Source: Octopus sinensis (Eukaryota). Taken from it: 64,000 bases of DNA. A model generated the notes under the pieces. It was given only the letters and a program-made list of their open reading frames with translations, searched no databases and had not been told where the DNA came from. The stretch covers positions 310,001-374,000 of the forward strand of contig NW_021832829.1 of the NCBI RefSeq assembly GCF_006345805.1, given 5' to 3'. Below, piece after piece: positions 1 to 64,000 of the stretch (positions are counted from its first letter, which is position 1; each line of letters begins with the position of its first letter). Position numbers and translations under genes: made by a program.

Positions 1-313
1 TTTTTTAAGAATACTTATAGGCTGTAAGTTCTAAATAATTGAGATATACTCGATAGAATTTAATAGAAATTTTCTATCAAAATTTTACACCTAGTGGATA
101 TTTTGTCTTTAAAGGCTGACGTTACTGACATTTGTGGCATGATGATACTACATCCGTAATTATGTTTCGATTGATTATGCAAAAATTATTTTTGCAATAT
201 TCTTCTATTTTATTAAATCCATAGTGATAAATTGAATGAATCGTTTCACAATGCAGTTTCATGGATTCAAAATCATTTGAGGCAATATCAATATTTTGTT
301 TCCATCAGATTGT
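1..313 (-). pseudogene. Integrase zinc-binding (HHCC) fragment, KRBA2/Ginger-like
   Basis: Minus-strand manual translation IHSIYHYGFNKIEEYCKNNFCIINRNIITDVVSSCHKCQ*RQPLKTK resembles an integrase H-H-C-C region; in-frame stops present. Confidence 0.45.
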
Positions 314-559
314 AATGGTAGAGGCACTGGGGTACTCCCGCTGCAGGTGCTCTAAAAAGTCTTTATCCTCGAAGTCCCGGGGGACCCCAAGGAGGAGGGC
401 TCTCACCTGCCCTACCTTGCGTTCAAGCCTGACAAGCCGATGCATGCCAGGCCCGAACGGGATGGACTTTTCTAGCTCCCCTTCGAAGCTGGGAATCATT
501 TGAGGCAATTATCAATATTTTGTTTCTATCAGATTGTTTATAGTATAGCACACCTATCA

Positions 560-1837
560 TTAGATTTAGTAGTAGCTCGTTTCACGACTATCGTGACTCC
601 TCCTCGAGATGATTAAACCAATATCTGAGAGGAGTTTGAGGGCTTTGGGTCCAATTATCCCACTGGTCTCGAAAGCCAGAGGAATGAAGCAGTTCCCCCG
701 GGCGATCGCCAATGAGGCTCTTTGGAGAAGATAACGGGTCTTGTTGGGGTTTTTGCTTTTCTTGGCGATCTTCGTCCCAAGCCGACGAAGGAAAAAAAGC
801 GTTTCCGAGTATCCCCGATGTCTCGACCGCTATTGGGGTAAAATATGATAACTTAAATGTAAAATTAGTCGACTTAAGTCCGAAAGTATTTGCATATTTG
901 TCACCACTTTCTGTACTTTTGTAAAATTTGAGATTAATTTCTTAATTTGTAACAATTGGTGACAAATATTAGCTAATTCTAATCCATTTGAAAATAAAAT
1001 AGACTTAATAGGAGGATTAATACATTATTGTTTGGGACCTGAATGCCAAGCACATAGAACTTGGTTTCAGGATAACCAACGCGCATGGTTTGCTTCTGAA
1101 GACGCTAGTTGAAGACCTCGGACTGGAAGTCCGATTTTCAAGTGAGCCAAACCACATCGACTCGCGAGGAGAACAAGGCTGGCTGGGGCTTGCACTGGTC
1201 AGTCCTGGAATGCTAAATTGGGCTAGTAAAACAATTTTATCGCCCGATATTGGGAGCGACCATCTGCCTCTGTTGCACGAACTCTGAGAGCCAGTTCCTC
1301 AAAGGGTTCCGGGATACTTTGACCTCCGGTCTGGTTCTTGAGCCAACCTGGAGAGGTTCATGGCCAGCAGGTTACCCTCACTTCTAGTGAGGAATACCTG
1401 CGCCAACATACGTGAGTTGGAGGCGCTAGATAATGGAATCAATGCTTCCCTGACTGATCACGCTCCCGTACCGGGTTTTAAATAAAATTAGGTTCAAGAG
1501 ACGTCTGTCCAGACTACGGGATAAATGCGTTCACGAGGTAAACTGTGTTTGGTTTCGTGGCTAGATTAGCCGGCTTCAGAGGGAGATCAGAAGAGAAATC
1601 CATGAATTCGAAAGTTGCCCGCTTCCCGGACTTCTGGAAACAGTTGAAGAGCCTGTTAGGAAGAGGGGAGGCATATTCTGGCAGCAATCTCCTGAAGTAA
1701 GACGGGCCTGGATTGGATCCCTATGGCCATCTTCAAGAAGGCACCGCCTTACAGGTCTTGTTTAGCGGGAGCTTGCGACTTGGGATGATTTCCTCTAGGT
1801 GGAAAGTAGGTGAGGTAATTCTTATTAGAAAACCCGG
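560..1837 (+). mobile_element. Degenerate LINE fragment (APE endonuclease to start of RT, I/Jockey-like)
   Basis: ORF 1090-1287 contains SPDIGSDHLPLL (APE SDH motif); downstream frames are broken RT-proximal sequence; GC-richer than flanks. Confidence 0.6.
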
Positions 1838-3177
1838 GAGAATTACTTGAAATTCAATGCGACACTACACTTAAATAAAAATATTTTTCTGAATTAGATA
1901 TTTTGAGCTTTTGCAAAAATTTTGTATGTGTCAAAAAATATCCGCAATTAACCGACAATGCTAAGAAAATGACGTTGCCCTGGAACGATTCGTTCCAAGA
2001 AAAAACAGATAGTTTGTGCGTTACCGTTCATGATTGCAAACAAAACGAGATCCTCTGTCTTAGCCAAGAGGATTTTCATATATCGTTATTTTTTGCGACC
2101 GATAAGGATTTTTTCTTGTTTGGCCCGGATCGCATCCAAAAATAAAATTTTGGCCCGCGAAAACAAAAATTTTGCCCAAACTATGGCCCACGCACTATTT
2201 CGAGATATTCAATTAATACTTGATTACACTGCAGTTAGATGGCTTAGCTGTGGTAATGTATTAAATAGATTTTATAAACTCCGAAGTGAGATTGATATTT
2301 TTCTAACCAGTAAAAATAACTATTATCCCTAATTATCAGATCTTGTCTGCTATCAAAATTATCATTTTTGGATGATGTTACTGCTCACATGAATGAGTTA
2401 AATTTGAAATTACAAGGAAAAAAAACTCAATTTGTGATTTTTACAGGATAATTAAAGCATTTTGACAAAAATTGATGTTATTCAAGTCACAACTTGGAGT
2501 AAATCAGTTTTCACACTTTTCATGTTTTAAAAGTTTTTGTGAGGCAAACAGTAATGAGATCGACATCACTTTCTAAATTAGAATTATCAAAGAATTAAAA
2601 CATAATTTTTTACATAAATTTTCTGAACTTGACAAAATTGAAAGCGATATAATTTTGTTCGAAAATTCATTTTCTTGTAATGTTGAGAATGTTCAACATG
2701 AATTACAATTAGAAGTTATTGACTTACAATCAAAAGAACAGCTCTAAGATTGTCACAAACAGATCAAACTCGCTGAGTTCTACGAATATCTCAAGGATTA
2801 TGAGTTTCTGAGACTAAAGAATTTTGATGATGAAGATGATTTCTATATTTGGCACAACTTACCAATGTGAGCAAACGTTCTCGAGGATGAAATATGTTAA
2901 GTCTGCCCATCATGCAAAATTGACTGACGGACACTTAAAATCAATTCTCGTGATAGGATTCATCAATTTAAAACCAAATATTAATGAAGTTATCAAAAAA
3001 GATCACAGTTCCATAGCTCTCATTAAAATTTTTGTTTACTTTATTTTTGTTTAAATTAGTTTTTATTTTAAAAAACAAATTTTTAGTAAAATTATAATCC
3101 TGTGTACGTGCTCCGGCCCGCGTTCATTGTTGTGGGGTCAATCCGGCCCGTGAGTGAAAAAAGTTTGGTGACCCCTG
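1838..3177 (+). mobile_element. hAT transposon remnants (GTF2IRD2/Charlie-SPIN-like transposase pieces) with right TIR
   Basis: DYTAVRWLSCGNVLNRFYKLRSEIDIFL (2030-2332) and FGTTYQCEQTFSRMK (hAT dimerisation motif, 2824-3054); GGCCCG subterminal motifs; end GGTGACCCCTG at 3167-3177; left end not found. Confidence 0.8.
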
Positions 3178-3241
3178 CCATAAAGTTCAAAATTATTATT
3201 AACAAAAGTTAAAAGATAAAGGATTGGAATTAAAATATAAA

Positions 3242-5657
3242 TTATTGAATAGTTAAATCAAAATCAATAAATAGTTGTTGTTTTATTTTCTTTAATTTTT
3301 TATTATAAATTTTTGATAGCTGCGGCTTTTCAGAAAATTGGTCAAAGTATGATGTATCAAATTCGTGTGCCTATTAAAATAAATAAGAAGCCTCAAAATA
3401 AAAACAAAGTTCGGGATCCATGGTGGCTCTATTTTTTTGACCCGGAGATCGGGGAATGAGATTTGATTCGTAAAAAAAGCATGACTAAAAATTTCTGACT
3501 CACCTATATCTCTTCTACATCCGAGTCGGTTTTCAGGATCTCTAACCAACAGCTAAATGTAAAATCTTGAAAACAAATACATCCGTCAAGATACTTTGCG
3601 CATCGGTGCTTAATCCAGGTGGAATTTGGATCGTAAAATGAAGGATATTGTGGAAAAGTTCCTCCTCTGTATCTCCGTCAAATGGAGTTTGGTTTACCAG
3701 AAGTTCGTAAATCAAAACACCAAAAGACCACCAATCAACTGATTTTCCATATGGTATTCCAATCAACATCTAAATGCGCAACATAAAGTATATTTAAAAC
3801 TTCTGGAGACATATAATCCGGAGTACCACACCATGTATTGCCAAGAGAAAAGTTTATATGTGTTTTGCACATTCCAAAGTCAATTAGTTTTATATTGCCT
3901 TCTTTATCCACCATTAAGTTGTCGAGTTTAAGGTCCCTAAACAATATAGTGGAAATTAAAACCTATAAATTATATTCAGGTCGTGTAAATAATTCAAGGC
4001 TATTGCCACTTCTCCCAAATAGAAGGCAGTTTCAAAATCACTGAAAGGTCCCCTATTCTGAATCCTGAACATCATATCTCCCCCCAAGTATAATTCCATA
4101 GCGAAAAACAGATATTCCTAATTGACTTTCAAATATTGAAATAAACCGTGTTTTGAAAAGACGCGAATAGTTTCCCAATAAAATTATACTCATTTCCCAT
4201 GCTGAGGCAGTCTCTTTCTATCATCAAACTTTCGAAATCGTCCATTTTTTGAACAAAATACTTACTTATAGCTTTAATGGCCACAAGTTTATTCGTTAAT
4301 AAATCTCGGGCCACCATTACTTTTCCAAAACTTCCTTTCCCTATAACCTATGATATGATGTATAATTGTGTAGACCGAAATCAGCTGAAAATTATCCAAG
4401 TCATATTTTTTTCTCGAATGGCTTATTATTTTATTTTCTGATTCAAATGACTTGTTAAAATCTTCTTTTTCGAATGCTAACAAAAAATATTTTAGGAAAT
4501 ACTCATTTCACTTGAAGCTACATCCTAAAATGAAAAAAGTAAATAGTGATGAACAACCGATGGATAATTACAAAATCGATCTGGAAGTCCAATTTTATCG
4601 ATAGTATTTGCGATCGAGTTTACATCAACTCCACAATCGTGTGGAATATTGAGCCGACATCGCTTGTGTACGTTAATTCCACAAACAGAGATATTTTTAT
4701 TTTTATGATACCAGCGCATCGGAGACCTTGTTTGAATATGCCATATAGAAGTGACCCACACTGTTTACATGTCGTCGGCCTGAAATAATTGCAGATTTGA
4801 AATTTGTGAGGTATATCAATGTTGATTCCGGTTTGATTCTATAATTTTTTCTACTAAAAACAAAGAATACCTTAGATATGGATGATTGAAAGTTCATACG
4901 AGGACATTTGACGATGGCGTTGTGGTAACATTTCCCATGAGTCGTCATAGCACATACTACAGTAATATTAGTTATAAATTTTGTTTAAAAAAGCATTGAT
5001 AGTATACATTGACATTGATAGCCTTGTCTCTTGATAACACCCCTAAGAGTTGTCAAACAATATCTACCAAATAAATTTGCCACAAAGTGAACAGAATGTT
5101 GGCTGTCTAAAATAGGTCAGCATGAAACGATGTTCATTCACGATAGATATTCTTTTATTGAATATTTTATATCTCTTGAATCTTTTGTCAAGTTTTTTTA
5201 TCTCAGGACTGCAAATTTCTAATAGTTATTTGAGTTTCCAATACCCGTGTCCTCAATTTTAACATTTTCATTAAAATTCAAAGAAATGCAAATGGAACCT
5301 TCGGGCTTGAGATTAATCTGTAAAATATGGATAATAATGAACCCATTCTCTCTGGAATGACGATATCACTGGGATTATTAAGTCCGCGACATATGATTCA
5401 TTAAAGCCTTTGTGAAAAATTATAAGTCGCAAGTCCATAGTCTTTCTAGTAACAAATCTGATAGATTCTTCCCAAATTGGATCATTTGAATTTTTAGAAA
5501 CAGACGTTTGAAATATACAGATTCCACCAATATCAACAACCACAAATGCACATAATCGAGTTGGACTAATTTTAAACGATTTGTGGCGACACGAAAAATC
5601 AGTATGCTTTATCCCTTTTGCACAAAAAATGGTAAGATCGGCTGCTCCTAAGTTCAT
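3242..5657 (-). CDS. Protein kinase C, novel (epsilon/eta-like) type; multi-exon
   Basis: N-terminal C2-like exon ([14 protein letters not shown]...DPIWEE), two C1 domains ([13 protein letters not shown]), kinase motifs [36 protein letters not shown] tail IEPPWIP; short GT-AG introns. Confidence 0.9.
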
Positions 5658-6084
5658 TATCAATTCTTTTCTTCGTATATTGCTTTTATTTATTACAAAC
5701 GTTTTGTACGTCAGTTTTTAATTAATGAAAATAGATAATTTTCAAGGGAAATCGAAAATTTATCAATCCATTTTAATTAAATTATAATTAGTAAAATAAT
5801 ATCTTATCTAGCTTCCTCCTTTTTGCTTCTGAACCGTCTCTTTCTGCCAGATTCCGTGAATTCTATTTATCCTCCTGAGTATAGTCATCTCTCATTAATT
5901 TTTGACGATTATTATTTTCATTTCATTTTTGACTTAATTATAATTTCAATGAACTTATTCAATTAACAACTAATAGATTATTCAAAAATCGATACTAACA
6001 ACTAATAGATTATTCAAAATGATAATAGAAATTTCCTTTCTAATTTAATAAATGGAGAGTAAATCAACTAACTATAACTAAAAG

Positions 6085-6411
6085 GTGTTTGTCAAGAGTC
6101 TAAGGGTCAGCTCTTTGACGCCGCTTTGCGTATGGAAGTAATTCATTCCCTTCTTTTCCTCAACCAGGTTTGCTGACGAAATTTGGCAACATCGTTGCGC
6201 AGAACAAGTCAACGCAAGTCGCTTCCCAAATCAAAGACCTACCCTCCCTAAATGGGAAGGTAGTCATCCCGTCGGCACGCTTTCCGTCGCTCCGGCAAAG
6301 ACCGACTGACTCCAACGTTGACCTGGCGGACTCGAAAGTCCTTTTAACGACCTCATTCAGTTGAGTGTGGCGAGGAGATACTATGGCTCGGAAAACATTA
6401 GAAATCTTCAT
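6085..6411 (-). mobile_element. CRE-like non-LTR retroelement 3' fragment (RLE domain)
   Basis: PRHTQLNEVVKR...DGKRADGMTTFPFREGRSLIWEATCVD matches the RLE motif of the longer copies at 54.6 and 61.4 kb. Confidence 0.75.
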
Positions 6412-6419
6412 TTAATAAA

Positions 6420-6850
6420 TCTTTTTGTAATATAAATTTATTATTACAAAGTATAGAAGGGCAAAACAATTAGGATTCCCCAGTGGCTGCACCGCAAATA
6501 GCAAACGAGTTACCTCGTAAGATTGCTATAGATATTTTCTGGTATAGCCAGCTGGTTTTCCAGTGGTCAAAGGTCTTCTTTCTGATGAGATTCCCAATTA
6601 TAGACAGAATCCTCTTCCCAGCGGGCTCAACCACACCATTTGTCTTCACGGCAATTGGGAAGAAGTTGTATACGTAAGGAAGAGACGCGTTCTTCCTCCT
6701 TTTGATTTCTTCTGCCCGGTGAAACGCGAAGCCAAGACACGACGCATACTGAATAACGGTACCCGGTGCAACTGTGTCCGCACAGGTTGTGTCCCATATG
6801 AGACACTTGCCTAGGTGAATGAAAAGACCGTCATTCCGTCCAGACGTTGC
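6420..6850 (-). mobile_element. CRE-like retroelement 3' fragment
   Basis: Minus frames give KCLIWDTTCADT...TSWLYQKISIAILRGNSFAICG, the C-terminus shared by the window's CRE copies. Confidence 0.7.
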
Positions 6851-7031
6851 TCTATTTAAACCTATATTTCTCTATTTAAACCGATAAGTATTTAAACCTA
6901 AATTCAGGCGTTACTCATAATCTTGACTAAGAGAGAAAATATTATCGCGATTAATTAATTCTTAAAACTTATAAAATCGCTAGGAAAAAAAGAAAGTGGT
7001 TGCACTAAATTTTTATGAAAATTTATTCAAA

Positions 7032-8879
<1,848 letters not shown>

Positions 8880-9104
8880 TTATCTGCTAAAATACATTCT
8901 CATCCACATAAGTTTTGAAATTTATTTTTGAAATAATATAAATTAATAAACTTCTATTAATATATTTTTTGAAAAGTACTTAAGAAATCAAGAAAGAAAT
9001 TAAAAAAAGTCTATCCTGTAGCTAATTAAGCCTGCTCCGACATATCAGGCCACTTTTACAGAGGTTTACCGGGACATATCCGATTATCATCAAAGAATTC
9101 ATAT

Positions 9105-9482
9105 AGATGATTCTCGAGTCCGCTCTTCAAATACAGTAAAACCTCTCGAATCCCCTTGTTTTAATCAAAATTTTAAAATTTCCCATAAATAATTCTTGAA
9201 TTCGTTTTTTAAATACAGTGAAATCTCTTGAATCCGCTTGTTTTAATCAAAATTTTGAATTTTTAATTAATAAATCTCGAATCCGCTCTTCAAATACTGA
9301 AAAATCTCCTGAATCCGCTTGTTTCAATAAAAAATTTGAAATTTCTTATGGATGATTCTCGAATCATTTCTTCAAGTACAATGAAAGCTTTCAAACCCAC
9401 TATTTCTTGAATTCGTCTGTTTTAATCAAAAATTTGAAATTGCCCATGAATCATTCTCGGATCAGATCTTCAAATACAGTAA
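9105..9482. repeat. Degenerate ~80-bp tandem repeat, ~4-5 copies
   Basis: Recurring GAATCCGCTCTTCAAATACAGT and GAATCCGCTTGTTTTAATCAAAATTTT blocks. Confidence 0.65.
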
Positions 9483-9829
9483 CCCAAAAGATCGTTTTTT
9501 GGATGAAAACAGGCCTGTAATGATATGAAGATTTGAAAGTCAAGGATGTTTTAAAAATTATAAAATTGAAAATGATGTTCTAATAAAGAATGGATGAATC
9601 GCGAAATTTTTAATAAATGATGTGAATTTGTTAGTATTGGATATTGAAAATTAAGAGCAAATTGAATTTTTAGAAAAATCTCAACAACCTGATTCATTAA
9701 AGTCAAAAAAGATTAATCAGTTAGTGATTTTATTTAATAATTAAACTTAAAAAACAATTATTGAAGAGGAATCGAATGAGTAAAAAGTTAATCTTTCAAG
9801 ATAAGATAGGTCTATTTTCACTGAGATAA

Positions 9830-10260
9830 CGGACATAAAATTAAGGGCCAGTTATTAGTCTTGTCTAGGAACCTTTGGAATTGTTTTTTGTGCCAATTCG
9901 GTATTTTGTCTCTGAGATTCACGCCAAAGGCCATCTTAGCTGCCAATCTCGTCGTTTTCTCCAGTAGTTTTATTATTTTTGCTTTAGAAAGGGACAAGAT
10001 TCACCCTTCCAACCCATACATCAGCACAGGAAGAATAGCTGCCCTAAAAATAAATAGCTCAGTCTTCTGAAGTAGGAAAAATTTTATTAGGCACATGATT
10101 ATTTGTGTACACCAATAATGCCATCCTCACATTTTCCTTTTTTAGAAAATTGGACTCCCAGATAAAAAAAAGATCGAGGCTTCCGAATAGATTCAATTGT
10201 ATATGGTAAGGTTTCTCCACTTCTTGCTGATACTCAAGTGAGCGTGCACTTATCAATTAA
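9830..10260 (-). mobile_element. Degenerate RTE-like LINE RT C-terminal fragment
   Basis: Minus frame FRAAILPVLMYGLEG*IL...GVNLRDKIPN resembles the post-RT LPVLxYG.E.W region. Confidence 0.5.
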
Positions 10261-10799
10261 CAGAGTCAAGCACTTTACTGCCATCCACTGTTTTATTTTC
10301 TCTAAGTAGATTTTTAGTTTCATTTCCGACGTCGTCGAAAAGGCTGTTTTGTCCGCAATAATTCTCATCGGAAAATAAGTACATTCGTTTAGATTCTCAA
10401 ATGTTATGGGAAGTCGACTATATACATGTTAAAAAGTAATAGGCTAAGAAAAGAGCCCTGAGGTACTCCTCTTTTTTGGATAATGGCTTTTGAAACTCGG
10501 CCGAAATAGTTGACAAAAGAGATCCTCCCACTCAAAAAACTCGCTAGTCATCCAAAGGTTTTCGCATCAATGTCACAATTTCTAAAATTTTTTAAAAAGA
10601 TGAAGTGACAGACATTGTCAAAAATCCTCGACACATCTAAACAAATATTACTGGTCGATAAGCCAGAATTCCATGCTTTCGATAGATACAGTCGGGACGA
10701 AAACTTCACTGATAATGAGAAAGTCAGTGATTCTTTTCGACATGCAAAACTAGCCTTTATAAATGATTTTCTCCATTATCTTCTATGTAAAGTAAATTA

Positions 10800-11950
10800 G
10801 GCTTATATGCCTATCGCTTAAAACCTCTTCTTTAGGTTTCTTAGGTTTTTGAACCATTAGAACTCCAGTTTTTCCATGATTTTGGAACATATCCTCCATG
10901 CAATCTAAAATTGAAAAGGTTTGTGAGCTGAGACACCAAACAATTTGGTGCGTGCTTGAAACAGTCTATTGAAATCTTTTCATACCCCGAAGTCGCATTT
11001 TTGGCTGTCCTTATTGCTTCCCGAATTTCAAAATCAGTAATCGGGCAAAGTCTCAATGTGCTTAGGTAGTTTGAGAAACAAGGCTCCGGTAAGGAGACAG
11101 ATGGATCTGTTTCCAAAACAGTTGCGAGTTGATTGCAGAAAAGTTCGTTAGTCTCCTTTTTACTTGATAGGGATCTTCCCAGAAGTCGTAAGCAAATTAC
11201 TTCAGCCTTCGTTTGAGTTCCAGTTATTTTCCTATTAGCTGTTCAAAATTTTCGGTGTTTTGGATGAAGCATTTTTAATTAGCGAAATCAAACACGTTTT
11301 TTTCAATTTAAGTTGTGTGACAAAATATTTTTTCAATAGCACTTATTCTTTCTTTCTGTTTAAAGAATCCCAGCAGTTTTTAAGCTTCGACGTAAGTCTA
11401 TCCTCTAAAAAATGTTGCCTTTGAAGAAATCAGCAATTAAACTTTAATTTTCCACGAATTTCTTAGAGCACGTTCTTCTAACCAGAATTCACTTTTGTCC
11501 ACGTTTGGTTTTGTGTGACACAAATTCATAAGTCGTTTCATTTTTTATTCTCAAGTTTTTTTATCTTCAACTCATGCGTGCATCCGTATTTTGTGAAACA
11601 GTATTGAATCTAGGAATTCCACGATATCTCTCAAAGGGGCTAAAGCCTGCGAAAAATTTAAGTTAAGACAAATGTTTCACCTGCAGAGGTGTAAGATGTT
11701 TGATTGTATAAAAACACAGCCTTTCTTATGTGTTATATCCACTCTTTGTTGTCATCAAAACTCATAATTTTTGAAAGGCTTTTTGTGATCGTGGTGTTGC
11801 AAATCGACACATATCAGATTCCGATACCACTTTCCTGATGATTTCTTGTTTAATAGGCAGTTCCTTAGTAGTAGGAGAAATCCAATGTGGCTGTTTGAAA
11901 ACAATTTTTATATAAAAAATAGGATAATAATTTTTATATCTAACCATTTT
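10800..11950 (-). mobile_element. Degenerate LINE fragment (pre-RT region, CR1/L2-like)
   Basis: ORF 10841-11116 LCPITDFEIREAIRTAKNATSGYEKIS...LTNLFN...VPKSWK is typical of the region just before the RT core. Confidence 0.6.
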
Positions 11951-11999
11951 TTATTTAGCGGGATTTTTCTCTTGTCCTTTCTTTAGTAATAAAATTAAA

Positions 12000-13020
12000 A
12001 TTTAGCAGGTGGTCTCTTTCTATCTTTCTTAATTAGGTGGTCAAGCGGACTTGGAATAATGTTGTTCAATTTGGAAATTTTCGTTATGCTAGCCGCGGCT
12101 CGGCATAGTGTAGTCTCAATTTTAAGGCGGTTAGACCACGAGAGATTAATTCCCTATGCGGCGCAGGCATAGCCAATTGTCGGTTCGATGAGTTGTTTGT
12201 AGAGAGTGCCGAGACCCGGGAACGGTTTCTTTAGTCCGCCAAATATCGATTTGATTAGTCCAATATTTCTCTGACTGGATCTGATGGCCTTCTCTAGATG
12301 GGCAGTAAAACACATGTGGGTGTCAAAAGTGACCCCCATAATTTTAGGGTTCTTCGTGAATGGATCTTTTCGTTGTCCAGAAAAAATCAACAGTACGTCT
12401 TCCGAGTCTCTTGTCCGACGTAAATAAAGTAGGGGACGATTTTTCGGGGGTACTGTTCATCCTGTTTTGATATAGCCTAGTTCGAATTTGTAATAAGAGA
12501 TCTTGTGCTCTTTTGGAAGCTTTCGAGAGGTCTTGATCACGTGATCAAATGAGTAGGTTGTCGGTGTAGACGAGAATGATTGAGTCTTCCATTTCATGGT
12601 TAGGAATGTCGGATAAGTATAAACTGAATAAAGCAGGACAAAGGGAGAACCTTGGGAACTCCATTTGGAAGCAATCTTGAGATTGATTTGATTCCATTCA
12701 GGCATACACACCCTCTCCTTCCGCTGAGGAAATTCGAAAGCTAAAGTTTTATGTTCGAGTCGATGGATAGGCCAAATATTTTTTAAGTCAGTATCTTTCT
12801 CAAGACTGAATCAAAGGCCTTCTGAAGATCGAGTGAGCATAAAATTGATTTGAGATGAGGTTTAGTTGCAAAACCTTCCATTGTAAACTGGGTTAATGTG
12901 GTAAGATGTGTCGAGGTAGAGAAATTACTCCTGAAGCCATGTTAGATGTACAATTTTGTATGTAAGGGGAAGAATAGGGGTGATCAAATTGAGAATTAGT
13001 TTTTCAAAAATCTTTGCAAA
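12000..13020 (-). mobile_element. Degenerate I/Jockey-like LINE RT fragment
   Basis: PKIMGVTFDTHMCFTAHL...LYKQLIEPTIGYACAA plus upstream FAKIFEKLIL and a GVP motif; frameshifted. Confidence 0.7.
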
Positions 13021-13102
13021 CAGAAATATATTAAAATTTGTTAGAATAAATCTTATTAATTATACCAAATTATGATTAGTTAATATAGTTAATGAAGTGG
13101 TT

Positions 13103-16100
13103 TTAATTTTCAATTTTGTCTGAGTAAATTTCAAGTGAAGCTTCCTTCAATTTCTTATCATACGTGATCCAATTATTAACGACAAACTTAAATCTAATTA
13201 CTGAAATAAAAAAAGTACAGTTTGTTATTTTTTATGATTTCCACTTTATTTACATACCAATCCGAGCCAAATCCTGTAGCAGAGTGCATTAGTTTTATTT
13301 TATAAATGGAGCCTACGTCACAGTTAACCACTTTGAAAACATCAATCTGTCATCCTCAGTGAATAAATATACAGAATTTCGCGAAAACACTGATATTGTG
13401 GGTTGGTTAGAATTCTCTGATGTAAGATTGATGGATTCTGTCTTTCCTTGGTCGCCATAAAGTGTTATAAAAACAGTCGATGCCGTGCCAGCACCTAAAT
13501 GATTTCCAGTGTATACAGTTATGTTATAAATTGTTTCTATTAAATTTAATATACTTAATTCACCTGAAGGGTCTATTATTTCCAGTTCGTTAACTGGATT
13601 GAGTGTTACTGAAGCCATTTTTGTGTTTTTTGTTTTTTTGATCCATTGATAGCAATTAAAAGTATACCTGCAAGTAATGAGGAATTAAAAATACATTTTT
13701 GAAGAACTTAGAATCTCTACTCTATCCACGTACCAATCGTCCAAAATACCAAAGGAATCGTGAAACAAATCAATTTTTTGTATTAGTCCGACATTTTTCA
13801 GAACCTTTTTAAAAACATCGTGCTATTATTTTTAGCAGATAGAGACACCTTTCCACGTTCAAATTTATTTTTAAAATGTTCGTTGGTAAGATGGATGTCA
13901 AATACGTTGTTTTTATTGCCATATATATTTAGAAATACTTTCGAATCGGTTCCTGCTCCTATTTTATCGCCAGTATAAATGATAATTGTATAATCCATTT
14001 CTATTCTAATAAATGCTTTAATTCACCTGAAAGTGATGATTTTTTAGAATTAGATTTTTTAATTTCAATTTCTGGAATATTTTTTGTTACCGATGTTTCG
14101 GGATAAAAATAATAGCTCTGATCACCACTACTCACCCGAATTCTCTCCAATTTCCAAGCTAATATTTCTGACTCAAAAGACGACCCGATTCGAATCGCAC
14201 ATAACTATTTCCTTACTAGATTTCAACTTTATTTTCTTACTAGTCCTACAGACTGACATTTTAGTTTATAGGATTTAGAGTTTTCACTGATTTTGTTCAA
14301 ATCGTGGTTTGTTTTTGATAAATATATTTTTCCTGTCTGACCTTCAGTTCCGATAAATATTATGTATATTAGAGCAAAGTTGCTCGGAGCATTCATCTTA
14401 CTGAAAGTGACAGAAACTTGATATACAACAGCTAAAATATAATTTTATAATAAACATTGAGGAATCGGATTTTTTCCTGGAAGTAAAATGCGAAAACGCG
14501 ACCCATCCTCTTTGTTTTCAGAAAACCACCTTAAACTGACCAAATATCATTCTAACCTTTCGCTTATAAATTCTTCATTACCAGTGGGGCCACATACCGT
14601 CGCTCTTTCCAATAGCCATCCAGATTTCCTTCCTGTTTCATTGTGTCCGAGTCGAATTGCACTTATTTTACCCACAGAAAGTGCAGTGAACAAATATTCT
14701 TCAGTATTTTGTGAATCCTCTGCTCCATCGTTTATTGAAATATTTTGTCTTGTGAACTCACGTTCTCCAGTCGTGTCTTCATTTTCTCCCATAACTTCAA
14801 TAATAGTTTTAGATTCTTTAACATTCCTATGCTTTATTCTCAATTTTATTTTGTATTCGACGACTATTTTAAAATTAAGCAACATTAAGTGTAACATTCA
14901 ATCCTACTATGGACTGTTGGTCCCTCGGCTGGCAGTTCAATAAATTTTGAATAATGATTTTGATTAATTGATTTAAACCACGAGTCAATATAGAAAAGAT
15001 AAAAATTTCCAGTGATCAAGTTTCGAATGTAATCTAGTATAATAGAGCAATCATATAACTTTAGAAAACAAAGAATGAGTGGTCCAAATACGAAGTTTAT
15101 TAAGATGGCCTATTTTTGATGTTTCGACAGTAAACTGTTCGACACAATTCGACTTTAGATTTAATTTTTCAGTGGTTATCATCTTTGTCTTTCCGTATTC
15201 GCCAAACAGCAGCATTGAAAATGCAACATTTTGTACATTTTGTTTAGCAAGTATAAGACACTGCCATTCATCAATTGTAATACCTACACATGTATACACA
15301 CAGCAACCTTCAGCAATCGTTTGTTCTCTCCTATGAAAATTCTCAACCAAAATTATGTTTTTCTTGTGAAAATCAACTATTTCATCGTGTTGAAATTGCT
15401 GAAATAATCCAGTATTGGAATTAACGATTTTGATCTAGAAACCATTTAATCATTTTTATACATCTTCAAGGTGAAAGGCAAAGTTCTGTTGATCTTCAGA
15501 AATACATGTTATTTCAAGGGATCTCACAATGTTCAAATTCTTTCCCAAGTATGCTTTAAAGTGATTTGTTTTATTCAGACGAATTTTATTTTTTTCAAGA
15601 CGAATTGTTTCTGAAATCATTCGACTGTCATTTCCGCCATTCAGTGTAATATCCACGTTAGGTATCATTTCTGAAAACTCGGCACTTCCAATGTTAACAA
15701 ATATATGATAAATAATTCTATTTTCTAAGAAATAGCCGTAGACGAAATTTACAAAACTTTTATTATAGCTGTCTAAATAAACGGCATCGAGTTTGTAGTT
15801 CTTATTGTTTTCCATGTAGTCACATAATAAAAATTCATAATATTTTCCAGAAGTAGAATTCTCAACAATTATCTTGTTATTTGAAATCAAAAAATACTTT
15901 ATCAATCCACAGTATTGTTTTTGTCATAGAATCATGCGACAAAGTTATCGATTCGATATTTTCCATATGTACATTTTTTACATAAAATTTGTTTATGCTA
16001 TATAATATTTTGGATGTTACCAGTTTTCTGTGAAGCATTCAAGACTCTTTGAAAGAATAATTCGATCAGAAGAGTTAGATGAATCATTCAAAAAAGCACT

Positions 16101-17169
16101 CAAAAACCCATCGTAACGACTTGATTCCAAAGGTTGTGAATAGACTGTGAAAACATAAGAACATTCTAATTGTATTGAGTATTAAAATATTTTACGTCGT
16201 TTTTTTAGTTTTTCAGAACCATTCAATGTTATATATAGAGTTTCTTGTCGGGCTTCCAGCTGTTGCCTGCACGGAAACACCATGGTTTTTTGATATTTTG
16301 AACTAAGTACTTCAATCTAGAAAAGATTAAATTTCTTTCGAAACCTGATTTAAATTCCACGATATTTTCATAACCGTATCTAAGCCAACTCTTTCACATC
16401 AATATTTATAAAGTACTTAATTTTATTGACAACTCCAATGTCATGAATTACATGGTGGAAAACGTCACAAGATCCTGGACTGAAGCACTTATGGTTCGAT
16501 TTTGTGAGTGCAAGTTCGTCAGATATACCAGCAGTCCCGTACAATTGTACAAAAACAAATTTATTTTCATTATCACCTTGGTTTCCTGTAGAAACTGTAA
16601 TTCGATAACCTCAGATGTGATTTGGTTAATTTACTTGCAAGTGAAGATTTTGCGGGATACAAGCAATGTTGTACGTAATTGTACTTGTAAGGATCTATCC
16701 AAGAACTGTTCGGAAAAATCCATGATTTTGATTTGACGAGATCTTCGATCATAATCATTTCCAACTTCCATCGATCTTCCATACTTTTCCCATGGTTCTA
16801 ATTTGTTACCGTTCATTATGTACAATTATTTTGACACATGTGATATCTTTGATCTCTTCCGATCGTATAAATATAAAGTTATTGGAATTCTTATCAAATT
16901 GAAAATATTTTTTATTATTTTTCGCAGGGAAGCAGAATGGGGGGAAATTTATTTGTTCGCCGATTATTTGAAATGTTATCTAAATAAATAAAATATAATA
17001 CCTTCGCTTTGGTTCCGGAAGAGTGCATACTATCTGTAATGACAGTGAACCTGTATTTTCTCCACTGCGAGGTAAAATAAGAACGATTCTACGTGTAGAT
17101 TTGTGTTTATATTACTTTTTTTTTCTTTAAAGACTTTTCCAAATGTTCATTCATTCGTGGTGTCTCCAT
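13103..17169 (-). CDS. Multi-PLAT/LH2 domain protein (LOXHD1-like); multi-exon
   Basis: Repeated PLAT starts YRFTVITDSMHSSGTKAK, YTIIIYTGDKIGAGTDSKVFLNIYG, YNITVYTGNHLGAGTASTVFITLYGDQGKT; DWYVNKVEI motif. Exon structure only partly reconstructed. Confidence 0.8.
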
Positions 17170-17574
17170 GGATATCTCAATATGTGTTTATGTATAATCA
17201 ATCTTTAAAAAATTATTTTTATTATTAGTATTATATTAAAAAATAACTAATAAATTTCCTTTTTTACGATTACACTATAAAATCGTTTGTTACAATTTCA
17301 GATTCAAAATATTAACTATCTATATTATTATCATAAATGATGTTAATTGCATTTGATATTTTCAATAGGAAGTCATTAAATTGAAGGCAATTTATAAGCT
17401 ATTCATGTAAATATAGATTTGCTCCGGGTTTCTCATAGTAAAAAGATAACCTTACCATTCAAAATAATTAAACATATAAACGACCGAAAACTTTAACTTG
17501 AATTAAAAAAAGATCAAAATTTTTAACCTAAAAATCGTTCTTAATAGAGTTTGTTATAAAAAAATCATTATTAT

Positions 17575-17800
17575 GTTTACGATATATATGTAGCTTGGCG
17601 GATTGCCAAACTGTTTTCCCAAATAATGGCGATCGAGAACCGTTGCATTAGCCAGTCCACCTCCCGAGGATCGTGAGTGCGCATTGAGATTTTGTATCCG
17701 AGCTTGCAGAGGAACATTTCAGTCTTTGGACCGAAAACACCCGACGTCTCCGCCGCTACCTAAAAATCTGTTTGAATATTTCGACGTTAAAAGTCGGGAA
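17575..17800 (-). mobile_element. CRE-like retroelement 3' end fragment
   Basis: Minus frame AAETSGVFGPKT...REVDWLMQRFSIAIIWENSLAIRQ. Confidence 0.7.
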
Positions 17801-18083
17801 GCCCTAAAATACAACTTTGAGAAATTATTTATCTAATTTTTTATCATAATCAGTTTTATTTTTCAATTTTTTTGAGATCAAATAGTCTCATTCTAACTAA
17901 AACAACTTATTGGCACACCTGTAGATTAATTATATTTTGTGTTTTAACAGGGCTGGTAATTCTTTGATTAGGCAAACATAAATAAAACGTTTTTAAATAA
18001 TTTTTTCTGTTAGAAATCGGTAATATGGAAACAATTTGTTGTAATATGTGTTGTTATAATAAAATACAATATCAAGTGTTTTC

Positions 18084-18748
18084 ATGGTTACGGGATATAA
18101 ATTAAATATGGTTTTATTATAATTTTTGAGCATTGATAGGAGAGACCCGGAACTTTGTTACTGAGGTCAAATTATTCAAAATACAGTAGACCAGTACTTA
18201 ACAGAATTTGGTTGAATTCTGCTATTTATCTGCAGGCATAAAGACAGAGAACAGGAACCAAAAGATTATGAAATAGACTTCACTCTTAGAAGACCTCTAC
18301 ACAGATCGACCTATAAGAGATTTTCTGATAACCAAGATTTGTCTTTCCGGACAATTTATAATACACAATGCGAAGATGTTACTTTAGCAACTGAATGTCC
18401 CTCAAACGACACTAAAAAACTTTTTGATACACAGAATATACAATACATAAATCACCATAAGTAATGCCATCAATATACTTTTAGAAATATAAATGATCAA
18501 GAACAAATAAGACGTGAGTATAATTATTTCGAAACCAATACTGAACTACAAACTACAACATACAAAAGGGATTATACTTATGAATATGATGACAAACTAG
18601 TGAATGAGGCAGATAATGTTTGATTTTTAATCATTAATAGTTTAAAATGGATGATAAATTTTACTACAAGAAGAATACACTGCTAACTTGTGGTTCAAGT
18701 CATTTAAGAAATGGAAGAAATACATGGCAGGATTGCGACGGACTTTAG
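18084..18748 (+). CDS. CFAP95: Ciliary microtubule inner protein CFAP95 (C9orf135)-like; multi-exon, absent from the ORF track
   Basis: Manual splicing gives ERPGTLLLRSNYSKYSRPVLNRIWHKDREQEPKDYEID...STYKRF...TTTYKRDY...GRNTWQDCDGL*, colinear with CFAP95 as recalled ([29 protein letters not shown]...STYRR...NTWHDESG). Start codon inferred. Confidence 0.75.
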
Positions 18749-18954
18749 TTTCGAATGAAATTAATCAATTAATTTAATAATACTTTTAAAACAACAAATT
18801 TACTAAGTAGGCATTAAATTTTCCTTACGGAGCAGGAAATAACAATTAATAAATATCCACTCTAATTCTTAAAAATGTTGTTTTGATTTTTGGAAAAACA
18901 ATAATGCTTGCTTATGAAACTTCAATTCTTTCGCTATAAACGTGAATATTTATA

Positions 18955-19430
18955 AATTCCCACGGCACGCTGCTCTGAATGATCTCATCAGAAGAGCTTT
19001 ATAAGTCGCCGGTATCCCCTCCATACTCGAACTCACTGGGATCGATTGGGAGGACGGGAAGAGACCGGACGGGATTACTGTGTTTCCCTTCAACAGAGGA
19101 AAGCCACTAGCCTGGACTCATTCTCACCGAGAACTTGCTAATGTCCGCATCCGCCCCTGGATCAATCGCCACTACTGCCGAATGTAAAAAGATGCGGAAG
19201 TACTCTTCACTTGTGGAGAAGTACTAATTCCTCCCATTCGAGGTTGAGACGTCCGGTTCTTTGGGCGAAAAGGCAATCAGCTTCGTTCAGGAGATCGGGT
19301 CTCGGATGTCGACATTCACAGGCGACGCCCGCAAATCGAGATGGTTTTTTGAGCGGATATTCCTCGCGATAGTACGCTCGAACTCTATCTCGATGGCGTC
19401 AGCCTCTCGCCCAGTAAAGCATCAGCTCTT
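18955..19430 (+). mobile_element. CRE-like retroelement 3' fragment
   Basis: PRHAALNDLIRRAL...DGKRPDGITVFPFNRGKPLAW...RWFFERIFLAIVRSNS; frameshifted. Confidence 0.75.
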
Positions 19431-19623
19431 TAATTCATTAATATAATTAACAGTAGTTAAAAATTTTATAAATTAAAGCTATTAGTTGGAAATTTTCAAG
19501 TTAAAACTAAAATAAATGACGCAATAAAACCGAATCAATAAAATTAACAAATATATTTACAACTGTAAAGTAGTCAGAACTAAGGTCGCAAAAATATAAA
19601 CAATTCAGATGTCATCAGAAAAC

Positions 19624-21333
19624 TCACATATCTGGGCAAAGAAGAAAGTTGTTGACAAAATCCAAAACAGAAATGTATTGGGAAATTGCAGAAATAAATC
19701 CCTCGATTTTTTCACGATAAAAAATCGATTCAACAAACATTTCTACAGTGGGCGGAGAATCCAGTAATATTTTGCCAATATATTCTAACCAGAAAAGATT
19801 AGTTCGTGGCTCGAAATTTTTCCAAACGTTCCTAGAACTAAATGATGACTAATACCCGTTGATCAATTTCATTCGACGATACACTTCGAACTGGAGGACG
19901 TCTTCACTGCCCAGAAAGATGTCCTCTTCATTCCCCAAGTCGCAAAATACAGCCAAACCATCTAAAACAATAAAAATATAGAAATATATACCAAATGTGA
20001 TTCTGGACAGAGTGTAGTCGATGATAGTCGTTTTGATGGAATGGTCGGATATAAACCACGTGAGATCGCTCGAATTGAGTTTCAAATCTCCCCAAACTCC
20101 CTCTTCTCTCGATATCAAAACGTTTGCGATATGCAAATCTCGATGCTCAAACTCGAAGGCGGACTCAGCAATAGCCAAACTCAGTGCCAACTGGACAAGC
20201 ACCTCATACTGCTCTTGAAATGATTCAAACTAAAAAAACAAATCAAAATCAACAAACGTGAAAATCTTCAAGACAAGTCCCGCCGTTCTCCAGCTCCAGA
20301 ATTACAAAATCTTGATTTTCCGTAAATAATTCTAAAATTATATACATCGTGATTTACCAGGATGATCGTTGCACGAGGCACCGTCGTTGTTGTAATCTTC
20401 CCACATTCTTATAAGCTCGGGAGGAAATCTCCCACGCACGAACGACGACCTAAGAAGTACGACAAAAACGCAAACCTGATAAGTTTGACGAACCCCTGAG
20501 TCATATTGACGCCAAAGTCTCTTAAATCACTCAAGTTTCTATTTCTTAATTTCAAAGGGGAAACTTGTTGATGACAATCTCGGGAATAATCTCTTCGGCA
20601 GTCTTCTGGAAGCCTCCGTTGTACTCCTCTTCTCCCCCAAATGGCATAATCTAATGATAATTAGCGATTTGACTAGACTTTTATAATAGATCCAGTTTTG
20701 GTGATAAAAACTTCAGCGAATGACCCTTCACCAATTTTTTTATCAATTTGGCCGGTCTTTAAAAAATTTTTAAAGTCAAGAACAGAATGTTGTCCACAAA
20801 GAGCCAGCATTTTGTCAGCTGGACTGATAGATTTCATCAAAATGTCTCCAAAACTAGTTTTCCGTTTCTACATTTTCAGAAATTGTATACCGAGGGTCGT
20901 TTTTGATCAAATGACTTTAAATTTTGTCCTTCGATGTATAAAGAGGGAAGCGACTCGTCCAAAAAGGGGATTTCTTCAATGTTAGTGGAATCTTTGAGAG
21001 GTTTCACGTTCGATGTGATGACTTTGCTACCTCTTTTCATTATTTCCCTCAAGCCGGTTGACTTTCTTCTATTGGCCCTAAGAATTGATTGTTGAAAACA
21101 AACCGTTTTTTTGTTTTTTGAGGAGAAATGCTCGAAGATTGAGTTAAATTTACTCCTGAATCTGATTTTTCGACAATTTCGGGTATACAATCATTCGACT
21201 TAGAAACGCAATTTTCGGATTCGGAGCCATCATCCAGACCTTCATATAAATCGAGACTGTTGATTGATTTTATTTTGCTGTTAAAAATAATCTGTTCTTT
21301 TTGACTTCCGAAACACTTGAATATTGAATACAT
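19624..21333 (-). CDS. HASPIN: Haspin-family kinase; multi-exon
   Basis: QLALSLAIAESAFEFEHRDLHIANVLI, TIIDYTLSR, EDIFLG...QFEVYRRMK, EPRTNLFWL: haspin-specific motifs after a low-complexity N-terminus. Confidence 0.85.
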
Positions 21334-22113
21334 AGGAGATTTTTACAAAGGACCAGAAAGAACAACAACAGCAATTTTAAGCCGCTATTTTATTTTATTA
21401 AAGTAAAAATTATTTTTCTAATTAAAAACTGAATTTACTCATTTTTTCAATTAATTAAAAAACTTGCTACTCCCAACAGATATCCAAAGAAAGTCGAGAT
21501 ATTATTTTTCGAAGGGAAAATAACCATTAAAATATTTAGGATAATTTAGAATAAATGACATATGTTAGTTCCCAGATCTTTAAGATTAGTTCACTTTATT
21601 TGAGTTAAATATTTACAAACAAGGGACTGTCTTTTGCGTGCTTTCCCTAAATTTCCTTAAATCATGTTAAATGAGGTAATGTTTTTTGAATATTTTATCC
21701 AGGCCAGAAAACGTGCTAGTTGAGAATTTCATTATGTTTTTTGTCAGTTAAAGGGGTTTAATTCGGGTAAAAATGATTGTAGTTTGCATTTCTTTACCTA
21801 ACATGTGGATTTTAAGTCATTACTAGGGCAACCGGAAAGTTGCTCTTAAAAATGTAAAAAATTGACCCTAAAAGTCAACTAATTGCTTTAAAAAATAAAA
21901 AAGTTGACATAATATGCATAAAAAGTTGCCCTAGAAACAGAAATTTATTTATTAAGCACAACATTAAATAATATTTAACACTAGCTCAGCAGTTCGCTTC
22001 GCTCACTGCGAGCTAGCTCCTGCGGAGGCCCTGCTCGCTACGCTCGCAGTTTCCTTAAATAACTATAATTTATGTAGATATATAAATGCGACCTGCTTTG
22101 ATATAACCTTATT

Positions 22114-22930
22114 CTAAGGCCTGTGGATAAACGATGTTTGCAGTCCGTCCATCCTTGGCAAATATAAATAAATTTCTCTTCTACCTACCCTTGAGCACCC
22201 CACATACAGCTGGCCATGTGAAAAGCACTCGTTCTCTAAAAATAAGCCTACTACCTTTAAAGACTGTCCCTGGGCCTTGTTTATTGTCATAGCAAAACTT
22301 ATCTTCAGCGGAAATTGTAGTCTCTTAAATCTATCGCAGGCCCTTTCATGGTCCATAATAACGTCGACCGATTTATATATTCTTTCTCTGCCAGGGATTT
22401 TCATTAATAAATCTAAATTTATATTAAGTACCTCATCATTAAGTGGAGCTAATATAGCTCGTTCACGCAGCCAGTCGAAATTCACGTAGTGTTCAGATAG
22501 TTCGGAATAGACGGCATTCAATAATTCTTCTGCTGTTTCTACGAAAATACATAATTCTTCCGGTAGCCTAATTTTCTGGTCGTGCATTTCTGAAGTGATT
22601 GCCCCATTTCCAATATCTAGAAGGATTTGTGGGAATATGCTATTAACGCCTAGTAAATGTGGATGTACATTTACATCTAAGCTTACCTTTTTCACGTGTG
22701 TCCACAAATATGACGATTTGAGGCAGGCATTCAATTCATCCGCAGGCGTCCCTCTTTGAATAATTGGCAGCGTCTGTCTAAAATCACCTGCCAATACAAC
22801 TAATGCTCCCCCAAACAAATGGTCGCTACAATTCTTGATATCTCTATATGTTCGGTCAACTGCTTGAATGCGCCTTTATGAGCCATCGTACATTCATCCC
22901 AAACAATTAACCTAGAATGCATAATTCTAT
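22114..22930 (-). pseudogene. Helitron PIF1-like helicase C-terminal remnant
   Basis: FGGALVVLAGDFRQTLP, RAILAPLNDEV, RLQFPLKISFAMTINKAQGQSL, FSHGQLYVGCSRVG; internally deleted. Confidence 0.9.
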
Positions 22931-23624
22931 TACCCGTAGTTGAGTCTAACAGCAGTCCTGACCTTGTTCAGCTGTTGTCTAAGTTCCCTCACCATTTAAG
23001 CACATCTTCCCTCGTTTCTCTTTTTTTGTTATATGGTTCATATTCTCTTGTTTGTTAACATTCTCAGATCTCTCTTTTAGGACATTCTTATGATTTTGTA
23101 AACGCGAATCAGTAATTTATATTAAATTTTCTACGTAAATTTATTTAGTGAAATTTATGTAAAGTGTATTATCCAATCAAAGCCATTATACTTAATTGCC
23201 TCTATGTTTAAAGGAATTGAAACTTTAGCATAATCGAACTTGTCTGTTTCGAAAGAAAATGATAATCAGCTTCATCTTTGTAGTATTATAAGGAAAAAAT
23301 TAAAGCCTGTTAAATCAAGGAGATTTAAATATAGGCAAATTGAAATTTACATGACTAATTTAAATTTTATTTGCCTCTATCTTTTAAGAAATCTAAACAG
23401 TAGCATAATCGAATTTGTCAGTTTCGGCAGTTAAAAAGAATCAATTATGTAAATCTCTAATAATTTTTGCTTTTTCCTTTTTAGTGGTTTTCAAAATCTG
23501 ATAATTGCACAGTCCATTCATGGTCGATAACAATTAGAGCTTTTATTTTATTTTTTAACGAAAATTTAACAAAAAAATTTATGTCATCGAAAAAGATAGC
23601 TAAACTAATTAATGGCCTCACGAG

Positions 23625-25540
23625 GCTTGAAGGTTGTGGAGGACCTCATCATGTGAGTCGAGGACTTTCTTGTCGTTCATTTTAACAAAAACGCAGAAAA
23701 TATTTTTTTTTATTTTTGGCTTGAAGGTTTTGGGGGACCACATCATGTGAGTCGAGGACTTTCTTGTTGTTCATTTAACAAAAACGCAGAAAATAATTTT
23801 TTTTAATTTTTGGCTTGAAGGTTTTGAGGGACCACATCATGTGAGTCGAGGACTTTCTTGTTGTAATTTTAACAAAAACGCAGAAAATAATTTTTTTTAA
23901 TTTTTTGCTTGAAGGTTTTGAGGGACCACATCATGTGAGTCGAGGACTTTCTTGTTGTTCATTTTAACAAAAACGCAGAAAATAATTTTTTTTAATTTTT
24001 TGGCTTGAAGGTTTTGGGGGACCACATCATGTGAGTCGAGGACTTTCTTGTTGTTTATTTTAACAAAAACGCAGAAAATAATTTTTTTATTTTTGGCTTG
24101 AAAGTTTTGGGGGACCACATCATGTGAGTCGAGGACTTTCTTGTTGTTCATTTTAACAAAAACGCAGAAAATAATTTTTTTAATTTTTTACCTTGAAGGT
24201 TTTGGGGGACCACATCATGTGAGTCGAGGACTTTCTTGTTGTTCATTTTAACAAAAACGCAGAAAATAATTTTTTTAATTTTTTACCTTGAAGGTTTTGG
24301 GGGACCACATCATGTGAGTCGAGGACTTTCTTGTTGTTCATTTTAACAAAAACGCAGAAAATAATTTTTTTTAATTTTTTAGCTTGAAGGTTTTGGGGGA
24401 CCACATCATGTGAGTCGAGGACTTTCTTGTTGTTCATTTTAACAAAAACGCAGAAAATAATTTTTTTTAATTTTTTGGCTTGAAGGTTTTGGGGGACCAC
24501 ATCATGTGAGTCGAGGACTTTCTTGTTGTTCATTTTAACAAAAACGCAGAAAATAATTTTTTTTAATTTTTAGCTTGAAGGTTTTGGGGGACCACATCAT
24601 GTGAGTCGAGGACTTTCTTGTTGTTCATTTTAACAAAAACGCAGAAAAATTTTTTTTTTATTTTTGGCTTGAAGGTTTTGGGGGACCACATCATGTGAGT
24701 CGAGGACTTTCTTGTTGTTCATTTTAACAAAAACAGAAAATAATTTTTTTATTTTTGGCTTGAAGGTTTTGGGGGACCACATCATGTGAGTCGAGGACTT
24801 TCTTGTTGGTCATTTTAACAAAAACGCAGAAAATATTTTTTTTTTAATTTTTTAGCTTGAAGGTTTTGGGGGACCACATCATGTGAGTCGAGGACTTTCT
24901 TGTTGTTCATTTTAACAAAAACGCAGAAAATAATTTTTTTAATTTTTTGCCTTGAAGGTTTTGGGGGACCACATCATGTGAGTCGAGGACTTTCTTGTTG
25001 TTCATTTTAACAAAAACGCAGAAAATAATTTTTTTAATTTTTTGGCTTGAAGGTTTTGGGGGACCACATCATGTGAGTCGAGGACTTTCTTGTTGTTCAT
25101 TTTAACAAAAACGCAGAAATAATTTTTTTTAATTTTTTGGCTTGAAGGTTTTGGGGGACCACATCATGTGAGTCGAGGACTTTCTTGTTGTTCATTTTAA
25201 CAAAAACGCAGAAATAATTTTTTTTAATTTTTTGGCTTAAGGTTTTGGGGGACCACATCATGTGAGTCGAGGACTTTCTTGTTGTTCATTTTAACAAAAA
25301 CGCAGAAATAATTTTTTTTAATTTTTTGCTTGAAGGTTTTGGGGGACCACATCATGTGAGTCGAGGACTTTCTTGTTGTTCATTTAACAAAAACGCAGAA
25401 AATAATTTTTTTTAATTTTTTGGCTTGAAGGTTTTGGGGGACCACATCATGTGAGTCGAGGACTTTCTTGTTGTTCATTTTAACAAAAACGCAGAAAATT
25501 GACTTGAAGGTTTTGGGGGACCTCATCATCGAGGATATTC
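23625..25540. repeat. Tandem array, ~95-bp unit, ~20 copies plus a partial
   Basis: Unit GAAGGTTTTGGGGGACCACATCATGTGAGTCGAGGACTTTCTTGTTGTTCATTTTAACAAAAACGCAGAAAATAATTTTTTTAATTTTTTGGCTT; variation mostly in homopolymer tracts. Confidence 0.95.
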
Positions 25541-25680
25541 TTTCTTATTAAAATTTTTTGACAGAGAAGGTTCTTAGAGGATATCAACCTTTTATTGTGC
25601 CTCATTATCGAATAACTACAAAAGGGAAGGTTTTGACAATTTGATCTGGTTTGTAACAATTTGAATGTGGGTGTGCACAG

Positions 25681-25720
25681 ACCACAGACAGACACACAGA
25701 CAGACAGACAGACACACACC
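25681..25720. repeat. (CAGA)n/(CA)n microsatellite near the Helitron 5' end
   Basis: accacagacagacacacagacagacagacagacacacacc. Confidence 0.8.
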
Positions 25721-26014
25721 ATACCATTTTATTATTAAGATTTTCAGGTAGGAAATTTCTATCTTTGGTTAAAATTTTGATTGGATTCCTTTGCTCTTTG
25801 TATCAATAAAGATTCCTCTTCTATACCATTACAAATATTGATGATTTGTGTTAAATTTTTGCATAATAGTCAGCAGCATTTAACCAACTGCCCCATCTAG
25901 TTACTGGGCTCGGGTGGATATCCAATTTCTGTAAATAATTGACGTCGTGAATTATTTTTGACAAGTGCTTTGACGCACGATATTAATTTATCTACCTCTG
26001 GATAACGATTTAAT

Positions 26015-26500
26015 TTATGGCCGTGCTCCCAGACACTCCGCTATCAACGAGACTATTTCGGCTGTGTTACAAGCAGCTGGATTCCCGACAGAACTGGAAC
26101 CCGTTGGGCTTGACCGTGGAGACGGTAACGCCCAGATGGAGTCACCATTTTCCCGTGGAGTAATGGGAAATGCCTCGCGTGGGACTCCACGTGCACAGAC
26201 ACCTTCTCAAAAACAATATAGTTGACTCCGCGATCAGTCCAGGCTCAGCCGCTGAAAAGGCTGAGGTACATAAAGTTCAGAAATATCCAACCTGCTGGAC
26301 AACTTCATCTTCTCCCCAATATCCGTAGAAACCCTCCGGGGTCATGAGCCAAAAATCGTTCGAACTCGTCGGGAAAATCGGAATCTGATCTCGAGAAGAC
26401 GGAGAGAGCCTCGGGAGAAGCAATGGTTGTTCCAAAGAATATCCATTGCGATCCTGAGGGGCAACGTCTTCTCGATCATCAGTAGCTTTAGATTGTGATA
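26015..26500 (+). mobile_element. CRE-like retroelement 3' fragment nested in the hAT
   Basis: GRAPRHSAINETI...EPVGLDRGDG..PDGVTIFPWSNGKCLAWDSTCTDTF; frameshifted. Confidence 0.8.
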
Positions 26501-27565
26501 ATTATTTTCGACCTCTGGATAATGTGATTTAATTCTGAAGGCACAATTATGTAATAAATGCGCCACAAAAATGCATTTGCAAGATCCACGGCAAAACAAT
26601 CAGCAGTAACCTCATTTTACTATGAGTATCCAAAGTATTATTCGTATCTGGGATTCTCAGAATATGCTTTTTAGAATGTCTGTGCTTATCAATAAACCAT
26701 TGCTATTAGCAGTTACGTAAGAATTACATAATTTGCAGAATAATTTTCCATTCAGTAAAGATGAAAACTCCTTAGGATATTTATTAACAATAGAAGAAAT
26801 TCGCTTAGTGTTGGAACTCCTGTTTTTAGGCATTGTAAAAAAGCAGTCAACAAAAATCGAAGAAACGTGCACTGTGAAATTATATTAATATTAAAAAAAT
26901 GTTATTATAAATTTTTATTACTCAATAAAATAAAAGTTGACAATAAGAGTAAAAAAGTTGCTCAATAAAATAAAAGTTGACGGTAAGAGTAGAAAATTGA
27001 CTTTGTTGCTTTTATAACTTTTTATATATACATTTTTTTATCGAAATAATTTGACTAATATCATTTTAACACTATAATTAAACAAAAAACTCAAGTTGAC
27101 TTTGTTGACTTTCGGTTGCCCTAGTCATTACATAATTTTCATAGGAACCTTAATAATTTTTTTCCAAATGAATTGGACAGCCCAAAGTTAATAAAGTCAC
27201 CTCAACAAAACTGGACAACATTATTGCATAAAAATTATCTAAAAATTCTTTTTAGGTCTACTTTTTGGTTAAACTTCCCTGTTTTGAATAAAGTTGCTTT
27301 TTGAGAAATTCAATTTTGATTTTTAGGTCAATGTTGTGGTTGCCCTACTTATGAATAGTATTCAAGCAATAATTTAATTCAATAAACTAAATAAATATGT
27401 AAGAAAACTTTTAAAATAAAACGATTTCTATAAAATAAAATAATCAAATTTCTATAAAAATAATCGCTGTAAGTCACCAATTTTAGTTGAAAACAACGGA
27501 GTCAAAAGAAAACAATTTCTATGACATATGTATTTTTTTATTTTTACTTTATTCAGCATTTTTGG

Positions 27566-30500
27566 ATGTCCCGAGACGTACGCATGTTGTATTTGAAGAG
27601 AAGGATTTAACAGAAATTGTCTCCCAAAAATGAGATCAGAACCTTATGTGAAATAAGTAGTTCTAAAGCCTTTGCAGTCTCTCGTTTTTTAAAAAACGAG
27701 AAATTAATAAAATTAGTTATTTTTGAAAGAAAAATTATGAAAGACAGATTTTTTTATTTTACCAAATGTGAAAAATGTCTAGAATTTTCCTCATTAGTGA
27801 TTGATGACTGAAATATAGTCGAATGATGCTCAGATAAATAGAATCAAATGTCAGAGAGTCTGATTCTCTAGGAAAAAAGATTTTTAATTGTTAATTTCAT
27901 TGAAAGGTCGGTGTATTAAAGACAATCACGTTACCTTTCGAAAAAGTTTTTCAATAGATTCCATGTGTTGAAAATAAAAGATTCTTGAGGAACAAATTCA
28001 ATTAAATTTCCTATTTTCTAAAAATAGAGGAATCCACGTCAATCCTTCACGTTATTCCTTTATATTAATTAGAATAATTTATAACAAGCTTAAATATTTC
28101 CTTATCCTAGTACGGCACATATTCAAGTATAAAACACAAAGCTAGACAATTAGTAGTACAATATGTTTTACACATCCTCTGAAATGCTATCCGAATGTGA
28201 AATATCAAAAGGTAATTTTTTTACTGAATTTTTGTAGAAACGTGTGAAATTATACCAATCAGTGTTGATTTGGAGGAAAGTAGAATCCTTGTAGTTTCAA
28301 ATAACAAAATGTGTATGAAGGGACGGCAAATAGCAAAAATTGATCTTAATGAGGCAGATTTAATAAACCACGGACATACATTTTCTTTAAGGTTTGGTCA
28401 GCCACAATCTGGCGTACTCGATCAATTAAACTAAACTATTAATAGTGACTGCGCACGCCTGCTGTTGTTATAATTAGCATAGTCTAGTTTTGGAGGTCCT
28501 CATCTCATTTTTATTAGGACTGGGCTCTCTCAGCATTATTTTATGCCAAAAACACGGCGACAACTTGACGAGTGGGTTGGGATTATAAAAGTGAGGATGG
28601 AAATTACCTGATTAGAATTATCAACGCGAATTAAAAGGAATACATCCTGCAAAATCGCAAATACATCCGCATTACGGATTTATGAGTATTCCTCAGGAGT
28701 TTAGTTCTCTTGAAAATGAGAAAAACAAAAATATCAAAAATATAAACAGTATTAGAATATTTTTAGTTTAGAATATGTATTCCCGTGCCTTGAATTTACA
28801 AATCAAGATTCAACTATTTCATCAACTATGGGAGACAAAATTTTTAACGTGGAAAACCAAAAAGAGTCCAAAATGTATGATTGTAAAATATTTTGTTTTA
28901 TTAAATATAAATAAAATTATTTTGAAAGGGAAAACGATGATATGGAAAACATTCCAGAAGAAATTTCAAAAAATTCAGAACAATTACTTAAAAAAGCAAA
29001 CGAAAAAATCAAAATCCTTTTAAATAAAATATCAGAGAAAGATTTAATGATATTAAACCTAAGCACAAAATTGATTTCATCATTTGAAATATTAAAGTTT
29101 TTTGTTAGAATTAAACAAATTTATGTTCACCAGTTCAAATGAGTCAAAAAATAAACACCCAATGAAATTTATAAACAAAATTCCTTTCGAATATTCGCAA
29201 GGAATTAATGAGAGATTGTTTAAATAATAATATTCATTGTTACAGACAAGAAGAAAAACTTCAACAAAATATTCTTTATTTGTCTCTTCTAATTGATTCA
29301 TCGTTAATTCCTTGCGGACTGGCAGAAGAGGGATTAATTAAAAAAGATTTTACACAAACTTTAGTTTAATTATGTATTTATTTTTAAGCATTTAAATAAC
29401 ATAAATAAAATTTCCGATCAAATAAAACATTTGGAAAAAAGAATTCCTTCGATAGAAAAGTCTCTATGCAATGAAATATTTATAGATTATTGAGAGGAGA
29501 TGTACACGTGGACGAATTTGGGTTTAAAAATAAGATTTTGGACAAAGAAATGGCATTTCGGTATGTTTGTCTTCAGTTGAGAAATTTCCTAATTTGGGAA
29601 AGTGGAGATTTCATCTCTAGGCTGAAAATATGGAATGATTTGATTTATGACAAAAGCAAACTCAAAAATAATGTAAATTAAGCTTTATAGAGGATTTAGA
29701 AAATGATTAGATCTCTTGTTATTCGGGGAATTCCCAACCAATATCGAGGAATTCTCTGGTTCAATATTTATAGCGATCAAATCGAATCACTGATCTTGGA
29801 AAAGGGTCATAATTACTTTGCTTTTTATTGTCATCAAATCAATCAGGACATTAACGTGAGTAAAGTGTTATTATTTTCTATTAAATATGACTATCCTTAG
29901 AAGTAATAACTTGCAAGTTCTAATATTACAAAATATAGGTTGTTGAGTCAATTAGAAAACAAATAAGACTGGATTTGCTACGCACTCTTCCCTCCAATGT
30001 AAACTACGAGTCTTTTGACTCACAGTCAGTATTAATAATTATATAAAATGAAAAGCTTGTCCATCTGTATAACGTTTTACTTGTGTATTCTGTCCACAAT
30101 CCGGATGTTGGATACTGCCAGGGAATGAATTTCATTGCGGGAGTAGTTCTTTTATTCCTTCCCCCAGAAAAGACATTCTGGTGCTCTTATTATCATTTTG
30201 ACTGTGAAGGTTACTCCTATATGTCATTGAACATATTTTTGGAAACGAATATTTCAATGATGGACTTTTGGGTGCCCGGGTGGATCAAATCATTTTGTCA
30301 GATTTTCTACAATATTATATTCCCGAACTCAAAAAGCATTTTGATAATCACAATATTGATTTGTCACTCGTCGGTTTTCCGTGGTTCATGTCCCTCTTTT
30401 ACGACATTCTTCCGTTTGAGGTACTATGAAAGCTAACACTCAGACCATGTTGAGAGTCTGGGACTGTTTTTTTATTGACGGAAGAGAGGCTCTTTTCCGT

Positions 30501-32101
30501 ATCACATTGGCACTTCTTAAAGCAAACGAGAATTCGTTATTACAGATGCATGACACGGTGTCCGTTCTAAAACATCTTAAATTTGTGTGTTTTCTGTCAA
30601 CAAATCCTGACCAGCTTGTGGAAGTTACATTTCTACTTTATTTTAGTTTGCTTACGGGCCAGAATTTGAGAATTTTCCGGATAAACAAGCTTTAAGCTCT
30701 ATGAAAACAGCACGACTCAAAACCTTACAAAAAACTCTTAAAAAACAAAATAAAATGATAAATACTATTCTGGAAAACAAAGTTTGTCGTTTTTTATTCC
30801 CAAGGATTCCGATTCTTCTACAACTTTGAAGGAAAGCTGTGTCCTAATTAGTGATCGTTCATTTCCGTAATTACGTAATCCTTAGAATGTATGTGGCTAT
30901 GTTCTTCTGATAAAAATAATTCTATTATGTTTGAGCTGAATCTGCACAACGACATTCTCTCAGAGTTGAATATCGAGGTTTTCCTAAAGAATTTATTTCA
31001 GATTGACACCTCTATAGTCTCGATGATTGCTGTCGAATCGTCTTTTGTCCTCATTGGTTCACTTTGTGGAATCATAAGCGCAATTGACGTCAGCGAGCTG
31101 TATTATGACTTTAAGAACCAAAAGGATAATTATTTGGGATTTAAGATGCTCGGAGACCGTCATGAACATGACCGCCGTCGAAAATCCCGAAAACTGTTTG
31201 CGAATTGTTTATGCTGGATTGGCTAATGGAAATATTGTGTTTTTTGAGGTATTAATTAACATGTGATTTAGTTGTCTGACTGTTACCGGTGTCCGTTGAA
31301 TCCAATGAGTATTTCTATATCAAAGTCTCCCATTTCGTGCCTGTCCCATGACGAAACTCGATTATTTTGTGCGGCGGGAAACTATATTCATGTGATCGCT
31401 ATAAAGTTCAAGTTCTTATTTGAAAATAGAACTTTAAATCGTATCGGAAACATAAAAATATCATCCAATTCGTTCGATTACGTCGCGAGGATGACGACAG
31501 ACAGTCGCGGATTGTGGGTGGCCAAGAACAGCTCAGCAATTCTTGAACTTCGTGATCCTGAGACTGGGGAGATCCGGAATAGCATTGACACTTCAAAAAG
31601 TCGGCATGGACATGTTTATTTGATATTCACATTCAAAGAGTGGAATGGAAATTAATTGCAGTTACAGAATAACTGGACTTTGGGTAGGACAAGAGACAGT
31701 GTGGGTTGGCAACGAGAACGGGAACCTCCTCTTATATTCCTATAAACTTCAAGATAGTATCCAGTTCCTTACACCAAAGGATGAATGTCCTTGCATGTAA
31801 ATCCGACATTCATAGTCGTAGTAAAAAAAGTTCAAATCCTCCGAGTCCATGCGACCACCATTGTAGATTAGACTCTGATTGTGATGAAGTTGACAATGAA
31901 TACGAGTTTAATTTGGAACTGAATGTGAAAACATCAGAACTTCCTGTGCGTTGTATTATAGAAGGAAGGTATGCCAAGTTATGTAAAATTGTTAGAAATG
32001 GGGATATGTCTACAGTTGGGGTCACATTTTCGGGATTAAATACAGAAAATGAAGTTGTTGTAAAATGGACTCATTTACTGAAGACTGTATTTTTTAGATG
32101 A
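27566..32101 (+). CDS. PH / coiled-coil / TBC (Rab-GAP) protein, TBC1D2-like, with a JIP/ARHGEF10-like beta-propeller C-terminus; multi-exon
   Basis: VDEFGFK, RSLVIRGIPNQYRGILW, IRLDLLRTLP, YSVHNPDVGYCQGMNFIAGVVLL, TMLRVWDCFFIDGREALFRITLALL; C-terminal YAGLANGNIVFF and GLWVA repeats. Start inferred. Confidence 0.8.
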
Positions 32102-32343
32102 ATGTTTGTAGGACTCATGGACTAACAATTATATAAGAAGGAAAAAGTTTTCAGGAACAGAATCGAGGAGCAATGCCAAATCGCCGTATTCGAAATTCGT
32201 AAAGAAAGCGACATCTTTCATTTCTTATATCCACGATTTATAATCAAAGAAATTATTTAGTTATGAAGGATTTTTTAATAGTATTAATTTAATAAGAATT
32301 TTTAATTTCACTTAAAAATCCAATTTATTTCAGTAATTTAGAT

Positions 32344-33261
32344 CAGCGGTTCTCAACCTTTTTTAGACTGTGGACCACTTTTGCACTATAAAATTCTGTG
32401 GGAACCACCTTAAAAAATAACTTTTTTGCTACTAGCGCACAATTTTTGGACTCGTCAAAAGCAGGTTCAGACATGTTCGACTATTTATTCGTTTAATTCA
32501 TTGCTCCAGGATATCACATGAAAATTCTGACATTCTGCAGAACATTGAATCGTTGGATAAAGGTATGTCCTTAACCTTGGCAACTGCATCTGGACCAAAT
32601 AAAATTCGAGCAATTTCAAGAGTCGCTGGTTTAATTAACCTTTCCCCAGAATTATGTGCAGCTTTGTTTTTTGCAACAATCATTGAGACAAATTTGGTTT
32701 AGATACAAATTTATATTGTAAATAGCCCTGCAGCAAAATGTAAACGACGTGTTGACATCTCGCTCAGGACGGCCACACTTTTTTTATAGAAAGATCAAGA
32801 TAGAGAAAGAGAATATATGATGCTTCTAATCTCGGTTTATTTTGGGACTCATTAAGCCATTCAAGCTTTGACTGTGAATCAAATTTCGTTCTTTTGATTT
32901 TAAAATATTCATGTGAGCAAAAATTTTCTTGGTGTACAGGCTCCTTGTGGAGCTTAATTTGAGAAGGTTTCAGTGAATTGTTTCCCAAAATTCTATGGCA
33001 AATCATGCATTTTCCCTTTATTTCATCATTTGAGGCAACGAACTCAATAAATCCAAATTGAACGTTAAAAATCTGAACAAAGACGACGATTCTTGTTAAC
33101 CATTACTAGAATGATAAACCAGGCTAATAAAATCGGGTTAATTTCAATGTTTTTGATTTATACTTAATTACACAATTAGTTTTAACTTTAATATATTTTT
33201 ATTTTTTCAAAATTCCTGGGGACCACCGAAAATTTTCTTGGGACCACGGTTAGAACCGCTG
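32344..33261 (-). mobile_element. Internally deleted hAT (Charlie/ZBED5-like)
   Basis: TIRs CAGCGGTTCTCAACC and GGTTAGAACCGCTG; 8-bp TSD ATTTAGAT (32336-32343, 33262-33269); remnant HNSGERLIKPATLEIARILFG...IPLSNDS. Confidence 0.9.
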
Positions 33262-33357
33262 ATTTAGATATTAACATTTTATTGAATTAAGTAACCGGCG
33301 AATTTAGGAAAAATAAAATAATTTTTTTAACAAAAATAATCAATCTTTTTAACTAAT

Positions 33358-34818
33358 GACCAGAACTGTTTAAATACGGACCGCCTGCACTAACAGACAA
33401 ACTGGCGGAGCTACTCAATGGTATGTTTATGAAAAAGGAATTCCTCGGTCTTGATTCCGGATTATTAATACCGATCCAAAAGCCTAACAAGCAGGCTGGG
33501 CCTGTCGAAAATCTACGCCCTATAATCTTGCTAAACACCTTACGGAAACTTTTGGGATTAGTTACACTGAACCGAATAAGAGAACAAGTGGACAACTATC
33601 TATCCCCGAGTCATAGTGGATTTAGGACAGGAAGATCCACCGCCGATGCTGTCTGGGCCCACAAGTGGTACTGCGCTATCACCCAGAGATACAAAAGTGC
33701 AACAACAGTCCTGGGAATAGACCTGTCTAGGGCCTTTGACACGGTACGCCGTGGTCTACTCCTCAAAATACTGGAACAATTCCTGGACCCTGACTCTGTC
33801 AATATGATAAGAGTACTACTATCGAACACAAAGCTCAAGGTGCGGGTCGGCACGGCGTTTTCCCGTGAATTCACATGCAACGTCGGTACCCCTCAGGGAG
33901 ACGCCCTCTCGCCGTTGCTATTCGTGATCTATCTGGAGACGGCACTACGAGACCTTCGAAAATTCTATGCTGGCAATATCGTCGAAATTGTATATGCAGA
34001 TGACGTCGACTTCGTGTCAGACGACAAATCGGCCTTACTTCGACTCCTTGAAGTGGCACCTGCTGAGCTGAACAGATGGTTCCTTAAAATGAACGTTGGA
34101 AAAACCGACATCGTTGAAATCATGAGGATGGAGAGCAGCTCAAGTGAAGCCTGGCGCAAAACGAACAAACTCGGTTCTCTACTTGGGGACGGCCATGATA
34201 TTGTCAGAAGAAAGGCTCTCGCTTGGGCCACGATGAACAAGATAAAGAAAGAGTGGATCGGCAAACGACGACTCTGTACGTCACTTCGTCTGAGGATGTA
34301 TGAAGCCTTTGTCAAACCAATCCTGACATATAATTCGGCGACCTGGGGAATGTCTAGTACTGAACAACGTGGACTCGATTCTTTTCACCGCAGGCAACTT
34401 AGATCCCTACTGGGATTGAACTGGCCTATAAGAATCAACCAGGAATCGCTATACAATAGATGCAGAACTGGCCCTCTGAGTGTGGAAATCGTCAATATGC
34501 GGTGGAGGTTATTTGGCCATATTCTACGAATGGACATGCTTGCCCCAGCTAACATAGCAATGGAGGGCTACTTCCTGAAAGAGGGATCGAGCTTCCGTGG
34601 ACGTCCACGTGTTACGCTGCCGGAAACACTTGACGGAGACCTGAAATGTGTGAAGAAAAGGCTAAGGAGTGGTGAGGATCTGGACGAGCTGAGGAAACTC
34701 GCTCACGACAGGGGAGGTTGGAGGAGGCTGGTTCAAAGGATTGTTTTTAATGCTGCACGAGTAAAATTATAACTAATATGATTCTACGTATGTTGCAAAT
34801 AATAATAATAATAATAAT
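33358..34818 (+). mobile_element. 5'-truncated RTE-like non-LTR retrotransposon with an uninterrupted RT ORF (33423-34772)
   Basis: LRPIILLN, SGFRTGRST, IDLSRAFDTV, GTPQGDALSPLLF, YADD; (AAT)n tail; 16-bp TSD AATCTTTTTAACTAAT at 33342-33357 and 34819-34834. Confidence 0.9.
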
Positions 34819-34857
34819 AATCTTTTTAACTAATAAATAACCGGTTTTTCTATCTAT

Positions 34858-37505
34858 ATGGATGATGTGGTGCTTCTATATAACGAAATAATTTCATCAC
34901 AAAAGTCGATTAACATCAAATCACTAGATACGTTAATTAAAGTTAACTAAAAGCGAAATAACTTTTAGAAGACGATAGAGCACACATGTGATGCTGATTT
35001 GACATTATTAAGACCATACGACTTGTTCCTCGCAAAAACAATTGCAACCTTATTCAACAATTCTGACTATTCTTCTGCTTTAACAGCAGCAATAAAAATT
35101 TCGAATATTTTGCTCAATGATTTTCATTTTTTGGAGTCTTTTTCTTTAAACGTCGACTTTTTGTCGAGTTTATTAAGAAATATATCCAATAACGACACAT
35201 ACACACAAGTAAGGATTAAAACAACAACTTTTCATTAGATTTTACATCTTATATCTCTTGTTGGTTCCAACATACAGACCCTTCCCCTTGTAGATTGGAG
35301 AAAAATTACAGATACATTAATAACCAAGTAAATTTTGTTCACAACTTTTCCGTCAGATTTGTGACCTCAGATTGTGAGAATTCCCTCCTGGTAATGTCGG
35401 TGTTGTCACACAGTCAGGCCAGTCAGTACTTTAGTAATCAAGTTGTTTAAGATTTGTCAGTTGTAGGCCTCTAATCGACGATTTGTCAGAAAATTATTAG
35501 AAGGGATGAACAAAGAACGAATTCTTTTGCCCTCATTGGTGGTATTGCTATCGATGTGCACTGTGAGCGATATTTCCGATAAAGTTTTGCTCTCATTTGA
35601 CCTGGCAGATAATGACTAGACATAATATTGACAGCTCCATTAAACTCTTTGCCTTGGGAGTTGCAGATTCCCCAGAACGAGCCAGACTTTGCGTGACTGG
35701 ACTTGGACTGTTAGTTAAAATTATTCCGTCGAAGTATGTTTGTTTCCTCAGTAATATTTAGAATTGTTATGGATGAGCGTGTTCTTTCTGACCTCGTTCA
35801 TAAACTCGAGGGAGCCAATAGTTATTCCAAATTTATGGTTTAGTACACATTTAATGTTAGATTATTCGTTTTTTGTATATTTTGTTACTGAGTGATGTGG
35901 AATGCATTAACGGACAGTCCATCCGTGATTTTCTTGCCAACGAGGAGTATTTTAACTCAGTTTTTGTGAACTATTCGTTGGCGGAGGATGTTTTTGTGGC
36001 GGGAATGATGACATTTTTGGTAGTCTATGTTAAGGTGAAGAATTTATAAGCCCATCGTAGGGGTTAAAAGACTTGGGAAGTGTTAAAACGTTAATATTTT
36101 CTGTTTTGGGTCGAAATATTACTGGACGTTTTGGGTTGGATGCCTTTAATTTGGCTCTAGATATTGTATCTAAAAACAAAGCTTTCAATGCAAGTGACAT
36201 ACATATTGTATATTGTTATCTATGTTACTTAGGATAATCAAATAATTTATGCTCTTAATAAAGCAATAACTGGCAACCAAATAGGATCGGAGGAATATTT
36301 GTTGAACCATTTTCTGAGGTATTATTCATATTAATGGTATTAGTTTACGTCCTGAGAGAGCATTTTTTAATCTATTGAAATTCTTTTGCAGTGAAGCGAA
36401 CTCACAACTAGTCTCCTTGATCCACGAGGTATTCGGTGTTCATCAATGATACGAATAAGTGCTCCAATTTGTATTATGTGATCACATTTTGTCTCCACGA
36501 TCCAGAAATATTTTCAGATGCATTCAGATTTGTCACTCAGCTTAATTTGGATTATGAAATGTATATTTTTCTTGACGAAATAAGACTATCACTCCAAATG
36601 AGTAAATGGGGGACCAAAGAACATGTTGTGCCTAAAAATAGTGTTTCTGATAACTTGGAGGTTGGGTAATTAATGACGGACTCTCTAGATCAAGGATCTT
36701 AGTAATCAGGTGAATATGTGTGAAGAGCAAATAGTACGTTTGAGGGAGTATGGATCCCGTTGCAGAACAGAAATCGAGTTTTTGGAGGCTGAGGTGATTG
36801 AATATCGATAATCTGTTTTCAATTTTTAGTTGTTTTCCGTTAATAAAGACTTTGATCGATCTAGAAATGAAAACTGTGATCTTGTGAGGAATTTGGAACG
36901 AATTGAAGCGGAATTCAAGGACCAAACCAGTCAGTTAGCGGCGACAGTTAAAGAAACAGAAAGGTCACGTTGACAATATATCAATTTAGGTTAAGAAGTT
37001 TTGAAATCGACTTTATGTCTCTGACTTTTGAATATGACAAATTAATGGAGAGGTAGTTGTTAATGTCTGATTTGGTCAGTTACGAGGTCATTGTTCTAGA
37101 TTTGGCCGAACAGAAAAAGGAATATGAAGAACTCGAGGAATATGCTCACATGTTTTTCTTTATTGGTCATTCGATAGAACAAAGAGTGGGTTCGATGATC
37201 TGGTGGAGCAGCACAATATTTTGAAGGATGAATACTTGTCCCTCAGTGAGGCTTATGAGAGTAATGGCTCTTTATAGCAGTAATTAGAACACAAAACTGC
37301 GTGCGAAGTACATTTAAAAAAGATGGAAAAGTTGGAGATGGGAGTGCAGTCTATGTCAGATTCACTTATGGAGAATGAGAGAGAGATTGAACGAATGGGG
37401 AGTGTTATTAAAGAACAAAAATCAAAAATTGAGCATTTAAGTTTGAAACAAAAAAAGATTATGGAATTACGTAATCTTGTCCATTCGATTGCAGACGATG
37501 AGTAG
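34858..37505 (+). CDS. ARM/HEAT-like N-terminus plus C-terminal coiled coil (architecture resembles CIP2A; not established); multi-exon
   Basis: Spliced frame MDDVVLLYNEIISSQK...LLRPYDLFLAKTIATLF through Leu-rich helical exons to the coiled coil EKLEMGVQSMSDSLMENEREIER...ADDE*; tiny GT-AG introns. Confidence 0.6.
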
Positions 37506-37754
37506 GATTAATGTTATGACGATATTTTTATGTTATATATTTAAAAACATTCTGATTGATTAGTGATTGTGTGTAATAAATATATGCCTAGTAGCAAACG
37601 GAATTCTATGATAAATTTAATTTCCAAGTAAATGTGTGGACGACCCAAAAAAGTAAGATCGTGTGTGGGCAAATAATTTATTTATTAAAATTTTTAAATT
37701 TTTGGACGAACTAGACCTTTTTAACGTAACAATTTCCATTAAAAAGTAATCCGA

Positions 37755-37860
37755 AACTAAACTTCATGGGCGGGAAGCCGACGCAATCGAGAAAGAATTA
37801 GAGGGTACTATCGCGAGGGATATCCGCTCGAAAAACCATCTTATTCGCGGGCGTACAATG
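37755..37860 (-). mobile_element. Very short CRE-like 3' end
   Basis: Minus frame RWFFERISLAIVPSNSFSIASASRP*, nearly the same as the end of the 19.3-kb copy. Confidence 0.65.
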
Positions 37861-38085
37861 AAAGTATTATATTAAACTTTGTCTTAATGCAGACAGGCCA
37901 AGGCATCTAGTTTAGTTCGATTTTCTATTCGTTTACAAACACAATTAAAATTGGAAAATACAGTCACCTATAATAAGTTTTTCATTTCGCCTTTAGCAGG
38001 GTTTAATTCAAGCCACTTAATTAATATTTCGAATTATATTTAAATATTACAAAATAATCAAATTTTGAATTATACTGCTGCGTTC

Positions 38086-38591
38086 ATGTCGTACATAAAC
38101 TACAAACCAATATCCCACGCAATTCGTGTATTAAGGCTGTACAGAGCAGCCATTAAGAACCTCCAGTCCTATTACTTGACGGACAGGTAATATTTAAGAA
38201 AACTAATCACTTAGGATTAAGTACCGTTATGAGTGTTGTTTATTAAGAGCCAGATTTGACGAAAATTCTAAAATATCAGATCCCCGAGTTGCCAGAATGC
38301 TCCTTTTCAAAGGAGAAGCCGAACTCGAGTCAAAGATGCACGCTCAGCCTTTTAAATGTATCTCCGATATGACTAACTCACAGATGCACATGCCCCTGAT
38401 GGCATTTCTTATAGAAGGGGGATTCCTCCACAGGATTGGGTCTGACCTTGGCTGTTCTACCTTAGATATTGGACACGTGGCATCCTTTTGAGAAGGCCCG
38501 ATACCCTAAGTACTTTGCTTTGAGAGAAAAACGAAAACACGAAATTGTTGAGAAGTATTTATCTTCCAAAATAGATACTCCAAATAATTAA
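38086..38591 (+). CDS. NDUFB9: NADH dehydrogenase 1 beta subcomplex subunit 9 (LYR family); 4 exons
   Basis: RVLRLYRAAIKNL (LYR), LLRARFDEN, HAQPF, DTWHPFEKARYPKYFALREKRK. Confidence 0.9.
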
Positions 38592-38647
38592 TTTAAATTT
38601 AACCAAAATTAATTCTTAATTAATTTTGAATTAAAAAATATTGAGTG

Positions 38648-39013
38648 ATGTCTAGTTTAACGTTGCTACCATTGGGTTCTGAATACAATAATTTACATCT
38701 AAGAACTAATCGACAAATGTATTGGGTCCAAAATGCATTTGTTGATGAAAGATGATATAGAAATTGTTGGTGTTCTCTGCGGCTTTGACAACTATCTAAG
38801 TTAGCTTTTGAGTGACTACATTCGTAGACATGGTTTTAGAGGACGTCAATAAATTGTACTCATTTTTGTTTAATTCTGCAGCGAGGTTTTGTCCAAGGGG
38901 ACTAGAATCACAAAATTTGATAAAATTCTACTTAATGGAAACAACATAGCAATGGTATTTACCTTCTAATTACAAAATAGCTCATTCCTGGATCAAATGG
39001 GCCTGCTATTTAA
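38648..39013 (+). CDS. LSM5: U6 snRNA-associated Sm-like protein LSm5; 5 exons
   Basis: Spliced [43 protein letters not shown]...[20 protein letters not shown]. Confidence 0.92.
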
Positions 39014-39419
39014 AAGAATTTTACGTTTCTTTCATTTTTTAAAAATTTATGTTTTTTGTATTCTTTAGTGCACGAGCCCAGAGAACTGGATATTAATTTT
39101 GTAGTTTTTGATTATTAAAAATATTAAAGTTATTTTTCGCAAAAGTAATCAAAACTTTCAAAAATATTGTGATTTACATTAGTGATAACTTTTTAAATAA
39201 TAAAATTAATTTTTAATGAAAATTTAACGAAAAAAATAATCAAAAAAATACGACGGTTTTCTATAAAACCGCATCAAATCGCCTTATTCGCAATATCTTG
39301 TTTTACTAAATTATCTGAAAAACGAGATTGGTGAATATAATTTCATATTGTGCGTCTGTAAATTAAAAAATTCAAAATGTGTAAGAACGAGATTTAAAAA
39401 ATTTCAAAATTAGATAACT

Positions 39420-40870
39420 CAAATGGCTCAAAAACAGATCCTCGTCCATCGTCTAGCGATTGCAAAATTAATTTGAAAAAACTTATAAAAAAGTGTTTTT
39501 ATGATTGTTTTTACTCTCAGGTTGTCTTCGCCATTTTTTAAGAGTTTAAAAAAGAAGAAAAACAAAAAATATTTAAGAAAAACAAGTATTTTACATCTGA
39601 ATAAGGTAATTTGGCTTTCAATTGTAGACTTCAATTAAACATTCGAGTTTTTCTGACGTGGATTCATTGACCAGTTTTATTTCTTCTGAAAGTTTCTTTC
39701 CTGTCCAAAAAAAGTCTCAACTTGAGGTAATTTAACTATTCATTGACTGAGACTGCTAAAACTCACGCTGACAATCTGCTTGCTCTCTGCATAACAGAAT
39801 CATGTAATTTTTAACATAATTCCAGTACAAACCGACGCAGATGTGGAAAGTAGAGAAGAAAAAGTGTCTCCTCCAAAATATATCTCCTAGTCCAACATTA
39901 AAGAGATTGATTGGGAGATTGATTCGAAAAGTCTACAGTTCGGAGAGTGTGTTGGAAAGGGGGCTTTTGGGACTGTTTATAAATGTGATTATTATGGGAA
40001 GGCAGCGGTAAAGATAATCCACGCAACCAATCCTTCAAACGAGCATTTGGCTTCTTTTCGAAACGAGATCGCTGTCTTACAGTAAAAGAGTGACTAAGAC
40101 GTTTTTGTAGAAGACTGCGGCATGAGCATATTCTGCTCTTCATGGGATGTATTACAGATCCTTACATGGCGATTGTGACTGAGTGGTGTGAAGGGTCTTC
40201 TCTTTATAAAAGTCTTCACGTCGAAGAACTTATTTTTGAACCTTTTACTATCCTTTACATTGCTCGTCAACTCGCAGAAGGAATGGCTTATCTGCATTCT
40301 AAATCAATCATTCATTGTGATCTCAAATCTAACAGTTTTGTCGAAAATGATTATGAAGATGTGTTTATGGATGTGGGAGTCATCAAAATCGGGGACTTTG
40401 GACTGTCTGCGGTTCGGACAATTGTTGAGACAAATTCTTCAAAAAAACCGAGACTTGTTGGGTCAGTTTTTTGGATGGCATGTTTTATCTGAGACATGTC
40501 TAGGCTCCGGAAATCATCCGTCAGCGAGAAAAAAGTGGACCGTCGCCCTCTTCGGACATGTATGCGTATGGAATAGTCCTTTATGAGTTAATCACTGGCA
40601 AACTCCCTCACTCAGAACTTGATCACCCACATCAGGTTATTGCATAAAAATTATATTTTTAGATTTTGTACAAAGTGGGGACAAGCAGAGAGCCTCTTAG
40701 CCTTGATGGAGTTCGTTCTGACTTACCAAGACGTTTAAGAAAACTAGTACTCCAATGTTGTCAATACGAGGCTGACCATCGACCGGAATTTAACATAGTT
40801 GAAAATATCAGCTAAATTGGCCAGGTTCTTAAAAATATTTTCAACATGCTTGATAAATTCCCGAGAATAA
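39420..40870 (+). CDS. Raf-family (TKL) kinase with a short N-terminus; multi-exon, start uncertain
   Basis: DWEID, VGRGAFGTVYK, AVKII, FRNEIAVL, RHEHILLFMG, AIVTEWCEGSSLYKSLH, HCDLKSN, KIGDFGL, GSVFWMAPEIIR. Confidence 0.85.
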
Positions 40871-40993
40871 AACGTTCAGCATCAGACTCTTTTATGTATT
40901 CTAAAATTTGATTATTTGATATTTTTTAATATTCCACGTTTTTAAAAAATTATTTTAATTGTTATAATTAATAAATACACATAAACAGATACA

Positions 40994-43900
40994 ATGGAGG
41001 TGGACTATTTCTCATCTGGTATTAAAACTTATTTTTTAATAATATTAAAAAATAGGCGTAGAATATATAGAAGATGGCGATGAATGTGATGAAATAACAT
41101 CAGAAGTATGGCAAGAAGCCTGCTGGATCGTGATCTCTGCATATTTCGAAGAGAAAGGCCTGGTTCGGCAACAGTTGGACTCATTTGACGAATTTATCCA
41201 AATGTCTGTCCAACGAATTGTTGAAGAGACCCCCCCGATAGAGCTCAAGGCAGAACTCCAACATAACCCAGGACAAGAAGAAAGCCAAGTAGGAGATATT
41301 CTGAGAGCATAGATTAAATATTTGGTTAAATTCGGCCAAATCTACCTTTCTCGGCCCACTCATTGGGAAAAAGAAGGAAATGCAGTGCAAATGCTTCCAA
41401 ATGAGGCAAGACTGAGAAATTTGACGTGATATTTAATATTATTAACACAAATAGATATTCAGCCCCAATCTATGTCGACATGACCAAAACATGTTACCAG
41501 GATGACGTGGAGATTAGTACGAGTACCCACACCAAGGTCTTCATTGGAAGAGTACCAATTATGCTCCGTTCTGCTTACTGTCTACTCAATAACCTATCGG
41601 CGAGGGATCTAATCGATTTAAAAGAGTGCCCCCTTGACCCAGGTGGGTACTTTATTGTGAATGGCTCGGAGAAAGTGATTATAGCCCAGGAGAAGATGGC
41701 TTCCAACAACGGTGGTCTCTTTATTTTATTCCTTAGTTTATGTGTTTCAGCAAAAGGATTCCAAATACAGTTATAAAGCGGAGGTGAGGTGTGCGGTGGA
41801 AAACTCTAACCGCCCCACGTCAACGTTGTGGGTGAACATGCTAGCCAGAGGGGGGCAGGGGACTAAAAAAAGTGTGATTGGTCAACGAATAATGGCCACT
41901 CTTCCATATGTCAAACAGGAGATCCCAATCATGGTAGTCTTCCGTGCACTGGGATTTGTTTCTGACCGAGATATACTGGAACATATCATCTATGACTTTG
42001 ATGACCCCGAAATGATGGAAATGGTTGTTTTTGCCTTAAAAGTGCAGCTCAAACCATCTTTGGACGAGGCCTTTGTCATTCAACATCAGAACGTGGCTCT
42101 CAACTTTATCGGGACTCGTGGAGCACGTCCGGGAGTCACTAAAGAGAAAAGAATTAAGTACGCCCGGGACATACTTCAAAAGGAGGTTCTTCCACATGCA
42201 GGCACATCTGAGTTTTGTGAGACCAAAAAAGCATATTTTTTGGGGTTTGCTGATAGGAGGTGATATTTAAAGGTATATTGTGCACCGACTCCTCATGTGT
42301 GCTTTGGGACGTCGTTTGTGTGATGACCGAGACCACATGGCCTTCAAACGACTAGATATGGCTGGACCCCTCCTGGCCTTTCTCTTCCGGGGTCTATTCC
42401 GTAATTTGGTGAAGGAAGTCCGCCTGTACGCTCAACGGATTATTGACCGTGGAAAGGACTTTAACGTAGAACTGGCCATAAAGACGAGAATAATCACCGA
42501 CGGACTCCGTTATTCGTTGGCGACTGGTAATTGGGGTGATCAGAAAAAAGCTCACATGGCCCGTGCTGGTGTTTCTCAAGTTTATTGGATGTCTTGAGTT
42601 TTTGTTAGGTATTGAATAGACTGACATATGTGTCCACTCTCTCACACTTGCGACGTCTTAATTCCCCTATTGGCCGTGATGGAAAACTGGCCCGTCCTCG
42701 TCAACTCCACAATACACAATGGGGGTACCTGTGTCCGGCAGAGACGCCCGAGGGGACCGCAGTTGGTCTGGTCAAGAACTTGGCTCTTATGGCTTATATC
42801 TCAGTGGGGTCTCAGCCTTATCCAATCTTGGAGTTTTTGGAAGAATGGGGGATGGAAAATTTGGAAGAGGTGTCATCACCGACGATAGTTGGAAGGTCTG
42901 TCAATTTTGTTTGAGTCTTAGTACTACGAAGGTGTTTGTAAACGGGTGTTGGGTGGGTATTCACCGTGATCCTGAACAACTAATGGTGATTCTCAGGAAA
43001 TTGAGACGTCAGACTGGAGACGTGGTGGTCTCGGAGGTATGGAGTCATGTTGAATTGTAGGTTTCCATATTACGGGACATTGAAGACAGGGAGATTAAGA
43101 TATTTTGTGACGCCGGTCGTGCATGTCGTCCGCTTCTTATTGTGGAGAACCAGAAATTATTACTAAAAAATCGCCATATCGAGGGACTCAAGCGCCAATA
43201 TGACTCACTTGGGTTGAATGTTTTGTTTTTAGTAATTAGATGGAAGGATTTTGTGTCCGAAGGAGTTGTGGAGTACATTGACTCGATAGAAGAACAGATG
43301 ACAATGATTGCAATGCATCCTGACGATTTATCCGAAGTATCCTCTTACTGTTCGTCTTACACTCATTGCGAAATACACCCGTCCATGATATTGGGAGTGT
43401 GTGCCTCCCTCATTCCCTTTCCCGACCATAACCAGGTGTTCTACATTTTCCTTTACACTTTTAGTCTCCTAGAAATACTTACCAGGCTGCCATGGGGAAG
43501 CAGGCCATGGGAGTGTACGTCACCAACTTTCACGTCAGGATGGATTCGTTAGCATTCTGTCTTTATTATCCTCAAAAACCACTCACGACGACTAGAGCTA
43601 CCGAGTTTCTAAAGTTTAGAGAACTTCCAGCTGGTTAGTTAATTTGCGAGAATTACAGGAATTAACACAATCGTGGCTATAGCTGCCTACACAGGCTACA
43701 ACCAGGAAGATTCTATAATAATGAATCAGTCGGGAGTGGACAGGGGGCTATTTAGGTGAATGGTCTTGTAAATGTCTCAGAGCAGTGTTTTATCGTTGTT
43801 ATCGTGACCAGGAAACACGACGTCCTCCATATGAGGAAGAGTGTTTCGAGAGACCAAATAGAAAGGAAGTAATCGGAATGAGACACGCAGTTTATGAAAA

Positions 43901-44984
43901 GTTGGACGAAGACGGGGTGATTGCTCCTGGGACACGTGTTTCAGGAGATGACGTAATAATTGGAAAGACGGCGACTATAAATGACAGCGATGATGAAGTT
44001 GACTATGTTTGAAAGTAATTTTTAGTTGGAGGGTGATGTCAAGCGTTTTTCTAAAAGGGATGCCTCTACGTTCTTACGGAAAACGGAAATTGGGATAGTC
44101 GACCAAGTGATGATGACAGTGAGTCAGGAGGGGTACAAATTCTGTAAAGTTCGTGTGCGAACGTGCAAAATTCCACAAATCGGGGATAAATTTGCGTCCC
44201 GACATGGACAGAAAGGGACTTGCGGAATCCAATACCGTCAGGAGGTAGGAATAAGATGGTTATTTTAGGACTTGCCGTTTACATGTGAAGGGATAACCCC
44301 TGACCTGATAATAAACCCACACGCCATCCCAAGCCGGATGACGATTGGTCATCTCATTGAATGTCTGCTGGGAAAGTTGTCTGCGTGCAGAGGGGAGATT
44401 GGGGATGCCACTCCCTTCAACGATACAATCAACGTCCAGAAAATATCGAATATGCTTAAGGACTATGGCTATCACTTGAGGGGAAATGAGGTCATGTACT
44501 GCGGATTCACGGGGCGGAAGATAAATACGCAGATTTTTATTGGTCCCACATATTACCAGAGATTGAAACATATGGTCGACGATAAAATACACGCCCGAGC
44601 TCGGGGACCAGTTCAGATTCTGACGAGGCAGCCTTTGGAAGGACGTTCGCGGTGTTGTTGGTCGGGTTACTTCTAGTGATGGTGGTCTACGATTTGGAGA
44701 AATGGAAAGGGATTGTCAAATTTCTCACGGAGCGGCACAGTTCCTCAGGGAAAGACTTTTCGAGGTGTCTGACCCCTACTACGTGGTGGTTTGTAACAAA
44801 TGTGGATTCATTGCCATCTTTTCAAAGAGTAACAAGTCACTAGAATGCAAGTCCTGTAAGAATAAGACTCAGGTAAGCTCCATTGCATGTTTCGTAGATG
44901 TCACTGATTGGAATTCCTTACGCATGTAAATTGCTATTCCAGGAGTTGATGTCAATGTCTATCGCACCCAGAATGTTGGTCTGA
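40994..44984 (+). CDS. POLR2B: RNA polymerase II second-largest subunit; about 20 short introns
   Basis: [107 protein letters not shown]. Confidence 0.98.
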
Positions 44985-45344
44985 AATGTCTTGAAACTCT
45001 TTTGATATCTTTCCATTTTGTTCCATTTTTTATTTAGTCTAAGATTCCAGGCTTGTTCAAAAATCGGCCCGTGTTTTTGTCGGTAATTAAAATAAGAATC
45101 GATTGTATGGCTTTTTTGATTAATTGCGATAATACATCTGGCTCCGTGTTTGAGGCACTCCGCGTTTTGGGTTAATTTTCTGAAAATAGTAATTCCAATG
45201 CCAAACTATTTGTTTCGCCGCTTTGGTCGGGGCACTTTTATTATTTAATTTTGTATCTTATTCAATATTAAAAAATCAAATTTTCAGGTGTCATTTTTTA
45301 GTTCATTTATATTAAAGTCAATCACATAATTAAAGATATAAAAT

Positions 45345-45790
45345 TAAATAGATTTTACTCAAACCAAACCTCAACATTATTGCCAATCAGTCATATTCCA
45401 CACAAAAAAATCTTAGTCGCACCGATCTCAAAAGTTAACCAAGAAGTTGGACCGGGGCGTTGGGTATCATGTGACCAACGATCGGTTAATCTGAGGGCCC
45501 TTTGTTGGGCCTCCTCGATTCGCCTCCTGTTGGACCACGATAGCCGCGGACCCCATGATCCGCAGGCGTAGGCAATACAAGGTTCGAAGTACTGGCGGTA
45601 GATATTCGCCAGTACCGGGTGCGACCCATTTTTACATATTCCGGATAGAGTTCGTAGTATGTTCAATTTTTTTTCGCATTTGCGAAGGAGGTTGTCTGCA
45701 TGTGGGGAGAAACAGAGGTGCATGTCGAGGGTTACCCCTAGGACCGTCTGACTCCTGTAGAAGGGTACGGATATATTATTCAGCTTTAAG
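45345..45790 (-). mobile_element. I-clade-like LINE 3' fragment
   Basis: HADNLLRKCEKKLNILRTLSG...YRQYFEPCIAYACGSW...IEEAQQRALRL. Confidence 0.7.
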
Positions 45791-46319
45791 TCGACTTACG
45801 TCCTTCCAAAATTTTAAAAGAGTGAAAAAGACATTAGTGCAATTTGAGATCCGTCACCAACCTCAACCGAAATATTAATTCAATAATACCGTGCTTCCAC
45901 AATGGGAAAGTTTTCAATGTAAGGCATTATATAAAAAGAAAAAAACAGCTTTTCTTTAATTCAAACGCATTTGAAAAAATTCTTACTGCAGAGTATTTGT
46001 CAGAATTATTAGATGAATTTGTCAAACATTTGAACGTCTAAGAAATGGAACAATACCTGTGCCGGCTATAATACGTTACTCTAAAACTAGTTAAAAATTA
46101 AATTTATTACTTTTACAGCATTTAATTGATGTATAGATCGTTTTAAAAAGATGCACGGCATGTTTCTTAAAACTCTACATGAAAAATAAAAATCGTCGGA
46201 AAAAAATCTATTGCCAAATTTTTATTTCGATATGAAAAAAAATTATAGAATTGCTAATTTTTTAATTTTATAATTAACAGATTTTGAAAAACATTAAGAA
46301 TTTTTTTTGGAAAAAATAA

Positions 46320-46625
46320 ACACTAACCAGAACCGGCTGACAGGATTAAGAGACAATTCCTGAATAAGAAATGTAAATTTTCTGAGATCTTTAGAACAAT
46401 GGGTGCGCAAATGGCCAAGTTTCTTTAAATGAGCAAGAGTTTGGGTACCGAAAACACAGGACGTCTCTACGGCAATTGCCCAGAATCAAAAGCATTTGCA
46501 CAAATGACAGTACTTCGACAAGTTCATAGATTCGATTTTCTTAGCCAACAAACCGGGTCGACAAGCAGTTGAATTCAAGGTCCCCTTGGCGAAAGGGTCA
46601 GCACAGCTAATGTCCCAAACAAGCT
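46320..46625 (-). mobile_element. CRE-like 3' fragment
   Basis: Minus frame LVWDISCADPF...AIAVETSCVFG. Confidence 0.65.
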
Positions 46626-46629
46626 GTTT

Positions 46630-47201
46630 CTCAGATTCAAATGCGAATACCGTGCTCTAATCGGGACGTGTTGCTTTTTAAAAGTCAAGATCTGTCGGTT
46701 CCAGAACTGAAAGGAAACCTGCTCTTCCATGGGGGGAAAAGAGAAATTCATTTAATCGAAGTGGGAGTTACCTCGCAAGACCGTTTAAAGCAAGTTGAAG
46801 TGGAGAAATTTCACAAATACGACCTCTTTGCAAACGAACTGTCGGTTCTCTATGAAGCAAAAGTGAAGATTATTCCAATTGTCTTGACATGGGATGGAGT
46901 TGTCTCAAAGTTCTTTAAAAGTCATATGGACAAGTTATCCATTGAAGAAGGAACGAGGACATACATCCAGTCTGTTGTGCTAAAGAGTACGCAAGAGAGT
47001 ATGCTTATCGAGCACAGACATGGGATGAAGGTAGACAACGAGGAGAACGCCTCTGCCGCCAATCAACTTGCGGAGCTGGCATGTCGTGAGGACACTCAAT
47101 TGAATAAATTCATTGACGCAGAAATAGAGAATGAAAGAAAGTTTATGGAAAACTCTTCTTCCAAGCGAAGAAGAGAAATCATTGAAGATCTGGATTTTTA
47201 A
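46630..47201 (+). mobile_element. R4/Dong-like RLE retroelement C-terminal fragment
   Basis: IHLIEVGVTSQDRLKQVEVEKFHKYDLFANEL...VKIIPIVLTWDGVVSK...YIQSVVLK. Confidence 0.75.
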
Positions 47202-47443
47202 TTAGCTAATTTCACGTGATTGTTTTTCTTGTTACATGTTCTGTCTTTATCGATTATGAATCAATATTAAAGGTATTAGCATAATTGACCTTGAAAGTGC
47301 AATTAGCAGAGAAATTAACCGAGTCACCAAGAAGAAAATGGTTCTATTATTTTTATTGATTCTGCTTTAACATATGTTGTTGAAGCAACTCTGCCCACTT
47401 CAGAATTTTGACTTTGGACATTTAACATCGTGATATTGTCCAC

Positions 47444-47676
47444 ATGTCATTGACCACTTGTGATGCTGTACATTTGTTTGCCAAGTATCGGCTGATGCTA
47501 AACTCGATGGCTTGCAGTTCTTGTGGAGAAAATTGTACCCTTGTTGCATACAATAAAGGATTCGACAAGCATAGATGGAAGTTCAAAGTTTACAAAGTGT
47601 ATAAATCAATACGGGATCGGAATTTCTTACCTCCGCAGTAACTAGGTCGCAATGAGCGAAGCGAGCTATCAGCTAG
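47444..47676 (+). mobile_element. ISXO2/Merlin-like N-terminal fragment ending in a Helitron-type 3' terminus
   Basis: MACSSCGENCTLV...HRW...KSIRD, then CTAGGTCGCAATGAGCGAAGCGAGCTATCAGCTAG|T (47642-47676), similar to the Helitron end at 21981. Confidence 0.5.
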
Positions 47677-47758
47677 TCAACTTAAAAATAATCGATTAGT
47701 TATTAAAGCATCACGATGTTAAATATTATTAATATTCTCGTGACGGCGTGACTGGAAA

Positions 47759-48493
47759 ATGACTACTCAGATCGACCGTGCAAAGGCTGCTTTTAGCACA
47801 CTTCTCGGGGAAATCAACCATTCAGAGGAACTTCCGGTATTCATGGCATGGCTGGACTATAAGTTGGCCGAGTTTGACATTTGCGGTCATATCACCCTTG
47901 ACTGTTATTGACCTTTCAGACTACATTTAGGCCATCAAGAACTCCCCGCGTGGATGTCTTCAGTCCTGAGAATCTTTATGGACAAAAAACTGGACTCAAT
48001 TTTTCCTATTCAAGTTCAGACTAAAAAACTGGACTCAATTTTCCCCAGTCAAGTTCAGACTAATTTTCCACTCTTAAACACCGAGGAATGTAATTTTGTT
48101 TTATTCTCAATTTGAGTAGTTACTTCTTCACTCTCAATAAAACCTTCTGACTCGCTTGGTACAACTCCAGTGAAGAAATCGAGGAATTCTACTCCTGCAA
48201 AAAGTCCTAAAGTTAAGAAAGAAGATATCCCAACAAAATCAGTACATGTGGATTCTCCTAACAAAAACCCGGGTTTTGTGTTTTATTTATCTTGTTCAGT
48301 AACAAAAACAGAGACTTTTCATTATTGCACTGTGTGTGATTATCGTTCCAAGTCAAAATCGGATGCTGCAAAGCATATTCGAACACATACTGGAGAGAAG
48401 CCTTATTCCTGCAGATTTATGTGTGGCCAGGCTTTTTCAAGATCAGACAAGCGTAACGATCATGAGAAAAAGCATCATTCTAGTCCTCAATGA
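47759..48493 (+). CDS. C2H2 zinc-finger protein (two fingers); multi-exon, upstream exons inferred
   Basis: [50 protein letters not shown]; upstream in-frame 39-bp duplication encoding [13 protein letters not shown] twice. Confidence 0.8.
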
Positions 48494-48529
48494 TTTTTCT
48501 TTTATATTTCTCTTTTTATTGGTCATGTA

Positions 48530-48932
48530 CTTTGCCTCAAATGTTATAAATATTTAATGGATATCGACCAAGAAAACCAAATAGTCATTTACGAGTGCTT
48601 TTTAGGGACAGGAATTCCCACCTATGTCGCCTCAAACAAAAATCCCAAAATGTTTGTTCTTGAATCTCCATACCTCAGTATCCCCTACTTAACACAGCGT
48701 CAAAACCCTATCTTCCTAGGGTCCTCATCCTTCTTCTACTCAAGTATCACTTCCGTACAGATCAGTAGATTGTCAAAGTATACTTTTCTATTCAAATCTT
48801 TTGCGGAGCAATCTTGAAGATTCAAGTACGCGTCTTCTCAAGCTTTTAAAAAATAAAATTGATGCCAATCCCATTGCAGATCACCTCCAATATCATCCCA
48901 AATACCTGCAAAAATTTTGGGTCAACAATTAA
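48530..48932 (+). pseudogene. Intronless alpha/beta hydrolase pseudogene, bacterial-like
   Basis: ENQIVIYECFLGTGIPTYVASNKNPKMFVLESPYLSI (degenerate GxSxG region); after a frameshift PYLPRVLILLLLKYHFRTDQ*IVKV..IQIFCG, then DSSTRLLKLLKNKID...HLQYHPKY; no introns. Confidence 0.75.
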
Positions 48933-48974
48933 TCAAAAATCCTTTAGTTTAATCTTATTTTTAAGGGGAGAATT

Positions 48975-50622
48975 ATGAACAACTTACTTCCAGAAACAAA
49001 TGATGAAGAACCTTTTATCCTCTATATCAGGGGTCGGCAAATACTTTTGGAGAAGAGCCAATTTTGAACATTTTTGGAAATTTCGAAAAATTGAAGAGCC
49101 ACCTTTTACCACTTGTCAAAAATTTAAATTCATAAAATTAAATAGACATTAATTTAAAAAATAATTAAGAATTCATTTTAAAAAATTAAATTAATCAGAC
49201 GCATTAATGAGAAATGTGATTCCTCATTTCTTTGATGAGTTGGTTAATGTCTGGGTCGTAAGTCGTTAATTTTAATCTGAGGTTAGATTCCAAATTCGAA
49301 TCTGTAATTTTGTTCCTTAATTTAGATTTTATATAATTCATATAAGAAAAACTTTGTTCACACATATAAGTGGACCCGAATATTGTCAAAATTCCGTATG
49401 CAAATTTTTTTAATTCATAATAAGAATCTGGAAGAGAATTCAAGTTTCGAAAATCACATCTTCAAGTTTCTTTTGTATAACATTAATATCATTTTTAATT
49501 TTACCAGACAATGTTTCTGTTTCAAGTAATTCTGAAAGGCGAATAAATTTTGATGCCCATAATTCCTTGCATGTCAAGTCCAATAGCTGCATTTCGAACT
49601 CAGCTGCGTTGATTTCAAAGTTCTTCAGAGGTTTTAATGAAACATGCCTTTATAAATTCGCCATCGGTAAATGGTTTTCCCCTTTTTGCGATCTCGTGGC
49701 TTGTCAAAAAACTGGCAATATTTGCAGTCCTGGCATTGTGATACCAATATTTAAAAGCGGAATTCTCAATCTGATTATTCTTTGCAAGTTTTTCTACAGC
49801 TTTCTTTCGGGAATCACTAATTGGATATTTTTTTGCGAAATTTGAGTGTTTTGTGTTAGAGTGTCTCTCTAAATTTGACTTTTTATTTTGATTCAAAGTT
49901 TCCTGGCAAATGAGACATTTCGGTAGTTGTTCTGAATTAGACGTGAATGTAAAAATTTCAGTCCATTTTGATTGAAAATGTCGCCCATTATCGATTTTTT
50001 TATTAATTTTTTTATTGCTAGGCATATATCGATGTACCACAAAAAATTAATGTTAAACGTGCAAAGATTTTTTGTTATTAACAAAACAAAAAAAATAGTT
50101 AAAAATTAAAATCATTTATTAAAAAAATAGTTAAAAATTGAAAGAGCCTACCGTAAGATTTAAAGAGCCTTCAAAGGCTCGCGAGCCTGCTTTTGCCGAC
50201 CCCTGCTCTATATCAAAGAAGCTCAAATAGAAGAGACAAACATCACCATCGATGACATCTCAGTTGAAGACTACCCTTCTTTCCTCAGCTCTCCAGCAAA
50301 AACGAAAGGATGCAAAGTTCGGAGAATCAGGCTAAAGAACAAAAAGAGCTATTAAAAGAGTGTCAAACTGTTTGGGAATCATGAAACCATCTTGCCTTTA
50401 CCAGTAAAAATCAACTCCTCAATGGTACCTGTAAAATGCATTGTTGAGCTCGATGATATACTCTCTCTAAACTTTCCTTCTTTTGGTACTTTAATCTTGG
50501 GAGACTGGGAATGGCGAGAGAACAATGAAAAGTTGGAAATTGCACAAAAAACAAAGGAATTTCCTTAAGAAGTTTTGCAAACAGGTCAACGCATAGAAAA
50601 AGCTCGAAAACTTCGGGTCTGA
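48975..50622 (+). pseudogene. Hypothetical bacterial-like gene interrupted by a hAT insertion and two in-frame stops
   Basis: AAGGGGAG SD-like motif just before ATG 48975; removing 49028-50205 plus one TSD copy restores one frame MNNLLPETNDEEPFILY|IKEAQIEET...KSY*KSVKLFG...EFP*EVLQTGQRIEKARKLRV*. Confidence 0.6.
49028..50205 (-). mobile_element. Internally deleted hAT (GTF2IRD2/SPIN-like)
   Basis: TIRs CAGGGGTCGGCAAA and TTTGCCGACCCCTG; 8-bp TSD CTCTATAT (49020-49027, 50206-50213); remnants PKCLICQE...NLERH and IFGSTYMCEQSFS. Confidence 0.92.
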
Positions 50623-50669
50623 TTGTTTGCTTCTTATCACAAACAGCTTTATCTAGCTTAGGATGCATT

Positions 50670-50954
50670 TTGATCATAAACCATCAGCGCTTGCGGCAAC
50701 TCCTGCAAGTGCCAAAGACATGACAGATCAGAAGGGCTGGCAATTTTTCCATATGATTCAGTCGAAGGCGAGTGCCTTTTGAATTCAGCTATTAAAGTAA
50801 GTCTAGGAGACTTTAACGCTTTTTTAAAAACTCGTTCTAAAGGGCGTCCTTCTTTCATGATTTTTTGAATGCTCTCCGAATCATGCATTTCAATTTCATC
50901 TACTTTGCTATGTTTATGAGCGATGATTTTCTTTAATTTTTTTTTTTTGAGCAA
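50670..50954 (-). pseudogene. trpC: Truncated indole-3-glycerol phosphate synthase (N-terminal part)
   Basis: LKKIIAHKHSKV...FKKALKSPRLTLIAEFKRHSPS matches the IGPS N-terminus and IAE.K..SPS motif; frameshift before LALAGVAAS; the rest is missing. Confidence 0.8.
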
Positions 50955-51014
50955 ATAAGTTTTAATGGATTTTTAGAAACAGAGAATAAGATATCCACGG
51001 ATTTATAAAGAGCC

Positions 51015-51240
51015 TGGAGGTCAGCTCAAAGTCGCCGCACTGCGTATCGAGTGGCAGTTTCCGCGGAGCACCGCGACCGAGATTCGCTGGAAGAGCCAGC
51101 TCGTCTCCCTCCGGTCGTTGGTCTTCCTGGCAATTTTGCTGGCAATGTCGGCAAGAAGGCGAGTCGCAGACCTGCCGACGATTCCAGATGTTTCAAAGGC
51201 GAGGGGGACAAACTCGTAAGAGTCCGAATTTTCTTTAATT
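51015..51240 (-). mobile_element. CRE-like 3' fragment inserted in the bacterial-like island
   Basis: Minus frame PLAFETSGIVGRSATRLLADIASKIARKTNDRRETSWLFQRISVAVLRGN. Confidence 0.8.
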
Positions 51241-51245
51241 AGGTT

Positions 51246-51628
51246 TCATTTTTTAATAATCTCTAGCGATTTTCCTTCTAGTTGTGCCTTTCGAGCTTTT
51301 TCAATTCTTTCTTCGATTATCTCAGCTAAATTATAAACATAAATTGCTATTCCTGCATTAAGGGTCAAGTATCTGCAATAGGTTATGCCCCAAGTGCTTC
51401 TAAAAAGCCTGGAATTGATCACAAAATTTCCACCTTCTAAGCTTCTTTTGTGCAAGTTTTAAAACCACATTTTGCTGGGTCTGGCTCAAAGCGAATCTTT
51501 TCTTCAACAACATCAAAAACTCCGACAGGTGTGAGTTCATTCATCCCTTGACAGTAAAAGAGAATCGATTTCTTCGTTTTAAGTTTAAAAAAATAGGCAA
51601 GTAAATCAAGTACTTCTTCACTTATCAT
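51246..51628 (-). pseudogene. Frameshifted intronless hypothetical gene
   Basis: Overlapping ORFs 51437-51628 and 51246-51455 look like one gene split by a frameshift; no recognised family. Confidence 0.4.
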
Positions 51629-51744
51629 TTATAGCAGGTGAAAAGGAGGCTTAGTTAACTTAAGAAGTAAATCAATAAAGCTAAAGAGCATACAAATCTC
51701 TAGCTCGTTACAAACCGCTGCACCTCTCTAAAAGCCCGATAATA

Positions 51745-52200
51745 ATAAGAGACAAATATGAACTTAATGCTTATTCCATTGATTGCTTGAACCACTTTTT
51801 CGGGAAATAACTACATCACTCCTACTGAGATGAGACAATCTACGCTGCGAATCCACCTCAGAAAACCTCTTAATGAGGCTCGACCAGCATTGGCTCGCCT
51901 GTTTACTCTCTGCTGCTGTGCAACACAGCGAGTCATGGCTGAAAGTTATGCCAAATGCTGGCCTCGAAACATTATAAGAAGATGGCATACGCATCGGTAA
52001 TACACTGATAGTCGGACTTGACGTCTGCGAACAACATCGCTGCAGATGTCGAAAAATGGTCGACTTTATAGGTGTCCACCCACTCTCTTGCAAACGAAGT
52101 GTTGGCCGAGCTCTTAGACACTTCGCAGTTATTTTACGAAATCTTGAGTCAGCGGGATTTCCCTCGGTGCTAGAGACAGTGGCGATAGAAAAGGACCCAA
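51745..52200 (-). mobile_element. CRE-like fragment (CCHC/RLE region), rearranged
   Basis: DGIRIG...GLDVCEQHRCRCRKMVDFIGVHPLSCKRSVGR in an alternative minus frame. Confidence 0.65.
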
Positions 52201-52254
52201 TGGGATAACACCTTTCCTTACTTTTTTTTCATAACAGAAGAAAATATGAAAGGC

Positions 52255-54045
52255 GAAAGTTATGTGCCAGCGGCAAGGACGCAGTGTGCGTTGCCGCGAA
52301 CGATGGCCAGACCGATGCGCTGGGGGAACAAGAGGCCCTCTCTCGGATCCTTAAGCCTCATCCCAATGGACTGCCCGACCTAGTAGAACAAGTCGGTCTC
52401 CTTTCCCGCGGCTCCAGCGGTCTTCAGGGCGATTGGCGTAAAGCGGTAGCAATCCGCGAGAGAAGAATACTTTTTGAATTTCATCCTTTCGGCGTGGTTT
52501 GCAGCCGAACAAGGGTTCGCAGCGGAAGAATGGATCCTCGACTTTGAGAAAGTATCCACAACGGTAACATCCCATACCAGGGCTTTCCCGGACGAGTACG
52601 GGAATATTGTCACCCCGTCAGGCTTTTTGCCGTTTCCCCGATCGAGTCCGACCGGTTCGAGGAGGCACGAATGGCCCGATTTGAGACCGGCCTTCACGAT
52701 TCCATTGAGGGCCTTGTGTCTGTGTTCCCTGCCTGCGCTCCTCTTGCAGGAAAGTGGGTGTAGTTTCTTTTCGTCAACGTCCTCTCGCATCTGCAGCGGT
52801 GTTTTACGCAAACATCCAGGCCAAGACGGTAAGCAACTCCGATGCGATTGGCAGCATCGTCTAGCCACGTCCCGATACTGGAGAGAGGGAGAGCATTCAG
52901 CCAGCTGCCAGAGTGAGCCGCACCTCCGAATCTCAGTGGGAGCGAGCATTGGGCCCATCCCGGAGCATCGAGGTGGACGTTGAGGACGGATTCAGCAGCT
53001 TTTTTCAGAATGGCGTCGTATGCAAGGAGTAGATCCATTTGCGAGAAATAAAGATTGCTTCCGAGGGTGAAGATAAGTTTCGGCAGATGGATGCTGTTCT
53101 TCAGGAGGAAAAAGGCAGTGGGTGAGTCCAGGATAGATAGGTTGGTTAAAAGTCTTTGAAAGTATTCGGTTTTGGCAGAAAGCATGCATCGGAGCTTTGT
53201 GTCGGACAGGGATTTCCCGAGGAAGGTGACGTCATCGATTGGGGTAACGTTGGCGCCAGGCAGGATTACTCTGAGGCGGGCCACAGCGGATTGGAAGTCC
53301 GCCTCCGAACAGGAGACATTGATGATCTCGATCTTCTTCGCGTTGACCGATAGGCCGAGGGTAGCAAGTGCTGGTAAGATGTGTTCTACATCCCAAATAA
53401 CGTGGTCAGCACGGCCACCCAATGTGGCATCATCAAGATACCATAGATTGAATGGAGAGACAGCAAGTCGAGCTGCCTCATCGATTGTCATCGCGAAGAG
53501 AAGTGGCCCTAGCGGGTCACCCTGTTGCACGCCAGTCTCCGAACGGATGATCTCATTCCCGTATACCAGACTGCTCTCCGAACCGTAGGCAAGCGAGACA
53601 AGATGGATTATTTCTGGTGCTCTCCGAAAATGGCATCACGGCGCACGCTGTTGAAAGCGTTGATGATATCAAGCTTCACATCGATAAAATCGGCAGTAAC
53701 ACGTTGGCCCATGTAGAAGAAACCCCTGTTGGCATGAACAGCTCCTTCACAGCCGCCACGTACGCCAACACCGACTTTCGTGGGCGAAAGCTCGGCCCCT
53801 ATTCTCGTTGCAACCCTTCTGGCAGCGACTTTGCTGCAGAGCCTTCTGAAGTAGTTGCCAACCCCAATTGGGCAGACACCTCCGTCTGGTTTTTGAAAAG
53901 CGTGAAGGTGGGCAGCGAAAAAGAGATTCCTCGCGAAGAGGGGGATCCTTCCGTCGATGATCCTTCCGACCAGTTTGGTGATTGAACTCAAGAGCCGGAT
54001 TCCCCGGTGATCGCTGAAGTCACGAAGAAGATATTTGGCTGAAGC
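52255..54045 (-). mobile_element. CRE-like non-LTR retrotransposon, 5'-truncated and frameshifted
   Basis: KPDGGVCPIGVGNYFRRLCSK, GVGVRGGCEGAVHA, LDIINAFNSVRRD, QQGDPLGPLLF, WYLDD, KKPDGVTIFPY..GKALVWDVT. Confidence 0.9.
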
Positions 54046-54452
54046 TTAAGCTATAGATAATGGATCTGGACAGTCGTGGGTTCGAATCCGAAGGAGGCTA
54101 GGTTCATCCTGGGGTCAATTCTTGTTATCGTTCCCCTGCCCGCGAGGAAATGAGTACTTCTGACACGACACAGTTGAAAAATGGGGATCTCTTACCTTCC
54201 TTCCGGTCTTAGCGTGGCGTTATGGGGTCCACCATGTCAGTTGGAACTTCCAATCGGATATGGAAACGCTTAGGAGACACTTAATGCCTACCGAAAAAAG
54301 GACTTCTAGAACTCTGACCCTGGTGGGACATCGTCATCTCAGTCCGATCATGTGGGCAGGATCGAACTTTTCAGAAGGATCTCCCTCGCTTAAATCGGGG
54401 ATCACGGGGATTATAATTAACTGGCTTTTGGTCAATAAATAAATAAAAATAA
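54046..54452 (+). mobile_element. tRNA-headed SINE-like element, copy A
   Basis: B-box GTTCGAATC at 54080-54088 in a T-arm-like context; colinear similarity to copy B at 58955; (AAAT)n tail. Confidence 0.7.
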
Positions 54453-54464
54453 CATCGTCAAGAA

Positions 54465-54575
54465 CAGGGGTGTCAAACTCATTTCGCTTCGAGGGCCGCA
54501 TTTATAATAATTTTTCATTAAGGAAATTCTGATATTTATTATGAAGAATAACAAAAATAAGAGAAACTAAATAAA
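54465..54575. mobile_element. Isolated hAT terminal fragment
   Basis: CAGGGGTGTCAAACTCATTTCGCT..., similar to the end at 58078. Confidence 0.7.
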
Positions 54576-54589
54576 ACTAGTTTTAAATT

Positions 54590-57500
54590 ATAAATCAATT
54601 ATTTAAAGTATGAGCCTCGGATAGCGTGTGAATTTCCGCGGACAATTGCACACGAAATCCTCTGGAAGAGCCACGACGTCTCCCGCGGATCACCTGTTTT
54701 TTTGGAGATTAGACCACCCAATCTTCGAATGAACGAAAAACTCTCTGTTCCAAAGACTCCAGAAGTCTCACAGCGATCGGCTGGAAAGATATCTGTCTGC
54801 CAGGAAGAGTATTTTTTTTTCTTCAACTCTTCAGAACGTTTTGCAGCAGAGCCAGGAAAGGATGCCGAACTTCCGAATGAAGAAGGTCCAAACGTGTCAG
54901 GGCAGGTAAAATCCCAAACAAGTGATTTCCCTCTCGTGTACGGGTAGATGGTTACGCCGTCTGGGCGTTTGCCATCCCCTCTATCGAGACCAGCTGGTTC
55001 GAGTTGAGAGTGGAAACCGGCAGCGTCCATGGCCCTTTTAATGATGTCATTGGCGGCGGAATGTCGGGGAAAACGACCGGCACTACGAGTGCAAGAAAGT
55101 GGGTGCCTTCCCAATGGACCAATCCTCTTTCCACATTTGCAGGGGTGTGGGGTGCACATCGGTAAGCCGAGACGTAGACATAGGCCGATCCTAATGGTAT
55201 CGTCGTCCAGTTTACAGCCCGTAGACGCAATAGGACAAGCGCTTATCCAGGAGCCAGAATTGGGTTGTGCACCCGATCTGAGACATATGATCCGTTCTTG
55301 GTCCATGCACAGTTCGATAACTCTGTAAGTCTCCCTGCACCAGATTTCGTCCCAATGTCTCTGTGAAGATTCCTCTTCGGGGAGTCTCAGACCATGACTG
55401 CTCCATGACTCGAGGCCGTTTTGCATCCACCGACACGGGGTACATTCATTTAAAGACTTGAGAATGACGCCGATGAGGGGACCACAAAATGATCGTGAGG
55501 CCAAATAGGCTGGAAGAGCCAAGTCGGTAGGTGAACGGAGACCGATACCTCCCATACGAATAGGTAGGGAAGCTTGTTTCCATGCGAGATCATCAAGTTG
55601 CACATTACAAATAAGTTCGGCATGACGACGAATGATAGAGTCTATTGACCCAAGATGTTTAGGATGAAGGAAACATGGAGATGAACGGAGGATATACAGA
55701 ATTTTTGGAATGGATAAAAAATTCTTCAAGAGGAACAAGCCTTCATGTGCATCTAGCTGGGATAACCGACTCGCTGCTTGTTCCATATTTGATGTCTTTT
55801 CCATCCAAATTTTTTTCCGTTGCCTGACCGTGGAGAGGAGAGCCGAGAATAATAAGGTCTTCTTTTTGGGTTATTCTGATTTCAGGAATGAGTGAGGTAA
55901 AGTTTCTGTGGATTTCATCGAAAGAGGCCACGTTAAGATTAGTCAGCTCACACTTTGACGGATTCAAGGATAACCCGATGTGGCCGAGCCGAGAGGATAT
56001 CATAAGGGCGTCTTTGAGAACCTGATCTGCCGGGCCACCGATTGTGACATCGTCCAGTACCAAATGTTTAGGGAGATTTGACTGACATTGCTATAGGGTG
56101 ATACCCAATGCGAATAGGAGTGGTCCGAGAGATCACCCTGTTGTACCCGGTGGAAGAGAGAATACTTGAACCCTCGAAAAGGAGGCTGGAACTGTGCTCG
56201 TAACAAAGTTTAGCGAACGGCATGATTTCAGGTACTGAGTCATACACTCTCCAAGGAAACAGGAACGGTCGATCGAATTGAACGCATTTCGCATGTCAAT
56301 TTTCAAGATGACACAATTGTCAGGCACATTCTTGGAAGCAATAACTCTCTGACTGAATGGGCTGATGCTTCACAACCTCCTCTGACACCGACACCCAATT
56401 GGATGTTTTAAAGATGCTTGGGTAGGAATGGGAGCTACGACTGCATAATTTTTGGCTGCAAGGCGTCTAAAAGTGCACCCAACAGAAATCGGTCTAATTC
56501 CGCCGTCCTTTTTATTAGGGCGGTGAGGCTTCCAGACATGAAGAGAAACGTGCGAAATCAGATATGGCCACTGATGAAAAGGGTCATCAGGTCGCATATT
56601 GAATCAATTAGGTTACACCTGCATCAGACGAATTGAGTGATAAAAGGTCGCGAATGTGACCGGGACGAAGGCCGTCTAACCCTCCAATACTGGAGGGTCG
56701 GAATGATTTGAGATTATAAAGGAGCTCTTCTTTGCTCACTTTTTAACTTCGGTAAAATGAGAACGAGAAAGGAATTCTAGATCATTTTTAACGTCGGGAT
56801 GTTTTTCCTTAACAGCTCGAGAGTCCTGTCCCCAATAGAGGCAAATGAGTCGTTACTGCAAAGAATTCTTAGAGCGGCAGTGAAGTCACCTTCCAATAGT
56901 TTGGAATGGATTCTTTTACTGAAATTGCATTCGGAGGTGTTATTCGATGTTTTGGAAAAAACATATTTCTGGGAAAGAAAAAAGGAAATACAGTCCGACC
57001 CCCAAATGGGGCACCAAGTGCCCCAAAATGCGGGGGTGCCCAAAAACAGGGGTTTGTTATTTTTTTAAAAATTAAACCATTAATAAACATCAAAAAACAT
57101 TTTTACTAAAATATTCAGTTATTTTTCTTTATTTGTAGAGTTTTGTCTGATATTGTTCGTCAATTTCAGCCGAAAATCAAAAAAATCTCGGAGCATACTT
57201 GGTGCAACATTAGAAATTTTTTTTTCTAAATTGTTAAGCAGATCTTTTGTTTTTGCTACGACATTTTCACTATTTTCGGTTTCTGAATATGTATCATAAA
57301 CATTATTGTTCATGTCTTCGCATTCTCCATCAGTATTGCCGTGTTGCAAGAAAGGTACAATATTTCGTTTTATTCTTGATATTGTTCCTTTACTTGTGTT
57401 GTACTTTTTCATTAGTTGCCTCTCAGATAAATTTTTCTTCAAAATTTCTTTAGCAATCTTCAATTTAGTTTCGTAATCCATAACCACAACAATAAAAATA

Positions 57501-58077
57501 TAAATTGAAAATAAAACAAAAAATAATTAATTTATTATTATTTTATTTTATTTTATTCCTTATAAATGATTTTATGGTGCCCCAAAAATCCATAATTTTT
57601 ATCGATTTTTATTTTTTTCTGCCAAAATGTACTTTTGGAATAAAGTGCCCCAAATTGCGGGGGTGCCCCAAATCCGAGGGTGCCCCACCCTGGGGTCTGC
57701 CCCATTTTGGGGTCGGACTGTAGTATGATTCCGATATAAGAGGATGGAGTTCTTAAGCCTCGAAGTCAGGGATTCGGAAGAGCCTTTGCTGGTGTGTAGG
57801 TTCAAAGCGAATACGGGGAAACAAAAGTTTGGCCCAGTCCTCGTTTTGGTTGGTATTTATGGCTTTACGGATCAATGTGCATAGGGATTCTGCGGCTGTA
57901 GCACGTGAGCCTTTTGGCAGTCTGATGGGGATCTTCTTTAAGAGACGGAATTCGAAAGAAATTGCAAAATGACAGCAGATGTATAACTATTGAACGAGGA
58001 ATCGACAGCAGGAGTGCTGGGAGTAGGCTTAGGAGGGTCGATTAGGCAAGTGTTAGATAAAACAACACCCTCTAGAC
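54590..58077 (-). mobile_element. Near-full-length CRE-like retrotransposon (RT + CCHC + RLE), frameshifted, interrupted by a pogo-like element
   Basis: KLLEGDFTAALRIL, KKDGGIRPISVGCTFRRLAAK, IDMRNAFNSIDR, VQQGD, LDDVTIGG; 401-aa ORF 54599-55804 with CKCG...HPLSC...RH and KRPDGVT...WDFTCPDT. Confidence 0.92.
56991..57720 (-). mobile_element. pogo/Tigger-like non-autonomous element (730 bp)
   Basis: TIRs CAGTCCGACCCC..AAATGGGGCA and TGCCCCATTTTGGGGTCGGACTG; TA TSD (56989-90, 57721-22); HTH-psq-like ORF MDYETKLKIAKEIL...SERQLMKKYNTSKGTISRIK. Confidence 0.88.
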
Positions 58078-59640
58078 CAGGGGTGTCAAACTCATTTCGC
58101 TTTGAGGGCCGCATTTTGTAAAAATTTCGCATCGAGGGCCGCATTTATAAGAATTTCTCATTAAAAGAAGATTAGTTCTGATATTTATTATGATGAATAA
58201 CAAAAATAAGAGAAACTAAATTATTCAATTATCGCCCTTTAATTTTTGTAAGAGCTGCTTCCAGAGGATTGACATCTTTTTTAGATACAATTTTTGATAT
58301 GTCAGGCTGAGCTATTCGTGTAGTTCCGTCTTTTATTAAAGAGGATAAATGTTCATCAGTTAGTCTTGTTCTTTGAGCAGTTTTTGTCAATTTCATAAAT
58401 GAAAAAAGTTGTTCACATACATATGTCGAACCAAACATAGCAATGATTTTTGTTGCATACTTTTTAAAGTTTTTAAACTTTCCAGGAAGATATGCAAAGA
58501 AATCAGGTATTCCAACCTCCAAATATTTAGCCTTAAGTATATTGAATTTGGATGTAAAATATTAAGTCATAAAAATGGATATTTGTGAAAATAGAGTTAT
58601 ATTTTAACTAAATTTACGAGTATTATAATGTTTTGGTACAGACTGTACATCAACAGTACTCCTGAGCTCTTTGTACGTAGGAAAATGAGATAAATCTTCA
58701 TTTAATAGCTGAAACTTCCATAATTTTATTTTCAAAATAAAACACTTGATATGATCTGACAACTGAGTTATGAGCTTGTCTTTACCCTGCAATTCTAAAT
58801 TAAGGTCGTTCATATGTGTGGTAATATCCACTGCAAATGCCAAATCTTTGTTTCAAGATTGACTTTTCATTCCGTCTGTGTTTTGCCCTTTCATCTCCAT
58901 AAATAAAATTATTTCCGATCTCAACAAATAAAATCTTTTAACAACTTTGTGAAGTGATGAAGAGTATGTCCTGGATACTGGAATTCAGCCGTCGTGGGTT
59001 CGAATCCAGAAGAGGCTACTTTGTAGTCGGGGTTAATCTCGTCGAAGTTCCTTTGCCCGTGAGCTGACGAGTACATCTGGCACGACACAGTATGTCAAAA
59101 AGGATCTCCTTCCTATCCGGCCTTAGAAAGGCGTTACGTGGTCCACCAAATTCACTTGGAGATTTCGACTGGATTTGGAAACGCCGAGGGGGCACCTAAT
59201 GCTCACCGAAAAAGGACCAATAGCTCTCCTACCCCCTGGGACATCGTCGTCGCAGGACGATGCACTTTGCATAGGATTGAACCTTTCCGGAGGATCTCCG
59301 TCGAAGTGCGTCGGGATCACACGCTAATTAGTTCGGTCTTAACTGTGGTCTTGGTGTTTAATAAATAAATAAATAAAGATAACCAGCGGACTGGAGTATA
59401 AAAAGGAATGTCGCTGAACTGATTATTCATATCTGTCAGCAGTTTACTAAACTGCCAGTGGTTGAGGGGATGACCTCTGATATAGTTTACTGACTAATGC
59501 AGTACTTCGATTATGATTTTGTGTGAAATGAGTTTGTAACGCAGATAATTTTTTTCGCAATTCATTTAGCTTTGAAACACGCATTGGACCTTCTTGGTTA
59601 ATAAACAACTTAATACCTTCGAAATAATTGTATGATAGAT
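58078..59640 (-). mobile_element. hAT (GTF2IRD2-like) remnant interrupted by SINE copy B
   Basis: TIR CAGGGGTGTCAAAC at 58078; MFGSTYVCEQLFS, LAFAVDITTHMNDLNLELQGK, and YIRGHPLNH...FYTPVRWLS|LHKVVKRFY split by the insertion. Confidence 0.85.
58955..59377 (+). mobile_element. tRNA-headed SINE-like element, copy B
   Basis: B-box GTTCGAATC at 58998-59006; (AAAT)n tail; inserted between the VRWLS and HKVVKR codons of the hAT transposase, which defines its limits. Confidence 0.75.
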
Positions 59641-59667
59641 CATTAGATTGATAATGGGTCTTTAGGT

Positions 59668-60080
59668 TATTATTATTATTATTATTAGCACTGTCATAGG
59701 AACATAATGTAATTTAAACTAATTAAGTTCCCACATGTGCCACATATGAGACTATCTTTTCGGTCATAATTTTCCATGATGTGCGGTTGTATGCTATACT
59801 CCTGAGAGTATCTAGGTCGTCTCCATTTTTCAGTTGTCTTTTAACGCGTTGTAGTTCTTTTGAGATTACAATAGGTAATGTATTTCGTGGGCGTCCTCGG
59901 GACGCAGATCTTCGTCCTTTGCGTAATATGATTCCATTGCCCAGTTAGCATAGACATCCTGGTCGATTCCATTGCCCAGTTAGCATAGACATCCTGGTCG
60001 ATTCCATTGCCCAGTTAGCATAGACATTGTCGGTTGAGTTAGTGACGCAACTCTATTGCACAAAGTCTTAATCACTTCAA
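59668..60080 (-). mobile_element. RTE-like LINE 3' fragment (similar to 33358-34818)
   Basis: RGRPRNTLPIVISKELQRVKRQLKMGDDLDTLRSIA; (AAT)n tail read as (TTA)n at 59668-59686; internal ~35-bp triplication at ~59930-60030. Confidence 0.75.
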
Positions 60081-60084
60081 TAGG

Positions 60085-60720
60085 CACTATTTTCACTTTC
60101 GCATGATGGATTAATTCCAGCTCTTTGGATAGGAGGTCTTATTTCCTCATTTTTCGATCTCCACTTGATGTAAATTTTGGGAAGATGTATCCCAACTTCC
60201 ACCAACAAAATTTGATTCCTTATCTTGTCGAAAAGAGACATTTCTGGCTAGTTATGTTCCACGACGATGTCGGTCTTTATAAATGTGTTCACTCTGATTT
60301 CAACCTTCTCATTCGACGATACAGATTCTACCGAGTGTGTTTCGAGTTTTATATCATTTTTGAGTCCAAAATTTCGACAAAAATGAAAGTGGATGCATCT
60401 CACTACTTCATCGTGCCTCCTGACATAATCCTCATGTAACATCTTCTCAAATCTAGTGGCACAGTGATCGACGGTCTTCTTTTATCTTATGCAGTGGGAA
60501 CACATTGAGTTATGTTCTGCAAAGAATAAATTTCTATTTTGCACGAGACAGAATAAGCGTTCAGATCGTGGAGAGTTATTGCCTTTGGACAGCCAGTGAC
60601 TAGAGTTTTTGACATTCACAAAATCCTCCGTAATATAGGATGGAATGAAGACATTTTGAAAAAATCTAGTTCAGTAGGTACTTTTCTGGGCACCGACCAA
60701 CAGTTTTTTGTTAAGTAAAA
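60085..60720 (-). mobile_element. R4/Dong-like RLE retroelement fragment
   Basis: CSHC...TVDH...DYVRRHDEVVRCIH...VEIRVNTFIKTDIVVEHN*P...ILLVEVG, related to 46630-47201. Confidence 0.75.
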
Positions 60721-61009
60721 CGTTAGTAGACAAACCATCCGGCTACCCCATGGCTTAGGATGGCGAGAGGAGCTCTCTGACGCCCAGAAATTGTCCTTAA
60801 AAGGCCTCCCTGAGGTCCTAGAGAAGATAATGTTTGGGTGGCAGATAAGGCGGTAAGTCTTAGCTTGTGGCTGAGAGGCAAGCGTGTGTGCGGGATCTGA
60901 AAAGGCAGGAATGCCAAAGGTCTTTATCTACCCTTTAATAACAGCTTCAGATAATATTATATTGATCACATATGAGATAATTTAACTAATGGTCTTACGA
61001 GGCGCTCGG

Positions 61010-61410
61010 CCCGCCTCGCGAATAGCGAAGCCATTCCCGCTGATCACAGCGATCTACAGACGTTCAAAAGCCAGGATGACTCTCTGGAATCGTGTCTTAC
61101 TTTAGATATCCGTCGGCCGAGGGAAGCGGAGCGTCCTGGGGTTGAAGATTCTTGAAGACTCTAAAGCGATTGGGGTGAAAAGGAGAGAATTCGAGAGGTG
61201 CCCGTACTTGAGAATCTTGCGATACTTGATTAGCCTCGAAACGTGCCCAGAATTGATGGCGGACAGGGCGAGATTTCCGCGCGAAAACGTGTCAGAGGAG
61301 TCCCAAATAAAGGATTTTCCCTGCTCATAACGAAAGGTGGTCATGCCGTCTGGGCGTTTGCTGTCTCCTCGGTCCAGCCCAACCGGCTCGAGGATCGACG
61401 GGAAACTGTA
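61010..61410 (-). mobile_element. CRE-like 3' fragment
   Basis: EPVGLDRGDSKRPDGMTTFRYEQGKSFIWD...TPIALESS. Confidence 0.8.
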
Positions 61411-61419
61411 AAGTAACTT

Positions 61420-62799
61420 TTTTATTATAATAAAAAACCAAAAGAGAAATAGTCATTGGCAGATAGCCAGAGTATTGCCTCTGACTATTGCTATAGATAT
61501 TCTTTCGATTAAATACCGGTGCTCACACGGGTCGCCGGTAACCCTTTCGATTAATGAGGCAATGCGCTGGAGTAGGGTCCGAGTAGAAGGCCCCTGTATT
61601 CCTGACGTCTCAACAGCCAGGGGGACAAACACTCTCCCATTCCGAATTCCAGCGTATTTCTCAGCTTTTCTCTTCTCTGCCCGTTCAGACGGGGCTCCAG
61701 GATTCTCGATGCATAATTTGATGTTCTGATTGGAGAAGGAGTTCACACACGTGACGTCCCAAACCAGACACTTTCCCCTCTGAAATGGAAATGTGGTCAT
61801 CCCATCGGGTCTTCTGCCGTCCTCTACGAAAATCCCTGCAGGTTCCAATTGTGTGTGGAATCCAGCAGTTCGAAGAGATCGACAGATGATCTGGTTCAGT
61901 TCGGAATGCCGTGAGGAACGTCCAATTCCGTTTCGACATGAGAGGGAGTGATATCCATACTCGTCAGTCCACATGCCGCACCGGCATTGATGTTTTTCAT
62001 AGACGCGTAAACCGAGGCGCAGACAAACTCCAATTCTTACGGTTTCATCATTAAGAAGGCAGCCAGTTGTATTACAAGGGTAACAGTTTAGCCACGCGCC
62101 GCTTAGGGGCTGGCTGCCCGCTTGTAAACAAGCCAACCTTCTCTGGTCCATGGTTTCCTTTAGGCATGAAAACGTATTGGCGTGGACTTTCGACGTCCAC
62201 TCCGATTGGCAGGTCACATCAGATGGCAATGGAAATCCCAGCTTTTCCCATACGGCGACGCAATCATCCACAGCAAATGATTTCCTCTGTTCGTTTATTT
62301 GAAAAAGAACAGTGTCGATCATATCTCTGGACGAGAGTACTGAGGAAAAATATGCGCCGTGCGCTGAATCTGCCGGGGTGATCAAGCCGATCCCTCCCAG
62401 GGAAATTGGAAGAGTCGCCTGTCTCCACGACTGCGTATCGAAGCTAACTTTGAGGATATCCTCAGTGCAAGCTCTCATATGCTCGGAATAGTCTTCAAGA
62501 AGATCTGTTTCCTGATAGCATTGGGCCGTCCTCAAAAGGTATGTTAACTTCGGAATAGATAGACAGTTCCTCATTAAAAAGAGCCCAATGTGGCTATCCA
62601 CACAACGTAATTTTTTAGAGAGAAGGGAAAATTCCGAAATTTTAGTCTTCATAACAGCTTTGATACCACTTTCAAAAATAGAAGATCCAAGAAAAATCAA
62701 GTCCTCTTTGAGGGGGAAGGTGCATCCAGGTAGCAGTTTGTCGAATTCGGTCATCCACTTCCGAAAGGAAAGTTCGTTCGTGTTGACATTCACAATGTC
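61420..62799 (-). mobile_element. 5'-truncated CRE-like retrotransposon with an uninterrupted 446-aa ORF (61453-62793)
   Basis: SIPKLTYLLR, QATLPISLGGIG, CRCG...HSLSC...RH, RRPDGMTTFPF..GKCLVWDVTC; candidate 9-bp TSD AAGTAACTT (61411-61419, 62800-62808). Confidence 0.9.
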
Positions 62800-62809
62800 A
62801 AGTAACTTG

Positions 62810-63460
62810 GAAAATTACGCAACCAGATATTACTAAATATATAGAAAATACAAAAATCGGGATGTACAACAAAATTGAAAAGCAACTCCAAAAAATAGTA
62901 AAGCAAAAAGATGAGACAAAAATGTTTATCGCTATGAGACTGCTAAACAAAAAAAGAAGCAAAACACAATCAAAGTCTGGAAGCAAAACACACGGGAACT
63001 GCCGTCATTGACAATAAAAGTAAAGCAGAGGCTATATCTGAGCTTTAATACAAAATAGTTAACTGGAAGGATGAATCAGGATACAAACTAGGAACACTAA
63101 GATCGCCAATAAACACTTATGAAGTATTGGATCCAACAAAGAACTCAAAACCGGGAGGTCTGGGGGAAAAGATAACACCCCACCTGACTAGTAAAATCTG
63201 TGCCAATGAAGCTTCCAGAAACTATTGCAGACATCCTGAACAAACATTTAAAAAGAACACCCCATTAGACCTCGGCAAAAGATGGCTAATTCAACTGCAG
63301 AAACCGGAAAACAGAAAGGGCCTTATCAAACTGGCAACACTAGAGAAGATAAAAACCAAGGTGGAAAATTTTCTGTCGCTAGGGCAAAGTGTGTTTAGAG
63401 CTGACAGATCTACTCCTGATGTCATCTGACACACAGATGGACCGCTGTCTTATGTTAAAA
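62810..63460 (+). mobile_element. Degenerate RTE-like LINE fragment
   Basis: WLIQLQKP...TLEKIKTKVENFLSLGQSVFRADRSTPDVI aligns by eye to LIPIQKP...IREQVDNYLSPSHSGFRTGRSTADAV of the 33.4-kb copy. Confidence 0.7.
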
Positions 63461-64000
63461 ATACTAATTGAGTAACTAACCCAATCTATAAGCGTGAATG
63501 TTAAAGACAGATATTTATAGTGAAAAATAAAAAAACGAGATCAAAAATAAAAGTCATCGTGCATCAAAAACAGCGACTATTAAATAAGTGAGTAAATTAT
63601 ACGTCTAGGAGTTCGCTTTTTATACAATATTCGATGCCCACATTCTCTGCATCTGATTGGGGCCGATAGCCTTACTTCATTCTCACGATTGCAAGCTGAT
63701 ATAGTTAGTTATAGGCTAACCTCCGCAGACATATGTGCAACCTTTTTTAGCCACTTCTTCATTCCGTTCTGTGTCCATCATCACAACAACACAAAATAAT
63801 ATCAAATTTTTATTAATTTATATGTTCTATTAATAAAACATATATTATTTAAATAATGTTGTCTGCTAGACCAATTAACTAATTACTTCGATGAAATCAG
63901 ATTGTATCTCTATAAACATGATTGTATCGTCAAGATATTTAGTTTGTTATTTTTTACATCGGATCTGATTGTCGTATCCATTCATATTTTGACACTCATT

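What the first reader, a model, noticed from the sequence alone, without database searches (positions are those of the whole stretch)
48520..51720. Decaying bacterial gene island (alpha/beta hydrolase, trpC, hypotheticals) in an animal chromosome
Four closely packed reading frames here have no introns, whereas neighbouring host genes are interrupted every ~100-200 bp. One has an SD-like AAGGGGAG before its ATG. One is the N-terminus of indole-3-glycerol phosphate synthase (LIAEFKRHSPS); animals lack tryptophan biosynthesis. All carry stops, frameshifts or deletions. The island starts within ~60 bp of the host zinc-finger stop codon. The best explanation is a horizontally acquired chunk of a bacterial, probably intracellular symbiont, genome now pseudogenising. 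A Chlamydiae-like donor is my guess from sequence style only.
Basis: partly seen in the sequence, partly recalled or inferred. Interest (0 to 1): 0.8.

Follow-up and report, generated by a model that had tools for sequence, protein, structure and literature searches.

The report
Dead chlamydial DNA in dicyemid genome
A 3.3-kb stretch holds about 1.8 kb of dead, shrunken DNA from a chlamydia-like (Simkaniaceae-type) bacterium, built into the chromosome of a tiny animal that is most likely a dicyemid kidney parasite of octopus whose DNA was filed under Octopus sinensis; it has no function, but it records a past infection of the germ line.

Summary
Window 48530-51822 contains about 1.8 kb of bacterial DNA. 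It matches, at 76-91% DNA identity (BLAST) and in the same order, a 10.6-kb segment of one uncultured bacterial contig (JGI Ga0180434_10000199).

The pieces, in order, are: the C-terminal half of an alpha/beta hydrolase, the start of a 260-aa hypothetical, the middle of a 450-aa hypothetical, the tail of DAHP synthase, the start of trpC, and the C-terminal 60% of trpD. Three internal deletions (3.8, 0.9 and 3.9 kb) removed the rest.

- **Decay:** it looks neutral. There are 22 frameshifting indels and 5 new stops. Changed codons are 149 nonsynonymous against 35 synonymous. There are 22 deletions against 2 insertions, and GC-to-AT changes are three times as common as the reverse.
- **Integration:** two host transposons with intact target-site duplications lie inside the bacterial DNA. 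This is therefore real integration, not contamination.
- **Donor:** all eight trp-operon proteins of the donor relative are closest to a Simkaniaceae (Chlamydiota) genome.
- **Host:** the window is 100% identical to an Octopus sinensis assembly contig. However, its RPB2 gene has 24-29-nt introns, which among animals are known only in dicyemids and myxobolid myxozoans. The host is therefore most likely a Dicyema parasite.

This is a new member of a known kind and has no function.

The parts
48170..48493 (+). Left flank: last coding part of a host C2H2 zinc-finger gene (stop at 48491-48493). It contains a candidate 27-nt in-frame GT-AG intron at 48273-48299.
   Evidence: Pfam zf-C2H2 and zf-H2C2_2. 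The sequence was read. The intron is my reading only and was not tested.
48530..48925 (+). Relic of an alpha/beta hydrolase gene, donor residues 126-271 of 271. It has 8 frameshifting indels and 1 new stop.
   Evidence: blastn 81% identity to L001 19980-19444. The edge was set by alignment. The donor gene carries Abhydrolase_1 and Hydrolase_4.
48965..49027 (+). Shine-Dalgarno-like AAGGGGAG (48965-48972) and the ATG at 48976: first part of a donor 260-aa hypothetical gene (residues 1-51 together with 50214-50311).
   Evidence: Aligns with L001 AAGGAGAG plus the ATG of the 260-aa gene.
49028..50205 (-). Host hAT-type DNA transposon, internally deleted (1,178 bp). It has 14-bp terminal inverted repeats, CAGGGGTCGGCAAA / TTTGCCGACCCCTG. 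The 8-bp target-site duplication CTCTATAT lies at 49020-49027 and 50206-50213.
   Evidence: Inverted repeat I2. Pfam Dimer_Tnp_hAT at E 2e-4, with weak zf-BED. After removing the element, the flanks align without a break to L001.
50214..50311 (+). Continuation of the 260-aa gene relic after the hAT element. It ends at a 3.8-kb deletion junction.
   Evidence: blastn 86% identity to L001 19449-19346.
50308..50602 (+). Relic of a donor 450-aa hypothetical gene, residues 284-397. It has 1 frameshifting 41-bp deletion and 2 new stops. It ends at a 0.9-kb deletion junction.
   Evidence: blastn 76% identity to L001 15557-15219; counts.
50603..50717 (-). Relic of the DAHP synthase gene at the end of the donor trp operon, residues 283-322 of 339. 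It has 2 frameshifts. It ends at a 3.9-kb deletion junction that removed trpA, trpB, trpF and most of trpC.
   Evidence: blastn 91% identity to L001 14284-14168. There is a weak NCBIfam DAHP synthase match. Counts.
50714..50938 (-). trpC (indole-3-glycerol phosphate synthase) N-terminal relic, residues about 4-79 of 259. The ATG and first codons lie at 51249-51241, on the other side of the retroelement. It has 3 frameshifts and 1 stop.
   Evidence: Pfam IGPS and NCBIfam TrpC. 71% amino-acid identity to P0002. blastn 86% identity. Counts.
50939..51227 (-). 5'-truncated tail of a host non-LTR retrotransposon. Its poly(A) appears as a T-run at 50939-50949. The 13-bp target-site duplication ATTTTCTTTAATT lies at 50926-50938 and 51228-51240.
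   Evidence: Direct repeat D15. tblastn 51% identity to the C-terminus of the window's 401-aa retroelement ORF, E 1.8e-12. The empty site aligns without a break to L001.
51241..51822 (-). trpD (anthranilate phosphoribosyltransferase) relic, residues 127-330 of 330. It has 8 frameshifting indels and 1 stop. The start of trpC overlaps its end.
   Evidence: Pfam Glycos_transf_3 at 1.2e-7 and TIGR01245 trpD at 2.6e-8. 66% amino-acid identity to P0001. blastn 83% identity. Edge.
51834..52193 (+). Right flank: fragment of the same host non-LTR retrotransposon superfamily, abutting the truncated end of trpD.
   Evidence: tblastn to the window's retroelement ORFs, E 4e-20.
41058..44981 (+). Host marker gene RPB2, 3.5 kb upstream of the relic. 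At least 11 GT-AG introns of 24-29 nt were resolved.
   Evidence: tblastn with a mollusc RPB2, followed by splice-site fitting.

Best explanation
**What it is.** A fragment of at least 10.6 kb from the chromosome of an intracellular Simkaniaceae-like chlamydia was inserted into the nuclear germ-line DNA of a short-intron animal. The animal is most likely a Dicyema mesozoan living in the kidney of Octopus sinensis. The insertion lies in the gap just downstream of a zinc-finger gene.

**What happened after insertion.** The DNA was never functional in the host and has drifted.
- Three large deletions and about 22 small ones shrank it to 1.8 kb.
- Substitutions accumulated without regard to codon position and with a GC-to-AT bias.
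- A hAT transposon and a truncated LINE later landed inside it.

**What remains.** The scars of six donor genes, in donor order: hydrolase, hyp260, hyp450, DAHP synthase, trpC, trpD.

**Shown here:** bacterial origin, colinearity, decay, transposon insertions and eukaryotic flanks.

**Inferred:** how the DNA entered (lysis of the bacterium in a germ-line cell and end-joining into a break), the dicyemid identity of the host, and the family-level placement of the donor.
For: **Donor match.** P0001 (TrpD) and P0002 (TrpC) are 66% and 71% identical to the conceptual translations and lie on one 93.6-kb metagenome contig. Six colinear blastn matches show 76-91% identity.

**Neutral decay.**
- Differences per codon position are 15.4%, 10.7% and 9.7%.
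- 149 nonsynonymous against 35 synonymous codon changes.
- 22 frameshifting indels and 5 new stops.
- 22 deletions against 2 insertions.
- 143 GC-to-AT changes against 46 AT-to-GC changes.
- GC content is 36% in the relic against 41.5% in the donor relative.

**Integration.**
- The hAT element has an 8-bp target-site duplication and the LINE tail a 13-bp one, both inside the bacterial DNA.
- The reconstructed empty sites align without a break to L001.
- The LINE family has at least 12 other fragments in the window.
- The flanks encode C2H2, RT, PIF1, kinase, haspin and TBC domains.

**Donor taxon.**
- The best named TrpD relatives are Simkaniaceae MAGs.
- A Simkaniaceae MAG has the same trpEGDCFBA-DAHPS order.
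- It is the closest match for all 8 operon proteins: 48-73% identity, against 55% or less for other phyla.
- L001 also carries a TrpR equivalog and a 570-aa ankyrin-repeat protein.

**Host.**
- The window is 100% identical to O. sinensis contig VCDQ01000828.1.
- RPB2 introns are 24-29 nt.
- The best RPB2 hits are metazoan.
- D. japonicum lives in O. sinensis. Its genome has 36.7% GC, 49% repeats rich in LINE ORF2, a mean intron of 38 bp and a mean exon of 198 bp (PMC6736024).
- Introns under 30 nt are known among animals only in Dicyema and myxobolids (PMC13644364).
Against: - No read-level evidence was available, so junctions and depth rest on one long-read assembly.
- No dicyemid reference sequence could be compared, so the host assignment is by exclusion.
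- The donor's family rests on one operon, which could itself have moved between bacteria. No ribosomal or core marker of the L001 organism was available.
- A scan of GTDB species genomes with TrpD found nothing above 45% identity.
- The donor relative is known from a single environmental metagenome whose sample description I could not retrieve.
Confidence: 0.85

Rival explanations
1. Assembly chimera or contamination: reads from a living bacterium in the sample were wrongly joined into a eukaryotic contig.
For: The assembly evidently contains DNA from more than one organism, so mixed samples are a real risk. No reads were available to check this.
Against: - A living bacterium would not carry 22 frameshifts, 5 stops and three deletions that collapse 10.6 kb to 1.8 kb.
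- It would not carry a eukaryotic hAT element and a polyadenylated LINE tail with clean target-site duplications inside its genes.
- Its base composition would not have shifted towards that of the host.
Confidence: 0.03
2. The host is the octopus itself: the contig is genuine Octopus sinensis nuclear DNA, as labelled, and the transfer went into a cephalopod.
For: - The contig is part of GCA_006345805.1.
- NCBI annotated a gene model on it as an Octopus protein, XP_029655719.1.
- Window GC of 36.9% does not separate the two candidates.
Against: - RPB2 spans only 3.9 kb, with at least 11 introns of 24-29 nt. Such introns are reported among animals only for Dicyema and myxobolids.
- The NCBI model is a mis-spliced fusion of kinase and RPB2 exons. 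This is what one would expect if an octopus-trained gene predictor met ultra-short introns.
- Exon and repeat statistics fit D. japonicum.
Confidence: 0.08
3. Functional horizontal gene transfer: one or more of the frames (for example the ATG at 48976 with its Shine-Dalgarno-like site, or trpC/trpD) is an expressed, domesticated gene.
For: An ATG with an upstream purine-rich motif survives at 48976, and the hyp260 piece has no frameshift over 51 codons.
Against: - That frame is split by a 1.18-kb transposon and then runs, across a deletion junction, into an unrelated gene fragment that carries stops.
- Every other piece has frameshifts or stops.
- The nonsynonymous to synonymous ratio is about 4:1, which is neutral.
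- No intact domain remains, and a search with the fused frame found nothing.
Confidence: 0.02
4. The relic is a secondary copy: it is one of several copies that were moved or duplicated within the host genome (for example with neighbouring transposons), so this locus is not the original integration site.
For: The relic sits in a transposon-rich stretch, its right end abuts a LINE fragment, and its left end lies 37 bp from a gene end. Only 64 kb of the host genome could be inspected.
Against: No second copy of any L001-like sequence is present elsewhere in the window. The colinear order with the donor is simplest to explain by a single insertion followed by deletions.
Confidence: 0.1

Closest known systems
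Wolbachia-to-host nuclear insertions in insects and filarial nematodes (from my own knowledge: Dunning Hotopp et al. 2007 and later work)
   Same: DNA of an intracellular bacterium is integrated in the nuclear genome of its animal host. It is mostly non-functional, fragmented, decaying and invaded by host transposons.
   Different: The donor here is a chlamydia (Simkaniaceae-like), not an alphaproteobacterium. The host is most likely a dicyemid. The relic is small (1.8 kb left of at least 10.6 kb), and no living symbiont is known in this host.
Mitochondrial and plastid DNA fragments in nuclear genomes (NUMTs, NUPTs)
   Same: The presumed mechanism is the same: organelle or endosymbiont DNA is captured at chromosome breaks, then undergoes neutral decay, deletion bias and transposon insertion.
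   Different: The donor is a bacterium, not an organelle, so the event is rare rather than continuous.
Functional bacterial genes acquired by animals (for example in bdelloid rotifers; from my own knowledge)
   Same: The coding sequence is of bacterial origin and is embedded between animal genes.
   Different: Those genes are intact, expressed and often have acquired introns. Here every piece is broken, and no selection is detectable.
trp operon of Simkaniaceae MAG GCA_026708385.1 (L017) and of contig Ga0180434_10000199 (L001)
   Same: Gene order is trpE-G-D-C-F-B-A followed by DAHP synthase. The relic keeps trpD, then trpC, then the DAHP synthase tail in that order and orientation.
   Different: The relic lacks trpR, trpE, trpG, the first 126 residues of trpD, most of trpC, and all of trpF, trpB and trpA. 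L001 has a TrpR gene upstream, which was not seen in the part of L017 that I could read.

Membership tests
Bacterium-to-animal nuclear DNA insertion (non-functional relic) | The sequence is of bacterial origin | tested here: met
   76-91% DNA identity, colinear, to an intact bacterial operon region. trpC and trpD profiles match.
Bacterium-to-animal nuclear DNA insertion (non-functional relic) | It is physically continuous with host nuclear DNA on both sides | tested here: met
   The same contig carries a C2H2 gene 37 bp to the left and a LINE fragment to the right. Two host transposons with target-site duplications lie inside it. This holds at assembly level only.
Bacterium-to-animal nuclear DNA insertion (non-functional relic) | The junctions are supported by spanning reads and by even depth | not testable with these tools
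   No read data were available.
Bacterium-to-animal nuclear DNA insertion (non-functional relic) | It evolves neutrally (pseudogenes) | tested here: met
   22 frameshifting indels and 5 stops. 149 nonsynonymous against 35 synonymous codon changes. No excess of change at third codon positions.
Functional horizontally transferred gene | An intact open reading frame under purifying selection | tested here: not met
   All six pieces are truncated, and five carry frameshifts or stops.
Donor: Chlamydiota, Simkaniaceae-like | The closest named relatives of the donor genes are Simkaniaceae | tested here: met
   TrpD shows 56% and 50% identity to Simkaniaceae MAG proteins. All 8 operon proteins are closest to L017.
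Donor: Chlamydiota, Simkaniaceae-like | Placement of the donor-like organism by ribosomal or core-genome markers | not testable with these tools
   Only about 22 kb of the 93.6-kb contig could be read. It holds no marker genes, and its clusters carry no names.
hAT DNA transposon | An 8-bp target-site duplication, short terminal inverted repeats, and a hAT dimerisation domain | tested here: met
   Target-site duplication CTCTATAT, 14-bp inverted repeats, and Dimer_Tnp_hAT at E 2e-4, exactly at the Pfam cut-off. The catalytic core is absent, so the copy is non-autonomous.
Non-LTR retrotransposon, 5'-truncated copy | A poly(A) tail, a variable-length target-site duplication, and homology to the 3' end of an ORF2 | tested here: met
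   An 11-nt A-run, a 13-bp target-site duplication, and 51% identity to the ORF C-terminus of a full element in the window.
Host: Dicyemida | Spliceosomal introns mostly under 30 nt in a metazoan genome | tested here: met
   11 RPB2 introns of 24-29 nt. The RPB2 best hits are metazoan. The rule comes from the literature.
Host: Dicyemida | Sequence match to a dicyemid reference genome or transcriptome | not testable with these tools
No dicyemid RPB2 appeared in the protein search.

The most novel reading that the evidence does not exclude
Dicyemid mesozoans carry, or once carried, a Simkaniaceae-like chlamydial endosymbiont with access to their germ-line (axoblast) cells. This relic would be the first recorded bacterium-to-dicyemid DNA transfer, and one of very few chlamydia-to-animal nuclear insertions. 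The neutral pattern of differences implies that the donor was almost the same organism as an uncultured bacterium so far seen in a single environmental metagenome. That points to a living reservoir that could be looked for in cephalopod kidneys.
Probability: 0.5. Interest if true: 0.6.

Novelty: new member of a known kind. Interest (0 to 1): 0.45.

Why it matters
- **A molecular fossil of an infection.** The relic records an intracellular infection in one of the simplest and least-studied animal groups. No bacterial partner or gene transfer is reported for this group in the searchable literature.
- **A testable lead.** It can be followed up with FISH or 16S on dicyemids and octopus renal sacs, and by screening the D. 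japonicum genome for more relics.
- **A view of genome decay.** It is a clean natural example of how a fast-shrinking animal genome erodes neutral DNA: a deletion bias of 22 to 2, and 83% of the inserted length lost.
- **A database problem.** It exposes a 651-kb contig filed as Octopus sinensis, with at least one RefSeq protein on it, that is probably parasite DNA.

Tried and rejected
- **The fused 'hypothetical' frame.** A search with it found nothing. The reason emerged later: it is a deletion-made fusion of pieces of two donor genes. I rejected the weak NCBIfam match of this frame to 4-alpha-glucanotransferase, because the DNA aligns to the donor's 450-aa gene. I also rejected the weak Pfam hits TFIIE_beta and T7_gp14 as chance.
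- **My own first reading of the trpD/trpC boundary.** I first read a trpD stop overlapping a trpC start as ATGA. The donor shows a 16-nt overlap instead, and the LINE sits inside the first codons of trpC.
- **Search for closer donors.** A GTDB genome scan with TrpD gave 45% identity or less, with no chlamydiae recovered by the 8-residue patterns. A metagenome scan with TrpC found no contig closer than L001.
- **Names for the donor.** Cluster look-ups of ten L001 proteins gave no names.
- **Neighbouring gene.** The 450-aa gene of L001 and the 452-aa gene next to the Simkaniaceae operon are not homologous.
- **Exact-product look-ups.** Look-ups of two window ORFs, meant to find independent assemblies of the host, found nothing.
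- **Sample description.** The description of JGI sample 3300017991 could not be recovered from papers.
- **RNA genes.** Rfam and tRNA scans of the window were empty.
- **More donor DNA in the window.** No donor-like DNA lies outside 48530-51822 in the window.
Full report
**What is in the sequence**

Reading 47800-52400 and listing ORFs shows short bacterial-looking frames on both strands between a C2H2 zinc-finger ORF (stop at 48491-48493) and a GC-richer retroelement block starting near 51.8 kb. Two features inside the interval are not bacterial.

- **A hAT transposon.** This 1,178-bp element (49028-50205) has 14-bp terminal inverted repeats, CAGGGGTCGGCAAA / TTTGCCGACCCCTG, and an 8-bp target-site duplication, CTCTATAT (coordinates checked). 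Its minus-strand ORFs match the hAT dimerisation domain, and weakly BED-type zinc fingers.
- **A retroelement tail.** This 289-bp segment (50939-51227) is bounded by a 13-bp direct repeat, ATTTTCTTTAATT, and starts with a T-run, which is a poly(A) on the minus strand. Its translation is 51% identical to the C-terminus of a 401-aa retroelement ORF elsewhere in the window (E 1.8e-12). That family has at least 12 fragments across the window.

**Confirmation that the rest is bacterial**

I removed the two elements and bridged frameshifts with X. The conceptual peptides then match IGPS/TrpC (profile positions 1-63) and TrpD (positions 160-325 of 330).

A protein search with the TrpD and TrpC pieces returned exactly two hits: a 330-aa TrpD (66% identity) and a 259-aa TrpC (71% identity). 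Both are on the same 93.6-kb metagenome contig, JGI 3300017991 Ga0180434_10000199.

In the 20.8 kb of that contig that I could read (L001), the genes run as follows:
- plus strand: trpR, trpE, trpG, trpD, trpC, trpF, trpB, trpA, DAHP synthase;
- minus strand: genes of 147, 82 and 450 aa;
- plus strand: an ankyrin gene;
- minus strand: genes of 570 and 260 aa, then a 271-aa alpha/beta hydrolase.

**Colinearity at DNA level**

blastn of the window against L001 gives six matches, all in one orientation and in order:

| Window | L001 | Identity | Content |
|---|---|---|---|
| 48534-49027 | 19980-19444 | 81% | hydrolase, start of the 260-aa gene |
| 50208-50311 | 19449-19346 | 86% | 260-aa gene, continued |
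| 50308-50602 | 15557-15219 | 76% | 450-aa gene |
| 50603-50717 | 14284-14168 | 91% | DAHP synthase tail |
| 50714-50937 | 10235-10012 | 86% | trpC start |
| 51228-51812 | 10023-9412 | 83% | trpD |

- The first and second matches meet across the hAT element, overlapping by roughly the target-site duplication. The last two meet across the retroelement tail in the same way.
- With the elements removed, the window aligns to L001 without a break over both sites.
- The other three junctions are deletions of about 3.8, 0.9 and 3.9 kb.
- Edge alignments place the relic at about 48530-51822.
- Nothing else in the window resembles L001.

This explains why a search with that frame found nothing.

**State of decay**

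- In aligned columns the relic is 87-92% identical to L001.
- Differences are spread over codon positions 1, 2 and 3 at 15.4%, 10.7% and 9.7%.
- Changed codons are 149 nonsynonymous against 35 synonymous.
- There are 22 frameshifting indels and 5 new in-frame stops.
- Small deletions outnumber insertions 22 to 2.
- GC-to-AT changes outnumber the reverse 143 to 46. GC content is 36% in the relic against 41.5% in the matching donor DNA.

Differences between two living bacterial species would be concentrated at synonymous sites, and here they are not. So almost all of the divergence is neutral decay in the host, and the true donor must have been very close to the L001 organism. That last step is an inference.

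**Why this is not contamination or a chimera**

A living bacterium would not carry these lesions, a eukaryotic DNA transposon, or a polyadenylated retroelement tail with clean target-site duplications inside its genes. The flanks on the same contig encode C2H2, reverse transcriptase, PIF1-like helicase, protein kinase, haspin and TBC domains. Read-level support could not be checked.

**Who the donor was**

- A scan of GTDB species genomes with TrpD found only distant relatives, at 45% identity or less. A metagenome scan with TrpC found nothing closer than L001 itself.
- An exhaustive HMMER search with TrpD, followed by a name look-up, showed that the best named relatives are two 'Simkaniaceae bacterium' MAG proteins, at 56% and 50% identity.
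- One of these MAGs (GCA_026708385.1, L017) has trpE-G-D-C-F-B-A followed by DAHP synthase in the same order.
- That MAG is the closest of 14 available genomes for all eight operon proteins. Identity is 48-73%, against 55% or less for Clostridia, Verrucomicrobiota, Coxiellaceae and others.
- L001 also has a TrpR equivalog and a 570-aa ankyrin-repeat protein, which fits an intracellular lifestyle.

Family-level placement rests on one operon and should be treated as provisional.

**Who the host is**

- A protein search with RPB2 exons from the window gave as best hit an Octopus sinensis RefSeq model, XP_029655719.1.
- Its locus is 100% identical to window 30166-52263. The window is therefore part of contig VCDQ01000828.1 (651,711 bp) of assembly GCA_006345805.1.
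- The RPB2 gene here spans only 41058-44981. At least 11 GT-AG introns of 24-29 nt could be fitted.
- The next-best RPB2 hits are metazoan, at 77-78% identity (bivalve molluscs, then birds and mammals). Non-animal hits are at 56-62%.
- According to PMC13644364, introns under 30 nt are known among animals only in myxobolid myxozoans and in Dicyema japonicum.
- According to PMC6736024, D. japonicum was collected from Octopus sinensis. Its genome has 36.7% GC, 48.9% repeats with many LINE ORF2 copies, a mean intron of 38 bp and a mean exon of 198 bp. The window has 36.9% GC, many LINE fragments and exons of 100-400 bp.

The most likely reading is that this contig is dicyemid DNA co-assembled with the octopus, and that the RefSeq model, a fusion of kinase and RPB2 exons, is a mis-prediction. 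A direct comparison with the dicyemid genome (RDEW00000000) could not be run.

**How it most likely came about (inferred)**

A chlamydial cell lysed inside a germ-line cell of the host, and a piece of its chromosome of at least 10.6 kb was joined into a break downstream of the zinc-finger gene. With no function, it then lost 83% of its length to deletions, drifted towards AT, and was hit by a hAT element and a LINE. Its right end is now bounded by another LINE fragment, so the original insert may have been longer.

**Novelty and value**

Transfer of endosymbiont DNA into animal nuclei is well known for Wolbachia (my own knowledge). This is another member of that kind, with an unusual donor and host. 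Full-text searches found no paper linking dicyemids with lateral gene transfer, and none at all holding 'Dicyema' together with 'lateral gene transfer'. The two papers that mention both dicyemids and intracellular bacteria concern placozoans and the immunity of simple animals, judging by their titles and abstracts; I did not read them. The listed results of a wider search held no paper mentioning dicyemids alongside chlamydiae. The relic has no function, so interest is moderate. Its value lies in being a fossil of an unrecognised symbiosis, a clean example of deletion-driven erosion, and a flag for mislabelled sequence in a public assembly.

Noticed in passing
window 30166-52263 (and by extension 1-64000): The window is 100% identical to Octopus sinensis assembly GCA_006345805.1, contig VCDQ01000828.1 (651,711 bp). 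Its gene structure, however, is dicyemid-like. The contig and RefSeq protein XP_029655719.1 (a fusion of kinase and RPB2 exons) are probably parasite sequence filed as octopus.
   Followed up: partly
window 41058-44981, + strand: A complete RPB2 gene packed into 3.9 kb, with at least 11 GT-AG introns of 24-29 nt. These are among the shortest intron lengths reported for animals.
   Followed up: yes
window 572-842, 6124-6862, 17586-17774, 18921-19398, 25995-26489, 46339-46755, 51834-52193, 52278-53323, 54602-55870, 61015-61428, 61456-62793: At least a dozen fragments or copies of one non-LTR retrotransposon superfamily share a conserved C-terminal domain that Pfam does not recognise (no hit for the 401-aa ORF).
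   Followed up: partly
window 22114-22818, - strand: An ORF with a PIF1-like helicase domain (E 4.7e-15), possibly a Helitron remnant.
   Followed up: no
window 48273-48299: A candidate 27-nt in-frame GT-AG intron inside the zinc-finger ORF directly left of the relic. If real, it would tie the relic to the short-intron genome within about 250 bp.
   Followed up: no
L001 (Ga0180434_10000199) 6687-14340 and 16973-18685: The donor-like bacterium has a full trpR-trpEGDCFBA-DAHP synthase operon and a 570-aa ankyrin-repeat protein. Its proteins occur only in one JGI metagenome and in the ENA and Logan copies of it. No close relative turned up in the pattern-based scan of GTDB species genomes or in the JGI metagenome scan.
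   Followed up: partly
P0166: A Chromera velia TrpD is among the closest relatives (52% identity) of the chlamydial TrpD. This may be another case of a chlamydia-type trp gene in a eukaryote.
   Followed up: no
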